Shown: positions 1 to 64,000 of the stretch, piece after piece
Position numbering within the stretch: position 1 is the stretch's first letter
How the letters are laid out: every line of letters starts with the position of its first letter
From: a virus
Lineage: Duplodnaviria > Caudoviricetes
Length of the DNA stretch: 64,000 bases
Direction: 5' to 3' (one strand)
IMG/VR virus record: IMGVR_UViG_3300014205_000006
Location: 1-64,000 of that record
Notes under the pieces: generated by a model
What the model was told of the DNA's origin: nothing
Databases searched by the model: none
What the model saw: only the letters and a program-made list of their open reading frames with translations
Translations under genes and position numbers: made by a program

Positions 1-2081
1 TCAGCGCGCTCGTCTCGGGCCTCACAGCCCTGAGCGTCGCGATGGCGGCTGGCGCGCTCGCAGCGATGGATCTCACGGCCACGATGTGGGGACTCTCGGC
101 GGCCATCGTGGGCAACCCCGCGACGTGGGCCATTCTCGCCGTGGCGGTGGTCGCCGGGGCTGCCGCTTATCTGGTCATGCGAAGCAATGCCAACCAAGCC
201 AAGGAGGCGGTCGAGGCCTCGACCAAGGCTGTGCAGGACTTCCAAGCGATGGGGCTCACGCCGCTGGAGGCGACGCTTGCCGCGACCGAGCGCGCCCAGC
301 GCACCTTGAACTCCACGCAACTGGACGCGACCGGCGGCACAATGGCGGCGAGCAAGGCGTCGGGCGAGTACCGCGAGAAGGTGGGCGACCTTGAGCGGGA
401 GTTGGCCCAGTACGATGAGCAACTGTCCAAGAACATCACGTCATCTGACGACGTCAACAAGGTGCTCGCCGCGCTCGGTCTGACGATGGCAGACCTGTCG
501 GACGGGAAGCACCCGAAGTTGCTGGAGGCCTCGCGGCGCTACGTTGACGCACAGGGCAACGCGACTGACGTGATCCGCCGGGCAGTGCAAGTCCAGCAGG
601 AGCACACCAAGGCCCTCGCCCAGATGGGCGCTCAGGCGATGGCGACGGCGATGAGCGTGGACTTCCTCAAGTCCACCGTCGAGGGCCTCAGCATCGAGGA
701 GGCGAATGACCGCTGGGACTTCATGGTCGGTCAGGTCGCCGGCAAGATTGCGGACGAGGAGAGGGTCAAGGCTCTCACCGAAGGTCTGCTGAACTCCGCC
801 GGGGCGCAGTACGCCGAGGAAGCGAGCCAGACCAACGGCGGGCGTCCGGTTGAGAACCCGTACCTGACGCAAGCGCAGAAGGATGCCATCGCCAAGGCGA
901 AGCAGGAAGCCGACAAGGCAGCGGCGGACGCCGAGCGTGCGGGCAAGGAAGCCGCCGCGTTCCAAGCGTCGCTGCCGATGAACCCCAGCGCGCTCGCCGA
1001 GTTCATCGCCTCGCGCTCCGGCGGCTCCCTCAGCATCCCCGGCTTGGAGGTTGGCGGTCTGCGCGACCTGAGCCTCGGCGCTCTGAACATGAACACTGAC
1101 GGGGCCCTCTCCGACGCCGACATCACGCGCCTTCAGGAGTACGTGAAGAACCTGAACATCCTGAAGGTGAACCTCTCTGCCCAGGCGGCTCAGGCCAAGT
1201 TGGCGGGCCAGCACACAGAGGACTTCGAGAAGGCCATCAGCAGCCTCGGTGTCGTGGAGCAGGTCGTGAACGGCGCGCTCGCCCCGTACACCGAGCGCAT
1301 CAAGGAGATGGAGGCTGCGACCAAGGCCGCGACCGAGGCGGCCAAGAAGCACGCCGACATGGTACAGAACGAGATGGCGGCGGCATACCTGAAGGGCGGC
1401 ATCGCCGCCGCGAACGCGAAGCAGAATGAACTCCTCGCCCTCGACCGCCTGTGGGCAGATGAAGTCCGACAGGCCGAGAAGTACGGCATCAAACTCAACG
1501 ATGTCAACCGGGCGACGTGGGAGACCATGCGCAAGGACAGCGAGAAGGCCCGCTTTGAGTTGACCAAGGCGCTCTGGGGCGGCTCGGCGGGCGTGCAGGG
1601 CGGCGATGTGAAGCAAGCCGTTGCCCTTGCGATTCTCGCCACTGCCCCGTCTGGCTCCTCCACCGAGTTGGACAAGGAGGGGCGTTCTACTGGCCGCGTG
1701 ATCGGCCCTGACGGAACGGTCTACGACAAGCCCCTTCCCGCCACGCCGCCGCCCGCGCCGCCGTCCGACCCCGCAGCAGCCGGGACGGGCGCGGGCGAGG
1801 CCAAGACCAACGTCGCGGCGGGCGGCGTCGGGCTTGTGACGGGCGGCGTCGGCGTTGTGAGCCCCGGCGCGATTGGCACCGTCGCCTCGGGCGGCGTCGG
1901 TCAAATCGGCGAGGGCGGCATCGGCGTGAACTCGGGCAAGGTGGTCCAGGCGGGAGGCATCGACAACGTGGACCAGCAAGCGGTCGGCGGCGGCATCATC
2001 TCGAACGGGCCCATCTACATCACGGTCGAGCAGACGCCTTCGATCAGCGCGGGCGACTCCGGCCCGGCGGGGACGCCGTAA
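1..2081 (+). CDS. Tape measure protein, C-terminal part (5' truncated by window)
   Basis: Long Ala-rich helical ORF with a hydrophobic segment (IVGNPATWAILAVAVVAGAAAYL), directly upstream of a Dit-like gene; frame appears open to the window edge. Confidence 0.8.
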   Translation, partial: SALVSGLTALSVAMAAGALAAMDLTATMWGLSAAIVGNPATWAILAVAVVAGAAAYLVMRSNANQAKEAVEASTKAVQDFQAMGLTPLEATLAATERAQRTLNSTQLDATGGTMAASKASGEYREKVGDLERELAQYDEQLSKNITSSDDVNKVLAALGLTMADLSDGKHPKLLEASRRYVDAQGNATDVIRRAVQVQQEHTKALAQMGAQAMATAMSVDFLKSTVEGLSIEEANDRWDFMVGQVAGKIADEERVKALTEGLLNSAGAQYAEEASQTNGGRPVENPYLTQAQKDAIAKAKQEADKAAADAERAGKEAAAFQASLPMNPSALAEFIASRSGGSLSIPGLEVGGLRDLSLGALNMNTDGALSDADITRLQEYVKNLNILKVNLSAQAAQAKLAGQHTEDFEKAISSLGVVEQVVNGALAPYTERIKEMEAATKAATEAAKKHADMVQNEMAAAYLKGGIAAANAKQNELLALDRLWADEVRQAEKYGIKLNDVNRATWETMRKDSEKARFELTKALWGGSAGVQGGDVKQAVALAILATAPSGSSTELDKEGRSTGRVIGPDGTVYDKPLPATPPPAPPSDPAAAGTGAGEAKTNVAAGGVGLVTGGVGVVSPGAIGTVASGGVGQIGEGGIGVNSGKVVQAGGIDNVDQQAVGGGIISNGPIYITVEQTPSISAGDSGPAGTP

Positions 2082-3604
2082 TGTCGGGCCTCACATACGC
2101 CTTCGGCAGGACGGACAACGACACCACCGAGTCCGGCACGCTCATCACGCGCGTCGCCGGGCAGTTCACGTCGCCGTTCACGGCATGTCCCGTCCGCGTC
2201 GCGTCTACGCACCGTCAGCGGCTCACGGTCAGCAGCAGCCAGATCACGCCGACCACCGGCGCGGTCGGCATCTACTTCACGCCCGACAACAACTATGGCG
2301 GCCCGTCCCAGCCCGCGACCGGCGTGATGTGGTCGTGGTACACCGACGCGAACAACTACATCGAACTCGTCTACAACAAGGCGGCGACCCGGTGGGAGTT
2401 GCGCCGCTATGCGGCAGGTGCGGGCAGCACGATCACCACCATCGACACGACCTTCGCGGCGGGCGTCGGGCGCTTCATCTACATGCAGTGGGACGCTACC
2501 ACGATTGGGCTGTCGGTCGCGGGCTCGGCTGTGACGTCAACCGCCAACACGAACATCCCGACGCTCCCCACGACTGTGGACATCGGCAGCCGGGCGGCTG
2601 CGAGCGATTTCGAGGCGCGCTATGACGCGGTCTTGTGCTGCAGCGCGGCGCTGACGGCGACGCAGATTGCCCAGTTCAACGCGCTGGTCGCGTCTCGCCC
2701 GCCGCTGTTCGGGGAGTTCGTCAACGAGACGATGACCCTGCTCTGGTATGGCGCCAACTCCCGGTACTGGACGCTCGCGGCGGGCGGCAAGACGGTTGAC
2801 CTGCTCGGGCAGACCGGCGTGAAGATCAGCACGATCAACGGCATGGGCGTCCCGGCGATGGAGCACCGCAACGTTGAGACGCCGCTCCGCGACGGCGCAT
2901 CCTACATCGACAGCCGGATGCGGACGCGCAGTATCCGCCTCGGGGCCCGAGTGTACGGTCACTCCGCCGCGACCTTCCAGACGGCGCGCCGAGCGCTCTT
3001 GTCGAAGTTGAACCCGCGCCTCGGGCAGGGCATTTTGATGTACGCGCCCGACGCGCAGTGCTACGAGGTCGATGCGGTCGTGGATGAGTTCAGCCTGAGC
3101 GACCATCAAGCGAATGTCCCGCGCCTCCAGACGCCGAACATCGCCTTCAAGTGCTTCGACCCCGCCATCCGGGTCAGCGCGCTGAACGAGACGCTCCAGA
3201 CCGTCCCGGCGGGCGGCTGGTCCATCCCGTGGAGCATCCCGTGGAGCATCACGCAGAGCGCGGTCACCTTCAACTTCACCAATGACGGCGACGTTGACGC
3301 TTGGCCCCGGTTCAGCCTGACCGCCGCCGTCGCCTCGACAGGCCCGTACTTCACGAACAACACGACCGGCAAGACGTTCGCTCTGACGGGCGGAGGCGTG
3401 CTGTCGATGGCTGCCGCCGACGTGCTTCTGGTCGACATGCTCAACCGGACGGCGACCATCGCCGGGGCGAACAAGTACTCATACCGGAGCGACGCATCGC
3501 AGATGTGGCCGCTCGTGCCCGGAGTCAACAGCGTGACCATCGGCGTCGCGACCGGGAGCGCTGAAGCGCTCATGCGTTCGTTCCGTCAACTCATAGGGGT
3601 GTAG
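2081..3604 (+). CDS. Distal tail protein (Dit) with N-terminal LamG/ConA-like domain
   Basis: Follows TMP; Dit-like motifs (RTRSIRL, FKCFDP, WSIPWSIP, NDGDVDAWP, WPLVPGVNSV); N-terminal beta-rich domain with IGSR...FEARYD. Confidence 0.75.
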   Translation: MSGLTYAFGRTDNDTTESGTLITRVAGQFTSPFTACPVRVASTHRQRLTVSSSQITPTTGAVGIYFTPDNNYGGPSQPATGVMWSWYTDANNYIELVYNKAATRWELRRYAAGAGSTITTIDTTFAAGVGRFIYMQWDATTIGLSVAGSAVTSTANTNIPTLPTTVDIGSRAAASDFEARYDAVLCCSAALTATQIAQFNALVASRPPLFGEFVNETMTLLWYGANSRYWTLAAGGKTVDLLGQTGVKISTINGMGVPAMEHRNVETPLRDGASYIDSRMRTRSIRLGARVYGHSAATFQTARRALLSKLNPRLGQGILMYAPDAQCYEVDAVVDEFSLSDHQANVPRLQTPNIAFKCFDPAIRVSALNETLQTVPAGGWSIPWSIPWSITQSAVTFNFTNDGDVDAWPRFSLTAAVASTGPYFTNNTTGKTFALTGGGVLSMAAADVLLVDMLNRTATIAGANKYSYRSDASQMWPLVPGVNSVTIGVATGSAEALMRSFRQLIGV

Positions 3605-3605
3605 C

Positions 3606-4805
3606 ATGGCTGAGAGTTCTTTCCTGTGGGATGCGGACGGCGGCGGCGACGAGTCGCCGCACTCCGAGGCCGATGTCACGGCGATGTTCAACGCCTTCAT
3701 GGGCGGTAGCGGCGTCATCTTCGGGATTCTCAACTCCCTCGCGCCGAGCGTGAACGGCAGCGACATCCGCATCGCGTCGGGCTGGGCGATGGTGGACGGC
3801 CACCCGTATCGCAACAGCGCGACGCTCGACACGGCTGTCGTTCAGCCGTCTGTCGGCACGACCGGACGGCGCATGGTGCTGCAGTGCACGTGGGGCGCGA
3901 CGCAGACCGTGCGCATCGCGGAGATCAGCAGCGCTGACGGCACGGCGACCATCCCCGCCCTGACGCAGACGCCGGGCACGCTGTACGAGATCAGCCTGTG
4001 CTCCTACACGGTGACGACGTTGAGCGTTGTCGGTTCATTCGCCGACACGCGGACGTTCTGCAACCTCAAGTCGCCCGCGTTTGACGAGATGCTCGCCCTC
4101 GGTGGAGGGGCCCTTGCCGCACCGACCGGCCTCTCTGCCTATGGTCGCATCGGCGTCATCGGCTTCCACTCCCGCATGTCCTCGCCCATCTATGACACCA
4201 ACGCCTACAACACTATCCTCGATGGCGGCGTGCAGGCTTGGTGCTCGACCGTAACCATCAATCCCATTGCGTCGATGGCGAACGGGATCACGACGCTCAA
4301 CACCGGCGCGGGCGGTGCGGGGTCCAGCTTCGGCATCGGGCCGCAGACCATCCCCGCTGGCACGGCGGCTGTGAACATCTTCGTCGCTCCCGACCGTTCG
4401 CCGTGGATGAGGTTCAAGTTCAACCCGACCGCTGCTGGTCACGCCAACATCACGCAAATCGCGGTCGGGTTCATGCAAGGCATCTCCGGCACGACGCAAG
4501 AGGGCGTGTACATCCGACGTAGCACGACCGGCAACCTGTTCTTCGTCACTCGTCAGAGCGGGGCGGAGACGGCGACCGACATGGGCACGCAGTCCAATGC
4601 TCAGCGCTGGTATGACATCTGGACGCCGGACGCAGGCGTGACATGGCACTGCTATGACCACACGGCGGGCACGCTGTACACGCACACCACGAACGTCCCG
4701 ACCGCAACGGTTGACCTCAACCCTCACGGTCGCATCATCATCAGCGGCGCGGTCGCCGGGCAGTTCGCAATGTCGGCGCTGTACGTCTGCGCGCTGGACG
4801 AGTAG
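3606..4805 (+). CDS. Minor tail / tail fibre (receptor-binding) protein
   Basis: N-terminal IRIASGWAMVDG...PALTQTPGTLYEISL, typical of siphophage minor tail proteins; Gly/Thr-rich beta C-terminus. Confidence 0.65.
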   Translation: MAESSFLWDADGGGDESPHSEADVTAMFNAFMGGSGVIFGILNSLAPSVNGSDIRIASGWAMVDGHPYRNSATLDTAVVQPSVGTTGRRMVLQCTWGATQTVRIAEISSADGTATIPALTQTPGTLYEISLCSYTVTTLSVVGSFADTRTFCNLKSPAFDEMLALGGGALAAPTGLSAYGRIGVIGFHSRMSSPIYDTNAYNTILDGGVQAWCSTVTINPIASMANGITTLNTGAGGAGSSFGIGPQTIPAGTAAVNIFVAPDRSPWMRFKFNPTAAGHANITQIAVGFMQGISGTTQEGVYIRRSTTGNLFFVTRQSGAETATDMGTQSNAQRWYDIWTPDAGVTWHCYDHTAGTLYTHTTNVPTATVDLNPHGRIIISGAVAGQFAMSALYVCALDE

Positions 4806-4808
4806 GAG

Positions 4809-5270
4809 ATGGCAATGTTCATCAAGTTCGCGCAAGTCCCCGCCGCCCTCGGCGACGGCAAGCAAGTCCGCAACGCGTCATACCGCAACGACGGCAGCGA
4901 GTGGGTCGCTGAGTCAGATGAGGCGCTCCTCGGCGCGGAAGTCTTGAGCGAGGAGCAGTACATCGCGGCGGTCGCGGCGAATGAGGCCTACAACGAGGCC
5001 AACCCCGACACGCCGCCCGAGCCGACGCCCGCGCCGAACATCGGCAACTTCCGCCTCGCCGTGTTCGCCGACGCGCCGGTGGGCGTGGGCAAGCAGAAGG
5101 CGCGTGCCCTCGCGAGGGACTACCCTGACTCGCAAGTCGGGCTGGACCAAGGCAACTGGGCCGTCGTGCGCGGGGCGCTCGCCGATATGCTCGCTGACGC
5201 TGCCGTGACGCAGGAGGAGCACGACCGCATCGAGTCCCTCATGGCGCAGTTCAACATCCCCGAGGCCTGA
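4809..5270 (+). CDS. Tail-associated hypothetical protein (possible fibre assembly chaperone)
   Basis: Follows the fibre gene; acidic with a PPEPTP linker. Confidence 0.45.
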   Translation: MAMFIKFAQVPAALGDGKQVRNASYRNDGSEWVAESDEALLGAEVLSEEQYIAAVAANEAYNEANPDTPPEPTPAPNIGNFRLAVFADAPVGVGKQKARALARDYPDSQVGLDQGNWAVVRGALADMLADAAVTQEEHDRIESLMAQFNIPEA

Positions 5271-5272
5271 TC

Positions 5273-5473
5273 ATGAGCAAGTGGCGCGCCGTCTGGATTC
5301 TGATCTTCATCGTCGGCGGCGCGGTCGAGTTCGCGGCGCTCGCCAATGACGCGCCCGACGACACGCTGAGCGAGCAGGTCTGGGCGCTCCTTGTCCTGTA
5401 CCCGGCGCTTGACGCTGTGATCGCGGCGGCGCTCGTGTGGTTGATCGTGCACTTCATCCGGCGGCCAAAGTGA
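5273..5473 (+). CDS. Small two-TM membrane protein
   Basis: Two hydrophobic helices, basic C-terminus; stop overlaps the next start (GTGA). Confidence 0.6.
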   Translation: MSKWRAVWILIFIVGGAVEFAALANDAPDDTLSEQVWALLVLYPALDAVIAAALVWLIVHFIRRPK

Positions 5474-6633
5474 CCTACCAGACGCCTGAGTATCAGTTCT
5501 TCATCCGCAACCTCCGCACGCTCGCGTACGTGGACGAGATCAACCCTGCTGACGTCGAGGCGGCGAGTTGGAAGCGCATGTTCCGGGGCGGCGGCGCTTG
5601 GGTCATGACCCTGCCGCTGGACGACCGCTACACGGCCACGCTCCTCGCCACACACCAGCTGATCCATGTCGTGCGCAACGGCGCGACCGAGTTCATCGGC
5701 GTCATCATGCTGCGCAAGGTCAACGCACTCGGCAAGAAGTGGGTGATCGGCGGGCCCGACCTAACCTCATACTGGCTCTCGCAACGCATCGTCGGCGAGA
5801 CGACGGCAGACGACGTTGACGGCATCGGCGAGACGGTCGCCAAGGCATACGTGGAGGCGTACCTTGGCCCCAGCGCGGCAGCGGCGCGGAGGGGGACTGC
5901 CTACCTCTCGGGCAAGACCTTCACCGTCGCCGCCGATGACGCGCGCGGCTCCTATGTCTACTCCCCGGCGAACCGCATGGGGCTCCTCGCCGTCACACAG
6001 TCCGTCTGCGAGGCGGCTGAACTCTGCCAAGAGGTCACGATGACCGCTGACGGGTACGAGTATGACGTGACGGAGATTGCCGACCACACGAGCGCGGCGG
6101 GTGAGATTCCCTTCAGCGTCGCGTGGGACAACGTCGAGGGCTTGGAGTTCAGCGAGGACTACACCAACCATCGCAACTATCACTTCGTCGCGGGCGACGG
6201 CTCCGGCGGCGCTCGCAACGTGACGGAGGTCGAGGACACGGCGAGCATCTCGGCGGGCGACATGCGCTGGGAGCAGGTGATTGACGCGCCGTTCGCAACC
6301 ACAGTTGATCAACGGGCGACAGTCGGCGGGCTGGAGATTCTCCGTCGCCGCCGTTCCATCGTGACCGTGAAGGCCAAGCCCTTCCGGGCGAGTCAGAACA
6401 GCGTGTACCGTGAGGACTTCAATGTCGGCTGGAAGGTGACCTTCGCAGAGCCGCGACTGCGCGCCGAGGCGATTGACCTTCCCATCGCCGCTGTGTCAGT
6501 CGCCATCTCGCACTCTGGCCAGAACCCCGTCGAGGATGTGTCATTCGACCTCGGCGTGGCCAATCCGGATTCCATCATGAGGCGCTACCAAGAGGCGATT
6601 GCGGCGATGCAAGCGAGCCTCGCGGCCCGATAG
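5470..6633 (+). CDS. Siphovirus ReqiPepy6 Gp37-like minor tail (hub/Tal-like) protein
   Basis: GTG start at 5470; motifs W.R...GGG.W.MTL, L.QRIV, FS..WDNV..LE.S.D, VAGDG.GG.R, Y..DF.VG.KVT. Confidence 0.7.
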   Translation: MTYQTPEYQFFIRNLRTLAYVDEINPADVEAASWKRMFRGGGAWVMTLPLDDRYTATLLATHQLIHVVRNGATEFIGVIMLRKVNALGKKWVIGGPDLTSYWLSQRIVGETTADDVDGIGETVAKAYVEAYLGPSAAAARRGTAYLSGKTFTVAADDARGSYVYSPANRMGLLAVTQSVCEAAELCQEVTMTADGYEYDVTEIADHTSAAGEIPFSVAWDNVEGLEFSEDYTNHRNYHFVAGDGSGGARNVTEVEDTASISAGDMRWEQVIDAPFATTVDQRATVGGLEILRRRRSIVTVKAKPFRASQNSVYREDFNVGWKVTFAEPRLRAEAIDLPIAAVSVAISHSGQNPVEDVSFDLGVANPDSIMRRYQEAIAAMQASLAAR

Positions 6634-6638
6634 TTCAG

Positions 6639-6660
6639 CCAACAGTCACGACGCTAACCT
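6639..6660 (+). promoter_or_regulatory. Candidate late promoter (CCAACAGTC-N7-TAACCT)
   Basis: Matches the motif before the portal gene (62851-62872) and at 32701-32722. Confidence 0.4.
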
Positions 6661-6697
6661 TTCGAGGCTGGCGGCAAACGGTTTCCAAGGAGCAATC

Positions 6698-7171
6698 ATG
6701 GCGGCACGGCCCGTTTCGACCCGATCCACTTTGGTCTACTACCTCAGCGGGCGTCGGATGATCGACAGGCTCACGGCTCAAGGGCGGCACGTCAATATGA
6801 CGGCCAGCGAGCCGATTTCAGCCCTCGTCATGGGCTGGTGGGGATTCGTCCTGCTCCCCGGCGGGCCAGTCCCCTCGCCCGACGCTCTGGCCGGACTCGA
6901 CGGCCTCATCTCCTCAATCTGGTGGGGAGCCTTCGCCCTCGTGATCGCCTCCACGCAACTCGCCGGGATCAGCGCGGCTTGGCTGGGCTTCTTCCCGCCG
7001 CTGCGTGCGCTCCGCGTCATGAGCCTGTACGCGACGGCCTTCTGGTTCATCGCGCTCGCACTCGGGCTCGCCCTCTCCGGCCTCCAGATTGCCCCGGTCG
7101 CGTACGGGTCATTCGCCGTCCACGCCGCCCTCAACGCGCGGAGGGCCTACCTGAATGGACACGGCTTGTGA
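6698..7171 (+). CDS. Four-TM membrane protein (lysis cassette candidate)
   Basis: AAGGAG RBS then ATG 6698; four hydrophobic segments. Confidence 0.65.
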   Translation: MAARPVSTRSTLVYYLSGRRMIDRLTAQGRHVNMTASEPISALVMGWWGFVLLPGGPVPSPDALAGLDGLISSIWWGAFALVIASTQLAGISAAWLGFFPPLRALRVMSLYATAFWFIALALGLALSGLQIAPVAYGSFAVHAALNARRAYLNGHGL

Positions 7172-7383
7172 CGCAGGAGCAGGTTGCCGTGATCGTTCCC
7201 GTGGCGGCGATGGTCGTCACGTTGGCCCTCGGGTTGCTGAACTCGCGGAATGGCAACCGCTCCACATTCGTCAACGAGGCCAAGTCCATGATCGACTGGC
7301 AGCGCGCTCGCGCTGAAGACGCCGAGGCTGACCGCGACTACTGGAAGGGTCGCGCCGAGGCCTGTGAGCAGAGGAACCGATAA
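7168..7383 (+). CDS. Single-TM plus coiled-coil protein (lysis cassette candidate)
   Basis: GTGA overlap; N-terminal TM then charged helical tail. Confidence 0.6.
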   Translation: MTQEQVAVIVPVAAMVVTLALGLLNSRNGNRSTFVNEAKSMIDWQRARAEDAEADRDYWKGRAEACEQRNR

Positions 7384-7400
7384 CGCCCAAGGAGGGCACC

Positions 7401-7907
7401 ATGTCCATGATACGCAATTGGCTCGCCGTCGCCGTCATCGCACTACTCACGATCGGGCTGCTCGGCATGCTGCCGGGGAACGTCGGCGCTCAAGTCCCGC
7501 CGAAGGCGACCGCCACCGCCGTCTTGCCCGCCCCGCCGAAGGCACCGCTGCCGGCCAAGACCGGCAACGCGGGCTTCCATGCGACGAACGTCAACCCTTT
7601 CGCCGAGGCGTCCGATGCGGCACCGGCGTCGGGCAGCGCCATCGGACTCGCCGTGATGGTCGGTGCCGTTGTCGCTCTGATTAAGAGCGCATGGAAGGGC
7701 TCGATGGATCCGAGGGTGATCCTCGGTCTGGTCGCGCTCGTGAGCGCCGGGGCGGTCTACATCGGTCATACGTCGGGCATGCTCAGCGGGGCGACGCCTT
7801 ATGCCCTTGTCGAGCAGTGGCTCACGCTCGTGATCGGCGGCATCGGCGGACGCGAGGCCCTCGTGACCCTCGTCCCGGCGGCGAGGGAACTGCCTTCCAG
7901 AGCCTGA
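7401..7907 (+). CDS. Holin-like membrane protein with signal peptide and Pro-rich linker
   Basis: AAGGAGG RBS; N-terminal hydrophobic helix, PPKA repeats, three C-terminal TM segments; last gene before the terminator. Confidence 0.55.
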   Translation: MSMIRNWLAVAVIALLTIGLLGMLPGNVGAQVPPKATATAVLPAPPKAPLPAKTGNAGFHATNVNPFAEASDAAPASGSAIGLAVMVGAVVALIKSAWKGSMDPRVILGLVALVSAGAVYIGHTSGMLSGATPYALVEQWLTLVIGGIGGREALVTLVPAARELPSRA

Positions 7908-7908
7908 A

Positions 7909-7986
7909 CGGGCTCCTCCACCCCCTCCGGGGGAGCCTGAGCCGCCTCGGGGGTCAACTTCCAGACCTCTGAGGCGGCTCCTCTTT
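7909..7986. terminator. Double hairpin, probably bidirectional terminator
   Basis: GAGCCGCCTC(7939)...GAGGCGGCTC(7980) followed by CTCTTT, preceded by a second hairpin, at the junction of convergent operons. Confidence 0.65.
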
Positions 7987-8099
7987 GTCATCGCGAGCCC
8001 GGCGCGACCGTGAGGCCCATACGGCGAGTCAAGCCAGATGAAGAAGCCGCACATCACGATGACGAAAATGATCCAGAACAAGACAGACTCCTTTGCGGC

Positions 8100-8213
8100 C
8101 TAGCCGGGTTCATCGGGCTCATCGTCGCGCCAGAACATGCCCTTGGGCAGGGTGTCCCGGTAGTATTGAACGAGTCGGCGACCGCAGTTCGGGCAACGCC
8201 AGCGGGCAGCCAT
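8100..8213 (-). CDS. 37-aa Zn-ribbon-like protein
   Basis: MAARWRCPNCGRR...; start overlaps the stop of the upstream gene. Confidence 0.4.
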   Translation of the reverse strand: MAARWRCPNCGRRLVQYYRDTLPKGMFWRDDEPDEPG

Positions 8214-8464
8214 CAGGCGTCGGGCTCGGGCGCGGCCTCAAAGTCCGCGAGCAACAGGCCGTCAGGGTGCGCGACATCCAGGTCTGCCGTAGCGAACATC
8301 CTGAACGGATAGTCCGAGTTGAGCGCCGCCTCGCGCAGCGTCTCATCGGCGATGCGGGCGGCGGGGAAGACAAACCCGTTGTCGCTGAACGTCGCCACGA
8401 CAGCGATGAGGTTGTCGACATCGGTCTTGCCGATCACCCTGACAAGGGTGCGACGGCGCGTCAC
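8213..8464 (-). CDS. Hypothetical protein
   Basis: GTGA coupling with 8461-8832. Confidence 0.55.
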   Translation of the reverse strand: MTRRRTLVRVIGKTDVDNLIAVVATFSDNGFVFPAARIADETLREAALNSDYPFRMFATADLDVAHPDGLLLADFEAAPEPDA

Positions 8465-8832
8465 GAGGCGCTCTTGAGAGTTGAGCCGTGCGTGAATCGG
8501 GGCGCGACCGAGTGCACCCATGGGGCCTCGAACTTGTGCCCGTGGACGTTGCCGCCCTTGCACATGTGGAGCGAGTCCTCATCCTCGGCGCAGTGCTCAT
8601 CGCGCGATGCGTAGCAGTCGGCAACACTGGACACGCATGTCGCGCCGGACGGGTCGAGCACGAGCAGGATGCCGCACTCGTCTTTCGGGTTGACGGTGCA
8701 CTCGCACCCCTTGACGTGACAACCGTGCTCATCGTGGCAGATGAGGTTCTTGTGCGGGCACTCCTCGCAGTACTTCGTGCCCTTCCAACGGTCGTGATCC
8801 CACACGACCTTGCAACGCCGCTCCTCGGTCAT
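8461..8832 (-). CDS. Cys/His-rich hypothetical protein
   Basis: ATGA coupling; many CxxC and H residues. Confidence 0.6.
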   Translation of the reverse strand: MTEERRCKVVWDHDRWKGTKYCEECPHKNLICHDEHGCHVKGCECTVNPKDECGILLVLDPSGATCVSSVADCYASRDEHCAEDEDSLHMCKGGNVHGHKFEAPWVHSVAPRFTHGSTLKSAS

Positions 8833-9137
8833 GACACGTCCTCCTGCCGAATCGACATCACGTTGTCCGGGCGCTCCTCGACGGGCTTGGTGCCGGGCAC
8901 GATGTCGCCCAGCCGCTCGCCCGGCGCGGACTCGATGCGACGGAAGACATCGCCGTCCACCGGCGTCGGCGACCGGCCCGCCATCGGCCCGAGGCTGTCA
9001 AGGCGGCGGAGCGCCCAGCCCTCCAGCGCCGTCGATGCCCGCGCCGCCACGAACCGGGCGACGGCTACGGGAATCCACAGGTAGTAGACCAGCGCCACCA
9101 GGCACCAATCGAGGGCAGTCAGGGCACGCTCTTTCAT
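8829..9137 (-). CDS. Hypothetical membrane-anchored protein
   Basis: ATGA coupling; N-terminal hydrophobic helix. Confidence 0.55.
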   Translation of the reverse strand: MKERALTALDWCLVALVYYLWIPVAVARFVAARASTALEGWALRRLDSLGPMAGRSPTPVDGDVFRRIESAPGERLGDIVPGTKPVEERPDNVMSIRQEDVS

Positions 9138-9361
9138 GCGGTCACTTCCTTTGCCGCCGCAGCCGCGCGGAGCGCGACCAGTTCGCGAATCGCGTCAAGG
9201 TGCACTTGCTCGAATGTGTACCAGCGCCCATCCTTCCGCCCGGAGCAGGAGTTGACGCTGCTCCAGCCGATGAGCGTGCATCCGACTGCCGCCATCAGGC
9301 CGCGCAGTTCCTCTGCCTCGGCGCGGATGCGCTTGGTTTCTGCCTTGTCATGTCGGGTCAC
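9134..9361 (-). CDS. Hypothetical protein
   Basis: 4-nt overlaps on both sides. Confidence 0.6.
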   Translation of the reverse strand: MTRHDKAETKRIRAEAEELRGLMAAVGCTLIGWSSVNSCSGRKDGRWYTFEQVHLDAIRELVALRAAAAAKEVTA

Positions 9362-10041
9362 GGCCTGTCCCTCCTCAACGCGTCAAACTCGTCCATCGCC
9401 GTGTCGCGGAACTCAAGCGGCTCGCCCCGCTCGGCGGCGCGGGCGTACTCTGCCAACTCGCCCTCGGTGAGGCCGGTCTCCATGTGGATGCTCAACCCCT
9501 TCTTGGAGTTGACGATTGCCCATGAGGCGAGGCGCGCGGCTCCGGCGGCGAGCACGCGCAACCTCCAATGCTCCTCTTCAAGGCCCTCGCCGACTTCATC
9601 CGTGTGCTCCTTCAGCGTCGCGTCGATTATGCTCGCCGCTTCCTCGGGGTCGAGCAGGATGGCCGTGCGGAGTTCGCGCAGGAGGATGGTCAAGTCGTGA
9701 ATCGCGGTCAGCCGGGAGTTGGCGACCTTCACGAGGGCGACGTTGGACTCCACGACCTCGGCGATGCGCCGCTTGAGGGCGGCGACATCGGCGTTGACGT
9801 CAAGGGAGGTGCGGAAGAGTCCGGGCGGCAGAGGGAGAGGCGATGAGATGGACTCCACGCCGTTGATGTTCACGACCGCCCGGACGCTCTGGCCGTCCGA
9901 GATCAGGTTGACGGAGTTCGTCGGCGGCGCTGGCGTGAACGGGTGCGCACGCGCGATGCCATCGTGCACAATCTTGACAAACCCGCAGTCACAGGCGTGC
10001 GTGACGTCGACAAGCCAAGCGCACCCCTTCGAGTGTCCCAC
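9358..10041 (-). CDS. Hypothetical coiled-coil protein with N-terminal H..GC...CDC motif
   Basis: Operonic overlaps; helical composition. Confidence 0.6.
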   Translation of the reverse strand: MGHSKGCAWLVDVTHACDCGFVKIVHDGIARAHPFTPAPPTNSVNLISDGQSVRAVVNINGVESISSPLPLPPGLFRTSLDVNADVAALKRRIAEVVESNVALVKVANSRLTAIHDLTILLRELRTAILLDPEEAASIIDATLKEHTDEVGEGLEEEHWRLRVLAAGAARLASWAIVNSKKGLSIHMETGLTEGELAEYARAAERGEPLEFRDTAMDEFDALRRDRP

Positions 10042-10211
10042 TAGCGGTTGTGCCGGTAGCAGAAGGCGACGTCATGCTCGGCGTACTCGGGCGCTTCGGG
10101 CGTCCCGTTGTTGACGCGGATGTGAGCGACGCGCAGCCGGTCGGTCGGGGTGGTGCACTCCTTCACAGCACAGGTCGTGCGGTCGCAGCAGTCGCAGAGC
10201 GTCTCGTTCAT
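10041..10211 (-). CDS. Small Cys-rich protein
   Basis: ATGA coupling; CDCC..C..C...C..H. Confidence 0.5.
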   Translation of the reverse strand: MNETLCDCCDRTTCAVKECTTPTDRLRVAHIRVNNGTPEAPEYAEHDVAFCYRHNR

Positions 10212-10387
10212 TCGATGATCACCACTTTCGAGCCATTCGGGCGAGTGTAAACCTCGCACGTGAAGATGAGTTGGCTGGTGCTGTCGCGGTCGCCCGAGCG
10301 GAGCGACACATAGGCGTCCTCGTCCATCATCTCGGGGTGCTCGCGCTCGATGGACTGGAGCGCTTCGAGGAGTTGCTTCAGCGTCAC
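10208..10387 (-). CDS. Small hypothetical protein (MTLKQLLEALQ...)
   Basis: GTGA coupling; N-terminus typical of small phage proteins. Confidence 0.55.
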   Translation of the reverse strand: MTLKQLLEALQSIEREHPEMMDEDAYVSLRSGDRDSTSQLIFTCEVYTRPNGSKVVIIE

Positions 10388-10569
10388 CGGCGGAGCCCCT
10401 CGCGCGTCCGGCGGACGATCTTGTCGAGGCAGCGCGTGCACCGCTTGGAGCGGAACGCCGCCTTGAACTCGATGACGGGAAGGCTCGCCGCTACAGCCGC
10501 CGCGCCCTTCACGTTGCACAACGTGTAGTCGCCGCCCTCGTTGGCGTGGACCAACGTCTCATCGCCCAT
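10384..10569 (-). CDS. Small Zn-finger protein (H...TLC...CxxC)
   Basis: Motif and operonic overlap. Confidence 0.5.
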   Translation of the reverse strand: MGDETLVHANEGGDYTLCNVKGAAAVAASLPVIEFKAAFRSKRCTRCLDKIVRRTREGLRR

Positions 10570-10933
10570 GGTAGTCGTACTCCCTCGCGTTCGGCCCGGT
10601 CGCCGGGTAGTCGGCATCTTGGAGTCGATGCGGGATGGACGGGTCGTGCCCACGCTCCCACACGCACTGGTCGCCGCCGCTCCCGCTCCACACGCGGAAG
10701 TCGCATCGCGGGATGTAGCGCCTCGGCTCGGCGGGCCCGCCGAAGGCCCTGATGACGTTCGTCGCGTCCGGCGGGAGAGGGTCGCCGGGCTGCCAGCGCG
10801 GCGGGACGACTGAGCCGCCGTAGCGCTCGGCGGGGTACATGCGCTTGACCTCGTCAGAGATGACGATGCCGACCACGGTGGGGCAATCATCCGCGTGGTC
10901 GTCATCGGGTCTGCCGCAGTCGTGGCACTTCAT
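10559..10933 (-). CDS. Cys/His-rich hypothetical protein
   Basis: CHDCG...H...C; tightly packed. Confidence 0.55.
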   Translation of the reverse strand: MKCHDCGRPDDDHADDCPTVVGIVISDEVKRMYPAERYGGSVVPPRWQPGDPLPPDATNVIRAFGGPAEPRRYIPRCDFRVWSGSGGDQCVWERGHDPSIPHRLQDADYPATGPNAREYDYHGR

Positions 10934-11227
10934 CTAGTCCACCATCCATCCGGCGGCGAGGAGCGCCTCAAGGTCTGTGTACAGGATGGAGGGGCGTCCG
11001 CCCTTCGGCGTGTCTTGGTAGATGCCGCCGAGGTAGACGGGAATCTGGTGCGACGGGTGATCGCGGTTGGCCGCGATGTCCATGGCGTTGACGATGGCGA
11101 GCGACGGCCTACCTGTCTCGTCGCGCAACTGGTAGTTCTTCAGCGGCACGATGGGCGCGAAGGGCGCATCCTTCGGGGCGAGGAGGAACTGGCGGTCACG
11201 GTCATCGACCTCAAACGGACGCGTCAT
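10934..11227 (-). CDS. Hypothetical protein (ends LLAAGWMVD)
   Basis: RBS and a C-terminal motif common in small phage proteins. Confidence 0.55.
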   Translation of the reverse strand: MTRPFEVDDRDRQFLLAPKDAPFAPIVPLKNYQLRDETGRPSLAIVNAMDIAANRDHPSHQIPVYLGGIYQDTPKGGRPSILYTDLEALLAAGWMVD

Positions 11228-11624
11228 CGCGGGGCCACCCTTCCTTGTCATTGGCGGCGAGGGCGGCGGCTTCGGCCTCGTCCTGCGAGGAGTACAACTC
11301 TGACGCAGAGTGCGACTCCTCTTCACCGCCGTACACGCGCTCCATGTATTGGATGTCGCAGCCGCTCTCCGCACCGCCATCCGTGACCCTGATCGCCGCG
11401 ATGTGCACGCGCACCACCCTGTGCTTCTGCTTGTAGGCCTTGTCCTGTCGAGTGCCCAGGCACTTCGGGCACCGGGTTGTCGCGCCGTCGAGTCCCATGA
11501 TCGTGCCGGACTTCCCGCAGAATCCGCAGTCCACCGCGCCGAACAACTCTGAACGGCTCGACAGGGCGAACACCTCGACGCCCGGAGAGAACTTGGTGTT
11601 GATGATCAAGCCGCCACCTTCCAT
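11211..11624 (-). CDS. DnaJ-type CxxCxGxG Zn-finger protein
   Basis: CGFCGKSG...CPKCLGT. Confidence 0.55.
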   Translation of the reverse strand: MEGGGLIINTKFSPGVEVFALSSRSELFGAVDCGFCGKSGTIMGLDGATTRCPKCLGTRQDKAYKQKHRVVRVHIAAIRVTDGGAESGCDIQYMERVYGGEEESHSASELYSSQDEAEAAALAANDKEGWPRDDASV

Positions 11625-11779
11625 TCGTCGCCGTGGTCGCATCCGCAGCGCGGCGTGCTCGTCCCCATCGCGCCCGAGTAGGAGCAGGAGTTGCTCCAAG
11701 GGTTCGTGAAGCGGAACGCGTGGTTGCACTTCGCGCAGGGCCCGGCCTTCCAGTTGTACTTCATGCGTAGCATCCACAT
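11606..11779 (-). CDS. Small Cys-rich protein
   Basis: CAKCNH...C...CGC. Confidence 0.45.
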   Translation of the reverse strand: MWMLRMKYNWKAGPCAKCNHAFRFTNPWSNSCSYSGAMGTSTPRCGCDHGDEWKVAA

Positions 11780-11910
11780 GCTCGCCCGCCGAGGACGGCG
11801 AGGCAGAGGTGGCCCGGCCCGAGGGCGTGGACGTGGTAGCACGTCGAGCAGACGGTCAACATGACGGTCTTGACAGGAGTCGCGCCGTGCCGGTAGAATC
11901 CGCCAGCCAT
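11761..11910 (-). CDS. Small Cys-rich protein
   Basis: CSTCYHVH...C...CGC. Confidence 0.45.
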   Translation of the reverse strand: MAGGFYRHGATPVKTVMLTVCSTCYHVHALGPGHLCLAVLGGRACGCYA

Positions 11911-12083
11911 CAAAACTGCGCTCCGCACTCGTAGGGGCAGGGGCGCTCCTGCTCGCGGCCCTGAGCGTCCCACCCGACCGTGGCGGCCCCGGTGTTGTTG
12001 CAGCCGGGGCAGGGCGCGGAGCGGGTCTTGGAGGCGTTGAACCGGACAGTCGTGCCGTTGGCGCGCTTGAACGAGACGATCAT
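11910..12083 (-). CDS. Small Zn-finger protein
   Basis: AGGAGG RBS; CPGCNNTG...CPYEC. Confidence 0.5.
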   Translation of the reverse strand: MIVSFKRANGTTVRFNASKTRSAPCPGCNNTGAATVGWDAQGREQERPCPYECGAQF

Positions 12084-12104
12084 CGGGAACCTCCTGAAGA
12101 GTTC

Positions 12105-12178
12105 TGGCGGGGGCGGCAGGAATCGAACCTGCTACAGCCGGTTTTGGAGACCAGCCCGCTTACTCCAGAGCCACCCCC
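12105..12178 (-). tRNA. tRNA-Trp(CCA) with atypical D-arm
   Basis: Acceptor GGGGGTG/CGCCCCC, anticodon loop CTCCAAA, T-arm GCAGG-TTCGATT-CCTGC, encoded 3' CCA. Confidence 0.8.
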
Positions 12179-12194
12179 ACGCGGGGCGACCGGG

Positions 12195-12422
12195 CTATGA
12201 AGCCCAGTACGTCTCGCTCAGCGGGCTCGTGACGTACACGAGGCCTCGCTGGGTCTTGTGCCCGCCGCAGCGGACGTTCGCGAGCGGCTTGCCCTCGCGC
12301 GCCGCGCGGGTCTTGGCGGCCTTGCAGTGCCGGCAGACGGCTTCCGCCGCGTCCAGCAGCGCGTAGGTCGCGTCAAGCGCGGCCTGAGCCTTCTCACGTG
12401 CCTCGCCGGTAAGCATCCCCAT
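12195..12422 (-). CDS. Small hypothetical protein (CRHC...C..H)
   Basis: GAGGAG RBS; first gene after a promoter. Confidence 0.6.
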   Translation of the reverse strand: MGMLTGEAREKAQAALDATYALLDAAEAVCRHCKAAKTRAAREGKPLANVRCGGHKTQRGLVYVTSPLSETYWAS

Positions 12423-12466
12423 CTTCAGTCTCCTCGCGCCGCCGGGGGAAGTACCCCAGCGAGGAG

Positions 12467-12495
12467 ATAATACCTCGTACGTCGCACCGCGTCTA
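12467..12495 (-). promoter_or_regulatory. Leftward promoter P1 (TAGACG-17-TATTAT)
   Basis: One of eight copies with conserved spacer end CGA.GYRCGAGG. Confidence 0.75.
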
Positions 12496-12521
12496 CCCGC
12501 CCGCGTGTACGATTTGAGCCA

Positions 12522-13091
12522 TCAAGTTGTGGGTTGCTCGCCCTCGTCCTTGCCGAGAATGGCATACAGCCGGTCGGTGATCTCTCGCACCGTCTCCTCG
12601 GGAGTGCCATCGTTGTAGACCTCGATGACGGGGATGCGCGTGGGGATCATGGCGACCACCGCGTCAAACAGGAGGTCGATCATCGCCAACTGGATGTCGC
12701 TGAACCGATCGGCGCGGGCGGCGATGCACTTGTCGATGTCCCGCTTGACGTGCACCACAACCGTCTCGCGCGGCACGATGCGCCGCCAGTAGTAGTCCCA
12801 CACTGCCGGGTCGATGGGCTCGATGTTACGGAAGCGCCGGTACACATCTGCCGACGCGATGCCCCGGTCGCCGATGGCACTCGCGTCGAGGCGCTTGAGG
12901 ATGTCAGCCGTGGCCAAGTCCTCGGCGTAGTCGGCGATGCCGGGAATCGGCGAGCCGAGATGACCGCGCATCCCCAGCGCCTCCTCATGCCCTGTGAAGA
13001 GGTTGAGGACGGGGATGCTGAGTTCGTTGCTGAGGAGCGCGGCAAGAGTCGTCTTGCCCGCCCCGTCTACGCCTTCGAGCACGAGGTACAT
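12522..13091 (-). CDS. Thymidylate-kinase-like dNMP kinase
   Basis: YLVLEGVDGAGKTT P-loop and DR motif (GDRGIASADVY). Confidence 0.8.
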   Translation of the reverse strand: MYLVLEGVDGAGKTTLAALLSNELSIPVLNLFTGHEEALGMRGHLGSPIPGIADYAEDLATADILKRLDASAIGDRGIASADVYRRFRNIEPIDPAVWDYYWRRIVPRETVVVHVKRDIDKCIAARADRFSDIQLAMIDLLFDAVVAMIPTRIPVIEVYNDGTPEETVREITDRLYAILGKDEGEQPTT

Positions 13092-13102
13092 GAGAGGCCT
13101 TC

Positions 13103-13429
13103 CTAGCGTCGCACTGCCGCGACTTGCTGCTGGAGCAGGAACCGTTGCCGTTCGCGGAGGAACAGCCACGTCTTGAAGCAGACCGTGCAGAGCGCGTTGT
13201 CCAACGCTGCCTCGCGCACGGTCGAGTCCGTCTGATCGGGCAGCGCCTCGTGAACCTTGTGACGTCCGCAGTACATCACATCGAGGCGCGGGAAGCCGAT
13301 GTGGATCTTGTGATGAGGCTTTGCCTGGAACTCGTGCGACCGGATGCGGTCGTGCTCGGCGTGAGGCCGGTCGCAGACCGTCAGCGACGGGCGGAGGAGT
13401 GCGGAACACTTCGCGCGGGGACTAGTCAC
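13103..13429 (-). CDS. Cys/His-rich hypothetical protein
   Basis: Operonic; C..H, YCG, CTVC. Confidence 0.5.
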   Translation of the reverse strand: MTSPRAKCSALLRPSLTVCDRPHAEHDRIRSHEFQAKPHHKIHIGFPRLDVMYCGRHKVHEALPDQTDSTVREAALDNALCTVCFKTWLFLRERQRFLLQQQVAAVRR

Positions 13430-13871
13430 GAGTGGAGCCCTCCTGCTTGATCAAGGTGAAGGCGGCGATGAGGCCGTCCAGCACCATGTCAAACACCTTC
13501 GGCGTGAGTTCGGCGAGCACGAGCGGCGAGACCATCGGCGCGAGTTCCGCCGCCAGCGCGTCGGCAAGCGAGGGCGTCATGGCCTTCGCCTCGGGCTTGG
13601 AGGGCGGAGCCATGCCCTGTGCCGCTCCGTCAGCCGTAGCGCCATTCTGCGCTCTTGGCTTCCGCACGACCTTCACACCGGGCTTGGCGACCCGCCCGAC
13701 GTGCTTGATGCCCCAGTAGTTCAGCAGGTTCGCCATCACGGTCGATGAGATGTCGAACTTCCGCGCCGTCGCGTTGAAGCCCTCCCTGCGGTACGTGCGC
13801 TTGAAGTCATCCTTGTCGATGCCCTCGGCGCGTACCGCGATGGGGATTCCCAACTTGATTCCACCGGCCAT
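13422..13871 (-). CDS. Putative HTH DNA-binding protein
   Basis: GFNATARKFDISSTVMANLL..WGI helix-turn-helix pattern. Confidence 0.5.
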   Translation of the reverse strand: MAGGIKLGIPIAVRAEGIDKDDFKRTYRREGFNATARKFDISSTVMANLLNYWGIKHVGRVAKPGVKVVRKPRAQNGATADGAAQGMAPPSKPEAKAMTPSLADALAAELAPMVSPLVLAELTPKVFDMVLDGLIAAFTLIKQEGSTRD

Positions 13872-13899
13872 TTCAACCTCAATTCCAACGTCGGGCCAA

Positions 13900-15123
13900 C
13901 TACAGACAGAGCGTGAGACGGCGGGTCACCTCCATGTAGTCCTCGGTGCTGATGTCGTACGGGAGCGTGAAACGGACGGGGAGCGTGTCGCGTGCCGTGA
14001 TGAGCAGCAACCCCTCCTCGCGAGCCCGAGCGCACAACCCCTTCGGGTCATCCGTCCGAATCGCCATCATGTACCCGTAGTTGTACAGGCCCTTCGACCC
14101 GAACTGGTCGACAAGGTCGCGGGCCCTGTCGAGCATCGTGCTCAGCATGCCGCCTTCGAGTTCCTCGATGAGGCGCTTCGACAGGTAGCAACCCATCGGA
14201 CTCCCTGCCATCGTGTTGAAGTGCGAGCCGTGATCCATCACGTCGCCGATGTCGCCGCGCGTGACGGTGATGCTGAACGGCCAACCCGCGCCCGCCGCCT
14301 TGCCGAAGCACCAGATGTCCGGGTTCATCGGCACGAGGCTCCCGCCATACGCGCTGATGATGGACGGCACGCCGCCGACGCGCCCGAATCCGGTCTGGAC
14401 TTCATCGAAGATGATCACGCCGCCCGCCTCGCGGATGACCTTGGCCATCGCCCAGACCTCCTCCGGCCACTCCTCCAGAGTGTTGTTGCCGTTCAGCGGG
14501 CTGATGACGAGGGCCGCGACCTGACGCGGCGAGATTTCGCGCTCGCCGTGTCCGGCCTCCTGTCCCCAGTGCGGGTTGGTAACCTTCACCGCACCGTGCT
14601 CCATCATGCCGAGGGCGACGCCCATCTGCGGGTTCGGGTAGCCGAAGCCCTTGTGGTGGTACTCGGGCCCGTCTTGGATGGAGAGGTTCGCGAGTGAGCG
14701 CCCGTGAAAGTCGCCGGGGAGTCCGAGCACCCAGCCGCGCCCGGTCGCCCGGCGTGCGGTCTTGATCGCCGTCTCCACGGCCTCCTGCCCGCTGTTCGAG
14801 TAGAACACGCGGACGTTCTGGCCGAGCCCGAGGCGCTCCCCGAGCATGAGCGGGTACTCGTTGTCGCGCAGCGAGTTGAAGAGCATGTGCGGCTGACGGA
14901 AGGGCACGCCCGCCACGAGCCCATCGTTGATCCAGTCCTCCATGCGCTCATTCGAGATGGGCGAGGCCCCGGCGTCACCGAAGCAGTCGATCAGGTCGAC
15001 ATCGCCGCCCTCGCCGCTGAAGAGCCAGCGGGCTCCGGCTTGGCCGGACGGCTCGGCCAACTTGTCGAGCGTCGGGAAGTTGAGGTCAGGCTTGAAGGTG
15101 TTGAGGTCAGGGTTGAAGGTCAC
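13900..15123 (-). CDS. Class III PLP-dependent aminotransferase (ArgD/GabT/PatA family)
   Basis: NSGQEAVETAIK, FHGRS, IFDEVQTGFGRVG, PDIWCFGK (PLP lysine), HFNTMAGSP; GGAGG RBS before GTG 15123. Confidence 0.9.
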   Translation of the reverse strand: MTFNPDLNTFKPDLNFPTLDKLAEPSGQAGARWLFSGEGGDVDLIDCFGDAGASPISNERMEDWINDGLVAGVPFRQPHMLFNSLRDNEYPLMLGERLGLGQNVRVFYSNSGQEAVETAIKTARRATGRGWVLGLPGDFHGRSLANLSIQDGPEYHHKGFGYPNPQMGVALGMMEHGAVKVTNPHWGQEAGHGEREISPRQVAALVISPLNGNNTLEEWPEEVWAMAKVIREAGGVIIFDEVQTGFGRVGGVPSIISAYGGSLVPMNPDIWCFGKAAGAGWPFSITVTRGDIGDVMDHGSHFNTMAGSPMGCYLSKRLIEELEGGMLSTMLDRARDLVDQFGSKGLYNYGYMMAIRTDDPKGLCARAREEGLLLITARDTLPVRFTLPYDISTEDYMEVTRRLTLCL

Positions 15124-15449
15124 GCTTCCTCCTCCGGCACCAAGCCGCGTCCGACGACATAGGTCTGAGCGGCGGGCTGGACGCGGACGGGAGAGATCAG
15201 AGCCTCCAGCACCGACGCCATCCAACTCGTGAAGAACACCGCCATCAGGCCTGACGTAGAGAACAGGATGATGAGCGTGTACTTCACCGGCGCGAGAGGG
15301 TGAGGCTCGCAGACCCTCTCCTTCAAGGTGGCGCTGTAGAGGCAGTCCGCCGGGAACAGCGTGAACGCGAAGATGACAGCGCCGAGAAAGAGCAGGCTTT
15401 GCACGAGTGCCAACACTCGCAGAGCCTTGATGAGCTGCTTGTTGTCCAC
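15120..15449 (-). CDS. Two-TM membrane protein
   Basis: AGGAGG RBS; two hydrophobic helices. Confidence 0.6.
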   Translation of the reverse strand: MDNKQLIKALRVLALVQSLLFLGAVIFAFTLFPADCLYSATLKERVCEPHPLAPVKYTLIILFSTSGLMAVFFTSWMASVLEALISPVRVQPAAQTYVVGRGLVPEEEA

Positions 15450-15480
15450 GATGCCTCCTGCGGGCGATTCGTCCGGCGCG

Positions 15481-16473
15481 TTAGGCGCGGGGCGTCCAAG
15501 TCCAAGTCTCGGCGAGTTGCGGCTGATCCCACAGAGCCGCGTACTGCGGGATGCGTTCCTTCACGGCCTCGGCGTGCGCCGCCTCGATGACAGGGATCAG
15601 GTCGCCCGTCGCGATGGCCAAGCGCTCCCGCTCTTGGAAGTACATCGGGCAGACGGGGAGTTGGTCGCGCCCGTCCATGCGACGGATGTTCTCCTCGACG
15701 TAGGCGCACGTGTCGTACGAACCGTCAGAAGCGATGCACGGCGGCGTGACGAGGTTGCGGAACACCGGGTGCACCTTCGTGGCGAGTTCGTTGACCATCG
15801 AGGCGATGACCGGGGCCCAGAGCCCGCCCTGCAGAATCCAGCAGGAGCGCTCGCCGATGATGTGCGAGAGGGCGGCGAGGTTGATGCTCATCGCGATGCG
15901 GTGGGTCGCGCCGAGCGGGATGAGTTGGCGCGCGTCCTCCATCGGGACGCCCGACGCCACGAGTTCGTTGTACGCCGACTGGATGCCCTCCATCGCCGTG
16001 ATGAAGACGTCTGCCTCGGGCGAGCCGGTCTTGATCGTCTCGGGCAGGTGGTACGCGCCCTTGTCGGCGAACACGCCCATGTTCTGGATGCGCATCGACT
16101 GCGACCAGAAACTCGCGCCCTCCTCGGGAATGACGTCCACGCCGTAGTTCGGCCCGTACTTCACGCCGACGCGGTGACGGACTGCCTGCTCGCGCCAACT
16201 GACCGGCACGCCTTCGAGGATGAAGTTGAAGGTGATGAACTCACCGACCGGGATGCGCTCATCGAGGATGCGCTGGAAGAGCGACATCGCCTCGGCGCGC
16301 TCGCCGTCGAGGGAGTTGCGCGCCCGGAAGTCGTAGTCAAGGTTGAGGTTGCGGTAGCGCTGGAGAATCTCGTCCAGCGGCTCCTCGGACTTGGATGCGT
16401 CCCAGACGGCGAGCGTCTGAGAGATGGGGTTGGTGGTGTGACCAACCAGCGTGGCCTTCATCGTGTCGGACAA
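15481..16473 (-). CDS. thyX: ThyX-like flavin-dependent thymidylate synthase, divergent
   Basis: EFITFNFILEGV, REQAVRHR, SQSMR, EDARQLIPLG, NLAALSHII.ER, PPC...C. Confidence 0.75.
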   Translation of the reverse strand: MSDTMKATLVGHTTNPISQTLAVWDASKSEEPLDEILQRYRNLNLDYDFRARNSLDGERAEAMSLFQRILDERIPVGEFITFNFILEGVPVSWREQAVRHRVGVKYGPNYGVDVIPEEGASFWSQSMRIQNMGVFADKGAYHLPETIKTGSPEADVFITAMEGIQSAYNELVASGVPMEDARQLIPLGATHRIAMSINLAALSHIIGERSCWILQGGLWAPVIASMVNELATKVHPVFRNLVTPPCIASDGSYDTCAYVEENIRRMDGRDQLPVCPMYFQERERLAIATGDLIPVIEAAHAEAVKERIPQYAALWDQPQLAETWTWTPRA

Positions 16474-16644
16474 CTACAGTGCCTCCCGCGTGCGGATGTC
16501 GAGCAGGTCGCCCCGCTTCATGATAACGATTTGCTCGGGCTTGAGGTTGAGACGGATGAGAGTCACGCCGTGCTCATCGGTGACGTAGGCGACGTTGCGC
16601 GCCTCGTCAACTTCAACAAGCGCCTCGCCTGTGATCTTGAGCAT
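16474..16644 (-). CDS. 56-aa hypothetical protein
   Basis: GGAGG RBS; stop abuts the thyX start. Confidence 0.55.
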   Translation of the reverse strand: MLKITGEALVEVDEARNVAYVTDEHGVTLIRLNLKPEQIVIMKRGDLLDIRTREAL

Positions 16645-16746
16645 CCGAACCTCCGTGCCGAGGTTGAGCCGGGAGAGGAAGCGCGTGAACCACGCGTGAT
16701 CCGCGCCGCTCCCTCTCCCCGCAATTTGTGACTTGAGGGGCGCTGG

Positions 16747-16983
16747 CTAGATGGGCTCGCCCGAAACCGGGTCGAGTTCCGTCACGCCATCGTCCGCGAA
16801 CCGGCGGTGATCGCCGGTGGGCTCCGTGAGTTCGACGGGCTCGCCCGCCTCGCTCGCGTCGAGGTTGTTGCCGGCGTCCGCGGCAGCGGGCGTGTCGGCG
16901 TCCTGGTCGTTGTCGTCGGTCAGCTGTGCATCATCCTTCGGAGCGTCGGCGGCATCGCCGGGCGGCTTATTCTTCACGGCCAT
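16747..16983 (-). CDS. Highly acidic small protein
   Basis: D/E-rich; operonic. Confidence 0.55.
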   Translation of the reverse strand: MAVKNKPPGDAADAPKDDAQLTDDNDQDADTPAAADAGNNLDASEAGEPVELTEPTGDHRRFADDGVTELDPVSGEPI

Positions 16984-17518
16984 CGTCAGTCCCTTCTTCA
17001 ACGCCGGAGCCATCCAGCCCCGCACGTGCCTTGAGTTGGAGTTGCGCCTTGAACACGTCCTCAGCCGTCGCCGGTCGAGGGGTGTAGCGCGTCTGTACGG
17101 CAGTCGGCGGAGTCTCACACTCCGCGATCATCGCGGCGAGTTCGGGGTGCAGCGATGCATCCGCCTTCAGCGCCGCCTCGTTGATCTTCACGACCGTGGT
17201 CGTGACGACTTCCTCTGTGACGTACTTCTGGTACGCCTCCACGGTCAGGCTCTCCTTCAGCCGTTTGGCGAGCGCGGAGTCATCCACGCCGCCGCCCCGC
17301 ATCTGGAAGTAGCGCCCGGCCTTCACGCCGCCGCCGCCTGTGAGGACAACGCCGGTGAAGCCGCTTTCCTTGCCGACAAACTTGTCGGCCTCCGCCATCA
17401 CCCGGACGTAGGTTGCCTCCTCATTCTTCTTGGCCTCGGCCAAGGCGAGTTGCGCCTTGTCCCACGCCAAGATTGCGACAGCGACCTCGCCCGTTACGGC
17501 AATGACTTCCTCAGGCAT
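16967..17518 (-). CDS. Hypothetical protein
   Basis: Coiled N-terminus; operonic overlap. Confidence 0.6.
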   Translation of the reverse strand: MPEEVIAVTGEVAVAILAWDKAQLALAEAKKNEEATYVRVMAEADKFVGKESGFTGVVLTGGGGVKAGRYFQMRGGGVDDSALAKRLKESLTVEAYQKYVTEEVVTTTVVKINEAALKADASLHPELAAMIAECETPPTAVQTRYTPRPATAEDVFKAQLQLKARAGLDGSGVEEGTDDGREE

Positions 17519-17937
17519 TAGTTGGGCTCCACCGTCATCCGCGCGCCGGGCTTGATCACCCAAGCGAACGTATGAGACTTGGACTCCGACGTGCAACGCG
17601 CGGTGCCGTGCTCCGGCTCCCCCGCTCGCGTAGTCGTCAGCGTCAGGCGCGTACCGTCCAGGTGACAGGTGCGCTTGTCCAGCATCGACTCCAGCTGGTC
17701 GTCCCGCTTCGCGTGCGGGCTCGCAGCCTTGACCTCGGCGGCGGACTTGTCCGAGCGCTTGGCCCGAATCCAGTACGGCACCACTTGGTCAATTTGAACT
17801 CGTGACCGGCTCGGATTCGCCCTCTGGTGGGCGGGCGAGCGGGACACAGACTCGCTGATGGCGGCCTTGTGATCGTCGGCCAATCGGAAGCCCGGTGCTC
17901 GACCGCGCTTGCCCTTCGGCTTCACATCCTGTACCAT
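17518..17937 (-). CDS. NUMOD3-like motif plus Zn-ribbon protein
   Basis: GFRLADDHKAAISES; C..D...C....H; GGAGG RBS. Confidence 0.55.
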   Translation of the reverse strand: MVQDVKPKGKRGRAPGFRLADDHKAAISESVSRSPAHQRANPSRSRVQIDQVVPYWIRAKRSDKSAAEVKAASPHAKRDDQLESMLDKRTCHLDGTRLTLTTTRAGEPEHGTARCTSESKSHTFAWVIKPGARMTVEPN

Positions 17938-17978
17938 TCATCCTCCAATTTCAACGGGAGCGGGGCCCGTTACCCGAG

Positions 17979-18008
17979 ATATTACCTCGCGCCTCGTATC
18001 GGAGTCTA
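17979..18008 (-). promoter_or_regulatory. Leftward promoter P2 (TAGACT-18-TAATAT)
   Basis: Conserved spacer motif. Confidence 0.65.
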
Positions 18009-18713
18009 GGTGAGCCCGTCCATCGCCACCCGGAGGTTCGCGAGTCCGGCGGCGGCGGCATCCCACTCGGTCGCGAGCGCAAACGTCGGCACGCCCGCTT
18101 CAAGCATCTTCGCGAGGCGCTCCACGCTGTCGGAGAGGTACTGCGCGGAGTGAGCGGCCACGGCACGCGCGTCCGGCGTCTGCGGGTACTCGACGCTCGA
18201 CACATCGGCAACCGTGGTCACGACGGCAGAGGCGTAGTCCAACGGGTCGAGCAGACGCGAGGTGCCGCCATCCGCATCCTTCGTGAAGAACGGGTTGTCG
18301 TCCGTGCTCATGCCGAGGTGGACGTGCTGGCCGAATGACCAGCCTGTGTCGCCCTGCTGACCGAGGATGGTGTCGTAGTCGACCACATCGCCGACGCTGA
18401 CGTTGAGGTAGGCGAAGTGCGCGTACAGCGCCCGCGTCCCGTCGCCGTGGTCGATGATGCAGGAGAACCCGAAGGTGGCGCCCCACCAGTCGTCAGGCGT
18501 GCTCGTGAACACAACGCGGCCCGGCGCGACCGGCGGGATGAGCGAGTTCCAAGGGAACCCGAAGTCACATCCGCTGTGATCCTTGGTGTGGATGTCGTCG
18601 CGGACGCCCTTCAGACCTGTGAGCGTGCCGCGCAACTTGGCGGGCCCGCTGCCCCAGATGATCGGCTCATCGAAGTCCTTGCGCCCGAGCAGTTCGATTG
18701 CGAGTTGCATCAT
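18006..18713 (-). CDS. M23 (LytM-like) peptidase, endolysin candidate
   Basis: HSGCD, HGDGTRALYAH, GDTGWSFGQHVH. Confidence 0.85.
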   Translation of the reverse strand: MMQLAIELLGRKDFDEPIIWGSGPAKLRGTLTGLKGVRDDIHTKDHSGCDFGFPWNSLIPPVAPGRVVFTSTPDDWWGATFGFSCIIDHGDGTRALYAHFAYLNVSVGDVVDYDTILGQQGDTGWSFGQHVHLGMSTDDNPFFTKDADGGTSRLLDPLDYASAVVTTVADVSSVEYPQTPDARAVAAHSAQYLSDSVERLAKMLEAGVPTFALATEWDAAAAGLANLRVAMDGLT

Positions 18714-19495
18714 GCCTCCAGATAGTCTGCGACCGGACGCCCCATCACAAGAGCGAAGGCCGCGCTCACGGTGCCGTTGATCAACGCCTCGGCGTCGAGT
18801 TGCGACAGCCCCATCAGGGATGTGTCGCCAAACGAGTCGAAGGTCTTGGCCTCGAACGCTTGGTGAGCGATCAAGGTCGTCAACTCGGCGTCGGTGAAGA
18901 GCATGGGGTTCGCGCCGGGCGAGCCAAGCGCGAAGGCCGACTGCGCATAGCCCATGATGGTGGACGAGTTCAGCTGGAGGGCGGGCGGCTCAGGCGGATG
19001 CAACAGACCGAGCGCGTGCCCGATCTCATGCATCGTCAGGGCGATGCACCCCATGTACTCCAGCCGCTCATTGGCGGTGCGTCCGTGGAACCTCGCGTGC
19101 TGCGCGTCGGCGACCCGTCCCCACCCGATGGTCGCGAGTCCGCCCATGTCCGGGCGGGAGTTCCCAATCGTGTACGAATCGTCTGCGCCGCAACCCGATT
19201 GATCGGCGGGCATGCCGTAGATGAAGACCACCTTCAACGAGGGGTTCACGACCTCCTCGTCAACGGCGAGGACGCCATTCACCGTCCTCCAGACCTTCTC
19301 GGCGTGGTCGCGAATCTGTCCAAACGGGAGCATCGGCCCCCACACGAGGCGCGCCGGGACGCACTGAAGGCGTCGCCCGGTCTTGCGAGCGAACGCGAGC
19401 GTCACATCTTGCATGATGCGGTCGATGTCCGGCAGCACGCTCGCGCCGGGCCCGACGATGCCCTCAGGGATGTAGACGAAAGGCGAAGTGATCAC
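18710..19495 (-). CDS. Metzincin zinc metallopeptidase
   Basis: HEIGHALGLLH plus Met-turn STIMGY. Confidence 0.8.
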   Translation of the reverse strand: MITSPFVYIPEGIVGPGASVLPDIDRIMQDVTLAFARKTGRRLQCVPARLVWGPMLPFGQIRDHAEKVWRTVNGVLAVDEEVVNPSLKVVFIYGMPADQSGCGADDSYTIGNSRPDMGGLATIGWGRVADAQHARFHGRTANERLEYMGCIALTMHEIGHALGLLHPPEPPALQLNSSTIMGYAQSAFALGSPGANPMLFTDAELTTLIAHQAFEAKTFDSFGDTSLMGLSQLDAEALINGTVSAAFALVMGRPVADYLEA

Positions 19496-19524
19496 TCAGA
19501 CCTCCGATTGCTGGTAGTCCAACT

Positions 19525-21327
19525 CTAGTGGTCCGAGTCATCCTCACCGACGATGGGAATCTCGCCCTGCATCGCCGCCTTCCAATCCTTGCGTGACCAG
19601 CGGCGGAACAGGGCCGTCTCCGTGCCGTCCTGAACGGCGTCGCCGAGCGCCTCACGGCCCTTCATGACGTGGTACACGACCTGCTCGAAGGTGTCGAGGA
19701 CGTTCATCGTGTAGACGACAGGGCGGCGCGACTGTCCGCCCCGGTGCAGTCGTCCCTCGCGCTGCTCGATCATCTTCGCGGGGTTCCAGAGACAGTCGTA
19801 ATGGACCAGAGCAGACGCGCCGTAGAAATCGAACCCGTACGCCATCGCGTCGCTCGCCACCACCCAAATCTGCTCTCCGGCATTCACACGGTCGCTGATC
19901 TCCTGACGCCGCTTCACCGGTGTGCCGCCGTGGAGGTACACGACCTCGTGACGAGTCCGCGCGGCGAGCGCCTCATAGATGCGCTCGGCGGTACTCGTCC
20001 ACTGGCTGAACATCATCACCGAATCGGAGTCATGCGGTTCGAGCAGTTCGAACAGCGCATCCATCTTGGAGCCCTCGACCGGATACTTGTCGTGGACGAT
20101 GTTCGGTGAATTGAGGAACTGGCGCAGCCGGAGCGTCTGGACGAGCGGGTCATCCTTCGAGTCGCTGCCGGTCGTGGCCAGCCACAGGAAGAAGTCATCG
20201 CACATCATGTTGTACCAGCGACGCTCCTGCGGCGAGAGTTCCACGTCAACCATGACGGGCACCTTCTCGGGCAGTTGCGGCATCAAGACCTCTTTGCGCC
20301 GCCGGACGATGTAGGGCGCGATGATCTCGTTGAACTCGGGGAGCGTCTGCCAGTTCGTCCCGACCACGTGTCCCCAACGGTCTGTCTGGAGGAACTTGTC
20401 GCGGAACGCGGTGAAGTTCCCGAGCAGACCGGGACGGAGGATGCCGCCCACGAGGTTGTAGACGTCCTCAAGGTGCATCTCCAGCGGCGTCGCCGTCATG
20501 CCGGTGAGCCCGACCTCGGTGCGAATCGCTTGGAGACGCTTGTGAGTCTGTGACTGTGAGTTCTTGCCCTTCGTGAACTCGTCGGCGAACACCTTCACCC
20601 AGTCGCGCGGCACCCATGGCTTCCCCCAGTCATGCCGGAGGTACAACTCATAGCCGACCACCTTGATCGGCGTCGGGAGTTCCCAGAGCGCGCGGCGCTT
20701 CTTGTCCGACCCCTCGATGACGGTGACGAGTTCGTCCACCTGTGCATCGTCAAGGCCGAAGTGAATCTTGTACTGCGACCGGATGTTGAGGCGCAAGCCC
20801 GAGGGAACAACCCACAGGATGGAGTTGGGCCCGACGATGTGGCCGCCCGCTTGGTGGGTGAGAATCGCGTCGAGGGTCTTGCCCGTCCCCACCGGGTCGC
20901 CGAGGAGCGAGCCGCCCTCAATCGTGTTGAGCATCCGCTCGGCGACCTTCTGGTAGCCACGGATGTCGGGCGTAACGATGCCCGGCGGGCGCTCCCAGTC
21001 GGGAAGGTCGAGCAGGAAGGCGAGGTCAGCGACCTTGTCCGCCGCCGCCCGCATGCGCTTGAGGCGCGCGTTCAACACCGGCTCGATCAACACGTCGCCG
21101 AGGGCGGCGAGTTTCGTGGCCAGTCCGTTCGCATGGTCGATGGGGATGGCCCAGTGCTTCAAGCCTGGCTTCCACGTCCGGCCCGGCGTGGCCTTCGTGA
21201 CGCGCAAGGCCTCCTCGAAGGCGGCGCTGTTCTCCCAATCGAAGGTGAGGGAAGCGTGGGTTGCGGACAGTTCGCGAAGGGTGAAGATCACGCGTGCACC
21301 GGGCAGTTCAAGATCAATTCCATCCAT
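19525..21327 (-). CDS. SNF2-family helicase/ATPase with N-terminal HARP-like region
   Basis: GDPVGTGKT, ADEF, MTATP, MFSQW, WNPAKM..QREGRLHR. Confidence 0.85.
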   Translation of the reverse strand: MDGIDLELPGARVIFTLRELSATHASLTFDWENSAAFEEALRVTKATPGRTWKPGLKHWAIPIDHANGLATKLAALGDVLIEPVLNARLKRMRAAADKVADLAFLLDLPDWERPPGIVTPDIRGYQKVAERMLNTIEGGSLLGDPVGTGKTLDAILTHQAGGHIVGPNSILWVVPSGLRLNIRSQYKIHFGLDDAQVDELVTVIEGSDKKRRALWELPTPIKVVGYELYLRHDWGKPWVPRDWVKVFADEFTKGKNSQSQTHKRLQAIRTEVGLTGMTATPLEMHLEDVYNLVGGILRPGLLGNFTAFRDKFLQTDRWGHVVGTNWQTLPEFNEIIAPYIVRRRKEVLMPQLPEKVPVMVDVELSPQERRWYNMMCDDFFLWLATTGSDSKDDPLVQTLRLRQFLNSPNIVHDKYPVEGSKMDALFELLEPHDSDSVMMFSQWTSTAERIYEALAARTRHEVVYLHGGTPVKRRQEISDRVNAGEQIWVVASDAMAYGFDFYGASALVHYDCLWNPAKMIEQREGRLHRGGQSRRPVVYTMNVLDTFEQVVYHVMKGREALGDAVQDGTETALFRRWSRKDWKAAMQGEIPIVGEDDSDH

Positions 21328-21344
21328 TCCTGCCCGATGCACGC

Positions 21345-21600
21345 ACGACGCTGGCCGGCACCCGCGTCGCTTACGAGGGAGAGGCGACGGGCCGCAGGGT
21401 TAAGCCCATCGCCCCTCCCCGGTCTGTGCGAGTCCGCCCTGTCCCGCTAGGATTTCAGGGCGGACTCGCGTGACGGTTCACGGTCTTGTCGCTTCGCGCC
21501 TACAGTGGGCCGTGACCCCGCCCGGCGCTGAATCCGCAACTCACCGTGGTTGCCCACTCTCCCGTCAATCCTCGGCGGTGCCAATCGCCGGGGCTTCCTT
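21345..21600. ncRNA. Structured non-coding region (long 5' leader or sRNA)
   Basis: At least five hairpins, including a perfect 14-bp stem 21428-21441/21456-21469; directly downstream of promoter P3. Confidence 0.45.
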
Positions 21601-21602
21601 CA

Positions 21603-21631
21603 ATTCTACCTCGCGTCTCGTACCGCGTCTA
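21603..21631 (-). promoter_or_regulatory. Leftward promoter P3 (TAGACG-17-TAGAAT)
   Basis: Conserved spacer motif. Confidence 0.75.
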
Positions 21632-21713
21632 GGCGGGGCGACCACGACCATCGGATGCGGCGACGGAACGCGGTTGCGGCAGTTGTCGCAGACCTTGCCG
21701 TAGGGGAGTGGCC

Positions 21714-22040
21714 TCATTCGCTCGCCTTGCGAATGGCCTGTCCATTCGGACAGATGCAGAAGTTCACGCGACCTGCCATGACGCCCGCTGACGACCTCGC
21801 GCCTGACGTGTCGATGCGACCGGAGTTCCCGCAGAGGGAGCACAGGCCGCTGTCGGCGGTGTAGTGCGCCATCCAGTAGTCGGTGATGTTGTTCGGTGGC
21901 GGCGCGCAGTCCTCCGCCTCCTTCACCGCCCGCATGAGTTGCTGGAATTCGACGCGGTTGAGGGCATCAAAGGATTGGTCTGACGGGAGCCCGTCAAGCA
22001 CCGACTGGATGTAGACCTTGGCGGCATCAACGGCATTCAA
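21714..22040 (-). CDS. Zn-finger hypothetical protein
   Basis: CSLCGNSG...FCICPNG. Confidence 0.55.
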   Translation of the reverse strand: MNAVDAAKVYIQSVLDGLPSDQSFDALNRVEFQQLMRAVKEAEDCAPPPNNITDYWMAHYTADSGLCSLCGNSGRIDTSGARSSAGVMAGRVNFCICPNGQAIRKASE

Positions 22041-22664
22041 CTAGCGCTCCAAACTGAACACGCGACCGGCCTTGACGATGAGGGGCGTACCCTCGGGCCC
22101 GACGATGGTTGGCGGGAACCAGTCGAGGCGCTCCTGCGACCGACCCTTGCCGTAGAGGACGGTGCGGAAGTGACCGCGCCGGATGTGACGAGTCGTCAGG
22201 TGCCGTCCTGTCGGGTCGCTGTCGCGCGCCTCGCGGACGACCTTGCGCAACTTGATCCAGCGGAGCGTCGGCGGCTTTCGCCGGGCGCGCTGCCAGCGCT
22301 TCCGCTCGGGACGGCTTGCCTCGCCCTCGTCCATGACGACAATCCGGCTCCGGGCGATGGCGGCGGCGGTCACGAGGTACTTCAGGATCATCGTCATCCC
22401 GAGTTCCGCGCCACTGATGATTTTATCAGAGTCTGCATCATCTATGCGAAGCCCGACGTCATTGAATGCCTTGATGTTGATCGCAGTATTGTTCTCCGCC
22501 GCGATGCGGATGGAGCCTCCGGCCGGGATGGAGCATGCGTTCGCGCCGTTGTTGCGGCCGTCATACGGCATCACCACCAAGCCGTCCTCTGTACCGGCGA
22601 ATGCATATATGGATGTGATCCCGACCATTTGGATTTGTCCGTCGAGGGCGAGTATGGGGACCAT
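22041..22664 (-). CDS. Hypothetical protein with C-terminal RHxRRGHFR motif (possibly frameshift-joined to the upstream ORF)
   Basis: RHIRRGHFRTVLYGKG...WFPPTIVGP. Confidence 0.6.
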   Translation of the reverse strand: MVPILALDGQIQMVGITSIYAFAGTEDGLVVMPYDGRNNGANACSIPAGGSIRIAAENNTAINIKAFNDVGLRIDDADSDKIISGAELGMTMILKYLVTAAAIARSRIVVMDEGEASRPERKRWQRARRKPPTLRWIKLRKVVREARDSDPTGRHLTTRHIRRGHFRTVLYGKGRSQERLDWFPPTIVGPEGTPLIVKAGRVFSLER

Positions 22665-22704
22665 CAGCGGCTCCTCAAGGAACAGACCGATGCTCTCGCC
22701 GCCC

Positions 22705-23430
22705 TCATCGAACAGGCCAAGACGGGCGGTGGTTGTCCGCCACGGCGTCCATCTCCGCCTCGATCAACTCGCACATCTGGGCGTTGACGAGGTATGGCGT
22801 GCAACCGCTGATGAGATTGCTCAGCAGCCGGGCCACATCAGGATGAGGCTCGCCGAGGCTCGCAAACGCCTTGTTGATGCCGGAGAGATCGGCGCATCCA
22901 TCGATGATGTCGAGCACAGCGTCCCAGCGCTGCTTCCGCGTGTCGTGCGCCGAGGCGTGCGGAGCGTCGGCCCGTTCAAGGATGTCAATCCACTCGCGTC
23001 GCTCGACCGGGCGCGGCACGACGAACCAATGGGCGGCATCGGACGGGTTGCCCTCTGTGAGGGCATTGACCCACCAGTCCTCCACGCCGCCGTACTGCTG
23101 CGCCCACTCCAGCCACGGCATCGCGTCGGCGACCTCGACCACGATGCAGACCTCGCCCTTGTCGACGGCGGAGCCATCCATCCACCGTTGACGCCGGGTG
23201 CGGAGGTCGGTGAGCCACACCACGTCGGGCGCGAAGTGCTCATTCTCCGCCATGGCCTTGAGCAGCGCGTCGTGGACGCTCCGCTGGTCGATGCCAGTGC
23301 CCTTCAAGGCGTTCGCGCGCTCCACCGCCGCGCGACCCGGCGCGCCGACATTGCTCTCGGTCGGCTTGATGAAGCCGTCCTTGATAATGGACGGCAGGTG
23401 ATAGCCGCTCGTGTGGTGGTACAGGCGCAT
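22705..23430 (-). CDS. Putative ADP-ribosyltransferase-fold protein
   Basis: LYHHTSGYHLPSIIKDGFIKP and VVWLT strands. Confidence 0.5.
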   Translation of the reverse strand: MRLYHHTSGYHLPSIIKDGFIKPTESNVGAPGRAAVERANALKGTGIDQRSVHDALLKAMAENEHFAPDVVWLTDLRTRRQRWMDGSAVDKGEVCIVVEVADAMPWLEWAQQYGGVEDWWVNALTEGNPSDAAHWFVVPRPVERREWIDILERADAPHASAHDTRKQRWDAVLDIIDGCADLSGINKAFASLGEPHPDVARLLSNLISGCTPYLVNAQMCELIEAEMDAVADNHRPSWPVR

Positions 23431-23855
23431 TAGTAGACCTCGCCCCGGTCGCCCCGGCGAGCGCGCTTCTCAAGCACGGCCCGCTGCTTGGAGTTCATGG
23501 GGTGAAGGTAGTCATACCACCGGGTCAGGCCGTGACCGTAGCGCGAGCCCTTGATGCGACCCATCGCCTCGCTGCCGATGACCTCGCCGCCCCGCGTCAA
23601 CTCGTGGACGGTCAACTTGATCATGCCCTTCGCGCGCCAGCCGAGGCGCGGCACCGTGACGGTGCGGTGACGGAGACGGACGGGCCCGCCGTGGTAGCGG
23701 CGCTTCGCGCTCGGCATCGGGCGCGTACTGCGCGGGTACTTGGCCCGCGCCCGCATGTGACGGCGAGCGCGGAAGGCCTCATCCTCCCGGCGCTCCGCCC
23801 GCGTCAACTCGGCGTCTGTCAGGCCCTCTGCGGGCCGGTTCCAACTGCGAGCCAT
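23430..23855 (-). CDS. Arg-rich basic protein
   Basis: GGAGG RBS downstream of promoter P4. Confidence 0.55.
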   Translation of the reverse strand: MARSWNRPAEGLTDAELTRAERREDEAFRARRHMRARAKYPRSTRPMPSAKRRYHGGPVRLRHRTVTVPRLGWRAKGMIKLTVHELTRGGEVIGSEAMGRIKGSRYGHGLTRWYDYLHPMNSKQRAVLEKRARRGDRGEVY

Positions 23856-23888
23856 TTCTGGCCTCCCTGCGCAAACCCCGTTTCCTCG

Positions 23889-23917
23889 ATACTACCTCGT
23901 ATGTCGCTGAACGTCGA
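23889..23917 (-). promoter_or_regulatory. Leftward promoter P4 (TCGACG-17-TAGTAT)
   Basis: Conserved spacer motif. Confidence 0.65.
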
Positions 23918-24485
23918 GGGGTTTGGGCTTGGCGGCCTCGTGCAGAATCCCCTCGATTTCGTCGGCGGCGAGGTTTGCCGCCTCGTGCTGCGCTTGCGCC
24001 TTCTCGTGCTCCTCGTCTGTGAGGTATCCGGGCGGGTCGAATCGCACGCGCAGATCAGAGATGAACGCGGCGAGGTCATCGATCAACTCCCGCCGCCGCT
24101 GCTCGTATGTCTCGGCAACGAAGGCGTATGTGGTGCGGGCGATGACCTCCTCGAAGGGCGTCAGCGTCTTGCCGAACGTCTCGGCGGCAATCTCCCGCGC
24201 CCCCTCAACGATGGCCTGTGCCTCGGCTTCGACGTTCACGCCGTAGCGCTCGTCCATCAGCGTCTTCAGCGCCGCCTCGGTGATGGTCTTGCCCTGCTCG
24301 GCGTCGATTGCCGCGTCGATGAACTCGGAGTAGCCCATCCCGCGCGGAGCGCCCTTGGACATGAGGTGGTTGCGCAGCCGGATGCGTACGTCCGGGTGGA
24401 CCATCAGGGGCAAGCGCTCGGCGCTGTAGGTCTTGCGCCCATCCCAGTCCTCAGCCTTATAGACCGTCTTCTGCGGACTCATCAT
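23892..24485 (-). CDS. Hypothetical helical protein (possible ribbon-helix-helix N-terminus)
   Basis: LPLMVHPDVRIRL...YSEFIDAAI. Confidence 0.55.
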   Translation of the reverse strand: MMSPQKTVYKAEDWDGRKTYSAERLPLMVHPDVRIRLRNHLMSKGAPRGMGYSEFIDAAIDAEQGKTITEAALKTLMDERYGVNVEAEAQAIVEGAREIAAETFGKTLTPFEEVIARTTYAFVAETYEQRRRELIDDLAAFISDLRVRFDPPGYLTDEEHEKAQAQHEAANLAADEIEGILHEAAKPKPLDVQRHTR

Positions 24486-24708
24486 CGCCCCTCCACTCGT
24501 ACTCCGCGCCCCGGACGATGAACGTCATCTCCTCCTGTTGCTCGTCTGTGAGTTGTGACATGCGGATGCGGACGTAGCGCCCGGCGCTGCCCCGCACAGG
24601 AATCTCCTCGGGCGGCGGCCAGAGTTTCACGCCAAGGCGCGCGCCGTCGTGCGGCCCGCCGTTGAGCTGGATGAACTCGCCGTGCGTCGCCTCGGTCGAT
24701 TGCGTCAC
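24457..24708 (-). CDS. Hypothetical protein (GGPHDG motif)
   Basis: GTGA coupling; L.GGP.DG motif common in small phage proteins. Confidence 0.55.
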   Translation of the reverse strand: MTQSTEATHGEFIQLNGGPHDGARLGVKLWPPPEEIPVRGSAGRYVRIRMSQLTDEQQEEMTFIVRGAEYEWRGDDESAEDGL

Positions 24709-25067
24709 AGACCTGCCTCCTGCCGCTCCAGTTGGCGCCCGAGGTCGAGGGCGACCTTCAGCAGCGCATCCATGTCGTCGCCGATGGTGTCGTCGCCGTT
24801 CTCCGGGTAGGTGTGCTGCGCGATGAAGTGGTTGCGCGCCTTCCAGAGTTCGGCGACCTGCGCCGGACGCTCGCCGAGCGCGGCGACGATGTGCGACTCG
24901 TCCATCACGAAGTCCTTGAAGCGCTCCAACAGGGCGTCGGCGTCGGCCATCATCTTCGTGTGGCGCTCCCACTGAGAGCGCTTCCAGTTCTGCTTCGGCT
25001 GCTCGGCGTATCGCAGGATGAACACCATGCTCATCCCGCGCAGGGCCGCTTCCATCACATCGCTCAT
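24705..25067 (-). CDS. Hypothetical protein
   Basis: Operonic. Confidence 0.55.
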   Translation of the reverse strand: MSDVMEAALRGMSMVFILRYAEQPKQNWKRSQWERHTKMMADADALLERFKDFVMDESHIVAALGERPAQVAELWKARNHFIAQHTYPENGDDTIGDDMDALLKVALDLGRQLERQEAGL

Positions 25068-25225
25068 TTGACGTACCCCACCCCTATCAGGATGCCGATC
25101 ACAGCCGGGACGCTGAAGGAGAGGTCGAGGATTGCGGCACTCCACCAGCCCCTTGATGCGTGTAGGCATCCCATGACGGTCAGCCCGATCAGCACAAGCC
25201 CCTCCACGATGCCGTCCCCTGTCAA

Positions 25226-25648
25226 CTACTTGTTCCTCCACGGCGTCCGCTTGTTGATGTCCCAGACCGTCTCGCCTCGGGCGACGGACTTGCGAGCCGC
25301 ATCGACCTTCTGGCGGTGCTCCGCAATCTGTCGGCGGTTGCGCTCCCCGGCGGGCCCGTTGTGAGCCCGCTCGCTGAAGAGGCGCTGCGCGTCGAGGCGG
25401 GTGAAGATGTACTTCAACTCCAAGTCGGAGACGGGGATGAGCCCGCTCGCGTATGTGCCGGTGTCGCCGCCGCGCGCCTCGTACCAGCCGCGCTTCCCAC
25501 GCCGAACCTCCCGGCAGGTGACGTGCTCGCTCGTGCTCCACGTCTGGCGGATGACCTTGAACACGCGCCCGTTCACGCTCAGGTACTGAGCGCCCTCCAC
25601 GATGGGCGTGCCCTCGGCGTCGAGTGCCTTGAACGTCGGGTCGCTCAT
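25226..25648 (-). CDS. Hypothetical protein
   Basis: ATGA coupling. Confidence 0.55.
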   Translation of the reverse strand: MSDPTFKALDAEGTPIVEGAQYLSVNGRVFKVIRQTWSTSEHVTCREVRRGKRGWYEARGGDTGTYASGLIPVSDLELKYIFTRLDAQRLFSERAHNGPAGERNRRQIAEHRQKVDAARKSVARGETVWDINKRTPWRNK

Positions 25649-25971
25649 CGCGGGGCCCGATACGTCACGACGCCCGGACGACGCATGCGGTCGGAGATGA
25701 TGTGGATCACTCCGGCGCGAGCGAGGTCTGCCAGAGGCGCGTCCTCATAGCCACGGCACGCCTCTGGCGGGTAGCCGAGGCGGGCGATGCTGATCTGCGG
25801 AACCGCAGGATGATGTAGGCCAAGGTTGGCATGGATGATCTCGGTGATGCGAGGGGAGCGGGAGCGACCAGCCTTGCGCTGAGCGGGAGTGAGCCCGGCG
25901 TAGTCCGCACGAATGCGGGCAGCGGCAGCATCCCACTTGGCGACGAACTCGGCGATGGCATCAGCGTTCAC
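25645..25971 (-). CDS. Hypothetical protein
   Basis: AGGAG RBS, GTGA coupling. Confidence 0.45.
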   Translation of the reverse strand: MNADAIAEFVAKWDAAAARIRADYAGLTPAQRKAGRSRSPRITEIIHANLGLHHPAVPQISIARLGYPPEACRGYEDAPLADLARAGVIHIISDRMRRPGVVTYRAPR

Positions 25972-26147
25972 GACGACGCTCCTAACGCGACCCGGCAACC
26001 GAAGCACCAGTGGGGCGTGTGAGGCCGTCCGGTGCCGGGGTCGAAGGCTGCGAACCCGCGCTCACCCCGCAGGAGGAACCGGGCACAGCCGGTGCAGACG
26101 ATGCGGGGCCACTTGTTGACGAAGGCGAACAGGTCGTTGATCTCCAC
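25968..26147 (-). CDS. Small Zn-finger protein
   Basis: GAGGAGG RBS after P5; CTGC...H..C..C. Confidence 0.5.
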   Translation of the reverse strand: MEINDLFAFVNKWPRIVCTGCARFLLRGERGFAAFDPGTGRPHTPHWCFGCRVALGASS

Positions 26148-26169
26148 GGTCGCCCTCCTCTCCAAGACG

Positions 26170-26198
26170 ATTCTACCTCGTACGTCGCGTGTCGTCTA
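26170..26198 (-). promoter_or_regulatory. Leftward promoter P5 (TAGACG-17-TAGAAT)
   Basis: Conserved spacer motif. Confidence 0.8.
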
Positions 26199-26564
26199 CC
26201 GGCTCAGTTGCCCTTCCACCCGCCCCGGCTCCCCCAAGCGCGTGCAGCGCCGGTCGGAGGGCGCCAGCAGCCGGGGTGGAAGCGGATGCGAGGCCCGCTC
26301 CTCATCGTGAGGACTTCATCGGCCCTCCAGCCGCCGTGCGGCGCGCGAGGTGGCCACGGCAGAGGCGGGAGCGACCTGAACACGAGCAGGTAGATGAGGG
26401 CTGTGAAGCGGTATCGACGCTCTTGCCAGTCCATCAGATGCCCGAGTCCTTGTGGCGCTCGATGTGCTCGATCACAACCTCGATGGTCGCGCGGAGGAAT
26501 GACTTGATCAGCGCGGCTGCGATGACCAATCCCGCGACCACGCCCAAAACGAACTCCTCCATCA

Positions 26565-26846
26565 TCAACCAGCCTTCCTCTTGTGGTATGCCCGGCAAGC
26601 ATCCGAGTGGGCGAGCGCGCATGGATAGCAGCGACAGCCCCAGTTCTGATATGTGCTCGCCCGTCCGTGCTTGACCGTCGCCGTGGACAGCCGCGCCCGG
26701 CGGAGGGCTCGGCGCTCCCGCTGGCGACGGCGGTTCGCCTCGCGGCAACAAGCCAAGCGACAGCCCATGTTGTATCGCACGACTGTGCCGTGCTCAGCGC
26801 TGCCCTCGACGCTCACCAAGTGTCGGGCAAGCGTCCTCGTGCTCAA
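26565..26846 (-). CDS. Protein with two HG....Y...GCR...C repeats (putative Zn DNA-binding)
   Basis: HGTVVRYNMGCRLACC and HGRASTYQNWGCRCYPC. Confidence 0.6.
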   Translation of the reverse strand: MSTRTLARHLVSVEGSAEHGTVVRYNMGCRLACCREANRRRQRERRALRRARLSTATVKHGRASTYQNWGCRCYPCALAHSDACRAYHKRKAG

Positions 26847-26981
26847 TTGCGCGGGCCGCGCTTCCCGGTTGCGCGCTCGTTCAAGATGCGAGTGACGATG
26901 CGGACGTAGGCGAGTCCGTGAACGCGCATGCGCTTGCTCTTGCGCTGCTTCGCCTCCCGGCGCTCGCCCTTGGTCGCCATC

Positions 26982-27413
26982 TCAGGCCTCCCCGTCAGCC
27001 GTCTCCAACCGTCCGTCAGGCCACACGAGCCAGATGGGCTTGCCAACCTTGCGCGCGTAGCGGATTGCGGCCCATGTGCCGCTCCGCCGCTCCTCGACGT
27101 AGAGGCGCGGGAAGGCCCACAGCACTTCGCCCTTGTCGACCATCGTGCGATTGCGCACGAGCGCGGGCGCGCCATCGTTGACTGTGTCGGCGGGCGTGAG
27201 GTCGAGTGCGGAGAGGTTCGAGGGCACATCGTTCGCGGGGTGGATGTCACGCGGGACGCCCATGAGCCCGGCGATGTCGTGGAGGATGGAGTCGCCGCCA
27301 CGCGCCGCGCCATGGATGAGCACGGTGATGGCGCTCGCGCCGACCAGCGACCGCGCGACAAAGCGCTGCGGGGCCGTGAGGCCCGCGCGAGTTGCGGTGA
27401 CGGTGACCTTCAC
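26982..27413 (-). CDS. SLOG-superfamily protein (YspA/DUF2493-like)
   Basis: LIHGAARGGD, RNRTMVD, SGTWAAIRYARKVGKP. Confidence 0.7.
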   Translation of the reverse strand: MKVTVTATRAGLTAPQRFVARSLVGASAITVLIHGAARGGDSILHDIAGLMGVPRDIHPANDVPSNLSALDLTPADTVNDGAPALVRNRTMVDKGEVLWAFPRLYVEERRSGTWAAIRYARKVGKPIWLVWPDGRLETADGEA

Positions 27414-27537
27414 GCTGCCCTCTTCTCCAGTTCGGCGGCGACCCGCAGCATCGCCTCGGCACGCGCCCCGCCGCGATAGGCGGGCGTGGCGGCCAAGAAG
27501 CGGAGTTCCTCGATGGCGATGAGACGGTCTGCCTTGG

Positions 27538-27828
27538 TCACGACGCCTCCTGCTCGAACCCGCGCCTGAACAGCGCTGAGGGATTGTCACCGACCTCTGG
27601 ATAGCGCGCCTTGTAGTCCGCCCAGCATTCGAGCAGACGCGCCTCGCGCTCCTGACCCGCCATGAAGTTCGTGTGAGAGAGCGCGTGGTCGCGCGTCATC
27701 CCCTCCACGCTGAAGGCAGCGACCTCGGGGCAGTCGCCGCACCGGAACTCGTAGCCCGGCAGCGCGCCCGGCCCGCTCGCCGCGACCGGCTTGATCGTGC
27801 CGTTGATGACGTTGGCGGCGTGGGCCAC
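27538..27828 (-). CDS. Small C2H2-like Zn-finger protein
   Basis: GAGGAGG RBS; CGDC...H...H. Confidence 0.5.
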   Translation of the reverse strand: MAHAANVINGTIKPVAASGPGALPGYEFRCGDCPEVAAFSVEGMTRDHALSHTNFMAGQEREARLLECWADYKARYPEVGDNPSALFRRGFEQEAS

Positions 27829-27963
27829 GCGGTGCCTCCTCAAGGCTGCGAGTCCGTGCGGGAGCCCTGCCCCTTCGCGTCGCCGTCCGCTCGTCTCTCC
27901 ATGTCGGCTTCGCTCGCGCGGCCCGGAAGTGCGGAGGGCGGGGCAGGGGTCTCCAACGAGGTA

Positions 27964-27993
27964 ATTCTACCTCGTACCTCGCTGAGCCGTCTA
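27964..27993 (-). promoter_or_regulatory. Leftward promoter P6 (TAGACG-18-TAGAAT)
   Basis: Conserved spacer motif; dyad around the -10 box. Confidence 0.7.
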
Positions 27994-28188
27994 GTGGGTC
28001 GGATTCTCCACATAGATCAGGTGTCCCGACACGAGTGCCTCGCCGATCAGCGCCAGTGTGGCACGTAACAACTCGACCTCGCAATCGGCGCAGTAGTGCG
28101 CCGGGGCGGGGCCATGGGCGCGCCGGGCTTCTACCGCAGCGTCAAGGCGGGCGATGACCGGGTGCCGGGCGTCGGCGCGGCGGGCCAT
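27991..28188 (-). CDS. Small hypothetical protein
   Basis: Coupled to the HNH stop; YCADC. Confidence 0.45.
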   Translation of the reverse strand: MARRADARHPVIARLDAAVEARRAHGPAPAHYCADCEVELLRATLALIGEALVSGHLIYVENPTH

Positions 28189-28544
28189 CAGAGCCAACCT
28201 CGGATTCGGGCGGCGATGTGAGGGCGTTGAATCGGCTTCGACCAGTTGAACGCGCCATCCGGCTCGCGCGTGAACCGCTCGGCCAACTCGGCGAGCGTCA
28301 GCGAGCCCTTGATCGTGTTGCACCGGCGGTGCGCCCAGTCCACGTTCTCGAACACGTTGCCGCCGCCACGCGCCTTCGGGATGATGTGATCAATCGTCGG
28401 CGCGTGCGGACTCTCATGGTGGACGGCGGGGTCGAAGGGCTTGAGGCAGAGGTAGCACGCGACCGGCGGGCGCTCCTGCCGCATGCGCCCCTTCACATTC
28501 GCGCTCGCACTCTTGCGGTGCGGGAAGTCCTTGGACGGCTTCAC
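28188..28544 (-). CDS. HNH endonuclease
   Basis: CYLC...TIDHIIPKARGGGN...N...AHRRCNTIKG. Confidence 0.85.
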   Translation of the reverse strand: MKPSKDFPHRKSASANVKGRMRQERPPVACYLCLKPFDPAVHHESPHAPTIDHIIPKARGGGNVFENVDWAHRRCNTIKGSLTLAELAERFTREPDGAFNWSKPIQRPHIAARIRGWL

Positions 28545-28921
28545 TCGGAGGGCGGGTTGTACTGCTCGTTCGCGGCCTCCGCGTTGAGCGCATCGTTGTC
28601 GTGCCCCTCGGGACAGACGAGAGGCCCGTCCCAGCGCGCAACTCCATCGGGCGGCCGGTACGTCTTGGCGCAGACAGAGCACCACAGGCGGCCACTCTCC
28701 GTCACGTTGAGGAAGTCGTAGCGCCGCGCAGAGCGCTTCGGCTTCGGCGCGGTGAGTCCCGCCGGGCCCGGCACGATGATCGCCTTGCGACCCGGCTCGG
28801 CGTCGGGCATCCCGGCGACCAACTTGAGAGGCTTGCGCTTGTTCGCCTCCGCCGCCGCCTTCATGCCCTCCTCGATGGTGGCGGGCATCGTGTTACGGGA
28901 GCGGTCGTTGGTTGCGCTCAT
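28541..28921 (-). CDS. Zn-ribbon hypothetical protein
   Basis: CSVC...CPEGH. Confidence 0.5.
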   Translation of the reverse strand: MSATNDRSRNTMPATIEEGMKAAAEANKRKPLKLVAGMPDAEPGRKAIIVPGPAGLTAPKPKRSARRYDFLNVTESGRLWCSVCAKTYRPPDGVARWDGPLVCPEGHDNDALNAEAANEQYNPPSE

Positions 28922-29315
28922 GCTGGGCCTCCCGGCGCTCGCGAATGATCTTGTGCAGTTCGGGCTCGTAGCCTTCAAGGGCGACAGGCTTGCCGCAGTA
29001 CGGGCAGAAGGATAGCGGCTCACCGATGGCCTCGGGCTTGGCGTACGTCCCGCCCATGACGGGCTCCTCGACCGCCTTGACCAAGTACAGACCGAACTGG
29101 AATGCGGTGAAGCGCGGCTCTGTGTAGCGGCTTGCCTTCTCCGCCCGCTTGTTCGCGGCGTGGCTGGTCGGCACGGTCGGCTCATCGCGCGGCGCGACCT
29201 CGATCAGCATCGACTCGCCGATGCGAGCGCCGAGCGCCTCGCAGCACACGATGACGCGCACGTGCGGGCCCGGCCACGGGTCATCGCCCCTCTCGGGGAT
29301 GCGATTGGCCATCAT
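28893..29315 (-). CDS. Zn-ribbon protein (CC...FCPYCG)
   Basis: Motif; ATGA coupling. Confidence 0.55.
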   Translation of the reverse strand: MMANRIPERGDDPWPGPHVRVIVCCEALGARIGESMLIEVAPRDEPTVPTSHAANKRAEKASRYTEPRFTAFQFGLYLVKAVEEPVMGGTYAKPEAIGEPLSFCPYCGKPVALEGYEPELHKIIRERREAQHERNQRPLP

Positions 29316-29782
29316 GACGTTGCCACGAGGCGGGCGTACAGGCACTCTGACTCGTGCCCGATGTTCACGCCGCTCCCCTTGCTCATGCCGAGGCGCTCGG
29401 AATCTGCCCTCGTGCGGAAGCAGTTCGGTGCCTTGGCGTTGAACTCCGGCTCGTGACCTCGGCAGAGCGGGCACATCGGGTGGCGATGCATCGGCGGGCC
29501 CGAGCCCATGAAGCCCATCCCCTCGCACCCTGCGTCGCCCGTCCACTCCAACTTGCGGAGGGCAGCGATGAGGTCATCGCGCGTCGGCCCGGCCTTGCTC
29601 GCCTGACCGGCACTCCACACGGAGCGGGCCAGCGCCTCTGCCTCCTCGGGTGTGTCGCCATAGGCCCCGCCGTAGCGCTCAAGCGTCTTGGGGTGGACGT
29701 AGCGCGCCCAGTGGCGAACCGTCCCGCCCTGCTTGAGCGTGTCCCGTTCGAGCGTCAAGCCCGTCCAACTAGCGTCGCCCAT
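29312..29782 (-). CDS. Hypothetical protein (CPLC...GHESEC)
   Basis: Motif; operonic. Confidence 0.55.
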   Translation of the reverse strand: MGDASWTGLTLERDTLKQGGTVRHWARYVHPKTLERYGGAYGDTPEEAEALARSVWSAGQASKAGPTRDDLIAALRKLEWTGDAGCEGMGFMGSGPPMHRHPMCPLCRGHEPEFNAKAPNCFRTRADSERLGMSKGSGVNIGHESECLYARLVATS

Positions 29783-29942
29783 GATTGCCCGGCCTCACAT
29801 AGTTGATCTCATCGTTCGCGGCCTTGCACCGCAGACAGATGACGTTCCGGTTGTTGTCCTCGGCGAGGAGTCCGCCGCACGTGCACTCCAGCGCGCACGT
29901 CTCGCTCACCCTTGACTTGCGGGGCGGGCTACTCGTCGTCAT
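29769..29942 (-). CDS. Small Zn-ribbon protein
   Basis: CTCGG...CLRC. Confidence 0.4.
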   Translation of the reverse strand: MTTSSPPRKSRVSETCALECTCGGLLAEDNNRNVICLRCKAANDEINYVRPGNHGRR

Positions 29943-30276
29943 CGGCGAGCCTCCAGCGCTTCGGCTTCCACACGCCGTTGAGGATGTACGGCAGCGCGTC
30001 GGCGCGGATGGTCGAGGTCGTGCGCGTGCTGCCATTGATGAACTCCGCGTCGGTGTCCTCGTACACGCTGAAGTCCGGGCCGCAGTGGCCGCAAGATTCC
30101 TTGCCCGGCTCCACGCCGAACCAGATGCGCATGACGTCATCCGCCACGCCGCGCGGTGCCTGGATGGCGATGAAGTCGAAGGGCGTGAGGCTCGCGCCGC
30201 CCGCCGCGCCCTGCTGGTACACGGTGAACTTGGACTTCGCGTACGTGGTCTCACGGATGGGATACTTCGCTGCCAT
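29929..30276 (-). CDS. Hypothetical protein
   Basis: AAAGGAG RBS after P7. Confidence 0.6.
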   Translation of the reverse strand: MAAKYPIRETTYAKSKFTVYQQGAAGGASLTPFDFIAIQAPRGVADDVMRIWFGVEPGKESCGHCGPDFSVYEDTDAEFINGSTRTTSTIRADALPYILNGVWKPKRWRLADDDE

Positions 30277-30298
30277 GAGGGCTCCTTTCCTGCCTTCG

Positions 30299-30327
30299 AT
30301 TCTACCTCGTACCTCGCACCGCGTCGA
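30299..30327 (-). promoter_or_regulatory. Leftward promoter P7 (TCGACG-17-TAGAAT)
   Basis: Conserved spacer motif. Confidence 0.75.
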
Positions 30328-30646
30328 GGGCGCGGAACGCCTTGCGCCTCCAGATGGCGGGCCCAGCGTGGACTCGGGCGAGCGTCTTGGGGACGCTCCT
30401 GAGCAACTCGAACCGCCGGTGCTGGCCGCGCGTGACGTGCCCTCTCAGGTAGCGGTCGATGCGCATGTCCCACGTCTCGTTGCGTCCGAGAGGGACGCGC
30501 TCAAATGGCCGGTGCCGGAGCGCAGGGAGCATCACCTGCTTCGCCGCGAGGCTGAGCCGGTACTCGGGTTGGCGCTCTGCCTTCAAGCCATATCCCTTGG
30601 CGCGGAGCGTGTCGGCGCGTACCTCGCCATGGAGGGTGTAGATCAC
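30302..30646 (-). CDS. Basic hypothetical protein
   Basis: GGAGG RBS. Confidence 0.45.
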   Translation of the reverse strand: MIYTLHGEVRADTLRAKGYGLKAERQPEYRLSLAAKQVMLPALRHRPFERVPLGRNETWDMRIDRYLRGHVTRGQHRRFELLRSVPKTLARVHAGPAIWRRKAFRALDAVRGTR

Positions 30647-30794
30647 GCGACCTCCGTGTCCACGAGGTCTGCGGCAAACTCGCCGCTCGGCTGAATGGCC
30701 GTCACCTCGAATACAAGCACCAGTTGACGGGCCGAGTCGTCAGGCGTCGGGTCGGCGATCCGCCGACGAATCACATCACCGACCTTCAATTCCA

Positions 30795-30923
30795 TCATGC
30801 CTCCTCGTCAGCCGTCGCCGCGCCGATGCCGTTGACCTCGCCGATGATCTCGTTGATCTTCAGGATGACCTCCTGAAGCGTCGCGTTGGCGGGCAACGGC
30901 TTGATGTTGATCCAGTAGGTCAT
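30795..30923 (-). CDS. Small hypothetical protein
   Basis: ATGA coupling. Confidence 0.45.
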   Translation of the reverse strand: MTYWINIKPLPANATLQEVILKINEIIGEVNGIGAATADEEA

Positions 30924-31081
30924 CGCGCAACTCCGTACGCAACCACGCCGGTGACGATGGCGACAGCGACGGCGAGGCTCGCCCGCGCCCGTCTCCAATG
31001 GCTGCGCTCGGCGGCGCGGGCGCTGTCCATGATGGCAGCCCAAGCGAACACGCCGAGTACCGTCCCGATTGTCTGCTCCAT
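30920..31081 (-). CDS. Small two-TM membrane protein
   Basis: Two hydrophobic helices. Confidence 0.5.
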   Translation of the reverse strand: MEQTIGTVLGVFAWAAIMDSARAAERSHWRRARASLAVAVAIVTGVVAYGVAR

Positions 31082-31527
31082 CACACCCCTCCGCTGTTGA
31101 GTTGGATGCCGAGCGACTCGGCATCGTCCGCGTCCACGACGTACTCGCACCCGTCCTCGATGACGTACCCGAAGCCGGGCCCGAGTTGCGCCTTGACGTC
31201 GCGCACATGCTCGCACGTCCGACTCGGCTTGTTGGGCCGCTTGATGATCCACCCCTGGCACCCGCAGGAGATGCGCCCGTCCGTCGCCCTGATCACGACC
31301 GTGTAGACGGTCGCCGGGTTGCGCTTGGACGGGAACTGCCACGTCTGGTCGAGGCTCACAAGTTCCTCCTCGGGCTCCGGCTTGGGAACCCTCCACGCCT
31401 TGACGGCAGGTTCATGACGGGTCGCGGGATAGAAGTGCTCGCACGCGCAACGGGACGCACGCGGCGCGGGACGGCATCGCGAATGTGCGGTGGTAGGCCC
31501 GGTGGTGACCGCACGTACAGAAGTCAC
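31081..31527 (-). CDS. SWIM zinc-finger protein
   Basis: YTV...SCGCQGW...TCEH (CxC-xn-CxH). Confidence 0.65.
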   Translation of the reverse strand: MTSVRAVTTGPTTAHSRCRPAPRASRCACEHFYPATRHEPAVKAWRVPKPEPEEELVSLDQTWQFPSKRNPATVYTVVIRATDGRISCGCQGWIIKRPNKPSRTCEHVRDVKAQLGPGFGYVIEDGCEYVVDADDAESLGIQLNSGGV

Positions 31528-31547
31528 GCATCCCCGCGAGTGCCACG

Positions 31548-32330
31548 CTACTTCACCAGCGCCGGGCGCGAGCCGAAGGCGAACTTGGCGTCATCCTTCG
31601 ACGGCTCCACCGTGACGTTGATCTTCACCTCGGTGCCGACCTCGGGCTCCACACCGCTCGGGACGGTGCAGTACAACTTCCAGCCCATGTTCGTCAGCAG
31701 GAGCATCTTCTGGGTCAGGCCGTACTGGCTCTGCTGCCACTTGGCCGAGATGATCTTGCCGGCGATGACCATCCGGCCCTTGGGCGCGTTCGCGGCCTTG
31801 GCGTGCTGCTCCTCCCGCGCGGCGAGTTCATCCGCCCGCGCCTTGTCAGCCGTCGCCCAGAGGTCGGTGCCCGCGCAACCGCGCGTGAAGAGCACCTCAG
31901 TCTTGGCGCGGTCGATGACCCAGTTGCGATTCCGCCCGCCGCCCTCGGACTTGAAGTGGTACTTCAGCTCAGTCAGGACGCCCGCGCCGTCGAGGATGTA
32001 CCCCCAGCGCACCGGGCGGTGACCGCCGTACCCGGTCTGACGGCCCTGATGCTCATCCCAGCCGTCCCCTGCCTGGAAGAGCATCGAGCCGCGCACCTCG
32101 ACGTAAATCTGACCGTCGGTCAGGCTGAGGCCCGCCGACTCGCCCCGGTCGTACACCGGCGCAATCTGCTTGTCCATGCCGTCGCCGTAGTAGGCGTTGA
32201 TGCGGGTCTGGAACTTCGCGCGGATGAACCCCGCCTGCGCCGGGCTCTTGTAGAACCCGCCCGCCTTGACGAGCCCCCGCAGCGTGCGGTGCTTGTCGTC
32301 GTCATTCGCCGAGACATAGGTGAAGCCCAC
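31548..32330 (-). CDS. Hypothetical protein with C-terminal OB-fold-like domain
   Basis: GRMVIAGKIISAK...YG...KMLL...G.EVKINVTV; first gene after P8. Confidence 0.55.
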   Translation of the reverse strand: MGFTYVSANDDDKHRTLRGLVKAGGFYKSPAQAGFIRAKFQTRINAYYGDGMDKQIAPVYDRGESAGLSLTDGQIYVEVRGSMLFQAGDGWDEHQGRQTGYGGHRPVRWGYILDGAGVLTELKYHFKSEGGGRNRNWVIDRAKTEVLFTRGCAGTDLWATADKARADELAAREEQHAKAANAPKGRMVIAGKIISAKWQQSQYGLTQKMLLLTNMGWKLYCTVPSGVEPEVGTEVKINVTVEPSKDDAKFAFGSRPALVK

Positions 32331-32355
32331 GGTAGCAATCCCTTCCAGCGAGGAA

Positions 32356-32384
32356 ATAGTACCTCGTACCTCGCAACTCGTCTA
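32356..32384 (-). promoter_or_regulatory. Leftward promoter P8 (TAGACG-17-TACTAT)
   Basis: Conserved spacer motif; start of the leftward arm. Confidence 0.75.
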
Positions 32385-32430
32385 CCCACCCCGGCGAATC
32401 TAGGCAGCACGACGGAGCCACGCGAACGCC

Positions 32431-32682
32431 TTTAGAGAGATCGGGATCGGAATCCCCGATCTCCTCTCGGACTTCCGACCCTGTTCCGATCCTCCCTCTA
32501 AAAGCGTCCGTGTCCGCCGCCTATGAAAGCCATCAAATTGTGTAGTTCACCTGAAGCGCCCTGAAGCGCCCCTGAAGCGTACATGTCTCGCCCGTCCGAC
32601 CGAGCGTGGCCGTCCTCTGCCCCTCGCGCGGGGCCCGGAACATGGTCGAACTCCACCCCGAAAAATTTGTTTTTACCTCGTA
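32431..32682. repeat. Inverted repeats, three CTGAAGCG direct repeats and an A/T tract (candidate origin or control region)
   Basis: GAGATCGGG/CCCGATCTC; CTGAAGCG at 32551, 32561, 32572; AAAAATTTGTTTTTA 32661-32675. Confidence 0.5.
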
Positions 32683-32700
32683 GTTGAAGCCCCTTCCCCA

Positions 32701-32722
32701 GCAAGACTCGCCGCGCTAGGCT
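32701..32722 (+). promoter_or_regulatory. Candidate rightward promoter (GCAAGACTC-N7-TAGGCT)
   Basis: Shared with 6639 and 62851. Confidence 0.4.
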
Positions 32723-32776
32723 TGACCTCGTTGCGCCAGACGGTATGAACTCGGTATTGAAGTGAGTGAGCGAGAG

Positions 32777-33724
32777 ATGCGAACGAAATCAGAATCCGTC
32801 CCGCCGAGACTTCATGACGAGGGCGCAACAACCTCCGGCATCTATGCTCCTCACTTGGGACGGATTGCGGGGTCAGGCCGTTCACGGTCTGGCTCCGCGC
32901 TCACCTTCGATGCAGCGGTCAAGATGGACTTGGTAGACCCCGAGTACGTCTGGGTGGGCCGAAACCGCACCCACCGCTACATCATCGTCCGGCTCGCCCA
33001 GATGGGAATCTCCCTCGGCAGCACGCTCTCAGAGGCCCGGCGACGGGCCATCTCTGTGGCGCCGGGGAACGCGGCGACCATCCGCAAGCGGTACTGCACC
33101 TACCTCACCGAGACGGCCCGGTGCCAAGTCTCATCCCGCTTCGGCAACCAGTGCAAGCGCGGCGGATTCTTCAGCGAGGGCTTGGGTCGGGGCGACCTGC
33201 TGTTTTGCCGTCAGCACTACCGGCGGAAGATGGATGCGCTCGGACTCCCGTACAACGTCGCCCCCACGGCATCGTTTGCCGAGATGGGCGTGCTGTTCGA
33301 GGACGTTGACGAGGAGACGCGCCTCACCATCTGGTCTCAACTCGACCAGTCCGGCCCCGATGACTACCTCTACAACGAGGTCGAGGGCGATGAGGTTGAC
33401 TACTCGATGGGCGACCCCGCCGAGGAGGCAGACGACTTCGATGTGGAGGCCGCAATCGCCGAGGCGGAACGGGTGTTCGGTTGGGAGCCGCCCGTCTGCC
33501 TTGACTGCGACGGTGACGCTCCCGCCGACTGTCCGAAGTGCGGACAGCCGATTCACGTGCCGAGCGCGACCGGATGCCCCCTCCATCACCTCGTGAACTT
33601 CGACCCTGCCGACCTTCACGGCATCGAGGATGACGACACCTTCGAGCAGTTCGAACCCGACTGTGACTGCGAGCCGGGTGAAACCGAGTTCTGCGGCGGG
33701 CTCGAATGCAGGAACGCGCGATGA
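32777..33724 (+). CDS. Cys-rich protein with acidic C-terminal half
   Basis: RCQ...G.QCKR...FCRQH; CLDC/CPKC; first rightward gene. Confidence 0.6.
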   Translation: MRTKSESVPPRLHDEGATTSGIYAPHLGRIAGSGRSRSGSALTFDAAVKMDLVDPEYVWVGRNRTHRYIIVRLAQMGISLGSTLSEARRRAISVAPGNAATIRKRYCTYLTETARCQVSSRFGNQCKRGGFFSEGLGRGDLLFCRQHYRRKMDALGLPYNVAPTASFAEMGVLFEDVDEETRLTIWSQLDQSGPDDYLYNEVEGDEVDYSMGDPAEEADDFDVEAAIAEAERVFGWEPPVCLDCDGDAPADCPKCGQPIHVPSATGCPLHHLVNFDPADLHGIEDDDTFEQFEPDCDCEPGETEFCGGLECRNAR

Positions 33725-34047
33725 ATCTGCCAAAGGTGGATGAGACCGCTCTGCGCGAACTGCTGCACGAGTTGGCGCCCCTGATCGGCCCGATTGAGCG
33801 GCGATGGGGTCACGCCGGTACTGAAGAGGACGCGACCGAGTTGACCGACCGCGAGGTCACTGTGATCCGTCTCGCGATGGACGGTCACACCCATCAAGAT
33901 GCGGCAGACCTTTTGGGGATCAGCATCAAGGCGGTCGAGGCCCATCGCGCCCACGTCGCCGTGAAGTTGAACTTGTCAACCCGCAACAGCCTCAGGATGC
34001 TCTTGGCGCTCTACTGGCGCAAGGTCGGTCGCGAGGAAGCCGCATGA
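33721..34047 (+). CDS. Stand-alone LuxR-type HTH regulator
   Basis: LTDREVTVIRLAMDGHTHQDAADLLGISIKAVEAHRAHVAVKL. Confidence 0.85.
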   Translation: MNLPKVDETALRELLHELAPLIGPIERRWGHAGTEEDATELTDREVTVIRLAMDGHTHQDAADLLGISIKAVEAHRAHVAVKLNLSTRNSLRMLLALYWRKVGREEAA

Positions 34048-34526
34048 AACTCGCGACGGGCTTCCAAATCGCCGGACGTGACCCGGTCGCCTTCTGGGAC
34101 TTGAAGTTCAAGTCTCTGCGCGGCGAGGAATACCGCTCATACGGGCGGGTGCGCGAAAGCATCGCCCTTCGCGAGTACGCCGAGCAGAGCGGTTGGAGCG
34201 ACGCGCAGATGATGCTTGCCATCCACCGCTACATCGACTTCAACTCGGGCGGCGACATCGACGGATTCATCAGAGCGATGGGCCGGGCCGACAAGCGTGA
34301 CGAGTTGATCGACCCGTATGACCTTGTCGCCGAGGCGCTCTGCTACCTCGAAGTGGACGAGCAAGACCCGTCGCCGCGCGCTCTGGCGGCGATGCCCCGG
34401 CTTCAAGAGGCCGTGAACGCTGTGACCGATTACCGGGCCGCTTGGGGCCCTGACGCGGCAAAACTCCCCGCCGCGATGGACGAGTTGACGGCGGCGATTG
34501 CCGTCATGAGAGACGCACGACGTTGA
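34044..34526 (+). CDS. Hypothetical protein
   Basis: ATGA coupling. Confidence 0.6.
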   Translation: MKLATGFQIAGRDPVAFWDLKFKSLRGEEYRSYGRVRESIALREYAEQSGWSDAQMMLAIHRYIDFNSGGDIDGFIRAMGRADKRDELIDPYDLVAEALCYLEVDEQDPSPRALAAMPRLQEAVNAVTDYRAAWGPDAAKLPAAMDELTAAIAVMRDARR

Positions 34527-34675
34527 GATTGACCCCCGCAGGAGTCGAAATGAACCGCTACCACCTTCCCTTCCCGTCCCGTACTCTGTCAGACCGCTTC
34601 TGCGCCACGTAGGACGCGCCAGGCATGCCCGAGGTATCGGGCCCTGACGTATTCCTCTAGCGCATCGGAGCACCC

Positions 34676-36115
34676 TTGTCCGCCCAAATCGAGGCAGAGT
34701 TCATAGCGAGCCTGCGCACCGTTGACGACATCAACTATGCGCTCGGCGTCGGCGTTCGTGACGACCTGTTCGCGAACTTCATCCCTGTCTGGCAGTGGAT
34801 TCTCCGCTACCACGGCACGACGGCGCAAGCGCCGTCCATCGGGCTGATTCAGACTCAGTTCCCGACCTTCGACCCGCCCCTCGTTGTCGGCGACGTGCGC
34901 CACCACGCTCTCCAGTTGCGCGAGGCCTACATCTCCCGCCGGGCGCGTGAGGTGATGTTCAAGGAGGCCGACAGCGGGGCTATCGACACGCAGCCGGTCG
35001 ATGCTGTGGAGCGCATCATCCGTGAGTTGTCAGGCCTTCGCATCGCCGATGACACCGCTCTGACCTTCCTCGACGGCGACGCTCTGAAACTCCTCCAAGA
35101 GGTGGAGCAGCGCTCTGCCGCGAATGCGTCCCGTCCTGAGGATGTGTTCGTCGGACTTCGGACGGGAATCGAGGTCATCGATTGCATGCGGATGGGGTGG
35201 CGACAGGGCATGTTCGGCGCCATCATCGCCCAGCCCGGCGTCGGCAAGACCGAGTTCCTCATCCGCACGGCGGCGGAGGCTTGGGGGACGGGACACCCCG
35301 TCCTGTTCATCTCGCTGGAGATGTCCGAGGCCGAAATCGGTATGCGCGCCATCCCCATCCTCGGCCATCAACTCGGCTATGGCGTCCCGTCGAACACCGA
35401 CCTGATGATGGGCACGGCCTCGCCGAAGCAGATGGCCGACTTCCGCGCTCTGGTCGAGAATGACATGGCAGTCCGTCACGACTGGGCCGTGGTCGACCAG
35501 ATTGGTCAGGGCTCATTCTCTCTCCAAGACGTGCGGGCCCGCGTCCGCGAGTTGAAGCCCGCTCTGGTCGTGATCGACGGCATCAAACTCCTCAAGGCGG
35601 AGGGCGAGTCGAAGTGGGCTCAGTACTCCAACAACATCGAGGGGTGCAAGGTGCTCGCCATGCAGGAGAAAGTGGCCGTGATCGGCGCTGAGCACGCCGG
35701 TCGGAATCAGAAAGACGTGCACACGCCGCCGACGCTTCAGGACGTGTACATGGGCGACTCCATCGGTCAGTGGGCAGACGCAGTGGCGACCATTGCCGTC
35801 CCGAAGATGAACAGTGCCGTCACTCGTCTGTTCAGTCTCCAAAAGAACCGAGGCGGCGTGACGATCAGTCGCCAGAAGACAATCTCATTCGACATCGACC
35901 GGGGCGACGTGGGACGGTGGCTTGACCCGGTGGACCAGCGCCTCAAGTCAGAGTTGGCGCGCTACCTCGACGCGGGCGGCATGGTGCCGTCAGGCCCCGG
36001 CGCGATTCCGGCTCCGACCGCCTCGGTCATCGTCGGCGCGGCGACTTCGGCCCCGCCGCCCGCACCGCCCGCATCCCACGACCCCGGCACGCGAAGGGGC
36101 TTGAGCCTTGAGTGA
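34676..36115 (+). CDS. dnaB: DnaB-like replicative helicase
   Basis: TGI..ID, AQPGVGKT, FISLEMS, LVVIDG, KNRGG. Confidence 0.9.
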   Translation: MSAQIEAEFIASLRTVDDINYALGVGVRDDLFANFIPVWQWILRYHGTTAQAPSIGLIQTQFPTFDPPLVVGDVRHHALQLREAYISRRAREVMFKEADSGAIDTQPVDAVERIIRELSGLRIADDTALTFLDGDALKLLQEVEQRSAANASRPEDVFVGLRTGIEVIDCMRMGWRQGMFGAIIAQPGVGKTEFLIRTAAEAWGTGHPVLFISLEMSEAEIGMRAIPILGHQLGYGVPSNTDLMMGTASPKQMADFRALVENDMAVRHDWAVVDQIGQGSFSLQDVRARVRELKPALVVIDGIKLLKAEGESKWAQYSNNIEGCKVLAMQEKVAVIGAEHAGRNQKDVHTPPTLQDVYMGDSIGQWADAVATIAVPKMNSAVTRLFSLQKNRGGVTISRQKTISFDIDRGDVGRWLDPVDQRLKSELARYLDAGGMVPSGPGAIPAPTASVIVGAATSAPPPAPPASHDPGTRRGLSLE

Positions 36116-37067
36116 GCAGTACCTTCCCCTCATCGAGGAGTTGGGCATCGAGAGTGGCTCGCGCTCCGGCGATGAGTTGTACACGCGCTGCCCGCTCCAC
36201 GATGACGCGGGCCCCTCGTTCGCGGTCAACTTGGACTCGGGCCTTTGGATCTGTCACGGCGGTTGCGGGCAGGGGAGCATCACCACTCTGGTCGGGCTTG
36301 TGCTCGGCCTCGACCCGCTGCGCGCCAAGTCGTACATCGTCAACTGGGACAAGGGCCACCCGCTCGACATCGACACCGAGCGGCTCCGCGAGCGCCTTGC
36401 CCCGCGCCTGTATGCCGCCGTCGGCACGGAAGACCCGGTGCACCACCTCGACATCGACGGGATGACGCAAGCGCGGCTCCCCAAGTGGTGGATCATGCGG
36501 GGCTTCGACCGGGATGACTGGAAGGCATGGGACTTGTGGATGGGGCCTACGGGCGGCATACTCATCCCTGTGTACGACCACAAGGGCATCCTGCGAGGCG
36601 ACATCAAACGCCAGCCGCCCGAGGCGATGGGGCCCAAGTACCTCTACAGCGCCGGGTTCAGCAAGTCCCACGTCCTGTACGGAGCGAACCGCCACGACCC
36701 CATCGAGACGGGTGAGCCGCTCGTGTTGGTCGAGGGCTCGCTTGACGCGATGTGGTGCTGGAAGCGGGGCCGCAAGGCCTTTGCCATTCTCGGTTCGCAC
36801 GTCAGCGAGCGTCAGACCGAGATCATCCGTCAGTTCCGTCCCGCGAGCATCACGCTCGCCTTCGACAACGACAAAGCAGGAAGGGAGGCGACCCAAGAGG
36901 GAATCGCGAGATTGAGCGGCGTCGCGCCGGTGAAGGCTGTCCAATGGACAGGGGACTTCGCGAGCGTGAATGACGTCCAAGAGTTGAAAGATGCCGATGC
37001 TCTGATCGAACTGTTGGACTCGGCTACATCCCCGTTGGCACAAGCCTTGACCAAGTCTGGAGACTGA
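36108..37067 (+). CDS. DNA primase (CHC2 Zn finger plus Toprim)
   Basis: CPLHDD..PSF...CHGGCG; LVEGSLDA; FDNDKAG. Confidence 0.9.
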   Translation: MSEQYLPLIEELGIESGSRSGDELYTRCPLHDDAGPSFAVNLDSGLWICHGGCGQGSITTLVGLVLGLDPLRAKSYIVNWDKGHPLDIDTERLRERLAPRLYAAVGTEDPVHHLDIDGMTQARLPKWWIMRGFDRDDWKAWDLWMGPTGGILIPVYDHKGILRGDIKRQPPEAMGPKYLYSAGFSKSHVLYGANRHDPIETGEPLVLVEGSLDAMWCWKRGRKAFAILGSHVSERQTEIIRQFRPASITLAFDNDKAGREATQEGIARLSGVAPVKAVQWTGDFASVNDVQELKDADALIELLDSATSPLAQALTKSGD

Positions 37068-37069
37068 TC

Positions 37070-38209
37070 ATGCCGTCAGGTGCACGCGCACTTGCTTCCG
37101 CTTCCGCTGGCGCTAAGGCGACCGGCGGCGGCAAGTCCGACTCCCCGCCCCCGTTCATCCTGAATGACCGGGATTTCGCCATCGTCCGCTTCCTCGCCAC
37201 CGGCGAGGAGGATGACCCGTTCCTCGGGTCTGCCCAAGTCCACGGCGACAAGTTCTTCAACCGGGCGTCGCGCGGTTGGGAGTCCTGCCCCACCTCGTTC
37301 GATGACCCCGAGGGCAAGTGCAACTGTCGCAACCTCCGCGATGACCAGCAGCCTTCGTACCGCTTCGGCGTCTACATGTACGTCCTCGCGCAGTACCACT
37401 TCAAGCAGCCGACCGGGAACAACGGTCAGACGGCTTCGTGGGCCAAGGACTGGCAGGCAGTCAACATCTCGCAGGCGCTCGTCCACATGATGAACGACCC
37501 GCAGGACATGAACACCGTGGACAAGGGCGTCCGGTACTTCCAAGACCGGCCCGGCTTCAAGGTGTGGTTCCGTGGCCCCGGCAAGGATGGCTACTACACC
37601 GAGCGGCTCTGGACCATCGCCTCGATGATGCCCAACCAGAACCTGTCGGCCAAGAACGTCCTCATCGCCCGGAAGCCGGACGGCAAGATCGGCCTCCACT
37701 TCATCAACGGTCGCATCGAGGACGTCAAGTCCAACGGCGAGATCAGCAACCCCGTCATCACGTTGGACATCGCGCCCGACGGCATCGTGGAGTGCAACGT
37801 CCCGCTGAACGACACCGACCGCGCGAAGATGATGCGGCTGTACGACGCGCTGCCCCCGGTGCGTGAGTTCTTCCTCGACAACTTCAAGTGGCCGCTCTTC
37901 AAGGACGAGGACAGCGAGGCCGTGGACGAGGGCCCGCAGCCGCCGGTCGTGATGCAGCAGCCGGTCGCCGCGCCGCCCGCGCCGGTGTACGAGGCCCCGG
38001 CCCCCGTCGCCGAGGCCCCGGTGTACCAGCCGCCCGTCGAGGCCCCGGTCGCCGTCGCTCCGCCGCCGGTTGCCGCCGTGCCGGACTCGGGCCCGCGTCA
38101 CGCGCCGCCGCCGCCCACGCCCGTCCCGCCCTCTGACATCGCGTCCGAGGGGCTGGAGCGGTTCGAGCCCGAGGCCACGGCCCCGCGCCGAACCTTCATG
38201 CCGGAATAG
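37070..38209 (+). CDS. Putative ssDNA-binding protein with Pro/Ala-rich tail
   Basis: Position after primase; IVRFL, H...C...C.C...PSYRF resembles gp32-like SSBs. Confidence 0.5.
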   Translation: MPSGARALASASAGAKATGGGKSDSPPPFILNDRDFAIVRFLATGEEDDPFLGSAQVHGDKFFNRASRGWESCPTSFDDPEGKCNCRNLRDDQQPSYRFGVYMYVLAQYHFKQPTGNNGQTASWAKDWQAVNISQALVHMMNDPQDMNTVDKGVRYFQDRPGFKVWFRGPGKDGYYTERLWTIASMMPNQNLSAKNVLIARKPDGKIGLHFINGRIEDVKSNGEISNPVITLDIAPDGIVECNVPLNDTDRAKMMRLYDALPPVREFFLDNFKWPLFKDEDSEAVDEGPQPPVVMQQPVAAPPAPVYEAPAPVAEAPVYQPPVEAPVAVAPPPVAAVPDSGPRHAPPPPTPVPPSDIASEGLERFEPEATAPRRTFMPE

Positions 38210-38214
38210 CAACC

Positions 38215-39078
38215 GTGAAGTGCGCCCGGTGCGGGTATGGCTGGTCGAAGGATTGCGATACCCCGCACTCGGGCCCTTGCGGTTGCGGCGCTTGGCACGA
38301 GTTCGGCCTTGGCTGCTACGGCAAGCCGGAGCCGGACTACAGACGCAATGGAGTTGAAGTGACGAATGAACCGGCAGAACCGGCTGTGAACTTCGGGATG
38401 GGACTGACCGTCAGCCCTGCCCCGTACGAGTCCATCAGGGCGGATGTGACGTTCCTGAACGTCACGCCCGCGAACATCGAGCAGGTGATCCAAGACGCGA
38501 AGCCCCTCATCGAACGTCTGTTCGAGGCGGCGCTGGGACACCTTGACGACGCGGTGACCGACGTGAGGGCAGACCGCTATGGCGGCCAGCCGCGCGTCGT
38601 GAACGCGCTCAAGCCCAAGACCTGCGGCGTGTGCGGAGGCCCGTTCCCTCAGGGCCATCGGTCGGACGAGTGCGACGCATACCGTGTCGGCACGTACACA
38701 CCGACGAACGTCCCCGTCATCAACTCGATGGAGACGCTCGCCGAGGCCGTGACGGCCCAGTCCAACGCCAAGCGCAACCCGAAGGTCATCGCCGCCGAGC
38801 GCGCGAAGCAAGTCGAGGCGATCAAGGCGATGCAGACGGTGCTGGCGGGCGAGGGCGTGCCGCTGAGCATCTTGGAGAACGTCAGGAACACCCTCGCCGA
38901 GGGCGCGAGTCCTGAGGAGTTCCGTCAAGCCGTGACCGATGTTCTCACCGGCGCGATGTCTCTGGGCGGCGAGAAGGCAGACGACGCACCCCCGCCGACC
39001 GTCGCCCCGGCGTGGAAGAGGCCGGAGCCGATGGTGAATGCCGCCGTCGCCGCTAAGAAGGGGCTGGTGCTCGAATGA
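38215..39078 (+). CDS. Hypothetical protein with Cys/His micro-domains
   Basis: YESIRAD core flanked by Zn motifs. Confidence 0.55.
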   Translation: MKCARCGYGWSKDCDTPHSGPCGCGAWHEFGLGCYGKPEPDYRRNGVEVTNEPAEPAVNFGMGLTVSPAPYESIRADVTFLNVTPANIEQVIQDAKPLIERLFEAALGHLDDAVTDVRADRYGGQPRVVNALKPKTCGVCGGPFPQGHRSDECDAYRVGTYTPTNVPVINSMETLAEAVTAQSNAKRNPKVIAAERAKQVEAIKAMQTVLAGEGVPLSILENVRNTLAEGASPEEFRQAVTDVLTGAMSLGGEKADDAPPPTVAPAWKRPEPMVNAAVAAKKGLVLE

Positions 39079-39890
39079 AGGTCTGCGTACTCGGCGCGGG
39101 CCCCGCTGGCCTGATGGCCGCCTACGCCGCCATCGAGGCGGGCCACGAGGTCAAGGTCATCGACAAGGCCATCGCGTACGACATCGGCCAGCGCTTGGCC
39201 AGCGGTCAGTTGAACGCGGGCGTGTTCCTGCTCCACGACCGCTGCGGGCTCTTGCCGCTCTGGGGGCGTGACGAGCCGGTGATCTACGGCGTCATGGGCG
39301 GCGACCTTCGCCGGACGTCTGAACTCGGGCGGGAATACTCGCTCAAGGTGTATGGCGCTCCGAACGTCGACACGAGCATCAACAAGTATGGCCTCGCCGG
39401 GCCTCGCATCGAGTACGACGGCACGGCGGCGACTTGGCTCCTGTTCGACATCGTGAAGCCGTTCATCGTGCAGGGCGACGTGACGCTGGACACGCTCATC
39501 GCGGAGTTGAACAACAACGACCGGGTGATCAGCACCGTCCCGCTCAGCGTCCTTCACCCCGGCGAGATGCCGCATGTCCAGGCGTGGGTGAAGCACGGCT
39601 CGAATAAGGGCGAGTCATACGTCTGGTACGCGCCGCAACCGGCGCTCGCGTGGTACCGGGCGTCAGCGGCCTTCGGACGCTTCACGCTTGAGTGGCCGGG
39701 GCACATCGACCAGCCCGACCCCGGCGCGCGCCGCATTGTGAAGCCCATCAAGCCCTCGCCCGAGGGGCAAGCGTTCATCGACGCGTGGGAGGCGACCAAC
39801 CACGTGCTCTTCACGGGTCGGTTCGGACGCTGGGACAAGTCCATCGAGCAGCACAACGTGTACGAGGCGGTCTTGGAGTTCCTCCGATGA
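39075..39890 (+). CDS. FAD-dependent oxidoreductase (UDP-galactopyranose mutase-like fold)
   Basis: VCVLGAGPAGLMAA, ISTVPL, FTGRFGRW. Confidence 0.8.
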   Translation: MKVCVLGAGPAGLMAAYAAIEAGHEVKVIDKAIAYDIGQRLASGQLNAGVFLLHDRCGLLPLWGRDEPVIYGVMGGDLRRTSELGREYSLKVYGAPNVDTSINKYGLAGPRIEYDGTAATWLLFDIVKPFIVQGDVTLDTLIAELNNNDRVISTVPLSVLHPGEMPHVQAWVKHGSNKGESYVWYAPQPALAWYRASAAFGRFTLEWPGHIDQPDPGARRIVKPIKPSPEGQAFIDAWEATNHVLFTGRFGRWDKSIEQHNVYEAVLEFLR

Positions 39891-40705
39891 CCGAGTTCGA
39901 GGACATGTGGGATGAGCAGAAGGGCTTTCAGGCCCTGATGGGCGAGGACGCGCTGCCCGAGGCAGACCGCATCGCGCGCCTCGGTGAACTCGCCCTGCTC
40001 GCGACCGGCGAGGGCGTGGACATGCTCAACGCGCTCGGCTACAAGCATCATCGCCCGTTCGTGAAGCCGAACTGGGCGAATGCCCGCGCCGAGTACGTCG
40101 ACATGCTCAAGTACACGCTGGCCATCGGCGTCGTGTCGGGCTTCAACGTCCAAGCCGTGGTCTCGGACTTCTGGAGCAAGTCAGACGTCGTGAAGCAGCG
40201 CTACCTGCGCGAGCGCAACGAGGACAGGTCGCAGCCTTGCGCCATCTTCGACCTCGACGGCGTGATCGCGCACTACAACGCGCCGAGCGCCGAGGAGATT
40301 GCCGATGGCGCGTTCCTCCGCGCTGAGCCGTACCTCACGACTCGCGCGCTGCTCGGCAAGGTGCAGGCGGCGGGCTTGCGGGTCGTGATCATCACCGCTC
40401 GCAAGGAGACGCGCTATCGCAACGTCGTCACTGACACGGAGCGCTGGCTGAAGATGCACGCCGTGCCGTATGACTCCCTCATCTTCGCGTTCGACAAGCG
40501 GACGGCGGCAGAGGACTTCGCGCCGGTGTTCGCCGTCGAGGACTCGCCGAAGCATGCGATGGACTACGCATCGGCGGGCATCCGCACTTGGCTGATCACC
40601 CCTTCGGCGGCGCTGATGCCGCCGACTCCGAACCTGACGATTCGGTACTCGGTCTCAGAGGCCGTGAGCGACATCGAAACGCTGTTGGCGGGACGCACCG
40701 CATGA
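39887..40705 (+). CDS. MazG/dimeric dUTPase-like domain fused to a HAD phosphatase
   Basis: N-terminal E..D...K.HR...EYVD..KY; C-terminal IFDLDGVIA, ITAR, K, EDSP. Confidence 0.75.
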   Translation: MTEFEDMWDEQKGFQALMGEDALPEADRIARLGELALLATGEGVDMLNALGYKHHRPFVKPNWANARAEYVDMLKYTLAIGVVSGFNVQAVVSDFWSKSDVVKQRYLRERNEDRSQPCAIFDLDGVIAHYNAPSAEEIADGAFLRAEPYLTTRALLGKVQAAGLRVVIITARKETRYRNVVTDTERWLKMHAVPYDSLIFAFDKRTAAEDFAPVFAVEDSPKHAMDYASAGIRTWLITPSAALMPPTPNLTIRYSVSEAVSDIETLLAGRTA

Positions 40706-41124
40706 AGTTGGGCGAGCCAGAGGAGTTGAAGTTGACGCAGATTGAAGAGGGCACCCGTTCCGTGGTCGTGGACTTCATCCACACCGATGAGGGGCTCACG
40801 ATGTCGTGGCAGGGCATCGAACTGCCGCGCGAGGAGTTCTTCAAGTTCCTCGACGGACTGAAGCGCATCATCGGGATGAGGGCGGCGATGCTCTCCCACC
40901 CGCAGACCGGCATCTGGCGCGTTGACGAGGCCTCGCTGAAGGCCTACGGCAAGACGCAGGACGCGACGCGGCCCTTGATCGAGGGCTACATTCAGGGCTA
41001 CTTCGGCGTGGGCTCGGTCGAGGTCACCGTGTCAGACGCCCGGACGCCCGCGCCCATCTCCTCGCCGCCGTCCGCCGTTGGCGGCCCCTCGTGGCGGCAG
41101 CGCCAAGCGGAGGGTCTGCGATGA
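40702..41124 (+). CDS. Hypothetical protein
   Basis: ATGA coupling on both sides. Confidence 0.6.
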   Translation: MKLGEPEELKLTQIEEGTRSVVVDFIHTDEGLTMSWQGIELPREEFFKFLDGLKRIIGMRAAMLSHPQTGIWRVDEASLKAYGKTQDATRPLIEGYIQGYFGVGSVEVTVSDARTPAPISSPPSAVGGPSWRQRQAEGLR

Positions 41125-44100
41125 CCCTCATCGGCCCTGAGGACTTCGTTGACCTCCACGTCCACACGACCTTCTCATACCTCGACGGGATTGGGCACCC
41201 CGCCGACGTGATCAAGCGCGCCGCCGAGTTGGGGCGCAAGGCGATTGCGATCACAGACCACGGCAGCGTCTCCGGCCACCCGTACTTCGAGATTGCCGCC
41301 GGGAAGTCTGGCATCAAACCCATCTTCGGCTGCGAGGTGTACCAGACCGGCTCGGCGGCGGGCGACAAGGCGAACAAGAAGCGGGTCAACCGTCACCTGT
41401 CCGTCCTCGCCCGGAATGAGCGCGGCTACCAGAACCTGCTCGGCCTCGTGAGCCAGTCATACCGTGACTTCTACTACAAACCGCTCACGGACAACAAGAA
41501 CCTCGGCGATCACCTTGAAGGCCTTGTCGTGATGTCCGGGTGCCTCTCGGGTCACATCGCTGAGCGACTCCTCATCAACGACTTCGACGGCGCGTTGAAG
41601 GCTGCGCAAGCCTTCCGTGACGCGCTCGGCGATGACTACTACCTTGAGACCCAGTTGTTCGACCTTGACGACACGCGCAAGGTGAACTACGGCGTGATGG
41701 ACTTGGCGAAGCAGACCGGCATCCCGCTCGTGATGACCGGCGACGTCCACATGATGACGGAGGATCAGCGCGACGTTCGCAAGTTGCTCCACAAGGTGCG
41801 CGACGGCAAGGGCTGGTATGACGAGGACGCGGGTGACTTCCAGTACCTGTCCGAGTACCAGTTGCTCCCGCACGAGTTGGAGCACTTCGCTGACAAGGCC
41901 GGGCTGCTCCCCATCTTCAAGGAGGCGGCGGAGAACACGCTGGCCATCGCCGAGAAGTGCACGGTGGCCATCCCCAAGTCCGAGTTCATCCACTTCCCGA
42001 TTCCGTGCCTTGAGTGCGGCGAGGACGAGGTTCAGCACGACGGCTCGAAGTGTGTTGGCGGGTACGTCCCGCGCTTCAAGTCGAATGCCGAGATGTTCTA
42101 TCAGCAGATTCACGATGGCTGCGCCTTCAGGGGAGTTGACTTCAACAACCCGACGATCAAGGCACGCATCTTGTACGAGGCGGGGCTGATCGAGTCCAAG
42201 AACTTCACTGACTACTTCCTCGTGGTCGGTGACCTCGTGCGGTGGTCGAAGGATCAAGGCATCTTGGTCGGCCCGTCGCGCGGCTCCTCGGCGGGCTCGC
42301 TCATCTGCTGGCTCCTGCGCATCACGGAGATCAACCCTCTGGACTTCGGGCTCCTGTTCGAACGCTTCATCGATGTGCTGCGCTCCGATCTGCCCGACAT
42401 CGACATCGACTTCGACTCGAACAAGCGCCAGCAAGTCCGTGACTACATGGCGCGGAAGTACGGCAACGACCGGGTGGGGATGCTCGGAACCTTCACGCAG
42501 TGGAAGGGCAAGAACGCCCTCGACTCGGTAGGCCGCGTGTTCGGCATCCCCAAGACTGACGTCGAGACAGTGAAGAACCTGATCATCGACCGTTCGAGCG
42601 CTGACGCTCGCGCCGGGGCGACGATTGAGGACACGTTCTCAGCGTTCCCTGCGGCAGAGGCGGTCGCGAAGAAGTACCCCGACATCATGCGAGCGGTCGC
42701 CCTTGAGGGACAGTACAAGGGGTGGTCAACTCACGCTTGCGGCTTCATGGTCTCCTCGCGCCCGTTGGAGGAGGTCTGCGCGTTCTACTACAAGCCTGAC
42801 GACCCTCACGGCATCGTCAGCGTCGACAAGAAGGGCGCTGACCACCTCGGGCTCATCAAGATTGACATCCTCGGCATCTCGGCGCTGTCGGTCATCCAAG
42901 AGTGCCTCACGGCGACCGGGATGTCGATGGGCGACCTGTATGACATGACGCGCCCGGACTCGCTCGCCGACCCGATGGTGCTCGACGGCTTCAGCCGTCA
43001 GGACATCTTCGGCATCTTCCAGTTCGAGGGGAACGCCATGCGCTCCGTCCTCAGCGAGTTCGATGCGCCGGTCACGTTCGCGGAGTTGGCCGATATGGTC
43101 GCCCTCTGTCGGCCCGGCCCACTCCACGGCGGCATGACGCGCAACTACGTCCTGATCAGGAACGGCATCGGCGAGCCGACCACCCTTCACCCGTCCGTGG
43201 ACGAGCAACTGGCCTACACGTACGGACAGGTGGTCTATCAGGAGCAACTGCTCAACATCGCCCGCTACGTCGGCCAGATGACTTGGGAGTCGATCAACGA
43301 CCTCCGCAACTCGATGGCCCGCAAGTACGGCAAGGAGCACATGAACTCCATGCGCGAGGAGTTCGTGACGGGCTCTGTGAAGTCCGGCCTGACGGAGGCG
43401 CAGGCAATCGCCACGTGGGAGTCGATGGTCTCGTTCGGACAGTGGGCCTTCAACCTCTCGCACAGCGTCGGATACGCCATCCTCGCGTACTGGGCGATGT
43501 ACTTCAAGCAGCACTACCCGACGCAGTTCTACGCAGCCGCGTTGAACAACGGGCCGGACGACAACCTCAAGCGGATGTACCTCTTGGAGTTCCAGCGGAA
43601 GGGCGGCGTGATCCTGCCGCCGCACATCAACAAGTCCGGCTCCGGCTGGACGGTGGACTCCCACATGCGGATTCGCGCCGGGTTCGCCGCCATCGACGGC
43701 ATCGGCGATACGGTCGCCGCCCGCATCGTGGCGGGACAGCCGTACGCCGACGCTGCCGACCTCGCCGGGCGACGGACTCACCAGCCGACCATCGCCAACC
43801 CGAACCGGATGGCCGTGGTCGCGAACAAGGCTCACATCGCCGCCCTCGACCGCGTGGGCGCGTGGAGTGACGAGGAGGCGATGGATGACTTCCTCGGTCT
43901 CAAGTCGCTCACCGATGCGCTTGACAACTGCGGGGCGACGCACAAGATCGGCCTGATCCAACACGCCGACGAAGGCGACATGTTCGTGGCGGGCGTGCTC
44001 TCGCGTCGCAACCAGCGCTCCACCGCTGAAGAGGAGCACGAGCGCTCCCGGCGCGTTGACCCGGTGACGGGCGAGTTGCAGATCATCGAGCGCCGGGCGC

Positions 44101-44411
44101 TGTCGCGACCCGACCTTGACGAGTTCTGCATCTTCAACGTCGAGGACGACACCGGCATCATCGTCGGATACGTCAACCGCTTCCGCTACCCGAAGTTCAA
44201 GCAACTGATCTGGCAGACGGCTCGCGACGGCGACATCGTCCTGCTCCAAGGCACGAAGTCAGCCGGGCGTCGCCGCGTGGACGTGGACTACATGGAGATC
44301 ATGTACCGTCAGCGGCCTGATCGGACGTACCAGCCCTATGACCAGTGGGTCGAGGAGCAAGAGGAGGCTGAAGCAGCCGCCGCAGCACTGGCGCAGGAGG
44401 CGACGGCATGA
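41121..44411 (+). CDS. dnaE: DNA polymerase III alpha subunit (family C) with intact PHP domain
   Basis: LHVHTTFSYLDG, TDHG, RGSSAGSL, PDIDIDF, KIDILG, FQFEG, YQEQ, FNLSHSVGY. Confidence 0.95.
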   Translation: MTLIGPEDFVDLHVHTTFSYLDGIGHPADVIKRAAELGRKAIAITDHGSVSGHPYFEIAAGKSGIKPIFGCEVYQTGSAAGDKANKKRVNRHLSVLARNERGYQNLLGLVSQSYRDFYYKPLTDNKNLGDHLEGLVVMSGCLSGHIAERLLINDFDGALKAAQAFRDALGDDYYLETQLFDLDDTRKVNYGVMDLAKQTGIPLVMTGDVHMMTEDQRDVRKLLHKVRDGKGWYDEDAGDFQYLSEYQLLPHELEHFADKAGLLPIFKEAAENTLAIAEKCTVAIPKSEFIHFPIPCLECGEDEVQHDGSKCVGGYVPRFKSNAEMFYQQIHDGCAFRGVDFNNPTIKARILYEAGLIESKNFTDYFLVVGDLVRWSKDQGILVGPSRGSSAGSLICWLLRITEINPLDFGLLFERFIDVLRSDLPDIDIDFDSNKRQQVRDYMARKYGNDRVGMLGTFTQWKGKNALDSVGRVFGIPKTDVETVKNLIIDRSSADARAGATIEDTFSAFPAAEAVAKKYPDIMRAVALEGQYKGWSTHACGFMVSSRPLEEVCAFYYKPDDPHGIVSVDKKGADHLGLIKIDILGISALSVIQECLTATGMSMGDLYDMTRPDSLADPMVLDGFSRQDIFGIFQFEGNAMRSVLSEFDAPVTFAELADMVALCRPGPLHGGMTRNYVLIRNGIGEPTTLHPSVDEQLAYTYGQVVYQEQLLNIARYVGQMTWESINDLRNSMARKYGKEHMNSMREEFVTGSVKSGLTEAQAIATWESMVSFGQWAFNLSHSVGYAILAYWAMYFKQHYPTQFYAAALNNGPDDNLKRMYLLEFQRKGGVILPPHINKSGSGWTVDSHMRIRAGFAAIDGIGDTVAARIVAGQPYADAADLAGRRTHQPTIANPNRMAVVANKAHIAALDRVGAWSDEEAMDDFLGLKSLTDALDNCGATHKIGLIQHADEGDMFVAGVLSRRNQRSTAEEEHERSRRVDPVTGELQIIERRALSRPDLDEFCIFNVEDDTGIIVGYVNRFRYPKFKQLIWQTARDGDIVLLQGTKSAGRRRVDVDYMEIMYRQRPDRTYQPYDQWVEEQEEAEAAAAALAQEATA

Positions 44412-44875
44412 TGTACATCGGCATCGACCCCGGAGTGACGGGCGCAATCGCGTTCATCAACCCGGAGGGATTCTCATGGGTCGAGGACACGCCGGTCGAG
44501 AAGGCGACGTCAGGCCACAACTACCTCGGCGCGTCGATGGCGGCGCTGATCAAGAGCGTCGAGCGCAACGGCATCGTCCACGCGTGCATCGAGGACATCG
44601 TAACGCTGCCCGGGCAGAACCCGGCGCACGTCGCCAAGCGCGGGCGTGGGCTCGGCATCTGGGAGGGAATCCTGCTGGCGGAGGGCATCCCCTACACCAT
44701 CGTGCGCCCTCACATCTGGAAGAAAGAGATGGGGCTGTCGTCCGACAAGTCGAGCAGCCGGGCGCTCGCTCAGCAACTGCACCCTGACCTCGCCGCGTGC
44801 TTCGCTCGCGTCAAGGATGACGGGCGCGCCGAGGCAGCGCTGATCGCCGACTACGGCATGCGGAAGGGGTTGTAA
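44408..44875 (+). CDS. RuvC-like Holliday junction resolvase
   Basis: IGIDPG..GA, IED, P..WKK, DGRAEAALIA. Confidence 0.85.
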   Translation: MMYIGIDPGVTGAIAFINPEGFSWVEDTPVEKATSGHNYLGASMAALIKSVERNGIVHACIEDIVTLPGQNPAHVAKRGRGLGIWEGILLAEGIPYTIVRPHIWKKEMGLSSDKSSSRALAQQLHPDLAACFARVKDDGRAEAALIADYGMRKGL

Positions 44876-45885
44876 TGGCCGGCAAGAAGCAGATGACGAG
44901 CATCGCAGACCTTCACAAGAAGCACCTGCTGATGAAGGGCGATGACCCTCGGCTGGTCATCAAGTACCTCTCGACCGGCATCGGCGCGCTGGACGAGATC
45001 ACCGGCGGCGGCATCCCGCGCGGACGCGTCAGCCTCGCCGTGGGGCGCGAGTCGGCGGGCAAGACGTTGATCTGCCAGTACACGGCGGCGGAGACGCAGC
45101 GTCAGGGCGGGACGGTCGCCCTCATCGATGCCGAGCAGGCATTCGACGGCGACTGGTGGGCCGGGACGGGCGTGAACGTCAGCGACCTCATCCTCAGCCG
45201 CCCGTCGAATGGCGAGGAGGCCGTGGATGTTGCGATGGCGCTGGTCGGCGAGGTTGACCTCATCCTCATCGACTCGATGGCAGCGCTCATCCCCTCGGCG
45301 GTGATGGAGCAGTCGGCGGAGGACAACAACGTCGCCGGGCTCTCGCGCGTCCACAAGAAGTTGTTCGACCGCATCATCGCTCCGCTCGGACTCAGCAAGA
45401 CCGCGATTCTGGCCACCAACCAGTTCAGGGTCGCCATCGGGAATCCCGACCCGAGCGCCGTGTCGTTCCCCGGCGGCGAGGCGCAGCGCTTCTGGTCCAG
45501 CCTGACGATGCGAGTGTCGAAGGGCGGCTGGATTGAGACCGGCGGCGAGAAGATGGGCTTCAAGGTCGGCGTGTACGTCATGAAGAACAAGACTGGCCGC
45601 GCCTACAGGTCTGTTACGCTGCCGTTCACCTTCGATGGCCTGTTCGACTACGTGACCGTGGTCGTGGCGGAGGCCATCGACAAGGAGATCATCCAACACT
45701 CGGGCGCGTGGTACCGCTTCCCGTCCGAATGGCCGGTGGCCATCGTTCCTGATGCCGGGTACGGGCTCCTGCCCGAGGCGCACCGTGTGCAGGGACTCGA
45801 CAAGGTGCATCAAATCTTCGCTCAGAACCCGGAGGCGCTTGAGTGCCTCAAGGCGGCGACGTACGCCAAGGAGGAGGTCGCGTGA
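44875..45885 (+). CDS. recA: RecA-like recombinase
   Basis: STG...LD...GGGIPRGR, GRESAGKT, IDAE, IDSMAAL, NQFR, PGG, KNK. Confidence 0.9.
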   Translation: MAGKKQMTSIADLHKKHLLMKGDDPRLVIKYLSTGIGALDEITGGGIPRGRVSLAVGRESAGKTLICQYTAAETQRQGGTVALIDAEQAFDGDWWAGTGVNVSDLILSRPSNGEEAVDVAMALVGEVDLILIDSMAALIPSAVMEQSAEDNNVAGLSRVHKKLFDRIIAPLGLSKTAILATNQFRVAIGNPDPSAVSFPGGEAQRFWSSLTMRVSKGGWIETGGEKMGFKVGVYVMKNKTGRAYRSVTLPFTFDGLFDYVTVVVAEAIDKEIIQHSGAWYRFPSEWPVAIVPDAGYGLLPEAHRVQGLDKVHQIFAQNPEALECLKAATYAKEEVA

Positions 45886-46016
45886 CGAACTCATCGCAGT
45901 GCGTGGTGTGCCCTCACAAAGCCGCCGAGCACGTCATGGCAGAGAACGCGCAGGGGTGGCAGGGCGACTACTGCACCCTCTGCCGGACTCGTTGTAACGC
46001 AAGGAAGCCGCGATGA
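45882..46016 (+). CDS. Small Cys-rich protein
   Basis: GTGA/ATGA coupling; CVVCPH...H...CTLC. Confidence 0.45.
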   Translation: MTNSSQCVVCPHKAAEHVMAENAQGWQGDYCTLCRTRCNARKPR

Positions 46017-46387
46017 GCGCGGGCGCGACCGGCACGGGCATCGAGCGCACGCTACGCGGGCTGCTACGCCACCTCAACCTCATCGTCGTGGACGAGAGGC
46101 CCTTTGACCCCTACAGGGTTGATCTGTACTGCCCCGAGTTGCACGTCGCATTCGAGGCGGACGGGCCGACGCACGGCTTCAGCGGGCGCGACAGGAAGCG
46201 CGACGGGGAGTTGGCCGAGAAGTACGGGCTGGTTGTGTACCGCGTCCCGCTCGCCCGGCTCCGCAACGAGAAGCGCCGAGTGGAGGTGCTCGCCGAAATC
46301 GAGCAGTGCATCCCGCTCTGGACAGGGACGTACCTCAAGCGCGTGAAGCACGCTGACCGTCACGCGCCCGAGTGGAGGGGGATGTAA
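46013..46387 (+). CDS. DUF559/Vsr-like PD-(D/E)xK endonuclease
   Basis: YRVDLY.....AFEADGPTH...DRKRD. Confidence 0.75.
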   Translation: MSAGATGTGIERTLRGLLRHLNLIVVDERPFDPYRVDLYCPELHVAFEADGPTHGFSGRDRKRDGELAEKYGLVVYRVPLARLRNEKRRVEVLAEIEQCIPLWTGTYLKRVKHADRHAPEWRGM

Positions 46388-47205
46388 TGCCGACCGGGAA
46401 GCGCCGCATCCTTGTTGACCCGAGGGACTGGCTCATCAACTTCATCTGGGCGGCGATCAACGACGCGCCCGGATGGATCACCATCGGCCTCCAGAACAGC
46501 GAGTATGTGACGGGCGGGAACGCTTGGCACCACCCGTCCGGGCTCGCGAACCGCTGTCTGAGGGCCAAGCAGTTCGCGTTCATCGGCATGCCGAGCACAG
46601 ACGACTCGTGGGGCGGGAAGGGCACGTATGCCGCCTTCCTCGGCACGGCGAGTCACAAGTTGTTCGCCCATCTCGTCTCGAACACCGACCCGATCATGGA
46701 CGAGTTCAGGGCCAAGTACGCGGAGCCGCTCGCCCGGATTCACTCTGCCGAGGTCACGATCAACGAGCCGAATGTGCCCGTGCTGGGCACATTCGACGTT
46801 GACGTGATCGACTATGACGATGTGGATACGGTGGTCGACTGGAAGACGGTCGGCAACCTGCCGCGTGACCTGAAGGAAGATCACGCCGAGCAGATTCTCT
46901 GGTACATGTACATGAAGGGGCGCAAGCGCGGCTCCTTGATGTACATCTCGCGCATCAACGGCGACCACAAGCGCTTCGATGTCGACTGGGCGACGTACCG
47001 CCCGCTGTGGGAGCAGTCGGCGGCGGAAGCCGAGAAGGTGACCATCGCGACCGTGAACGGGGTGCTGGCCGACCGGACGCCCCCGTCAAGGACTGACTGC
47101 CCCAAATGCCCGTTCTACACGGTCTGTGAGCGCACCGAAAACTCGGGCGACGAGTCATGGCGACCGCTCGCCCTCGCCGCCGTTGAAGAACTGATGGCGA
47201 GGTAG
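46387..47205 (+). CDS. Cas4/RecB-like exonuclease
   Basis: PS....C.R, GT..H, G.FD, DWKT, Q...Y, C..CPF...C. Confidence 0.8.
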   Translation: MPTGKRRILVDPRDWLINFIWAAINDAPGWITIGLQNSEYVTGGNAWHHPSGLANRCLRAKQFAFIGMPSTDDSWGGKGTYAAFLGTASHKLFAHLVSNTDPIMDEFRAKYAEPLARIHSAEVTINEPNVPVLGTFDVDVIDYDDVDTVVDWKTVGNLPRDLKEDHAEQILWYMYMKGRKRGSLMYISRINGDHKRFDVDWATYRPLWEQSAAEAEKVTIATVNGVLADRTPPSRTDCPKCPFYTVCERTENSGDESWRPLALAAVEELMAR

Positions 47206-47208
47206 CGC

Positions 47209-47727
47209 ATGGCCGCTTCGGACGCTTGGCCCACGGCTCGCATCTGGAATGAGGTGGGACTCTCCGGCCTTCCCGACATCGCGGTCGAGGGCGACCAGAA
47301 CAAGTTGACCATCCACATGCCGCCCTCGGCGGATGGGCTCTCCCTCGGCGACCTCAGCAACGGCCTTCAGGAGTACGCGGCATACACCGCGTACGCGGCG
47401 ACCGTCCTCAGCGCTGAAGAGGCGAAGGTCGAGTACATCGAGGACAAGTTTGAGCATGCGGTCGCGCTCGCCTCGGCGAAGATGCGGCAGGACCAGCCGG
47501 ACGCCGTGAAGAAACTCACCGTGGACGGCATCCGGGCGCTCGTGATCGAGGGCGACCCGGAACTCATCGGGATGGCAGAGGAGTTGCGCATCGTCAACGC
47601 CCTCGTAAAGCGGCACACCCGGTTGTACGAGGGCTACAAGACTTCGTACAACGCCTACAGCAGGCAGGTCGAGTTCTTGCGCATCGAGCACGAGCAGACC
47701 CGGCAGACCGAAAGGCATGGACGTTGA
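47209..47727 (+). CDS. Coiled-coil protein (UvsY-like recombination mediator candidate)
   Basis: All-helical, located in the recombination cluster. Confidence 0.4.
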   Translation: MAASDAWPTARIWNEVGLSGLPDIAVEGDQNKLTIHMPPSADGLSLGDLSNGLQEYAAYTAYAATVLSAEEAKVEYIEDKFEHAVALASAKMRQDQPDAVKKLTVDGIRALVIEGDPELIGMAEELRIVNALVKRHTRLYEGYKTSYNAYSRQVEFLRIEHEQTRQTERHGR

Positions 47728-48131
47728 CCCCTCCCAAGGAACTGACCGACCGACAGCGCAACATCCTCTCGCGCATGAAGGCCTCGGGCGGCAACCCGTT
47801 GTCCTACACAGCCGCCTCAATCGCGGCTGAGACCGGGATGAAGCGGGCGACCGTCACGAACGCGCTGGACTCGCTCTACGCGGTTCACCGCCTTGTCGAG
47901 CGCATCGACACGAACAAGGGCATCATCTGGCGTCGCGTCTTCACCGAGGGCGAGGAGTCCCCGATGGAGGAGTTGGCGCCCAAGAAGCCGGTGGAGCCGC
48001 CCTGCCAGGTCTGCGGCGGCAAGCGCTCCCTCGACGTTCTGACGGCGAGCGGGACGAACACCGTCCCTTGCCCGAAGTGCAGATCAACCGAGTTCGACGG
48101 CGTGTACAACAAGTACCCCGCCGCCGAGTAG
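47724..48131 (+). CDS. Winged-HTH plus Zn-finger protein
   Basis: LTDRQRNIL...SIAAETGMKRATV..AL; CQVC..CPKC. Confidence 0.6.
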   Translation: MTPPKELTDRQRNILSRMKASGGNPLSYTAASIAAETGMKRATVTNALDSLYAVHRLVERIDTNKGIIWRRVFTEGEESPMEELAPKKPVEPPCQVCGGKRSLDVLTASGTNTVPCPKCRSTEFDGVYNKYPAAE

Positions 48132-48160
48132 GCATTGCGCTCTTGGAGAAAGGGTGCCCG

Positions 48161-48478
48161 ATGTCGTGGCCGAAAGGTCGGAAGCATACACAGGAGGAGT
48201 TGGACCGCATCCGCGCGGCTCGCAAGGGCCCGGCGCTCCCGCCGAAGGATGCGGCCCCGATTCGTGACACGTCCGTGAACCGGACGAGTTCAATTCCGTG
48301 CATCGCTGGCACCGTGCACCACTGGAAGATCAACGACGCGCTCATGGGCCTGTGCAAGAACTGCGGAGCGGGGCACCAGTTCGTGCACGAGGTCGGTCAA
48401 CAAGTCGAGTTGCACGCATCGCCGTGGGACGTTCAGGGGTGGGCGGCGAACCCGCAGAGAGTAGCCAACATTGACTGA
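48161..48478 (+). CDS. NUMOD3-like motif plus Zn-ribbon protein
   Basis: KGRKHTQEELDRIRAARKG; C..HHW...CKNCG. Confidence 0.55.
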   Translation: MSWPKGRKHTQEELDRIRAARKGPALPPKDAAPIRDTSVNRTSSIPCIAGTVHHWKINDALMGLCKNCGAGHQFVHEVGQQVELHASPWDVQGWAANPQRVANID

Positions 48479-49436
48479 ATCAGGTACGCTCGGAGAGGCT
48501 CGCCGTTCCATCGGGGGCAGCGTGGACTGTGGGAGTCCCGGCCCCTCGCCTACTCACCCCAAGAGTCGGGCGGCGGCGAGCCACCCCTTCACCCTCCAGC
48601 GCTTCAACTGGAACAACGAGCCCGGCGAGTTCGCTGTGGGCGTCCCCATCTACTACGGGGACGAGCGGAAGCGCAAGAACAACCTCAAGCGCCTCGATGC
48701 CTCGCTCGCGCTGCTCGCCGCCGCGAACCCCGGAGCGACATTCCTCCTGCTCGATGACGGTTCTCCCGCGCCCGTGGACGTGGACCATTTCTCGCCAATC
48801 CTAGGCAACGTCGCATGGGCCTACGCGCGGCAGGAGAACCGGGGAGCGGGCGGGGCATACCACGCGCTTCAGGTCGCCCTCTCGCCGTGCCGGTACGTCG
48901 CGAACCTCGACGCCGACGTGGAGTTGGACGACCCGCTCGCCCTCCAGCACGCCGCTGAGGGCTTCGACGCGAACCCGGACGCGGTGATCATCTCCTCGAA
49001 CATCACCTACTTCGCGCGCATGTGGTTCGCGCAGAACCCGGACGGCGGGCGGTGGGTGTCGGGCGCGAACAGCGCGGACTTCCGCCTGTACAAGTCCATC
49101 CTGCTCGGTGAAGTGGGGTACGTTGACCCTGAGATTCGTCGCCTCGAAGATGGCGAGTTCAGGCTGCGTATGGAGGCGCTTCACGGCCTGAAGGTGTACG
49201 TTGACCGGCTCATTACGGGCAAGGCGACGCCGGGGATGACCGACGCCGCGCGTGCCGAGGAGAACGTGCCGATGGTGCTGTCCCGCTCGCCGTGGGCGCA
49301 GGCAACTCGGCGGAGGGATGGGAGGTTCCTGTCGCTCAGGCTCCGTGCGAAGGCGCGAGAGCAGAACTGGCAGGACAGGTACGTCGGGCCCGCGCCCTAC
49401 GCACTCGCGCTCCGCGACGCGCTGTGGGAGGCCTGA
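48471..49436 (+). CDS. GT-A fold (GT2-like) glycosyltransferase
   Basis: VGVPIY, LLLDDGS, ENRG, NLDAD, EDGEF..R. Confidence 0.7.
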   Translation: MTESGTLGEARRSIGGSVDCGSPGPSPTHPKSRAAASHPFTLQRFNWNNEPGEFAVGVPIYYGDERKRKNNLKRLDASLALLAAANPGATFLLLDDGSPAPVDVDHFSPILGNVAWAYARQENRGAGGAYHALQVALSPCRYVANLDADVELDDPLALQHAAEGFDANPDAVIISSNITYFARMWFAQNPDGGRWVSGANSADFRLYKSILLGEVGYVDPEIRRLEDGEFRLRMEALHGLKVYVDRLITGKATPGMTDAARAEENVPMVLSRSPWAQATRRRDGRFLSLRLRAKAREQNWQDRYVGPAPYALALRDALWEA

Positions 49437-49642
49437 TGGCGCTCCCTCGGGCCCGCGTGTGGGGACAGGGTGAGTCCCGTCAGACGTCTGACGCGCCCGC
49501 CACTGTCCAATCGCCCCGCCGGGCGGCGTTCAACGCCTTCGTCAAACTGCTCTCGTCTCACACTGACGAGAACATCATGTACACGAAACATCGCTGCGAG
49601 CAGTGTGACCTCGCGTTCAGTGCATGGCTGGAGTTGCTATGA
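49436..49642 (+). CDS. Small hypothetical protein
   Basis: Coupled; CEQC. Confidence 0.45.
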   Translation: MALPRARVWGQGESRQTSDAPATVQSPRRAAFNAFVKLLSSHTDENIMYTKHRCEQCDLAFSAWLELL

Positions 49643-50133
49643 CGTTGCGGATTTGCGAGTGGGAAGATTGGCTGGCGCACGGGAGCCCGGAGCACGATTA
49701 TCACACGCTGTCGCTCCCGCTCGGGCACGCACTGCCCGGCATCTGGCGTTGCCCGCCCGGCTGCCCCGTCGCGATGTTCAACAAGGACTGGCACGACCAC
49801 GCGCCCGAATCGCCGTGGCCGCACCTGAAGGTCGCGCCCGAGCCGACACTTGAAGAGGTCATCGCCGAGTACCTCGAATGGGCCAACGAGACGTTCCCCA
49901 CGGCGACGCCCACGAGTGCCGTGGTTCACCTCTCCCGCGAGGTCGCTGAACTCTTGGACGAACCGACCGATGGCGAGGAGCAGAGCGACGCGCTGATGCT
50001 GCTCCTCCACGCCGCGCACCTGTCGGGCAACGACATGAAGTACGAACTCCGCCGCAAGTTGGCGATCAACCGGGCCCGGACGTGGGGCAAGCCGGACGCT
50101 GACGGAGTCGTGGAGCACGTCCGCGATGAGTAG
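49639..50133 (+). CDS. DUF550/MazZ-like dNTP pyrophosphohydrolase
   Basis: EWANETF, HL.REV.EL, E..D..ML, KL.IN..RTW...DGV.EH. Confidence 0.7.
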   Translation: MTLRICEWEDWLAHGSPEHDYHTLSLPLGHALPGIWRCPPGCPVAMFNKDWHDHAPESPWPHLKVAPEPTLEEVIAEYLEWANETFPTATPTSAVVHLSREVAELLDEPTDGEEQSDALMLLLHAAHLSGNDMKYELRRKLAINRARTWGKPDADGVVEHVRDE

Positions 50134-50623
50134 CAGCATCACCGACAAGCCGTGCATCGCCTGCGGCCTTCCGCGCAAGTGGTTCTCCTACAGCGAGGGC
50201 TACACGAGCGGGGCGTACTGGAATGAGCCCTGCCAGCACTGCCCGTCCGGGCACGGTCGGATGCCTTGGCCCGAATACTTCAAGGGCATCGCCATCGCCG
50301 TGAGCGCTCGCGCGTCCTGCCCTCGCGACACGGTAGGCGCGGTCATCGTGGACGCCTACCACCGAGTGATCGCGACCGGCTACAACGGCGCAGCGCCCGG
50401 CGAGGATGAGTGCGTCGAGGTCGGCTGCCGCATCGAGGACGGGCACTGCCAGCGGGCGAATCACGCCGAGGTCAACGCCCTCGCCGATGCCGCCGCCCGA
50501 GGCGTGAGCGTTCGCGGGTGCACGATGTACCTGTACCGCGAGCGGTTCCCTGACCTCGGCGTCTGCCGTGAGTGCGACAAGTTGGTCAGAGCAGTTGGGC
50601 TCTACAAGGTGGAGGTCGTGTGA
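50126..50623 (+). CDS. dCMP deaminase
   Basis: W.EYF..IA.....ASC...VGAVIV, TGYNG, HAEVNA, C.EC. Confidence 0.85.
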   Translation: MSSSITDKPCIACGLPRKWFSYSEGYTSGAYWNEPCQHCPSGHGRMPWPEYFKGIAIAVSARASCPRDTVGAVIVDAYHRVIATGYNGAAPGEDECVEVGCRIEDGHCQRANHAEVNALADAAARGVSVRGCTMYLYRERFPDLGVCRECDKLVRAVGLYKVEVV

Positions 50624-51003
50624 TGCCGCGAGTCGTGGTCGATGTCGACCGTCACATCTGCCCGACGTGCGGACAGATGCGGGGCGGAGCGCCCGAGGAG
50701 TTCACGAAGGGCGACTTCAAGGTCTATCTCCTGAAGGGCTACGCGACCGTGGACGGAAGCGTGATCCAGATCAGTCCGACCGAGTGGTTGGTGCTCTTGG
50801 CGCTTGCGAAGCAGCCGAACCGCCCGGTGGCGAGCCACAACATCGCTCGCGAGGTGTGGGGCTATGCCGACATGTCGGCCCGCTCGAACTTGCGCGTCCA
50901 AATCTCCCGTCTGCGCAAGAAGGGCGTGCCCATCACGACGCTCTACAACGCATACGGCCTGTTCGAGGACGATGTGCCGTCCCGCGACCGGCGGGTGCCG
51001 TGA
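50623..51003 (+). CDS. Stand-alone OmpR/PhoB-type winged-helix domain protein
   Basis: ISPTEW.VL..LA, VWG, LRVQISRLRKK. Confidence 0.7.
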   Translation: MPRVVVDVDRHICPTCGQMRGGAPEEFTKGDFKVYLLKGYATVDGSVIQISPTEWLVLLALAKQPNRPVASHNIAREVWGYADMSARSNLRVQISRLRKKGVPITTLYNAYGLFEDDVPSRDRRVP

Positions 51004-51341
51004 TCAAGTGCATCATCTGCTCCGCCCGCGTCGAGACGGCTTGGCCTCACATGAAGGACGAGCACGACATCGACGCCCCGGCGGTGCCCGACACGACGTT
51101 GGTGCAGCATCGCGCCCCGGCCCGCGTGATCCGCGAGCCCGCGCCTCGCCCTACAGGGCGACCTCCGCTGCTGAGTCGCGTACGGCCCGATTTGGGGCTG
51201 AGCGCCGACGTGTTCGAGTGCTGCGGGGCCAAGACCATCGTGATCGACTCGCGCCCCGGCGAGGGTACGATCCGCCGCCGCCGGAAGTGCCCGACGTGTG
51301 GCGACCGCTTCACGACGCTGGAATTGAGGTTGACCGAATGA
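51000..51341 (+). CDS. NrdR-like Zn-ribbon protein lacking the ATP-cone
   Basis: CG.KT.VIDSR....IRRRRKCPTCGDRFTTLE. Confidence 0.75.
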   Translation: MIKCIICSARVETAWPHMKDEHDIDAPAVPDTTLVQHRAPARVIREPAPRPTGRPPLLSRVRPDLGLSADVFECCGAKTIVIDSRPGEGTIRRRRKCPTCGDRFTTLELRLTE

Positions 51342-51598
51342 CGCAGCAGGTTGATACGTTCCGGGCGGCGGTCGAGACCATCGCCGCTCCGCTCGTCAAG
51401 GCGGTCGAGGACGAGATGCAGCGCATCTTCAATCCTCGGCGGTTCGGCTCTGACCATGACAGCGCTTGGTGCAACGACTGCGCACGGCACGTCTACCGGC
51501 AGACGTTCAATCACGACAAGTGGGCGCACAGCGAGCGCTGCCGTTGGCCTGTCCTCGCTCGCGCGCTCGCGCTCTACAAGGCGGGGCTTGAGGCGTAG
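51338..51598 (+). CDS. Small Zn-finger protein
   Basis: CNDC...H...C; ATGA coupling. Confidence 0.5.
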   Translation: MTQQVDTFRAAVETIAAPLVKAVEDEMQRIFNPRRFGSDHDSAWCNDCARHVYRQTFNHDKWAHSERCRWPVLARALALYKAGLEA

Positions 51599-51638
51599 GC
51601 CCGCTCAAAGCGTAGGGGTGAGCCCGCTCAAAGCGGGC
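51599..51638. repeat. 14-bp direct repeat GCCCGCTCAAAGCG; second copy forms a hairpin
   Basis: Copies at 51599-51612 and 51622-51635. Confidence 0.55.
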
Positions 51639-51668
51639 CCGACCTCGTAGGGAATTGCGACATGGGCG

Positions 51669-52028
51669 ATGCACGAGTCAACTAGCATCTCTGTGACGGT
51701 GACGGGGTTCGTGGCGTGGCCGCCGAACATGGCGAATCAGCTGATGACGCTACATCTCGACCCGCACTGCGGCCCGCTCACCCGAAGCGCGTGGCGCGAG
51801 CGGACAGGACGGCCCAAGGTGCATCTCCGCCTCGTCACGGTCGAGGCGACCGAACTGCGCGTGTGGAAGTCGATGTTCAGGCGCAAGCCGGGGAGACGCG
51901 ACATCGCCGTGTACGGGACATCGCAGTACAAGCGCGGCGTCCTCGTCTGGTCGGGTGTCTGGAGATGGAAGTCGTGCACGTCCTGCGCTGCTAGGCAACT
52001 GCTCGACGTGGTGAGGCCCGCAGCGTGA
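51669..52028 (+). CDS. Hypothetical protein
   Basis: Stop coupled to the next GTG; start uncertain. Confidence 0.45.
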   Translation: MHESTSISVTVTGFVAWPPNMANQLMTLHLDPHCGPLTRSAWRERTGRPKVHLRLVTVEATELRVWKSMFRRKPGRRDIAVYGTSQYKRGVLVWSGVWRWKSCTSCAARQLLDVVRPAA

Positions 52029-52180
52029 AGGGCGTGTCGATGCTCACGGCATCCTGCGACACCTGCCGGAAGCGGGCGCGGTTCGGCAAGCCGGGCGCGG
52101 CGTGGCGCTGGGTAGAGCGGCACAAGCGCGATACGGGGCACGCCCTCTGGCGTATCGAAGGGCAAGGAGTAACACGATGA
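52025..52180 (+). CDS. Small C2H2-like protein
   Basis: CDTC...W...H...TGH. Confidence 0.5.
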   Translation: MKGVSMLTASCDTCRKRARFGKPGAAWRWVERHKRDTGHALWRIEGQGVTR

Positions 52181-52608
52181 GAGTGCTTGACGCGGGACAC
52201 CGATACGAGTTGCAGGGGAACAAGGGCGGCGGGCCTACCGTCCTCCAGTTCTTCAAGGATGCCCGGCTCCACGATGGCGACGGGGCGGAGGGGACGACCA
52301 ACCAAGAGGTCGCCCGCGCCCTGATCGACCGTCTGCGCTACCTCGAAGCGGAAGCCCCTTGGGGCGGCGACTTCCACATGATCGACAACCTCCGTGACCT
52401 GATCGTGATGCACGAGGTCAGGGCGGCGATGAGGCGCGGGCTCTGTGGCGCGGCGGCGATGCGTGTCCTCGTCGCGCTGAACCGGGCCGAACTCCCGAGC
52501 GTGGGAATCGAGCGCATCCAACCCCGCTCGGCGGACGGTCACATCTACCCGCGCGACATCCACCGCGCAGCCGATTGCGACGGGAAATGCGAGCGCCTCG
52601 ATGCCTGA
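52177..52608 (+). CDS. Tad1/Acb2-like anti-defence nucleotide sponge candidate
   Basis: GHRYEL...LQF.K...GTTNQEV...LIDRL..L...P...R...RRG; AAGGAG RBS. Confidence 0.5.
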   Translation: MRVLDAGHRYELQGNKGGGPTVLQFFKDARLHDGDGAEGTTNQEVARALIDRLRYLEAEAPWGGDFHMIDNLRDLIVMHEVRAAMRRGLCGAAAMRVLVALNRAELPSVGIERIQPRSADGHIYPRDIHRAADCDGKCERLDA

Positions 52609-52870
52609 ACAGTATCGTGTTTCAGATGGTGGCGTAGGTATCGTCCAAATCGCGGGTGAAAACGCCGGGAAAGCCTCGGCGGAGTTCAGGGCCGCGATGG
52701 GGTGGGGGCGGGAGCGACTCGCCCAAAAGGTCGGTGTCGGCTGGCAGACCATCTACAACTGGGAACGGCGCGGTCAGGTGCCGCACCCCAAGCACCTCGC
52801 CGCGCTGAAGGCCGTGATCCTGTACTACGCCCTGCGCGCTGAGAGAGGCATCCCTGACGACCCGGCGTGA
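52601..52870 (+). CDS. XRE/Cro-type HTH regulator
   Basis: R..MGW.RERLAQKVGVGWQTIYNWERRGQVP. Confidence 0.8.
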   Translation: MPEQYRVSDGGVGIVQIAGENAGKASAEFRAAMGWGRERLAQKVGVGWQTIYNWERRGQVPHPKHLAALKAVILYYALRAERGIPDDPA

Positions 52871-53435
52871 GCCGGTCGGTCGGTCGATACGGTCGATGGA
52901 ATACGCGCTGCCCTATGCTTGCTGGCTGGAGTACCTGATTTGGCCCCATGGCGCGCCATGAGGCGGAACACTAAATCAAATGTGCCTCTAGACCGCCAGA
53001 AATCTTACCCAGCAGGCAATGGACTTCCGGGCCTAATTCTGACATATGTCTTAAATGGCGCTGATAATCACGAACTCCTCGCCGCCATGACCCCGTTCCC
53101 CGTGTAGCAGATCGGCGAACCGAGCCCGTACGCAACTCACAGATCGGCGGAAGCACGCTTGTCAAATTTGCGCTTGTGAAGTGCGTCCGGCTGAAGAGAA
53201 GCGACGACAGATAGAACCGGAAGCCCGACACCCCGCCCCTTCCGTCTGACCGTTCCGCTCATTCAGAACACGATTTCACCCGAGCCTGCCCCGTCGCCCA
53301 TTGAAGACCTGCTTTTGACATGTGCGCCCCAGATGTGAGCTGGCAGCCCGTACGCGAGGCGGCCCCATGGGTGATGGCGCTACCCTCGGCGAGGCTCGCA
53401 TCGTGACGAGCACGGAGCACGGCAGGAGCGGCACG

Positions 53436-54044
53436 ATGGGTAAGAAGCGGACGCGCGTGGCCAACGACCTCGCCCGCTATGACGACGTGAACATCGAGGT
53501 CTACCGCCTGAGGCTGCTCGGCCTCACCGACCCGGCCATCGCCAAGCGCCTCTCTCTATCTACGCGGCAGATTCCCGCCGCCGCCCGGCGCGGGGAGGCG
53601 CTCGTCCAGCACGTTCAGGAAGGCGATGTGCTTGATGCGAGGCGGAGAGCCATTGCCCGCCACGAATACCTGATGTCCCAGCACTTCGCTAATCACACCC
53701 TGCTCCGCGACCGGATAGGGGAGGGGGTAGGGGACGCCGAGCCCGACCCGGCGAAGCCGCCCCCGCTCCCGCTCCTCGCGCACGACCTCGTTGAGCTGGT
53801 GAATGCGGACACGAAGGTGCTACAGGCGATTGGCGCTGAAGGGGCTGCTATCGAGGGCCTCCAAGGAGCCGCCCCGAGTAGGGGAGAGCAGGGCACGCCC
53901 GCTATCACGAACAACATCCTCATCGCCCTGCCGAGCGGGGAGCAGGTGCCTATCGCCGCGCTCTCCGGGCCAGACCTCGACGCCGCCATCCTCGCTCTGG
54001 AGGCCGGGGAGGACGTGATCGAAGGCGAATTCACCCCGGAGTAG
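53436..54044 (+). CDS. Putative terminase small subunit
   Basis: N-terminal HTH (LR.LGLT...IAKRLSLS), coiled middle, ITNNI and C-terminal VIEGEF; AGGAG RBS; flanked by non-coding DNA. Confidence 0.5.
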   Translation: MGKKRTRVANDLARYDDVNIEVYRLRLLGLTDPAIAKRLSLSTRQIPAAARRGEALVQHVQEGDVLDARRRAIARHEYLMSQHFANHTLLRDRIGEGVGDAEPDPAKPPPLPLLAHDLVELVNADTKVLQAIGAEGAAIEGLQGAAPSRGEQGTPAITNNILIALPSGEQVPIAALSGPDLDAAILALEAGEDVIEGEFTPE

Positions 54045-54429
54045 GGTGCCAGTGTCCAAAAAAGCCAGCAAAACACTGGCAATGACACGCTCGGGATAAG
54101 CGAAGCAATACAGCGTATATATGCTACCTCGCCCACACACGTGGTAATACGCTCGTACGAATACACATCTTGCTGGCTCTCCCACGCCAAGCCATGACCA
54201 AAGCCATCATCCGCGCCGTTTCGCACATCGCACATGCGAGGTAGCGCTGGCCCCGCGCAGTAGCGTGCCAAATTTCCGTCAAAATGAACATGGTCGCCGC
54301 GCCCTCGCCGGACGGAGCCGAGCCTTGGCGGTAGCGGGCCGGGCCTTCAGGATTTTGCCACGAGCCGGTCAGCGCCTTGCCAAAACCGCTTCAAATTTTG
54401 CCATACATCCGGGCGAATTTGGGGTGGAT

Positions 54430-54474
54430 AGTAGTAGCGCGATTATCCGGATGGGAGTAGTATCGCGATTATCC
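54430..54474. repeat. 19-bp direct repeat AGTAGTAKCGCGATTATCC x2
   Basis: 54430-54448 and 54456-54474, one mismatch. Confidence 0.7.
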
Positions 54475-54534
54475 CCGGCGAACCCCTCAGGCTCGAAACA
54501 GGAGCCCGTAGCAGGGCAAGCGGTGGGGAGCGGA

Positions 54535-54652
54535 TGCCGGGCGGGGCTCGTGGAGCCCAATGGTAGTGGCGGCGCTTCCCTGCTTCTCCCTCGTGGAGGA
54601 TTTCAGGGAGGCGAGGTGTGGCGGTTCGAGTCCGCCCGAGCCCTGCCCGGCA
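54535..54652 (+). ncRNA. tRNA-like non-coding RNA
   Basis: 16-bp terminal stem, D-like loop AATGGTA, elongated anticodon-position arm, perfect T-arm GGCGG-TTCGAGT-CCGCC, no encoded CCA. Confidence 0.65.
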
Positions 54653-54979
54653 CGGCGACTAGCACGGTCACGTCCGGGTCGCTCCCGGCGTCTCCCCGTC
54701 TTGTCGCCGTTCCGCCGAGGGACAGGACGGGACGCTGAAGCGGGCTGAGAAGATCAGCACTGGCCCGCTACTGCGATCACCAGTCTCCCGTCCGGCCCTC
54801 GGCAGTAGACCGTCAGCCACCCGTTGAAATGGGTGATGCCTCGGTAGGCGGGTGGCGGCGCAGTCGGGGTCTTGGTCTGGGGCGCGAGGCTCGTGTTGCG
54901 TCGCCTCATCAGCGGTAGCGCACGACGCGCTCCGGGCCAAGGCCCCGGCGACCACGAGTGATTTGGGGAGGCACGCCCG

Positions 54980-55192
54980 ATGGAGCACCCGAGGTACGCG
55001 GACGGGACGCCGATGCTGATCGGCGACAAGGTGAGGCTCCACGCCTCTGTCTATCCCGCCTTGGAGCGTGAGGTGGACGGCCACATCAAGGGCATCGAGT
55101 GGCACCGGGGCGAGGGCGAGCCGTGGCTCACGATGAGCGAGCACCCGGCGCTCGTCATCCGCACCGGCGACGTGGTCGGGAGGGCGGAGTGA
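54980..55192 (+). CDS. Small SH3-like hypothetical protein
   Basis: GGGGAGG RBS; RYADG.....GDKV.L. Confidence 0.55.
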   Translation: MEHPRYADGTPMLIGDKVRLHASVYPALEREVDGHIKGIEWHRGEGEPWLTMSEHPALVIRTGDVVGRAE

Positions 55193-55448
55193 TGCGGCCC
55201 TTCACTCTCAAGGAGAGGTTCATCATCATCCTCACGCACGGAGTCCGCTCATGACAGCCCCCCGCCCTCGCCGAGATGCCCATCCGCTGCCCGGCGCACC
55301 CTGACTACACGGCGGCGGTGTCGTACTACGCCAACGGGCGTGACGGGCGATACCCGGTTCACGCGACGCCGGACGGCGAGTGCGACGGCTGCCAATTCAT
55401 CTTCGCCTTGCGCCACGCGCTCGGCGATGGCACGGTGGAGGTGCGCTC

Positions 55449-55781
55449 ATGACCGCGCAGGGGCCCGCCACGCCGGAGCAGTACGGGATGATCTGCCACT
55501 ACGAGACGGTGTGTCTCCAGCCGCGCGGCTATCACCGCAGCGACGGCGGCGTGCTCGTCAACCACCCCTTCATGACGCGGGAGGACGTGGCCGCGCTCGC
55601 CGCGCCGCTGATGCACTTCTCCAATGGGGCTGTGTACGTCGGCGGCGTCCGCACGCTCGCCTACTCACAGTGCGGCGAGGAGTTCCCCGGCGACGGCCCG
55701 GCGACGGACGATGTTGACGCGGTCACGTGTCTGAAGTGCCTCCGCGAGGGGTTGAAGGCGTGGATGGACGTCAATGACTGA
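55449..55781 (+). CDS. Zn-finger hypothetical protein
   Basis: H...CG...VTCLKC. Confidence 0.55.
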   Translation: MTAQGPATPEQYGMICHYETVCLQPRGYHRSDGGVLVNHPFMTREDVAALAAPLMHFSNGAVYVGGVRTLAYSQCGEEFPGDGPATDDVDAVTCLKCLREGLKAWMDVND

Positions 55782-56130
55782 AGCGCTCCACCGCGAGGGC
55801 CATTGGGCGGCGGGCGTCCTCGCCGAGATTGGCGCGCCATGCGGTTGCGGCGAGCCCGCCGACGTGCTGGGCATGCTCCGCGACCTGCTCGCCGACATGC
55901 CGCTCTATGAGAGTGCCGAACGCCGGGAGCGCTACCAGACCCCGCAGTATGCGTTCATCCTCGCCGTCCTCACGGAGGCCGGGCTGCTCGCTCATGGCGG
56001 AATCCTCACCGGCTCGTGGATCGAGCCGAAGGGCGCGCGACTGCTCGCCTACCTCAAGGCGGCAGACCTCGCCGCCCTCGCCGCTGACCCGGTGGGCTTG
56101 CACTTTGAATGCTCGGAGTACCCTGAATGA
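55774..56130 (+). CDS. Hypothetical protein (CGCG.P...HGG...GSW motif)
   Basis: Operonic; recognisable small phage protein motif. Confidence 0.6.
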   Translation: MTEALHREGHWAAGVLAEIGAPCGCGEPADVLGMLRDLLADMPLYESAERRERYQTPQYAFILAVLTEAGLLAHGGILTGSWIEPKGARLLAYLKAADLAALAADPVGLHFECSEYPE

Positions 56131-56420
56131 TCGACGTGTCTTGGCTGAGTGTCCTCGCCGGGTTCATCATCGGCACGCTGTCCACGGTCGCCGAGCGTCA
56201 TTGGCACCGCTACCGCTCCACGCGCAACATCGATGGCTGCACCGTCTGGCTGGACGTCCCGCTCGGCGACTACGACCACGACACGCGCGGGCCCAACACG
56301 TTCGGCGACCTCTACCGCATCCGCTACCCGGACGAGAAGCAGCCGCTGCGCGGCAGGGGCCTGCCCATCTTCGTCCCGCCCGCCGTGAAGCGCTACATCC
56401 AAGAGGAGCGCGGGCGATGA
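56127..56420 (+). CDS. Membrane-anchored hypothetical protein
   Basis: ATGA coupling; N-terminal TM. Confidence 0.5.
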   Translation: MIDVSWLSVLAGFIIGTLSTVAERHWHRYRSTRNIDGCTVWLDVPLGDYDHDTRGPNTFGDLYRIRYPDEKQPLRGRGLPIFVPPAVKRYIQEERGR

Positions 56421-57100
56421 TGTCGCCGTGGATCAAGCGGGAGTTTGATGATGCGAGGACGCACTTGATCGACAAGCGTGACGACCTCTGCGCCACTTGT
56501 CAAAGGACGCGCCACGCGATTCCTCACGAGTGCGATGCACCGCCCGGTACGCCGGGGCACAGAACGTGCCATCCATTCGTTGAGCCGGAGCGACTCATCG
56601 ACGCTGAGCACATCGAGGTGGGACAGTCCGTGGTCGTGACCGGCACCTCGGCGTACGGCCAGACGACACGCTCGCTGTCCGCAAAGCCGTGCGCCAGACC
56701 CGACTGCGCCCAGCCCGAGGGGAGCGTCATCCACAGCGTGAACGGCCCCGCCTCTGTCGTCGCGCTGGACGGCGGCGTCCTGCCGCGCCACGTGTACCAG
56801 CCGGGGACGCTGCCGAACCTATGGGCCATCTACACGAACCTGTGCAACCTCTCTGGCGGGCCCGCGTCCGGGTCGATGTACGATGACTGGGCGCGCCGCC
56901 GCCGGGCGCAGGCTGACATCGTCCGGCAGGAGATTGACCGGCTCACGCGCGAGGAGGCCGCTGCCGACCGGCTGGAGATGGGCAAGACGCTCGCGGCGGT
57001 CTACACGCGGTTGCGCGAGCACAGCCCTGATGGCCCTCCGTGCGGTGCCGACCGTATCATCGAGGACGTGCTGGACATGCTGACAGGAGACAAGCGGTGA
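56417..57100 (+). CDS. Hypothetical protein with Cys/His micro-domains
   Basis: ATGA coupling. Confidence 0.55.
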   Translation: MMSPWIKREFDDARTHLIDKRDDLCATCQRTRHAIPHECDAPPGTPGHRTCHPFVEPERLIDAEHIEVGQSVVVTGTSAYGQTTRSLSAKPCARPDCAQPEGSVIHSVNGPASVVALDGGVLPRHVYQPGTLPNLWAIYTNLCNLSGGPASGSMYDDWARRRRAQADIVRQEIDRLTREEAAADRLEMGKTLAAVYTRLREHSPDGPPCGADRIIEDVLDMLTGDKR

Positions 57101-57285
57101 CGCGCGAGGATTTCATCGCCCGCTTCGGCCCTGCCGACCCGCTTGCCCGCCACGCGTTCGAGGATGCGCTGAAAGAGTTGTTCGAAGAGGTTGACAACCG
57201 CATCGACAACATGCAGATCAACGCCGAGGATGTGGCCAAGCGGCTGCGCGACCTCGCTGAGAGTTTGGACGAGGGACACGTATGA
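57097..57285 (+). CDS. Small coiled-coil protein
   Basis: GTGA/ATGA coupling. Confidence 0.5.
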   Translation: MTREDFIARFGPADPLARHAFEDALKELFEEVDNRIDNMQINAEDVAKRLRDLAESLDEGHV

Positions 57286-57968
57286 CCCTGTGCACTTGCG
57301 GGCACGCCGAGTTCGCGCCGAACGGCGACGCCATCCACGTCTGCGAGTGCGAGGGCCCGCACTCTGAGGAGACTTCCGGCGATGACTACTGCGTTGAATG
57401 CCGCGAGACGATGGCGCGCTCGAACGCCGACGCCTACCACGTGTTCAAGCCCACGATGACCATCATCGATGACGCAACGCCTCCGATCATCGAGGCCCCT
57501 TGGACGCCGGAACAGGTCGAGGCGCTCAATGCCTATCAGACGTCGGGCGCGTGGCACCCGTTCACCTGCGCGAACCGCGACCCCGCGACGCACGAGGCGC
57601 ACGGACGCGGCGACTATGGCGTGCTGATCGCGACGCCCGCCGGTTGGGTTTGCGAGGACTGCAACTACACGCAGAACTGGGCGCACCGCTTCATGGCCGA
57701 GACGGATGACGGCTTCGCCGCGACTGCCGCCCTCCTGCTCAGCGTCGCTCCGCCCGGCTACGGCTTCCGGTGTATGACGTGCAACGCGACCTTCTCCAGC
57801 GGCTTCGGCGCGTACACCCACCAGATGATCTCTGACCATGCGCCGGTCGCCGCGATGGAGCGCCTCAAGGAGCCGTGGCACCGCCGCCCGCAAGTCCGGG
57901 TGTTCGCCTCGACTTGCCTGTCGTTGCTCGGCATCGCTGTCGCCGTCGCCCTCGGGTGGCTGCGATGA
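57282..57968 (+). CDS. Multi Zn-motif protein with C-terminal TM
   Basis: PWT.EQV..LN.YQ...HPFTC...GWVC..C.Y.Q.WAH. Confidence 0.6.
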   Translation: MTLCTCGHAEFAPNGDAIHVCECEGPHSEETSGDDYCVECRETMARSNADAYHVFKPTMTIIDDATPPIIEAPWTPEQVEALNAYQTSGAWHPFTCANRDPATHEAHGRGDYGVLIATPAGWVCEDCNYTQNWAHRFMAETDDGFAATAALLLSVAPPGYGFRCMTCNATFSSGFGAYTHQMISDHAPVAAMERLKEPWHRRPQVRVFASTCLSLLGIAVAVALGWLR

Positions 57969-58240
57969 GCATCTTCAACAACCGTTGCTCTTGCCCCGGT
58001 CATCGCTTCCCCGGCGTGCACCACGTGCGTGCTTGTTGCGACAGACCGCACGTGAAGGGTGACGGCCCGGTTGTCGGCATCGCACCGCTCCACAAGTGCT
58101 ACTATGCCTCGTGTCGGGAGTGCGGCCCCTATTGCACGTCGTGCGGGAGCAAGCCGCCCGAGGATTTGCCGTTGACGTTCACCGTGTCGTTGTACGAGCA
58201 TGTCGAGCACATCGAGAGGTTGCGCCGTGGGACACCCTGA
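57965..58240 (+). CDS. Cys-rich protein
   Basis: ATGA coupling. Confidence 0.5.
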   Translation: MSIFNNRCSCPGHRFPGVHHVRACCDRPHVKGDGPVVGIAPLHKCYYASCRECGPYCTSCGSKPPEDLPLTFTVSLYEHVEHIERLRRGTP

Positions 58241-58412
58241 GCATTGGCCGACGCACCGAGCGTGCGAGGAATGCTGGCAGCGTTCGTTCGGCACTCGCCC
58301 GGCGCGCGTCCCCTTCGAGTTGGGGACGTGCTGCGCATGCGGGGCGACGATGCGCAACCTCGACATCGAGGTCAACCTCAGGCCGGGGACGGCCAAGTGC
58401 GGGAGCCGCTGA
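58227..58412 (+). CDS. Cys-rich small protein
   Basis: CEECW...CCACG. Confidence 0.45.
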   Translation: MGHPEHWPTHRACEECWQRSFGTRPARVPFELGTCCACGATMRNLDIEVNLRPGTAKCGSR

Positions 58413-58594
58413 TGACAGCACGTGAGAGGGCGCTTGAGGCGGCGGCACAGAGGGTGCAGGACATCGTGCCGCGTCACCCGTTGCCGTGGGATGTGAAGTA
58501 CGCCCTCGCCCTCGCCCTGATCATCGAGCCGAACCGCTGCACCGAGTGCAAGCGTGACCTGCCGCTGATGAAGTGCGTCTGTGGAGGCAAGTGA
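58412..58594 (+). CDS. Small Zn-finger protein
   Basis: Coupled; CTEC...CVC. Confidence 0.45.
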   Translation: MTARERALEAAAQRVQDIVPRHPLPWDVKYALALALIIEPNRCTECKRDLPLMKCVCGGK

Positions 58595-58818
58595 TGGCAG
58601 ACCCGTTGGACATCGAGGTCGAGGCCGCCATCGCGAGGTTGACCATCTCTCGTGTCATCCTCCATCTCATCGCTCCGTACGGCACGTTCCAGAGCGTGCC
58701 GACGCGAGTGCTCAGCGCGATGCGTGAGATAATGTTCGCGTTCTACGCAGATACTGACCAAGAGTTGAAGCGCCGCGAGGTCGCGGCAGCAGCCGAGGGG
58801 GAGCGCCATGGAGAATGA
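58594..58818 (+). CDS. Small hypothetical protein
   Basis: Coupled. Confidence 0.5.
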   Translation: MADPLDIEVEAAIARLTISRVILHLIAPYGTFQSVPTRVLSAMREIMFAFYADTDQELKRREVAAAAEGERHGE

Positions 58819-59410
58819 CACGCTCCAGTGTCAACGGTGCACGTATTGCTGGGTGCCGAGCAAGGGCGCTCGCCCCATGACGCCGGACGGTCGCCCGGTC
58901 GCTTGCCCTCAGTGCAAGTCGCGCCAGTGGCGGACGCCGCGTGAGGGCGTCGCCGAGTTGCGGGCGGAGGTCGCGGCCCTCACAGAGGCGTTGAGGGTGG
59001 CGGGCGAGGAACTTGCCGCCGAGACGGCGCGCGCCAACGATTGGGAGACCAAGTACACCCTGTTGAACGAGGTGCGCAACCTGCTCAACGAGGAGTTGTT
59101 TGCGCTGAAGGGGATTGCCCCTCAAGAGATGGTTGACGTCACGACCCTCGCCGACAAGCAGCGCGTCGTCATGCGCAAGTTCAAGCCCGAGACGCAAGAG
59201 GCGATGGGCATCGCTCCCGCGCCGCTCACGCCGAAGGATGCCGCCATCGCCGTCCTCATCGAACAGGGCATCCCGCAGAGCATCATCGATGATGCGGCGC
59301 TGCACATCGAGATGGAGTATGCCGACAAGCATCCGCCCGGCGCTGTAATCCCTTGGGAGACGGCGTTGCCGGAGCGCGTCACAACGGTGATGTCGAAGGG
59401 CGCGAGATGA
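58808..59410 (+). CDS. Zn-ribbon plus coiled-coil protein
   Basis: CQRC.Y.W...P..CP.CKS..W. Confidence 0.6.
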   Translation: MENDTLQCQRCTYCWVPSKGARPMTPDGRPVACPQCKSRQWRTPREGVAELRAEVAALTEALRVAGEELAAETARANDWETKYTLLNEVRNLLNEELFALKGIAPQEMVDVTTLADKQRVVMRKFKPETQEAMGIAPAPLTPKDAAIAVLIEQGIPQSIIDDAALHIEMEYADKHPPGAVIPWETALPERVTTVMSKGAR

Positions 59411-59886
59411 TGGGCAATTGCTCGATGTGCGAGAGGGGCTCGTGCTTCGGTTGTACCGGCGGCGGTTGCCTCTGTCTTCACAGCATGCCTCGGTTGGACG
59501 GGCGCATTTACCGTGAGCGCGAGATGTCTTGGGGCGAGCGCAACAACCTTGAGGCGGCGCTGAAGAACGCCTTGCTGGAGCGCGACATGTGGAGGGAGCG
59601 CTTCGGATACGAGCAGGCGCAGAACAAGCACCTCGCCGCCGAACTCGACAAGTTGAAGAGGCAAGGCCTCGACGGCAGCAGCAACGCCACCGGCGTCGCT
59701 CTGAAGGCCGACATGACGGTTCCGCCCGAGCCGCTGGTGAAGGAACTCCTCGCCGATGGGGTGCCGCAGAGCATCCTCGATGAGGTTGTGAAGAGGCTGG
59801 TCGCGCAAGGGGCCTTCCACACCGTCACCGGGTGGGAAGTGCACATGCGCCGGGAGGTCGTGGCCCTGATGACGGGCGTCGCATGA
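59407..59886 (+). CDS. Cys-rich plus coiled-coil protein
   Basis: ATGA coupling. Confidence 0.55.
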   Translation: MMGNCSMCERGSCFGCTGGGCLCLHSMPRLDGRIYREREMSWGERNNLEAALKNALLERDMWRERFGYEQAQNKHLAAELDKLKRQGLDGSSNATGVALKADMTVPPEPLVKELLADGVPQSILDEVVKRLVAQGAFHTVTGWEVHMRREVVALMTGVA

Positions 59887-59890
59887 GCGT

Positions 59891-59964
59891 TGGGGCGTCG
59901 TCTAACGGTAGGACGGCAGACTTTGAATCTGCTTGTGTAGGTTCGACTCCTACCGCCCCAGCCA
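59891..59964 (+). tRNA. tRNA-Gln(TTG)
   Basis: TGGGGCG/CGCCCCA acceptor, GCAGA-CTTTGAA-TCTGC anticodon arm, GTAGG-TTCGACT-CCTAC T-arm, encoded CCA. Confidence 0.92.
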
Positions 59965-60017
59965 GTCATCCCAATTGCCGGTGCAGCATCTACATGGTTC
60001 GGTCGAGGGGGCGCGGT

Positions 60018-60251
60018 ATGAATGTGACGATGGCAGCGCTGGTGAAGGCGGCGGGGTGCCTGCCCGAGTGCGGTGCGTCGGTCGAGTTTGACGGAGCCTC
60101 GCGCATGATGCGCGTGAAGCACAACGACCCGTTCACGCCCGGCGACGTGTTCGACCTTGAGGTGGCGCAGTCGGCGCTCGCCGCCGACCCGCAACTCATC
60201 ACGAAGATGCTCAAGGCATTCCACGCGGAGCCCGGATATGACGAGGCCTAG
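60018..60251 (+). CDS. Hypothetical protein, paralogue of the next gene
   Basis: AGC...CG...HN..F.PGDVF shared. Confidence 0.55.
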   Translation: MNVTMAALVKAAGCLPECGASVEFDGASRMMRVKHNDPFTPGDVFDLEVAQSALAADPQLITKMLKAFHAEPGYDEA

Positions 60252-60732
60252 TCACATCACTTGGCCATTCGACAGGACTGTACGGACGGCGGGCTGCGTA
60301 TTCGCATGCGGCGTGGACATCCGGTACGTAGGGCCGGGCATCTCATTCACGCCAGGGCTCGTCGTCCGTCACAACAACCTCTTTCAACCCGGCGACGTGT
60401 TCGAGATGCGCATCCAGGTGCGGGACGGGATTCACGACGGCAACGTCGAGCGCATCGTGTTCGACCTCTTGGCGGCGCTTCACATCGACCCCTGCCTTCA
60501 AGGTGAAGAGGTCGAGGTTGGCGACGATTTGAAGATTGACTTGGGCCTCACGGATGTGAGTAAGGCCTATCTCAACGAGATGGTTCAATTGCCGCCCATC
60601 GACCCCGGCTTGATAGACAGCATGCGCGCGACCGGCTCCGGCATGAACATCTTCGCTGTCAGGGCGGACTCCGCAGGTGCGTCTCTGTCGCTTGATGACA
60701 TACGCCGGGCGATGGACGCTCTCAACCGCTAG
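60238..60732 (+). CDS. Hypothetical protein, paralogue of the previous gene
   Basis: AGC...CG...HN..F.PGDVF shared. Confidence 0.55.
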   Translation: MTRPSHITWPFDRTVRTAGCVFACGVDIRYVGPGISFTPGLVVRHNNLFQPGDVFEMRIQVRDGIHDGNVERIVFDLLAALHIDPCLQGEEVEVGDDLKIDLGLTDVSKAYLNEMVQLPPIDPGLIDSMRATGSGMNIFAVRADSAGASLSLDDIRRAMDALNR

Positions 60733-60767
60733 TCCCGTCTCCATGACTTCGCCGCTAGACTCGAAGT

Positions 60768-61220
60768 ATGGACGCATCGCGCCTCGACCTCGCACGCTTC
60801 GCTCACGACATGGATGGCCTCGCCGCCATCAAGTTCCACGGCGACCACGACCAAGAGGATCACGGCAACCGGGCAGGCACGGCGACGGCGGAACGCTCCG
60901 CGCCGGGCCACCGTAAGCAGCCCCCTGATCGCGCTGAGCACCGCCCGAAGCAGAGGCGGCCAGTGCTGGAGAAGTCGGCAGGGCCGCGCGTCGGATACGA
61001 GGCATTCGGACAACCCAAGGTCGGCTTCCCCAAGATTGAAGTCGTGTGGGATGGCGATGAGGAAGATGAGAGGGACGAGGCCGGGCCTCGTTTCAAGATC
61101 AACCCCAAGCCGCCCGAGACTGAGGTGGACACCGAGCACCCCGGCCTGATCAAGCGCGCCCGCGCCGCCATCGGTCTCAACGAGGGCGACTGGCCGACCT
61201 ATGCCCCTCAGCCGCGCTGA
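60768..61220 (+). CDS. Hydrophilic protein with HGDHDQEDHG motif, probably leaderless
   Basis: TAGACT ends 6 nt before the ATG; overlaps the TerL start. Confidence 0.55.
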   Translation: MDASRLDLARFAHDMDGLAAIKFHGDHDQEDHGNRAGTATAERSAPGHRKQPPDRAEHRPKQRRPVLEKSAGPRVGYEAFGQPKVGFPKIEVVWDGDEEDERDEAGPRFKINPKPPETEVDTEHPGLIKRARAAIGLNEGDWPTYAPQPR

Positions 61221-62841
61221 GCAACTTCACGCCCTGAAGGTCGAACGTGCCCGCCGCCCCGATGGGGCTGCCACTTTCGCTGAATTGATGCTCCGAGACC
61301 ATCAAACGATGGCTCCGATCCACAATGCCGACATCCACCGCGAGTGGCACGACGCTGCGAACAACCACAAGTTCACGGTGATCGAGGCTCCGCGTGACCA
61401 CGGCAAGACGGAGCAGATGGCGATTGCCCGCCCGATTTGGGAGTTGGGCATGAACCCGGAGTTGCGGATCAAGATCATCGGCAACAACGATGAGAAGGCA
61501 GCTGAGCGCGTCCGCTCCATCCGCGAGAACATCGACAACAATGAAGCCGTCCACGAGGTGTTCCCTCACCTCAAGCCCAAGCGCGGACGCGAGTGGAACG
61601 ACCACAAGATCACCGTGGAGCGCCGCTCCCTCTCGAAAGACCCGAGCATCGAGGCCAAGGGCATCCTCGCCGGTACGGTCGGTGGGCGCGGCGACCTTGA
61701 GTTGTTCGACGACCCGATTGACCTGCGCAACACCATCCTCAACCCGGCCTTCCGTCAACAGATCATCGACACCTTCGACAACACGTGGCGGAACCTGCTG
61801 GAGCCGGACGGTCGCATCCAAGCGATCATGACGCCGTGGCACACGGCTGACCTCCTGAATCACATGAAGCGCCAGTCGGACTTCTTTGTGGTGACCCACA
61901 AGATCAACCTCGACATCGGCGATGAGATTCGCAGCGAGGTCACCGACACGCACATCATCCGTGAGGGCATCCTCTGGCCGCAGCACTGGCCGCGCGAGGC
62001 GCTGGAGGAACGTCGCCGGGCGAGCGTCCGAGCGTTCCAGCGCGGCTACGAGTTGCGCCCCATCTCTGATGAAGAGGTGATGTTCGGCAAGCAGATCATC
62101 CAGCACGCCATCCGCAATGACCTCCGGTGGCCCGTCGTGCACGTCCCGCACCGCCCCGTCTTCACAGGCGTTGACCTCGCCGCGAGCCTCGGCGGGAAGG
62201 GCGCGTTCACTGTCGTCTTCACGGCTGAGGTTGATGAGCGCGGGACGCGCATCCCCATCGACATCCGCCGGGCTCGGCAGCCGTTCCCGGTGACGATCAA
62301 TGACATCCGTCAGACGTGGGACATCTACAAGCCCATGCTGATCGGCGTCGAGTCCAATGCGTATCAGGCGAGCGTCGTTCAACAGCTGGCGGAGTATGCC
62401 GCTCACATCCCCGTGGTGGGCCTCGCGACCGGCACGAACAAGATGGACTTGGACTTCGGCCTTCCCTCGATGCACCAGCAGTTCGTCAACGGCGGTTGGG
62501 CCATCCCCGCCGCCGATCACGCAGACGGCTGCGAGTGCCCGCGCTGCGCGTGGGTCGAGGAGTTGGAGTCATACCCGGCGAGCGCCTACAGCGACACTCT
62601 GATGGCGATGTGGATGTGCGAGCAGGTCGTGCGCAAGGGCTATGCGGGCGTGGACGAAGGCGCAGAGCGCCTGTTGGCGCTGACTCAGACCAGTCGCTTC
62701 CTCGACAAGTGGGGAGCGTCAGAGGGCGAGTCGCGCCGCGACTGGTCGCCGCCGGGCATGACGAGCGAGCCTCTGGCCGCGCCGGGCGTGAGCATCGTGT
62801 CGTCTGCCGACAGACCGTCAAGGTGGCGCGGAGCCGGTTGA
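61201..62841 (+). CDS. terL: Terminase large subunit
   Basis: Walker A PRDHGKT, G.RGDL...DDP, MTPWH..DL, GVDLA, ESNAYQ, SDTLMA. Confidence 0.9.
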   Translation: MPLSRAEQLHALKVERARRPDGAATFAELMLRDHQTMAPIHNADIHREWHDAANNHKFTVIEAPRDHGKTEQMAIARPIWELGMNPELRIKIIGNNDEKAAERVRSIRENIDNNEAVHEVFPHLKPKRGREWNDHKITVERRSLSKDPSIEAKGILAGTVGGRGDLELFDDPIDLRNTILNPAFRQQIIDTFDNTWRNLLEPDGRIQAIMTPWHTADLLNHMKRQSDFFVVTHKINLDIGDEIRSEVTDTHIIREGILWPQHWPREALEERRRASVRAFQRGYELRPISDEEVMFGKQIIQHAIRNDLRWPVVHVPHRPVFTGVDLAASLGGKGAFTVVFTAEVDERGTRIPIDIRRARQPFPVTINDIRQTWDIYKPMLIGVESNAYQASVVQQLAEYAAHIPVVGLATGTNKMDLDFGLPSMHQQFVNGGWAIPAADHADGCECPRCAWVEELESYPASAYSDTLMAMWMCEQVVRKGYAGVDEGAERLLALTQTSRFLDKWGASEGESRRDWSPPGMTSEPLAAPGVSIVSSADRPSRWRGAG

Positions 62842-62850
62842 CGAGCCCTC

Positions 62851-62872
62851 CCAAGAGTCGCGCCGGTAGGCT
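62851..62872 (+). promoter_or_regulatory. Candidate late promoter (CCAAGAGTC-N7-TAGGCT)
   Basis: Intergenic, just upstream of the portal RBS; motif recurs elsewhere. Confidence 0.45.
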
Positions 62873-62907
62873 AGGTATGAACACTCTCATCCACGGAGGC
62901 CTAGCAC

Positions 62908-64000
62908 ATGGCGACCGGCGACGACAACGGCGCGAGCCCTTCCCTCACAGGTGGCCTTCCGGCGGTAGCGGACGCGGAGCGCGACACCGTCAGCCTCTCT
63001 GAGGTCGGCACCTCCGGCCTTCGGCGCTATGGCGGCATCATCCAAGAGGAGTTCCTGCCTGAACTCCGGGGCCTGCGTGGCGTCCGCGTCTTCCAAGAGA
63101 TGCGCTGGAATGACCCCACTGTCGGCGGCATGATCCGCGCCACCAAGGACGCGATCCACTCTGTGAAGTGGGACGTGGAGGCAGACGGCGAGGAGGCAGT
63201 CGACAACGAGGCTGAAATCTTCCTCCGTCAGTGTATGGACGACATGTCCCACTCGTGGTGGGATATGGTCAATGAAGCGCTCTCCATGATCGCCTTCGGC
63301 TGGGCGTACCACGAGGTGGTCTACAAGGTTCGGCAGGGGCATAACCCGAGCGGCACTGACGCGTGGGGCCAGCCGCTTCCCAAGTCCAAGTTCGATGACC
63401 GTCGCATCGGTTGGCGCAAGATTGCCCTGCGCGGGCAAGAGACGCTCTACCGCTGGGACATCGACAACACTGGCGGCATCCGGGCGATGCTCCAGTTTGA
63501 CCCGGTCGCGGGCGGCGGCATCCGCACCATCCCTATTGAGCAGGCCCTCCTGTTCCGCACCGACCGTGAAAAGAACAATCCCGAGGGCGTGTCGATGCTC
63601 CGGTGGGCGTACCGCCCTTGGTACTTCAAGAAGCAGTTGGAGGAGATTGAGGCCATCGGCATCGAGCGCGACTTGGTGGGCATGCCCGTCATGACGCTGC
63701 CTCAGGGCGCGACCGTCTCTGACCGCAACATCGCCCTCGACATGCTCCAGAAGTTGAAGAGTGACGAGTCCACCGGCCTCGTGCTCGTGCGCGGCATCGA
63801 TGAGCGCCACGACTGGACATTCGGCCTGACGCAGTCGTCCGGCGCTCGGACGGTCAACACGCACCAGAGCATCGACCGCTACTCGGGCGAGATTGCGCTG
63901 GCGTTCCTCGCGCAGTTCCTCCGGCTCGGCGCGGCGGGCGGCGGCTCGTATGCCCTGAGCCGTGACCAAAAGGATTTCTTCTACCTCAGCATCACGTCCA
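62908..64000 (+). CDS. Portal protein (DUF935/Mu gp29-like), 3' truncated
   Basis: GGAGG RBS; EVGTSGLRRYGGIIQEEFLPELRG...EM..ND, NPEG.S.LR..Y.PW.FKK, EAIGIERDL.G.P; follows TerL. Confidence 0.85.
   Translation, partial: MATGDDNGASPSLTGGLPAVADAERDTVSLSEVGTSGLRRYGGIIQEEFLPELRGLRGVRVFQEMRWNDPTVGGMIRATKDAIHSVKWDVEADGEEAVDNEAEIFLRQCMDDMSHSWWDMVNEALSMIAFGWAYHEVVYKVRQGHNPSGTDAWGQPLPKSKFDDRRIGWRKIALRGQETLYRWDIDNTGGIRAMLQFDPVAGGGIRTIPIEQALLFRTDREKNNPEGVSMLRWAYRPWYFKKQLEEIEAIGIERDLVGMPVMTLPQGATVSDRNIALDMLQKLKSDESTGLVLVRGIDERHDWTFGLTQSSGARTVNTHQSIDRYSGEIALAFLAQFLRLGAAGGGSYALSRDQKDFFYLSITS

Follow-up and report, generated by a model that had tools for sequence, protein, structure and literature searches.

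A conserved phage module of a ThyX-like enzyme, a class III aminotransferase and a thymidylate-kinase-like kinase, with a possible role in tailoring a pyrimidine deoxynucleotide before replication

In an uncultured phage with a 101-kb genome, of which we analysed a window of 64,000 nucleotides, the genes for a ThyX-like flavoenzyme, a class III aminotransferase and a thymidylate-kinase-like (TMK-like) kinase lie together, and their conserved linkage across phages supports the view that they work as one functional unit linked with deoxynucleotide metabolism. The original prediction had proposed a pyrimidine-modification pathway for this trio; linkage at 33 loci upholds the functional unit, and the chemistry is predicted from sequence. 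The trio would probably make an amine-bearing thymidine substitute. We see an about even chance for a fuller reading, in which it is the core of a five-enzyme module, completed by a small flavoprotein and a MazG–NT5C fusion, that would tailor a pyrimidine deoxynucleotide before replication into an amine-bearing C5-substituted dUMP, in the simplest case 5-aminomethyl-dUMP. Among sequencing runs, this DNA is present in a single one, the likely source metagenome, which consists of contigs. We found no published description of this module.

The three genes had been placed on the minus strand between two promoters, and all three are found there, with corrected starts, in one tightly packed unit with gaps of -8 to 31 nt between genes (Table 1). 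A pattern scan for TMGACK-N17/18-TANWAT finds promoter-like motif copies flanking the unit at 18008 and 12495, the first of which is one of eight co-oriented copies. The listed aminotransferase frame reaches 15225 and its first 34 codons look non-coding; we reset the start to a GTG at 15123, which is preceded by the Shine-Dalgarno sequence GGAGGAGGA and overlaps the stop codon of the upstream 109-aa ORF. A 295-aa kinase ORF ending at 13409 was rejected as an over-extension, as the P-loop protein begins with the ATG at 13091, 11 nt after the separate 108-aa ORF. Family searches gave no match for the 108-aa and 149-aa ORFs, the 109-aa ORF has no Pfam or NCBIfam match, and neither the 109-aa nor the 149-aa ORF has a homologue across related loci. 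Close relatives have the module immediately next to the DnaE gene. In this window it is split, with the trio and the three lineage-specific small ORFs in the leftward promoter unit and the flavoprotein and fusion genes, about 25 kb away, remaining beside DnaE.

Table 1. Features of the trio unit and of the partner and nucleotide-pool genes in the window
Feature	Coordinates	Strand	Basis or remark
Promoter-like motif, TAGACT-N18-TAATAT	17979..18008	-	Upstream of trio unit; pattern scan
ThyX-like flavin-dependent dUMP C5-modifying enzyme (predicted), 330 aa	15481..16473	-	Pfam Thy1
109-aa ORF between ThyX-like and aminotransferase genes	15120..15449	-	High GC3
Class III (ArgD/OAT-like) PLP aminotransferase, 407 aa	13900..15123	-	Pfam Aminotran_3 4e-37
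149-aa ORF, lineage-specific	13422..13871	-	High GC3
108-aa ORF, lineage-specific	13103..13429	-	High GC3
Thymidylate-kinase-like dNMP kinase (predicted), 189 aa	12522..13091	-	TMK motifs
Next promoter-like motif	12467..12495	-	Marks end of trio unit; pattern scan
Small flavoprotein, 271 aa	39075..39890	+	FAD Rossmann domain; UDP-galactopyranose mutase/protoporphyrinogen oxidase-like fold
MazG-like NTP pyrophosphatase + NT5C/HAD 5'-deoxynucleotidase fusion, 272 aa	39887..40705	+	Alignment
DnaE-type DNA polymerase	41091..44411	+	tblastn 36% identity to mycobacteriophage DnaE
DUF550 (dATP/dGTP pyrophosphohydrolase family) and dCMP deaminase genes	49624..50623	+	PF04447 2.8e-12; PF00383 4.5e-16

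Of 10 assembly contigs, 9 have the ThyX-like, aminotransferase and kinase genes adjacent, as do 31 of 50 IMG/VR ThyX-like loci. After removal of duplicates, 33 loci contain the aminotransferase (33), the kinase (31), the MazG–NT5C fusion (29) and a flavoprotein in the same position (27), and at these loci the aminotransferase adjoins the ThyX-like gene at 28-50% identity, with a variable gene order (the aminotransferase may stand on either side) and adjacency maintained. Since dozens of diverged phage loci keep the trio adjacent, the arrangement is not a matter of chance, and the question that the original prediction posed for related phages, whether aminotransferase and nucleotide genes are linked, is answered clearly by these non-redundant loci, where they are. 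Identity among close relatives is 45-56% for the ThyX-like protein and 44-49% for the aminotransferase, compared with 32-37% for DnaE and 34-37% for RecA.

That the aminotransferase supplies an amino sugar to the GT2 or to virion glycosylation genes, its nucleotide-gene neighbourhood being incidental, is highly improbable. A GT2 is present at 48471-49436, at one locus (L011) an SDR epimerase/dehydratase separates the ThyX-like gene from the aminotransferase, and cellular genomes have SDR–Aminotran_3 fusions, but the SDR is confined to that locus and the module has no conserved nucleotidyltransferase or 4,6-dehydratase. The GT2 is also 33 kb off, and the flanks of related loci that were searched yielded no homologue of it; this alternative in the original prediction is not supported. 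The aminotransferases that act on 4-keto sugars are DegT-class enzymes, not class III, which we likewise count against an amino-sugar product.

The ThyX-like protein matches Pfam Thy1 at 67 bits (2.1e-18; cut-off 24.8) and has T. maritima ThyX as its PDB profile match. Set beside canonical ThyX (T. maritima TM0449, M. tuberculosis and PBCV-1) and the UMP/dUMP methylase PolB, it shares the fold (AF2 model pLDDT 88.5; Foldseek ThyX matches with TM-scores of 0.63-0.72, normalised by target length) and, in alignments, RHR (residues 99-101), Ser88 (126 here), Arg90, Arg147 and Arg174, at an identity of only about 19-20%. With these residues and the ThyX fold kept, binding of flavin and of a uracil 5'-nucleotide should be preserved. 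It differs in falling under the TIGR02170 cut-off (47 bits against 87.9), in a 16-residue insert that follows RHR in the active-site loop, and in a C-terminal extension of about 110 residues bearing four cysteines (C211, C246, C256 and C275) that are invariant in the family. The long RHR-to-Ser spacer and the SMRI motif that had been pointed out both hold (24 residues against 7, and SGRY, in T. maritima), and the description of a divergent ThyX is confirmed by the insert together with the replacement, in every family member, of Tyr91 by Ile, Leu or Val (Ile here) and of His53 by Gln or Glu. In T. maritima ThyX, mutating the strictly conserved Tyr91 makes flavin oxidation about 1000-fold slower, and a hydrogen bond between H53 and Y91 gives the folate site its shape (PMC11940539); what is replaced in the ThyX-like family is a pair of residues required for normal, efficient turnover.

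These odd motifs are not proof of a product other than dTMP, since the ThyX-like family also occurs alone, without the aminotransferase. Sixteen ThyX-like genes that stand alone without the module form a well-supported clade (SH-aLRT 98) with the same insert, Tyr91/His53 replacements and four cysteines as the module proteins, and an aminotransferase is absent from each of the five phage records of this clade that were searched whole (37-65 kb, four of them at least 90% complete). In these phages the enzyme most simply makes dTMP, and the module enzyme may just be producing dTMP as well. If this were the case, the module would serve ordinary thymidylate supply through a divergent genuine thymidylate synthase, a phage TMK and a MazG–NT5C fusion policing dUTP, with the aminotransferase and flavoprotein in an auxiliary role (for example in regenerating a co-substrate, be it one-carbon or amino-acid, or in amino-acid and polyamine metabolism) and linked solely via co-expression with replication genes. 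We consider this unlikely. In its favour, ThyA was not found in the genome, which leaves the ThyX-like gene as the sole thymidylate-synthase homologue, the family stands alone in complete 45-65-kb phages, the arginines that bind flavin and dUMP are retained, and the aminotransferase has all the features of an ordinary ArgD-type transaminase, save the GEGG glutamate. On the other hand, both residues needed for efficient canonical turnover are replaced throughout the family, a pyrophosphatase-fused nucleotidase would waste dUMP/dTMP in a plain dTMP pathway, and an aminotransferase with a clade-wide derived active-site motif adjoins the ThyX-like gene in 33 diverged loci, its closest cellular relatives being distant (about 1e-23, against 1e-84 to 1e-109 inside the close phage clade).

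The aminotransferase gives a full-length profile match to PDB acetylornithine aminotransferase 2eh6 (1e-58), and diamine and diaminobutyrate aminotransferases are also among its PDB matches. Compared with ArgD/OAT/GabT enzymes (PDB 2eh6, 1vef, 3ruy), it keeps the PLP lysine, DEVQTG, FHGR and the C-terminal carboxylate-binding Arg (motif tables), but its N-terminal substrate segment is rebuilt, it is set in a nucleotide-metabolism context, and its NCBIfam equivalog scores all fall short of their cut-offs by 4- to 7-fold. Canonical QGEGG, whose glutamate we take to be the switch glutamate of the ArgD/OAT/GabT branch, is NGNNT here, and the change to GNN or GHH (Asn or His for Glu) is common to 33 of 33 module aminotransferases, which points to one new specificity. 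Members of this branch interconvert terminal aldehydes and amines, so the assignment fits a step from 5-formyl-dUMP to 5-aminomethyl-dUMP. The kinase, at 18 bits against a Pfam Thymidylate_kin cut-off of 27, is below curated TMK thresholds; it matches phrog_761 thymidylate kinase (2e-7) and, weakly, TMK and adenylate kinase in the PDB. An orthologue in another locus (L005) passes the Pfam cut-off (28.6 against 27 bits), and the TMK motifs EGxDGxGKT, DR..S..Y and R..R are invariant in 8 orthologues in the family alignment. Its TMK-like character points to chemistry at the mononucleotide level.

The flavoprotein, which the original prediction had not tied to the trio, is the likeliest candidate for a carbonyl-making enzyme. 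It belongs to a family of 884 representatives (E<=1e-10), and in related loci its gene precedes the one for MazG-HAD. Pfam matches are confined to the N-terminal Rossmann region, and the AF2 model (pLDDT 95) aligns to UDP-galactopyranose mutase (UGM) over 255 of 271 residues (VIA-align Z 16); as modelled, it resembles UGM and protoporphyrinogen oxidase (PPOX), not any known alcohol oxidase, and its function is not given by the fold match. In the fusion, alignment shows an invariant DxDG and E/D residues in an all-alpha N-terminal domain, and the orthologue at locus L011 matches both MazG (22.2 bits against 22) and NT5C (32.2 against 24.8). The dCMP deaminase and pool-cleaning pyrophosphatases that had been expected are found in this genome, where the DUF550 and dCMP deaminase genes are likely for nucleotide-pool and dUMP supply; a trimeric dUTPase was not found there. 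We count several features against pre-replicative tailoring, namely the stand-alone ThyX-like clade, a locus (L010) that has the flavoprotein, fusion, ThyX-like gene and kinase and lacks the aminotransferase, the UGM/PPOX-like flavoprotein, the kinase scores below TMK thresholds and the split module in this window.

From the genes, folds, motifs and conserved linkage observed, we infer the substrates, step order and product of a possible tailoring route. A dCMP deaminase would supply dUMP, and the ThyX-like flavoenzyme would transfer the methylene of CH2-THF to its C5; with the Tyr91/His53 pair absent, it would release a one-carbon C5 product that has not been reduced, 5-hydroxymethyl-dUMP or else an adduct of the exocyclic methylene with an amine or glycine. 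The small flavoprotein could then oxidise this product to 5-formyl-dUMP, or cleave the glycine adduct (compare MnmC and NGTO), and the aminotransferase, as an aldehyde/amine (omega-type) enzyme, would set the final primary amine, most simply as 5-aminomethyl-dUMP. The dedicated kinase would give the diphosphate, and host NDP kinase and phage DnaE would bring the nucleotide into DNA, while the MazG–NT5C fusion would remove the competing canonical pyrimidine by taking dTTP/dUTP to monophosphate and then to nucleoside.

If the aminotransferase and flavoprotein were instead to make or recycle a small donor, an amine or an amino acid (such as glycine from glyoxylate, or a diamine), which the ThyX-like enzyme couples to the dUMP exocyclic methylene in an MnmEG-like way, then the resulting base would be thymine with a larger amino-acid or polyamine adduct, not 5-aminomethyl-dU. 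The class III diamine and diaminobutyrate enzymes among the PDB matches would suit such a route. Flavin-iminium methylene transfer is common to MnmG, TrmFO and ThyX, in tRNA and phage DNA pathways the exocyclic methylene is attacked by amine nucleophiles (PMC8989533), and the 5-NmdU of PaMx11 arises via flavin-dependent cleavage of a glycine adduct (PMC11472151). We nevertheless hold it improbable, as the flavoprotein has no detectable relation to PaMx11 gp47 past the Rossmann loop, the module has no decarboxylase- or ligase-like member, and phage-encoded supply of a common metabolite would seldom be needed.

Pre-replicative tailoring may be compared with SPO1-type 5-hmdU, with PhiW-14, SP10, ViI and M6, with PaMx11 5-NmdU/5-AcNmdU, where 5-aminomethyl-dU is a proven intermediate, and with SH-Ab 15599 dapT (PMC8989533, PMC11472151, PMC13458397). 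In common with phage thymidine replacement and hypermodification are a phage dCMP deaminase, a thymidylate-synthase homologue acting on dUMP and pool-cleaning pyrophosphatases or nucleotidases; some hypermodification pathways also use a flavoprotein and a PLP enzyme, and amine-bearing C5 side chains, here proposed, are among their products. Known routes, however, use a ThyA-type hydroxymethylase followed at the DNA level by a 5-hmdU DNA kinase and an aGPT-Pplase amino-acid:DNA transferase, whereas this phage has a ThyX-type synthase, a TMK-like kinase and, as its PLP enzyme, a class III transaminase and not a decarboxylase. No homologue of 5-HMUDK, aGPT-Pplase, NGTO or PaMx11 gp46, gp47 or gp49 was detected in the genome, so a DNA-level route of known kind is not visible, in keeping with the predicted departure from ThyA and DNA-level hypermodification. 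The tRNA cmnm5U/nm5U pathway (MnmE/MnmG, then the MnmC FAD domain) differs in acting on tRNA and not on a deoxynucleotide and in having no aminotransferase, and is likened to the proposed route by chemistry, not sequence: in both, a flavin-dependent step would carry a CH2-THF methylene to uracil C5, and an amine adduct would form and then be trimmed to aminomethyl by a flavoprotein (PMC8989533).

The ThyX-like gene, the class III aminotransferase gene and the TMK-like kinase gene lie where the original prediction had placed them, all on the minus strand, with the starts of the last two corrected (table below). The upstream part of the kinase ORF as listed (295 aa) overlaps a separate 108-aa ORF of high GC3 in another frame. 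Between the three genes lie three more small ORFs of 109, 149 and 108 aa, which have no Pfam or NCBIfam match and no detectable relatives. The unit is tightly packed, with intergenic gaps of -8 to 31 nt, and is flanked by two copies of a repeated promoter-like motif. A pattern scan for this motif, TMGACK-N17/18-TANWAT, gave eight co-oriented matches, and the spacers of its copies end in a conserved CGAGGTA-like repeat. Just upstream of the unit are genes for an M23 peptidase and a possible zinc metalloprotease, the latter with weak Matrixin/Reprolysin matches, and an SNF2-type helicase is encoded in the same part of the genome.

Coordinates of the module genes and of neighbouring features in the window and in related phage loci
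Feature	Sequence	Position	Strand	Details
ThyX-like gene	window	15481-16473	minus	330 aa; Pfam Thy1 2e-18
Class III aminotransferase gene	window	GTG start 15123, not 15225	minus	407 aa; GGAGGAGGA Shine-Dalgarno upstream of start
Kinase gene	window	ATG start 13091	minus	189 aa
Flavoprotein gene	window	39075-39890	plus	271 aa; model pLDDT 95
MazG–NT5C fusion gene	window	39887-40705	plus	all-alpha MazG-like domain, then HAD domain with DxDG(V) nucleophile motif
Promoter-like motif, copies flanking the unit	window	18008 and 12495
Promoter-like motif, eight matches	window	12467-32384	minus
M23 peptidase and possible zinc metalloprotease	window	18006-19495		235 aa and 261 aa
SNF2-type helicase	window	19525-21342
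DUF559 protein and PD-(D/E)XK nuclease	window	46013-47205
DnaE and ThyX-like gene with intein/Hint domains	L002	3391-10004		1333 aa and 871 aa
CbbQ/MoxR-type AAA ATPase and CobT/VWA protein	L009	2946-6479
NAD-dependent epimerase/dehydratase (SDR)	L011	8981-10099

The window covers the first 64 kb of a 101,277-bp phage genome that is complete (65.8% G+C, 123-bp terminal repeat), and the only sequencing run found with this DNA is a landfill metagenome in the form of contigs, its probable source; the sequencing-run search listed no RNA runs. Megablast against the INPHARED phage collection returned no close cultured relatives. By tblastn against the same collection, the aminotransferase, DnaE and ThyX-like protein gave distant matches only (25-36% identity), with DnaE 36% identical to that of mycobacteriophages and most of the aminotransferase matches falling in bacterial contamination records, and the kinase had no match.

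The aminotransferase is a clear member of its class, scoring 128 bits against a cut-off of 30.5 for Pfam PF00202, and the family profile gives a full-length match to solved acetylornithine/ornithine aminotransferases (PDB 2eh6, 1e-58, positions 16-375). The family keeps the PLP lysine (FGKAAG), the DEVQTG motif (FDEVQTGFGR), HFNT with its phosphate-binding Thr, FHGR (DFHGR) and the arginine of the C-terminal P-V-R-x-x-P-P segment. With the PLP-site motifs and this arginine retained, the protein is most likely a working transaminase, predicted from its sequence to belong to the terminal aldehyde/amine branch and to use Glu and 2-oxoglutarate. It falls well short of the NCBIfam equivalogs of the ArgD/OAT/GabT groups, the best score being 114 bits against a cut-off of 552, and its close relatives number only nine (44-49% identity, E 1e-84 to 1e-109), beyond which scores fall to 1e-23, for bacterial proteins resembling ArgD. 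In the window protein, S-P-x-N-G-N-N-T takes the place of the canonical E-P-x-Q-G-E-G-G segment, and GNN or GHH stands at the QGEGG point in 33 of 33 non-redundant module aminotransferases. The Glu of this motif is, we assume, the switch glutamate of the ArgD/OAT/GabT branch. A derived feature common to all 33 proteins points to one new substrate specificity. No fused "Rosetta stone" form of the aminotransferase was found in the phage clade; the cellular fusions matched, at 1e-31 to 1e-47, are ArgB–ArgD, arginase–OAT, SDR–aminotransferase and kinase–aminotransferase.

If the three enzymes act in a single new pyrimidine-modification pathway, as originally predicted, their genes should travel together, and a search for their co-occurrence bears this out. 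Scanning IMG/VR with a ThyX-like profile gave 50 loci, in which partners were then sought by local HMM searches; the ThyX-like gene has all three partners beside it (aminotransferase, kinase and a MazG–HAD protein) in 31 of the 50. After removal of redundancy there are 33 module loci. The aminotransferase is present in all of them, the kinase in 31, the fusion in 29 and a flavoprotein in 27; in those 27 the flavoprotein gene is directly upstream of the fusion, and its products fall into two size classes that share an FAD Rossmann N-terminus. Gene order within the module varies across loci while adjacency is maintained. Six assembly contigs with close aminotransferase relatives all share the order DnaE – ThyX-like – aminotransferase – kinase – (x) – RecA, and among close relatives no other protein of the region is as well conserved as the ThyX-like protein and the aminotransferase. 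Three more contigs were found through the ThyX-like protein; in two of them an aminotransferase adjoins the ThyX-like gene (one is only 30% identical), and the third, L010, has the kinase and lacks the aminotransferase. A related-locus search with a single aminotransferase sequence as query found nothing.

The surroundings of the module differ among these phages. An SDR gene stands between the ThyX-like gene and the aminotransferase in one locus only, the IMG/VR relative L011, and cellular SDR–Aminotran_3 fusion proteins exist (P0397, P0399, P0402). In the related phage locus L002, both DnaE and the ThyX-like gene carry intein/Hint domains, the latter together with an HNH domain; inteins usually occupy conserved sites in important enzymes. 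In a more distant module-bearing phage, L009, a 100.6-kb contig in an NCBI assembly, the genes immediately upstream of the module encode a CbbQ/MoxR-type AAA ATPase and a CobT/VWA protein; this phage encodes a sigma-70-like factor as well. Variable proteins of 236-299 aa adjoin the module in several relatives; neither they nor the three small window ORFs have a Pfam or NCBIfam match or any mutual BLAST similarity. The flanks of the related loci yielded no homologs of GT2, DUF550 or dCMP deaminase.

The ThyX-like protein passes the Pfam Thy1 cut-off (PF02511, 67.2 bits against 24.8) and falls below that of the TIGR02170 equivalog (47.1 against 87.9). Its AlphaFold (AF2) model, built from 66 homologs, has a pLDDT of 88.5, and the top Foldseek matches are all ThyX or PolB (probability 1.00, TM-score 0.63-0.72 by target length) at about 19-20% identity. 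The RHR motif (99-101) and S126, equivalent to Ser88, are present, and R128, R182 and R209 align with the dUMP-binding R90, R147 and R174 of T. maritima ThyX; all of these are invariant or nearly so across 66 family members. Their retention indicates that the enzyme should still bind flavin and a uracil 5'-nucleotide. The longer RHR-to-Ser spacer and the missing SxRY tyrosine noted in the original prediction are both real and both properties of the family. The spacer is 24 residues in place of the usual RHR-x7-8-S because of a 16-residue insert, left disordered in the model, and the altered spacing is common to the 66 members; position 129, equivalent to Tyr91, is Ile, Leu or Val in 50 of 50 loci, and Gln or Glu occupies the His53 position. 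For T. maritima ThyX, strict conservation and a critical role are described for Tyr91, whose mutation slows flavin oxidation about 1000-fold, and the folate site is organized by a H53-Y91 hydrogen bond (PMC11940539). The joint loss of these two residues suggests altered chemistry. A C-terminal extension carries four cysteines invariant in 66 sequences (C211, C246, C256 and C275), the first of them two residues past the R174 equivalent, and these may form a Zn or Fe-S site beside the active site. The whole family runs to 407 matches at E<=1e-5, many of them from 90-110-kb contigs.

A second group of phages bears directly on how these motifs should be read. In a quick maximum-likelihood tree, 16 ThyX-like genes that stand without a neighboring aminotransferase form one clade (SH-aLRT 98) apart from the 32 module-linked ones. 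Five whole records of such phages, of 37-65 kb, were searched, four of them at least 90% complete and three with terminal repeats, and none has an aminotransferase anywhere. Their ThyX-like proteins nevertheless share the insert, the Tyr91 and His53 replacements and the cysteines with the module-linked ones, and most simply they make dTMP. The unusual motifs alone are therefore not evidence for a new product. Together with L010, where the module is present without an aminotransferase, this clade keeps plain thymidylate supply with an auxiliary aminotransferase a serious rival, though one that we hold unlikely to be right.

The kinase scores below both TMK cut-offs (Pfam PF02223, 18.1 bits against 27; TIGR00041, 26.1 against 83), and its ortholog in the related locus L005 just reaches the Pfam one (28.6 bits). 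The P-loop EGxDGxGKT, DR..S..Y and the LID R..R are common to eight orthologs, in which G10, G13, G15, K16, R79, S83, Y87, R129 and R132 are invariant; we take the motifs matched (P-loop ExxDGxGKT, nucleotide-monophosphate DR...S...Y and LID R..R) to be those that define TMK. The fusion protein of the window has itself only a weak HAD_PNKP match, and its L011 ortholog passes both Pfam cut-offs (MazG, 22.2 bits against 22; NT5C, 32.2 against 24.8), NT5C being the 5'-deoxynucleotidase family. DxDG(V), T/S-x-R-K and DK...ED are invariant in the fusion alignment, with conserved E and D residues in the N-terminal domain. The best structural match of the flavoprotein is UDP-galactopyranose mutase (UGM; Z 16, 255 of 271 residues, 18% identity), closely followed by protoporphyrinogen oxidase (PPOX, Z 14) and aromatic hydroxylases (Z 13.5); at 271 aa against 365-510 for UGM, whose three-domain architecture includes a uridine-binding helical domain, it lacks a domain. 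Its family numbers 884 representative clusters at E<=1e-10. A profile match to PDB 8ucs_A (E 2.8e-4) spans positions 51-243 and so is not confined to the Rossmann loop; 8ucs, a 290-aa chain deposited as "OmpA family protein", may be a solved, misleadingly named member of this family. The flavoprotein and fusion genes remain beside DnaE in the window, which has a rearranged version of the operon, and downstream of this region lie RecA, GT2, a DUF550-type pyrophosphohydrolase and dCMP deaminase. After RecA come a DUF559 protein (Vsr-like endonuclease fold), kept there in most close relatives, and a PD-(D/E)XK nuclease.

In outline, these enzymes resemble a thymidine-replacement pathway, in which dUMP supply would lead to a C5-modifying synthase and then to a dedicated dNMP kinase, while the pyrophosphatase–nucleotidase fusion could take the canonical dNTP down to the nucleoside. 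Since a transaminase requires a carbonyl, we considered two chemically sensible ways of supplying one. If the ThyX-like enzyme releases 5-hydroxymethyl-dUMP, the flavoprotein could oxidize it to 5-formyl-dUMP, which the aminotransferase would convert to 5-aminomethyl-dUMP. Alternatively, the ThyX-like enzyme might capture glycine or ammonia on the exocyclic methylene in the fashion of MnmEG, with the flavoprotein trimming the adduct as MnmC or NGTO would and the aminotransferase acting on the carbonyl by-product or on the final amine. Either way the product would be 5-aminomethyl-dU, and the dedicated kinase and DnaE would incorporate the modified nucleotide into DNA. We consider the chances about even that the module makes, before replication, some amine-bearing C5-modified dUMP. 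That thymidine is wholly or largely replaced by 5-aminomethyl-2'-deoxyuridine or a close amine-bearing relative, made entirely at the mononucleotide level, is a more tentative and somewhat unlikely proposition. In that case a rewired ThyX would pass a C5 one-carbon unit, still unreduced, to the flavoprotein acting as an oxidase, and the transaminase would then add the amine.

The latter proposition, if true, would give hypermodified DNA bases their first route through ThyX and their first through a transaminase. If the amine-bearing product is correct, phage DNA hypermodification gains a new logic of flavin-dependent C1 transfer, oxidation and transamination, all on free nucleotides, and its carriers would be phages of roughly 100 kb that are widespread yet uncultured. 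The pathway would imply new specificities for three large enzyme families (ThyX, class III aminotransferases and the small flavoproteins), and it would constitute a natural enzymatic route to amine-functionalized dUTP, already a chemists' handle for modified DNA (PMC6331837). Such bases matter for restriction-enzyme and CRISPR resistance, for sequencing and for phage-therapy work. Should the product be plain dTMP after all, a ThyX-like family that dispenses with Tyr91 and His53 and carries four invariant cysteines would still be a mechanistically informative thymidylate synthase variant.

Published routes begin with a ThyA-type hydroxymethylase, after which the DNA is modified via 5-HMUDK and aGPT-Pplase, and 5-aminomethyl-dU is a DNA-level intermediate in the phage PaMx11 (PMC8989533, PMC11472151, PMC13458397). 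Full-text searches turned up no paper on a ThyX-plus-aminotransferase route. Searching the genome with PaMx11 gp46 (aGPT-Pplase2), gp47 (NGTO), gp49 (5-HMUDK) and gp51 gave nothing by phmmer at E<=10, single reference queries that could miss very distant homologs, and only chance matches of 15-26 residues by tblastn. Neither ThyA, anything similar to the PaMx11 ThyA-type synthase, nor a trimeric dUTPase was found; the genome lacks a recognizable set of 5-HMUDK, aGPT-Pplase and ThyA-type hydroxymethylase, which marks the known post-replicative system with or without NGTO. In profile comparisons, the alignment of the flavoprotein with gp47 is confined to the Rossmann loop and only the P-loop of the kinase aligns with gp49; as judged from these profiles, the kinase is not specifically akin to the PaMx11 5-hmdU DNA kinase. 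The proposed route would need neither 5-hmdU DNA kinase nor aGPT-Pplase chemistry. The module thus differs from each of the published phage routes, which combine a ThyA-type enzyme with 5-HMUDK/aGPT-Pplase, and its ThyX-like family differs from every characterized ThyX in its insert, its loss of Tyr91 and of His53 and its four-Cys C-terminal extension.

What the first reader, a model, noticed from the sequence alone, without database searches (positions are those of the whole stretch)
39075..40705. FAD oxidoreductase and MazG/dUTPase-HAD fusion embedded just upstream of DnaE
Seen: a compact 271-aa flavoprotein with a UDP-galactopyranose-mutase-like N and C terminus is translationally coupled to a two-domain all-alpha NTP pyrophosphatase + HAD phosphatase, one gene before dnaE. 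Established: flavoproteins act in some phage thymidine hypermodification pathways and in NDP-sugar ring contraction; MazG/dUTPase and HAD nucleotidases remove canonical nucleotides. Inference: this is the second module of the modification system. The fusion could take an unwanted dNTP down to the nucleoside in one polypeptide, while the flavoprotein tailors the base or a sugar donor.
Basis: partly seen in the sequence, partly recalled or inferred. Interest (0 to 1): 0.7.

Follow-up and report, generated by a model that had tools for sequence, protein, structure and literature searches.

The report
Phage flavoprotein plus pyrophosphatase-phosphatase gene pair
Two overlapping genes of an uncultured 101-kb phage encode a small virus-only flavoprotein and a fused nucleotide pyrophosphatase-phosphatase; this pair recurs in many phages and always alongside a ThyX-type thymidylate-synthase-like gene, so it probably helps make or edit thymidine-type DNA precursors, but its chemistry is unknown.

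Summary
39075-39890 encodes a 271-aa single-Rossmann FAD protein. 39887-40705 (ATGA overlap) encodes a four-helix all-alpha NTP pyrophosphatase domain with its acidic metal site (E42, D45, E69, D72), fused to a HAD phosphatase with all four catalytic motifs. One correction: a 140-aa ORF (40702-41124) lies between the fusion and dnaE.

The flavoprotein is not a UDP-galactopyranose mutase. It lacks the helical domain and any GLF sequence match, and its fold ties with protoporphyrinogen oxidases and group A monooxygenases. It belongs to a large, almost purely viral, uncharacterised family: 624 clusters at E<1e-30, phrog_8720.

In 34 of 39 related phage loci the flavoprotein gene has a HAD homologue of the fusion's C-domain downstream on the same strand. 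A ThyX-family gene is present in 23 of 23 records tested; a class-III aminotransferase in 0 of 23; GT2 above Pfam's cut-off in 0 of 23. The two closest relatives use PolA instead of DnaE, so the cassette is not tied to DnaE.

Best reading (about 0.42): an accessory pair of a ThyX-type pyrimidine-nucleotide pathway, with the fusion taking a pyrimidine dNTP to the nucleoside. No chemistry is shown. This scan has noted the same cassette at least eight times on other DNA.

The parts
39075..39890 (+). FLAV: 271-aa FAD-binding protein of a virus-only family. GxGxxG at residues 7-12; family motifs YxxKVYG (88-94), WYRxS (193-197) and GRxGxWxK (248-255).
   Evidence: Pfam matches the N-terminal Rossmann only; phrog_8720, unknown function. 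Family alignments A1 and A3. 624 clusters at E<1e-30. AF2 pLDDT 77.8. Fold matches. Atlas 95-100% viral.
39887..40222 (+). N-domain of the fusion (residues 1-112): four-helix all-alpha NTP pyrophosphatase, dimeric-dUTPase/DCTPP1-like. Acidic set E42, D45, E69, D72, plus K53-x-H55-R56 and K75.
   Evidence: PF08761 at E 0.005, below the cut-off. The profile of three N-domains hits only Leishmania, Campylobacter and Trypanosoma dUTPases, DCTPP1 and MazG-like proteins in the PDB, best E 7.6e-6, with the ExxE and ExxD motifs aligned. Helices 2-17, 25-49, 63-84 and 88-110 in the model.
40223..40705 (+). C-domain of the fusion (residues 113-272): HAD phosphatase with a very short cap. Motif I D122-x-D124, motif II T170 (plus R172), motif III K204, motif IV E218-D219.
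   Evidence: Invariant columns in A2 and A4. HAD_PNKP at E 2e-4; phrog_415 at E 5e-12. Fold Z 15.0 to GmhB, 13.9 to a deoxyribonucleotidase-like protein, 13.6 to T4 Pnkp phosphatase. AphA tops Foldseek.
40702..41124 (+). orf140: unknown protein lying between the fusion and dnaE, with ATGA overlaps at both ends.
   Evidence: Sequence and translation. No Pfam or PHROG hit. No relation to the accessory gene clusters of related loci.
41121..44411 (+). DnaE-type DNA polymerase III alpha, downstream end of the coupled gene run.
   Evidence: phmmer E 1e-122 to 1e-211 against the full-length DnaE genes of related loci. The start overlaps the orf140 stop.
38215..39078 (+). orf287: Cys-rich unknown protein whose stop overlaps the FLAV start. 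Not part of the conserved cassette.
15481..16473 (-). ThyX-like gene, the only thymidylate-synthase-type gene of the genome. It is linked to the pair by co-occurrence in other phages, not by position in this one.
   Evidence: PF02511 at E 2e-18. Sole hit in the whole genome; no ThyA. ThyX family in 23 of 23 FLAV-bearing records.

Best explanation
The two genes are the local form of an old, phage-only gene pair that serves a ThyX-type pyrimidine-nucleotide pathway. The pair is a small flavoprotein followed by a HAD phosphatase.

In this lineage the HAD has gained an N-terminal all-alpha NTP pyrophosphatase domain. The proposed reaction is that the N-domain cuts a pyrimidine dNTP (dUTP and/or dTTP) to dNMP plus PPi, and the HAD domain then removes the 5'-phosphate. 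This would drain a canonical pyrimidine from the pool, or supply and regulate dUMP for the ThyX-like enzyme.

The flavoprotein is a two-domain single-Rossmann FAD enzyme of the UGM / protoporphyrinogen oxidase / amine-oxidase class. It would carry out a flavin-dependent step on the same nucleotide or nucleoside, or on its C5 side chain.

Shown here: the domain architecture, the catalytic motifs, the fold class, the conserved gene order and the strict co-occurrence with ThyX-family genes.

Inferred: the substrates, the order of the steps, and any effect on the DNA.
For: Gene order:
- A HAD homologous to the fusion's C-domain lies downstream of FLAV on the same strand in 34 of 39 loci.
- In 22 of the 31 loci where both genes were called, the two ORFs overlap or abut.

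Co-occurrence:
- A ThyX-family gene is present in 23 of 23 FLAV-bearing records, 13 of 13 among those at least 90% complete.
- ThyX-like is the very next gene after the fusion in L004. It follows after one small gene in L008, and it directly follows FLAV in Microbacterium phages.
- tblastn counts in GenBank phages are identical for FLAV and for the RQR-type ThyX: Gordonia 46, Microbacterium 36, Mycobacterium 32.
- The cassette is kept with PolA in L004 and L008 and with DnaE elsewhere, so it is not merely a passenger of one replicase.

The fusion:
- Joining an NTP pyrophosphatase to the HAD argues that the HAD substrate is a nucleoside monophosphate.
- E42, D45, E69 and D72 align with the metal ligands of dimeric dUTPases, and the HAD motifs are invariant.
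- The genome has no trimeric dUTPase, no ThyA, and a single ThyX-like gene.
- pI values of 5-6.7 fit small-molecule enzymes better than DNA binders.

Precedent, from my own knowledge: thymine-replacing Bacillus phages induce dTTPase/dUTPase and dTMP nucleotidase activities.
Against: - No assay exists for any member, so the substrates are guesses.
- The HAD fold does not separate nucleotidases from sugar-bisphosphate or polynucleotide 3'-phosphatases. GmhB, deoxyribonucleotidase-like and T4 Pnkp lie within 1.5 Z units of each other.
- In the three closest fusion homologues, two of the four acidic residues are Gln and His, so the pyrophosphatase activity may be altered or lost in part of the clade.
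- Most carriers of the pair (cluster D mycobacteriophages, Gordonia phages and others) are not known to have modified DNA.
- Co-occurrence is partly explained by common descent.
- In this phage the pair lies 23 kb from the ThyX-like gene, on the other strand.
- An earlier check in this scan found that, for PB1-like phages, a plain dTMP-making reading also fits.
Confidence: 0.42

Rival explanations
1. Ordinary thymidylate supply and pool cleaning. The ThyX-like protein is a true thymidylate synthase. The N-domain of the fusion is simply the phage's dUTPase, making dUMP and keeping uracil out of the DNA. The HAD is a balancing nucleotidase. The flavoprotein is a redox helper of ThyX, for example one that hands over or regenerates reduced flavin. 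The DNA is unmodified.
For: - The genome has no other dUTPase and no ThyA.
- The N-domain's best matches are dUTPases.
- Carriers such as the cluster D mycobacteriophages are not known to be modified.
- FLAV-linked ThyX proteins have lost the His of the RHR motif, which could go with a need for a flavin partner.
- An earlier check in this scan reached the same plain reading for PB1-like phages.
Against: - Canonical ThyX needs no partner flavoprotein.
- A phosphatase fused to a dUTPase would destroy the dUMP that ThyX needs.
- FLAV has one dinucleotide fold and no separate NAD(P)H domain, unlike the usual flavin reductases.
- This phage also carries an aminotransferase next to the ThyX-like gene, and GT2, DUF550 and dCMP deaminase genes elsewhere, which plain dTMP synthesis does not need.
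Confidence: 0.3
2. Action on DNA. The HAD is a Pnkp-type 3'-phosphatase that heals DNA ends, or removes a phosphate from a modified base in DNA. The flavoprotein works after replication on flipped-out bases, as the flavin-dependent lyase NGTO of phage PaMx11 does.
For: - The best Pfam and PHROG hits of the HAD are polynucleotide kinase-phosphatase domains. PB1 gp59 reaches HAD_PNKP at E 3e-10.
- T4 Pnkp phosphatase gives Z 13.6.
- The cap is very short in the fused form, as in HADs that take large substrates.
- The genes sit among replication and recombination genes.
- NGTO is a similarly compact (286 aa) GR2 flavoprotein that binds DNA (PMC11472151).
- The Pbunavirus modification is restricted to TG sites, which implies a step on DNA (PMC12191111).
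Against: - FLAV has no similarity to NGTO beyond the Rossmann fold.
- Most HADs of the family carry a roughly 55-aa helical cap, typical of small-molecule substrates.
- The fusion to an NTP pyrophosphatase points to free nucleotides.
- The pI values are acidic.
- No kinase domain accompanies the HAD.
Confidence: 0.13
3. Sugar-donor pathway. The UGM-like flavoprotein and a sugar-phosphate phosphatase, with an SDR or an epimerase/dehydratase in some relatives, tailor an activated sugar. A glycosyltransferase then puts that sugar on a modified base.
For: - UGMs top the Foldseek list.
- The nearest named Atlas clusters are viral GLF-family proteins.
- GmhB, a sugar-bisphosphate phosphatase, is the best fold match of the HAD (Z 15.0).
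- An SDR follows the pair in 15 loci, and L008 carries an NDP-sugar-type epimerase/dehydratase.
- Phage RL38J1 has a true UGM among its predicted cytosine-glycosylation genes, and RB69 and DLP3 use a HAD in arabinose-donor synthesis (PMC13326640).
- The window has a GT2 at 48471-49436.
Against: - GT2 is over the cut-off in 0 of 23 FLAV-bearing records.
- FLAV has no GLF Pfam match, and hhalign against E. coli Glf aligns only the Rossmann fold.
- The uridine-binding helical domain is missing.
- No sugar-1-phosphate nucleotidyltransferase was seen near the pair.
- The fused NTP pyrophosphatase has no role in such a pathway.
Confidence: 0.1

Closest known systems
The 'oxidoreductase - phosphatase/nucleotidase - (FabG-like SDR, methyltransferase) - DnaE - ThyX-like' gene block annotated in actinobacteriophages (Mycobacterium phage Hawkeye gp70-71, Gordonia phage NovaSharks gp71-72, Streptomyces phage Yara gp50-49)
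   Same: Homologous flavoprotein at 26-28% identity with the same length and motifs. It is followed on the same strand by a homologous HAD, lies upstream of DnaE, and a ThyX-like gene is in the genome.
   Different: In those phages the HAD stands alone and carries a roughly 55-aa helical cap. Here the cap is cut short and an all-alpha NTP pyrophosphatase domain is fused in front. No SDR or methyltransferase is present here, and the ThyX-like gene is 23 kb away. The function is untested in every one of them.
UDP-galactopyranose mutase (Glf, PF03275; PDB 3HDQ, 1I8T, 4DSG)
   Same: FAD Rossmann N-terminus and overall two-domain flavin fold. A C-terminal GR-x-G-x-aromatic motif returns to the FAD domain. 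UGMs give the best Foldseek E-values and VIA Z 14.4.
   Different: About 100 residues shorter and without the five-helix uridine-binding domain. There is no GLF Pfam match, and no profile similarity to E. coli Glf beyond the first 31 residues. The fold score ties with protoporphyrinogen oxidases and group A monooxygenases.
Dimeric dUTPases and DCTPP1/MazG all-alpha NTP pyrophosphohydrolases (PF08761; PDB 2CJE, 1W2Y, 2OIE); phage T4 gp56 dCTPase-dUTPase belongs to this class (own knowledge)
   Same: Four-helix core with aligned ExxE/D and ExxD metal ligands and a W/Y-K-x-H/W motif between them.
   Different: Only 112 residues, so it lacks the second, mobile domain of dimeric dUTPases. It scores below Pfam's cut-off. 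It is fused to a HAD phosphatase. The second ligand is Asp here, and the first pair is Gln/His in the nearest homologues.
Thymine exclusion in hydroxymethyluracil and uracil phages of Bacillus (phi-e and SP8 dTTPase/dUTPase and dTMP nucleotidase; PBS2 dTMPase). Activities known from classical enzymology (own knowledge)
   Same: The two predicted activities of the fusion in series, dNTP to dNMP to nucleoside, are just what these phages use to remove the canonical pyrimidine.
   Different: There the activities were described as separate induced enzymes, and no homology was tested here. There is no evidence that this phage excludes thymine.
NGTO, the flavin-dependent lyase of thymidine hypermodification (PaMx11 gp47, PDB 8Z2O; PMC11472151)
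   Same: A compact (286 aa) phage GR2 flavoprotein encoded beside nucleotide and replication genes.
   Different: No sequence similarity beyond the Rossmann fold. It is not among the top fold matches. NGTO works with an amino-acid:DNA transferase and a thymidylate-synthase homologue of the ThyA type, neither of which is found here.

Membership tests
UDP-galactopyranose mutase (GLF, PF03275) | Sequence match to the GLF domain | tested here: not met
   No PF03275 hit at E up to 0.1. hhalign of the 114-sequence family profile against E. coli Glf aligns 31 Rossmann residues only, probability 1.8%.
UDP-galactopyranose mutase (GLF, PF03275) | Three-domain build with a five-helix uridine-binding domain, about 365-400 aa or more | tested here: not met
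   271 aa. The model shows no helical bundle domain. All 150 listed relatives are 245-294 aa.
UDP-galactopyranose mutase (GLF, PF03275) | Fold closer to UGM than to other FAD enzymes | tested here: inconclusive
   UGMs lead Foldseek at E 1.5e-9. In VIA, however, UGM at Z 14.4 ties with protoporphyrinogen oxidase (14.1, 14.0) and monooxygenases (13-14).
GR2-class FAD flavoproteins (single FAD Rossmann plus substrate domain) | N-terminal GxGxxG beta-alpha-beta and a two-domain fold | tested here: met
   NAD_binding_8 and FAD_binding_2 score above their cut-offs. More than 200 solved chains reach Z 8 or more over residues 1-271.
All-alpha NTP pyrophosphohydrolases (dimeric dUTPase PF08761 / MazG / DCTPP1) | Four-helix core with ExxE...ExxD metal ligands | tested here: met
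   Four helices in the model. E42-x-x-D45 and E69-x-x-D72 align with the ExxE and ExxD of the Leishmania and Campylobacter dUTPases.
All-alpha NTP pyrophosphohydrolases (dimeric dUTPase PF08761 / MazG / DCTPP1) | Pfam score over the curated cut-off | tested here: not met
   17.5 bits against a cut-off of 22.9. The same family is the best hit for two of the three N-domains (second for L008), always below the cut-off.
Dimeric dUTPase proper | Second mobile domain, about 230-290 aa in all; dUTP/dUDP specificity | tested here: not met
   The domain has 112 residues. Specificity cannot be tested with these tools.
HAD-superfamily phosphatases | Motifs I (DxD), II (T/S), III (K), IV (E/D-D) on a Rossmannoid fold | tested here: met
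   D122, D124, T170 and D219 are invariant across 21 sequences, K204 is nearly invariant there, and E218 is invariant among the four closest. Z 15.0 to GmhB and more than 40 HADs at Z 12 or above.
T4-type polynucleotide kinase-phosphatase | 5'-kinase domain joined to the phosphatase | tested here: not met
   No P-loop kinase domain is present. The N-domain is an all-alpha pyrophosphatase.
5'(3')-deoxyribonucleotidase (NT5C, PF06941) | Sequence match and four-helix cap | tested here: inconclusive
   No NT5C hit for the window protein. There is a weak one (E 0.055) for the Arthrobacter phage homologue. Fold Z 13.9 and 12.4 to deoxyribonucleotidase-type structures.
Thymidine hypermodification pathway of the M6 / ViI / PaMx11 type | Flavin-dependent lyase NGTO homologue | tested here: not met
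   BLASTP and hhalign against PaMx11 gp47 align the Rossmann fold only.
Thymidine hypermodification pathway of the M6 / ViI / PaMx11 type | 5-hmdU DNA kinase and amino-acid:DNA transferase (aGPT-Pplase) | not tested

The most novel reading that the evidence does not exclude
The flavoprotein is a stripped-down UGM-type catalyst that uses reduced flavin N5 as a covalent carrier. ThyX uses its flavin this way for a methylene group, and UGM for a sugar. Together with the His-less ThyX-like enzyme, it would attach a sugar-derived carbon chain to C5 of a deoxyuridylate. The HAD would then remove the phosphate left on that chain or on the nucleotide.

This would make the cassette the missing gene set for the sugar-alcohol-like thymidines reported, without assigned genes, in Pbunavirus F8 and 14-1. 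PB1 carries a distant FLAV homologue, a Pnkp-type HAD and an RTR-type ThyX beside its DnaE. It would also imply similar unseen modifications in hundreds of actinophages and in this phage.
Probability: 0.1. Interest if true: 0.9.

Novelty: new variant of a known kind. Interest (0 to 1): 0.55.

Why it matters
The flavoprotein family is large (more than 600 clusters at 50% identity), almost purely viral and has no assigned function. Yet it tracks ThyX-type genes one-to-one across very different phages, including mycobacteriophages and, distantly, the PB1-like therapy phages, whose thymidine modification still has no genes assigned.

The fused pyrophosphatase-phosphatase of this phage is a natural Rosetta stone. 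It says the partner phosphatase probably works on nucleoside monophosphates, which turns an anonymous 'oxidoreductase + hydrolase' pair into a testable nucleotide-pool or base-modification hypothesis.

If the plain reading is right, the result is still useful: it would define a new accessory pair for flavin-dependent thymidylate synthesis in phages.

Tried and rejected
- A PDB hit to 8UCS 'OmpA family protein' (E 1e-3) vanished with the broader profile. I treat it as chance.
- The search for longer, fused forms of the flavoprotein found only Rossmann-level matches to unrelated multidomain reductases.
- The genome-contig scan with the family pattern found no relative in 185,579 species genomes. 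The A3 alignment was too diverse to give a pattern.
- Scans of viral and metagenome contigs with the fusion alignment returned only distant HADs, no further fusions.
- hhalign of the window's orf379, orf287, orf140 and three other unknown ORFs against the accessory clusters of related loci (c6, c9, c12, SDR, methyltransferase, c18) gave nothing.
- The N-domain shows no specific similarity to the PB1 MazG-like gp51 or to the window's own DUF550 protein.
- The 446-aa ThyX-like protein of Microbacterium phage MortySmith is not a HAD-ThyX fusion.
- PaMx11 NGTO is not a relative and did not appear among the listed fold matches.
- The PB1 gp59 HAD could not be tied to the fusion's HAD by profile (probability 4%), although both hit HAD_PNKP.
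Full report
**What is there**

The window is 64 kb of a complete 101,277-bp uncultured phage genome with direct terminal repeats and 65% GC. On the + strand a run of translationally coupled genes crosses the finding:

| Coordinates | Gene |
|---|---|
| 34676-36115 | DnaB-like helicase |
| 36108-37067 | primase |
| 37070-38209 | orf379 |
| 38215-39078 | orf287 |
| 39075-39890 | flavoprotein, 271 aa (FLAV below) |
| 39887-40705 | fusion protein, 272 aa |
| 40702-41124 | orf140 |
| 41121-44411 | DnaE |
| 44408-44875 | RuvC-like resolvase |
| 44875-45885 | RecA-like recombinase |

The junctions orf287/FLAV, FLAV/fusion, fusion/orf140 and orf140/dnaE are all ATGA overlaps. The only error is that a 140-aa ORF with no detectable relative separates the fusion from dnaE.

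**The flavoprotein**

Pfam sees only the N-terminal FAD Rossmann fold (NAD_binding_8 and FAD_binding_2 above their cut-offs). PHROGs places it in phrog_8720, of unknown function.

A profile of ten relatives found 1,591 representative clusters in 1.84 billion proteins, 624 of them at E<1e-30. All 150 listed are 245-294 aa. Across 114 members the invariant residues are G49, G75, Y88, R195, E206, G248, R249 and W253. The family motifs are YxxKVYG, WYRxS and GRxGxWxK.

The ESM Atlas shows the nearest clusters to be 95-100% viral. The nearest named ones are viral GLF-family proteins of about 330-346 aa. A pattern scan of 185,579 prokaryote species genomes found no relative.

The AlphaFold2 model has pLDDT 77.8 and pTM 0.81. 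In Foldseek it matches UDP-galactopyranose mutases best, at E 1.5e-9 and TM 0.56-0.59. In the Foldseek-independent search, however, UGM (Z 14.4) ties with protoporphyrinogen oxidases (14.1, 14.0) and group A monooxygenases (13-14).

There is no GLF Pfam match. A profile comparison with E. coli Glf aligns only the Rossmann fold. The protein is about 100 residues too short to hold UGM's helical uridine-binding domain.

It is therefore a compact FAD enzyme of the UGM / PPO / amine-oxidase class and not a UGM. It is also unrelated, beyond the Rossmann fold, to NGTO of phage PaMx11. NGTO is the one characterised compact flavoprotein of thymidine hypermodification.

**The fusion**

The model is confident, with pLDDT 88 and pTM 0.80.

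*N-domain.* Residues 1-112 form four long helices. The three available N-domains (window, L004, L008) each hit PF08761 (dimeric dUTPase) below the cut-off. Their joint profile matches, in the whole PDB, only dimeric dUTPases of Leishmania, Campylobacter and Trypanosoma (best E 7.6e-6), then DCTPP1/RS21-C6 and MazG-like pyrophosphatases. E42-x-x-D45 and E69-x-x-D72 align with the ExxE and ExxD metal ligands. In the three closest homologues the first pair is Gln/His, so activity may differ within the clade.

*C-domain.* Residues 113-272 form a HAD phosphatase. Across 21 sequences D122, D124, T170, R172 and D219 are invariant and K204 nearly so; E218 is invariant among the four closest. The fold matches are generic: GmhB Z 15.0, a deoxyribonucleotidase-like protein 13.9, T4 Pnkp phosphatase 13.6, with AphA topping Foldseek. 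Structure alone therefore does not name the substrate.

**Context in other phages**

Distant FLAV homologues in Gordonia, Streptomyces and Mycobacterium phages are annotated 'oxidoreductase'. Each is followed by a 'hydrolase', 'phosphatase' or 'nucleotidase' and sits upstream of DnaE. Those HADs are remote homologues of the fusion's C-domain.

A scan of IMG/VR gave 36 more loci. The tallies over the 39 loci are:

| Feature | Loci (of 39 unless stated) |
|---|---|
| FLAV and HAD clusters both present, HAD downstream on the same strand | 34 |
| The two ORFs overlap or abut, among the 31 loci where both genes were called | 22 |
| DnaE 1-6 kb downstream | 30 |
| ThyX-family gene clustered within 8 kb | 22 |
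| SDR as an accessory gene | 15 |
| SAM methyltransferase as an accessory gene | 8 |
| Small unknown protein (cluster c6) | 22 |

The stand-alone HADs carry a roughly 55-aa helical cap with the motif KLAYRQGGxKR. The fused forms (window, P0014-16, L004, L008) have a shortened cap and the added N-domain.

The two closest IMG/VR relatives have these gene orders:
- L008: FLAV - fusion - IscA-like protein - ThyX-like - NAD epimerase/dehydratase - TMK-like - PolA
- L004: UDG-like - FLAV - fusion - ThyX-like - TMK-like - PolA

The cassette is therefore kept with a different replicase.

| Family | FLAV-bearing records with a hit (of 23) |
|---|---|
| PF02511 (ThyX) | 23 (13 of 13 among those at least 90% complete) |
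| Class-III aminotransferase | 0 |
| GT2 | 0 over the cut-off |
| Thymidylate kinase | 1, weak |

Records that lacked ThyX within the 8-kb flank had it elsewhere in the genome. Only fragments under 35% complete showed none.

In GenBank phages the tblastn counts for FLAV and for the actinophage-type ThyX are identical for Gordonia (46), Microbacterium (36) and Mycobacterium (32). In Microbacterium phages ThyX-like directly follows FLAV, and no HAD was detected.

All co-located ThyX proteins carry RQR, RTR or RAR instead of the canonical RHR. The window's own ThyX-like keeps RHR but has an insertion in the motif.

The window genome has no ThyA and no trimeric dUTPase.

**Link to published work**

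Notes from this scan pointed to Yee et al. 2025 (PMC12191111). I read it.
- Pbunavirus F8 and 14-1 carry thymidine derivatives of 362 and 390 Da at TG sites, replacing about a quarter of T.
- The masses fit sugar-alcohol-like or pentose-like groups.
- No genes are assigned.

I checked phage PB1 myself:
- gp68 is a distant FLAV relative (hhalign probability 92.7%).
- gp59 starts with a Pnkp-type HAD (E 3e-10).
- gp61 is an RTR-type ThyX.
- gp57 is DnaE-type.

The link is suggestive only. A TG-specific mark needs a step on DNA, and an earlier check in this scan judged that the plain dTMP reading also fits.

Lee et al. 2026 (PMC13326640) show that phage base-glycosylation pathways can include HAD sugar phosphatases, and that one phage, RL38J1, has a true UGM. 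That is the precedent for the sugar-donor rival.

No paper in the library assigns a function to the actinophage 'oxidoreductase'.

**Weighing**

The fusion of an NTP pyrophosphatase to the HAD is the most informative fact in this window. It suggests that the HAD takes a nucleoside monophosphate. The strict tie of FLAV to ThyX-family genes across several lineages and two replicase types is the most informative fact from outside the window.

Together they favour an accessory role in a ThyX-type pyrimidine pathway (0.42). The rivals are plain thymidylate supply and pool cleaning (0.30), action on DNA (0.13) and sugar-donor synthesis (0.10). None of the chemistry is shown.

The link to the ThyX-like gene is.

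Noticed in passing
window 40702-41124 (+): A 140-aa ORF lies between the fusion and dnaE, coupled to both by ATGA overlaps. It has no Pfam or PHROG hit and is not related to the accessory genes found at this position in other phages.
   Followed up: partly
window 37070-38209 (+) and 38215-39078 (+): Two unknown proteins lie between the primase and FLAV. orf379 ends in a long Pro/Ala-rich tail. orf287 begins with a Cys-rich stretch. Neither has family hits, and neither is part of the conserved cassette.
   Followed up: partly
L003-L039 ThyX-like genes; PB1 gp61 (L040:14031-14948, -); window 15481-16473 (-): Every ThyX-family protein found next to a FLAV gene has RQR, RTR or RAR in place of the canonical RHR of the ThyX motif. 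The window's copy keeps RHR but has a roughly 17-residue insertion before the motif serine.
   Followed up: partly
L008:9700-12559 (+): In the closest complete relative (90.9 kb), an IscA/HesB-type Fe-S assembly protein sits just before the ThyX-like gene and an NAD-dependent epimerase/dehydratase just after it, all within the run from the FLAV-fusion pair to PolA.
   Followed up: no
L004:7564-8004 (+): A uracil-DNA-glycosylase-superfamily gene sits directly upstream of FLAV in this relative.
   Followed up: no
L041:5917-8057 (Microbacterium phage MortySmith): FLAV is followed directly by a 446-aa ThyX-like protein and no HAD was detected. In that lineage the core pair is therefore FLAV plus ThyX-like.
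   Followed up: partly
L022 and L033 (both from IMGVR_UViG_3300046533_000294, 129.7 kb): One contig holds two non-identical copies of the whole FLAV-HAD-SDR...DnaE...ThyX block about 65 kb apart. It is probably two related genomes joined in assembly.
   Followed up: no
BFVD hit A0A2I6UG56, Salinibacter phage M8CC-19: A 304-aa protein named after a dATP/dGTP diphosphohydrolase N-terminal domain aligns over 278 columns with the fusion model. It may be an independent pyrophosphatase-HAD fusion.
   Followed up: no

Follow-up and report, generated by a model that had tools for sequence, protein, structure and literature searches.

Two questions are raised by positions 54535–54652 of this phage genome, where a 118-nt element lies on the + strand: (i) is the element a real RNA structure under selection and (ii) what could be the role of an RNA that keeps the elbow of a tRNA, has no anticodon and has its acceptor end sealed. 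The window analyzed here (64,000 nt) covers the opening 64 kb of a virus record that is complete at 101,277 bp, with 66% GC and a 123-nt terminal overlap. Encoded in the genome are DnaE, DnaB, primase, RecA, ThyX, TerL, a Mu-type portal and siphovirus-type tail proteins, and this gene set identifies it as a tailed bacterial phage. The closest DnaE among cultured phages, that of mycobacteriophage PLot, is only 36% identical.

The element is housed in a 935-nt gap. On its upstream side is an orphan HTH gene (53367–54044, + strand, 225 aa, with an N-terminal HTH) that is TerS-like by layout only; sequence and family searches gave no homologue or family match supporting a TerS identity. On its downstream side, a 70-aa ORF (54980–55192, + strand) begins a run of small rightward genes that extends to tRNA-Gln (59891) and TerL (61201), the latter 6.5 kb from the element. 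The phage has two true tRNAs, tRNA-Trp and tRNA-Gln, both with an encoded CCA, and the nearest of them is 5.2 kb from the element. We also note that tRNA-Trp(CCA) (12105–12180, − strand) has an atypical D arm, scores only 31.5 bits against RF00005 and fails a strict U8 chassis filter. A coding role for the element can be rejected, since every overlapping ORF scores as non-coding, with negative codon scores compared with a median of +0.24 for called genes.

The stems and loops listed in the earlier note are all present in our folds. The ends are joined by a 16-bp stem (54535–54550 with 54637–54652; 15 Watson–Crick pairs and one G-U, predicted pairing P 0.92–0.96), which resolves into a 7-bp acceptor (54544–54550/54637–54643) and a 9-bp clamp (54535–54543/54644–54652). 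The tRNA chassis proper runs from G1 to U73 (54544–54644), with G1-C72, G2-C71 and G3-C70 in the acceptor, followed by U8. In the clamp, the leader is joined to positions 73–81, the first pair being a G-U that involves U73, and the discriminator is occupied together with the places where a CCA would stand. Positions 73–76 read UGCC and are base-paired within the clamp; CCA is not encoded.

The interior of the chassis follows the tRNA order. The hairpin that had been called D-like is a D arm (54555–54570) with a canonical 7-nt loop carrying A14, A15, G18, G19 and A21, and its stem can be refined to 3 bp plus a closing pair across the bulged T54567. At the anticodon position is a 41-nt arm (54573–54613) composed of 10 bp (54573–54582/54604–54613, P 1.0), a 1×3 internal loop, 6 bp (54584–54589/54595–54600) and a 5-nt loop, and no anticodon loop is formed. 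This arm has no antisense complement of at least 13 nt elsewhere in the genome. A class-I-like variable linker (A44 G45 G46 U47, one extra nucleotide and U48) and a canonical 5-bp T arm (54620–54636) complete the chassis, together spanning 54614–54636. The acceptor and T stems form a 12-bp helix of correct tRNA geometry, the elbow bases are intact and the tertiary bases U8, A14, A15–U48, G18, G19, U54, U55, C56 and A58 are all kept. Four irregularities are seen: two extra nucleotides after U8, the bulge in the D stem, one extra nucleotide at position 26 and one in the variable loop. The 40 chassis pairs contain no mismatch, a count that is partly circular because the helices were taken from predicted folds.

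For the first question, the element folds with a z-score of −4.6 against dinucleotide shuffles, and a chassis composed of a perfect T arm, a 7-bp acceptor and U8 occurs in none of 100 order-4 Markov genomes and twice in the real genome, as the element and as tRNA-Gln. Taken together, the shuffle z-score and the Markov-genome counts exclude chance. After correction for GC, none of the fixed 120-nt tiles across the genome is as stable as the element, a comparison that sets a chosen window against fixed tiles. ViennaRNA alone prefers neither the D arm (P 0.09) nor the T arm (P 0.21), and places the cloverleaf at −73.3 kcal/mol, as against −75.3 kcal/mol for a minimum free energy fold that mispairs the D and T regions; this energy model ignores tertiary contacts. 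We consider it very probable that the element is a real RNA structure maintained by selection.

A tRNA-like fold could also be inherited and not selected, as in a decayed tRNA pseudogene or a recently acquired relic with no current function. The four chassis irregularities, the singleton status of the element and a 'possible pseudogene' label from ARAGORN (see below) would be in keeping with such a history. Decay, however, would neither create a flawless 9-bp clamp and lengthen the arm by 11 pairs nor leave every tertiary base intact, and the structured modules adjacent to the element are equally ordered and strand-asymmetric. On this evidence we regard a relic as unlikely.

The identity of the element as a decoding RNA can be addressed directly from its parts. 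The chassis contains the 7-bp acceptor, the D arm, the 5-bp T arm and the conserved tertiary bases of a tRNA. Neither ARAGORN at default settings nor Rfam at the gathering threshold makes a call. A canonical decoding tRNA is rejected on two counts: in place of a 5-bp anticodon stem and a 7-nt loop with U33 and a purine at 37 there is a 16-bp interrupted arm with a 5-nt loop, and neither the discriminator nor a CCA end is free. The best weak Rfam matches are to tRNA-Sec (RF01852, 21 bits, cut-off 47) and to YrlA (17 bits, cut-off 69). The first is rejected, as the UCA anticodon loop, the 6-bp D stem and the long variable arm of tRNA-Sec are all lacking. A tmRNA is likewise rejected, in agreement with the earlier note: the element has G3-C70 and not G3-U70, U73 and not A73, a D stem, no CCA and no tag ORF, and an ARAGORN search of the genome found no tmRNA. 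By inspection, an HDV-like (theta) ribozyme after the 3′ end is also rejected: the candidate P1 is not followed by GG, and a junction with the catalytic C is missing. The earlier description of a non-decoding tRNA mimic, with an intact elbow and both functional ends altered, stands, and we hold it with high confidence that the element does not decode.

Splicing could in principle restore a decoding tRNA, and an intron-containing tRNA had been named as a finding that would overturn the mimic interpretation. At a 90% threshold, ARAGORN reports a tRNA-Leu(CAG) with a 24-nt intron, also labelled a possible pseudogene; at 60–70% its output is uninformative. This intron call is non-specific, because 62 of 180 arbitrary deletions in the arm also yield default ARAGORN calls, with at least nine different anticodons. 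Leucine tRNAs are identified by A73 and, in bacteria, a long variable arm, and arginine tRNAs by A20 and a purine at 73. The U73, U20 and short linker of the element fit neither. The element sequence contains no bulge–helix–bulge motif and no self-splicing core, and the phage genome has no splicing endonuclease (PF01974), RtcB (PF01139) or PF09414 ligase. Introns are reported in phage tRNAs (PMC6784885), which together with the 90% call is what speaks for a Leu(CAG) or Arg(UCU) tRNA spliced in the manner of Lak phage tRNAs. Even a spliced product would still have its maturation blocked by the clamp, and we judge this explanation highly unlikely.

Some features of the element are those of a processing substrate. 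An RNase P/Z processing signal was suggested in the earlier note; if t-element-like (or mascRNA-like), it would be cut at the chassis by host RNase P or RNase Z, freeing neighboring RNAs or maturing the operon mRNA. The 12-bp acceptor and T helix has the correct geometry for this and the elbow is intact; the element lies inside a putative polycistronic leader, with no terminator on the + strand before 58014, and RNase P cleaves a Mycobacterium smegmatis YrlA whose stem is 7 bp long (PMC4201824). The single-stranded leader and trailer of such signals are, however, replaced by the 9-bp clamp (P > 0.9), and there is no 3′ RCCA. RNase Z requires a single-stranded 3′ trailer, and that of the element is paired. 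Bacterial RNase P is hindered when the proximal leader pairs with the 3′ end, an anti-determinant that often lowers its rates by orders of magnitude (PMC10731613), and for this reason the processing-signal proposal is disfavored. We consider it quite unlikely.

The element does not stand by itself in the gap. From about 54470 to 54950, over a stretch of 0.5 kb that is non-coding, the + strand can be divided into six stem-closed modules separated by 0–5 nt, of which the tRNA mimic is the second. Module 1 (54472–54529) is a stem-closed hairpin domain. Module 3 (54652–54710, z −4.5) is an interrupted hairpin with a superficial likeness to the YrlA terminal stem, lacking the GNCGAAN0-1G motif. Module 4 (54714–54803, z −5.3) has an 8+8-bp stem with a branched top, and module 5 (54808–54860) a 4+10-bp stem. 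No stem in the genome runs longer without interruption than the helix of module 6 (54863–54949), whose 24 bp include five G-U pairs and are free of mismatches. In shuffles, modules 3, 4 and 6 each have z-scores between −4.5 and −7. The predicted energy of module 6 is −65 kcal/mol on the + strand and −42 kcal/mol on the − strand, and that of the whole array is −286 (+) and −256 (−) kcal/mol, with the G-U pairs working on the + strand only. We infer from the strand asymmetry of module 6 that selection has acted on an RNA and not on a DNA inverted repeat. Another intergenic region that is rich in structure is found at 21292–21713 on the − strand, downstream of a strong promoter, with 17–20-bp hairpins, a z-score of −4.0 and no T arm.

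The best + strand promoter candidate in the gap is a weak sigma70-like site at 54435–54463 (TAGCGC, 17 nt, TAGTAT), whose predicted start at ~54470 falls just before module 1. It scores 0.9 bits, compared with 13–48 bits for strong phage promoters. The strong class has 11 copies, defined by TAGACG, a 17-nt spacer ending in CGAGG and a TAGWAT-like −10 element; seven lie on the − strand of the window (12495, 21631, 23917, 26198, 27994, 30327 and 32384) and the others elsewhere in the genome (69405, 71803 and 71896 on the − strand and 72009 on the + strand). No copy of a second promoter class is found in the 935-nt gap. Two 17-nt direct repeats, 26 nt apart at 54432–54474, overlap the candidate promoter, occur nowhere else in the genome and may be operators. 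The region between the HTH gene and this site (54050–54420) is an AT-richer spacer with short A/T tracts beside GCCA motifs, and is possibly a packaging or protein-binding region of the DNA. Most simply, the array would form the structured 5′ part of a long rightward transcript, possibly cut into pieces.

This arrangement brings a cis-regulatory leader into consideration, in which the array, including the tRNA-like domain, would control read-through or translation of the downstream operon. Its position at the head of the operon is suggestive, as is the occurrence of a similar acceptor and T module in a non-coding right-end array of the Arthrobacter phages TripleJ and Kukla. In the full-length fold, moreover, 54690–54698 of module 3 pairs with the ribosome-binding site of the ORF at 54980 (P 0.82). 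This long-range pairing is only a prediction, though, and module 3 also forms a strong local hairpin that would compete with it; an alternative fold is 18.5 kcal/mol worse, and there is no terminator to switch. Control in cis seems improbable.

The placement of the element after an HTH gene with a TerS-like layout had also led to the suggestion of a packaging-associated RNA, which could be similar to the phi29 pRNA or could instead reflect a pac or cos element acting at the DNA level. The A-tract-rich spacer at 54050–54420 offers a possible packaging site. Against this, the upstream gene has no TerS-confirming match, TerL lies well downstream, no comparable element is seen at any of 82 loci surrounding related TerL genes and the G-U-rich stems point to a function in RNA rather than DNA. 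pRNA is known only from phi29-type motors. The suggestion is unsupported and the chance that it is correct is very small.

Homologues were sought by several routes. Searches of IMG/VR, metagenomes and GTDB genomes with exact and gapped patterns matched only ordinary tRNAs or unrelated long-armed mimics, and blastn in phages and plasmids found no homologue of the element. A covariance model built from the single sequence (R1) gave no homologue over ~140 loci. Relatives reached through TerS, TerL, RecA and the major capsid protein (MCP) gave none either, the best of them being 57% identical in TerL (a 2.8-kb contig) and ~65% in MCP. The tip hairpin of module 3 (54674–54696) is matched over 22/23 nt at two loci (L230:4282–4304 and L231:2676–2698), apparently in intergenic sequence downstream of a TerL relative; the match is not extendable and may be due to chance.

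Analogues, on the other hand, are readily found. A loose D-loop/T-loop pattern recovers phage genes by the dozen in which the tRNA body is intact and the middle is aberrant and long, and four loci (L023, L143, L144 and L165) have a single extended arm as in the element. Long-armed analogues are common in phage contigs, and tRNA-like candidate RNAs have been noted in phages in a large survey (PMC10690425). Among 442 distinct chassis from the fetched loci, a pattern-selected sample and not a census, 41 exceed 92 nt; CCA is encoded in 22% of these and in 61% of those of normal length. In the same sample, pairing beyond the acceptor does not exceed 3 bp in any other chassis, as compared with 9 bp in the element.

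Several groups of tRNA-like genes seen in these searches deserve mention in their own right. Eleven loci (L019, L029, L036, L046, L050, L051, L063, L075, L083, L098 and L099) form a family with a shared acceptor, D loop and T arm and a 49–72-nt middle that differs in almost every copy. Clusters of two to three consecutive non-canonical tRNA-like RNAs occur at L023:38–535 and L144:6655–6862. By inspection, the − strand of L008 (283–373) resembles a tRNA-Asn(GUU) split inside the anticodon by a structured insert of ~43 nt. In five phages related through MCP (~40%), an RNA of ~79 nt directly follows the major capsid gene (L135:2244–2322, L136:3334, L137:3329, L139:1932 and L140:about 965). It is similar to the tRNA-like domain of tmRNA, with G3-U70, A73, a stemless D loop, a long central helix and a T arm; its sequence varies while the stems are apparently kept, and no Rfam family matches at threshold.

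For the second question, the best reading of these data is that what was once a tRNA gene now specifies an RNA domain that is under selection, does not decode, resists tRNA processing and presents its elbow, a reading to which we give an even chance. The fold would still be under selection, with the positions for decoding and charging lost. The ancestor may perhaps have been Cys-like, as would be hinted at by U73, G1-C72, G2-C71 and the GCC D stem. Transcription would proceed from ~54470, making the element part of a structured 5′ RNA of ~500 nt at the head of the rightward operon, and the chassis would adopt an L shape. With the 9-bp clamp in place, neither RNase P nor RNase Z nor the CCA-adding enzyme would be able to mature the element, and the RNA would never be charged and never enter the ribosome. 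The stable domain could then persist in the leader or be excised at the module junctions.

The least certain step in this reading is the last, in which a nuclease-resistant scaffold would show its elbow to host tRNA-binding proteins, as a stabilizer or as a sponge. A role as such a scaffold or decoy is offered tentatively, at somewhat less than an even chance. The decoy for anticodon nucleases put forward in the earlier note is doubtful as worded, the element having no anticodon loop to cut; a decoy for elbow-binding proteins is possible. If the element is expressed, then the elbow, rather than charging or decoding, is indicated as its working surface. A more speculative extension, which we think unlikely, is that the array (54470–54960) makes up a single large RNA of the phage, or several small RNAs transcribed together, and that an unprocessable mimic within it inhibits or sponges host enzymes that read the elbow, RNase P or a defense protein that senses tRNAs being examples, and that clamped modules of the TripleJ and Kukla kind recur in phage operon leaders. 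The weight of the case is limited by an uncultured phage, a singleton element and the abundance of such mimics in phage contigs.

Among known systems, the YrlA RNAs (RF02553; PMC4201824) are similar to the element in being tRNA mimics that keep the D/T elbow and have a closed acceptor end. They differ in being circularly permuted, with the T arm before the D arm, and in having a loop-closed acceptor, a Ro60 motif and an adjoining Ro60 gene, the YrlA genes lying within 4 kb of it (PMC4201824). The arms of the element are not permuted, as had been pointed out in the earlier note, and its acceptor is not loop-closed; a YrlA or Y RNA identity is rejected. A Y-like RNA that binds host Ro60 could be argued from the sub-threshold YrlA match at 54593–54713 (E 1.8), but this match draws on the T arm and vanishes when the downstream part is searched alone, the GNCGAAN0-1G motif is lacking, the complete genome has no TROVE (Ro60) gene and a Y-like closing fold costs 12.6 kcal/mol. 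Such an assignment is extremely improbable. The tRNAs of Lak megaphages, which carry 'enigmatic introns' (PMC6784885), resemble the element in that additional sequence occupies the anticodon region of a tRNA body. They have intron-less alleles; for the element, no splice solution is specific, the identity elements do not match as a set and the ends are sealed.

The kind of RNA to which the element belongs is already known, as the tRNA-like stable RNAs of phages T5 (RNA1 and RNA2) and T4 (RNA C); what sets the element apart is the clamping of the ends and the leader position. The T5 RNAs are entered in GenBank AY543070 as misc_RNA, 'tRNA-like stable RNA with unknown functions', and the role of these RNAs and of T4 RNA C and RNA D is still listed as unknown (PMC3014915, PMC9697503). 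Our literature search, which most subscription papers lay outside, found no paper describing the element RNA or characterizing T5 RNA1/RNA2. Like the element, RNA1 and RNA2 have an unpermuted acceptor, a D arm, an enlarged arm at the anticodon position and a T arm; they are of 125–144 nt, lie back to back with other stem-closed RNAs and fall below the Rfam tRNA cut-off. They depart from it in retaining base pairs in the variable arm, in belonging to a large tRNA cluster and in lacking a 9-bp clamp; the element occupies an operon leader with no tRNA closer than 5.2 kb. T4 RNA C (species 1, rnaC) retains an acceptor-like stem and a T arm, as does the element, but a long hairpin replaces its D arm and a genomic ACA follows; the fold obtained for RNA D has no comparable cloverleaf. 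Model R1 misses the T5 and T4 RNAs, and alignment with the T5 RNAs shares the T loop only. Judged from these comparisons, the element is an analogue of the T5 and T4 RNAs and not a homologue.

The closest parallel to the setting of the element comes from TripleJ and Kukla, where an unannotated tRNA-like module consisting of an acceptor and a T arm is found at 2466–2535 (L251/L252). Its T stem is the same as that of the element and its acceptor is similar; an outer helix closes it and CCA is not encoded. The hairpin array that contains it is non-coding, spans 0.5 kb and follows an HTH gene at the right end of the genome. The module differs in that the D and anticodon arms are merged into one hairpin, the clamp is interrupted and the HTH genes are unrelated. 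No Rfam family is matched by the module, and the downstream part of the array is common to 34 Arthrobacter phage records. The module would appear to be an analogue, its likeness falling short of demonstrated homology. These phages are in culture, and their modules offer a more practical test system for a clamped, elbow-presenting RNA.
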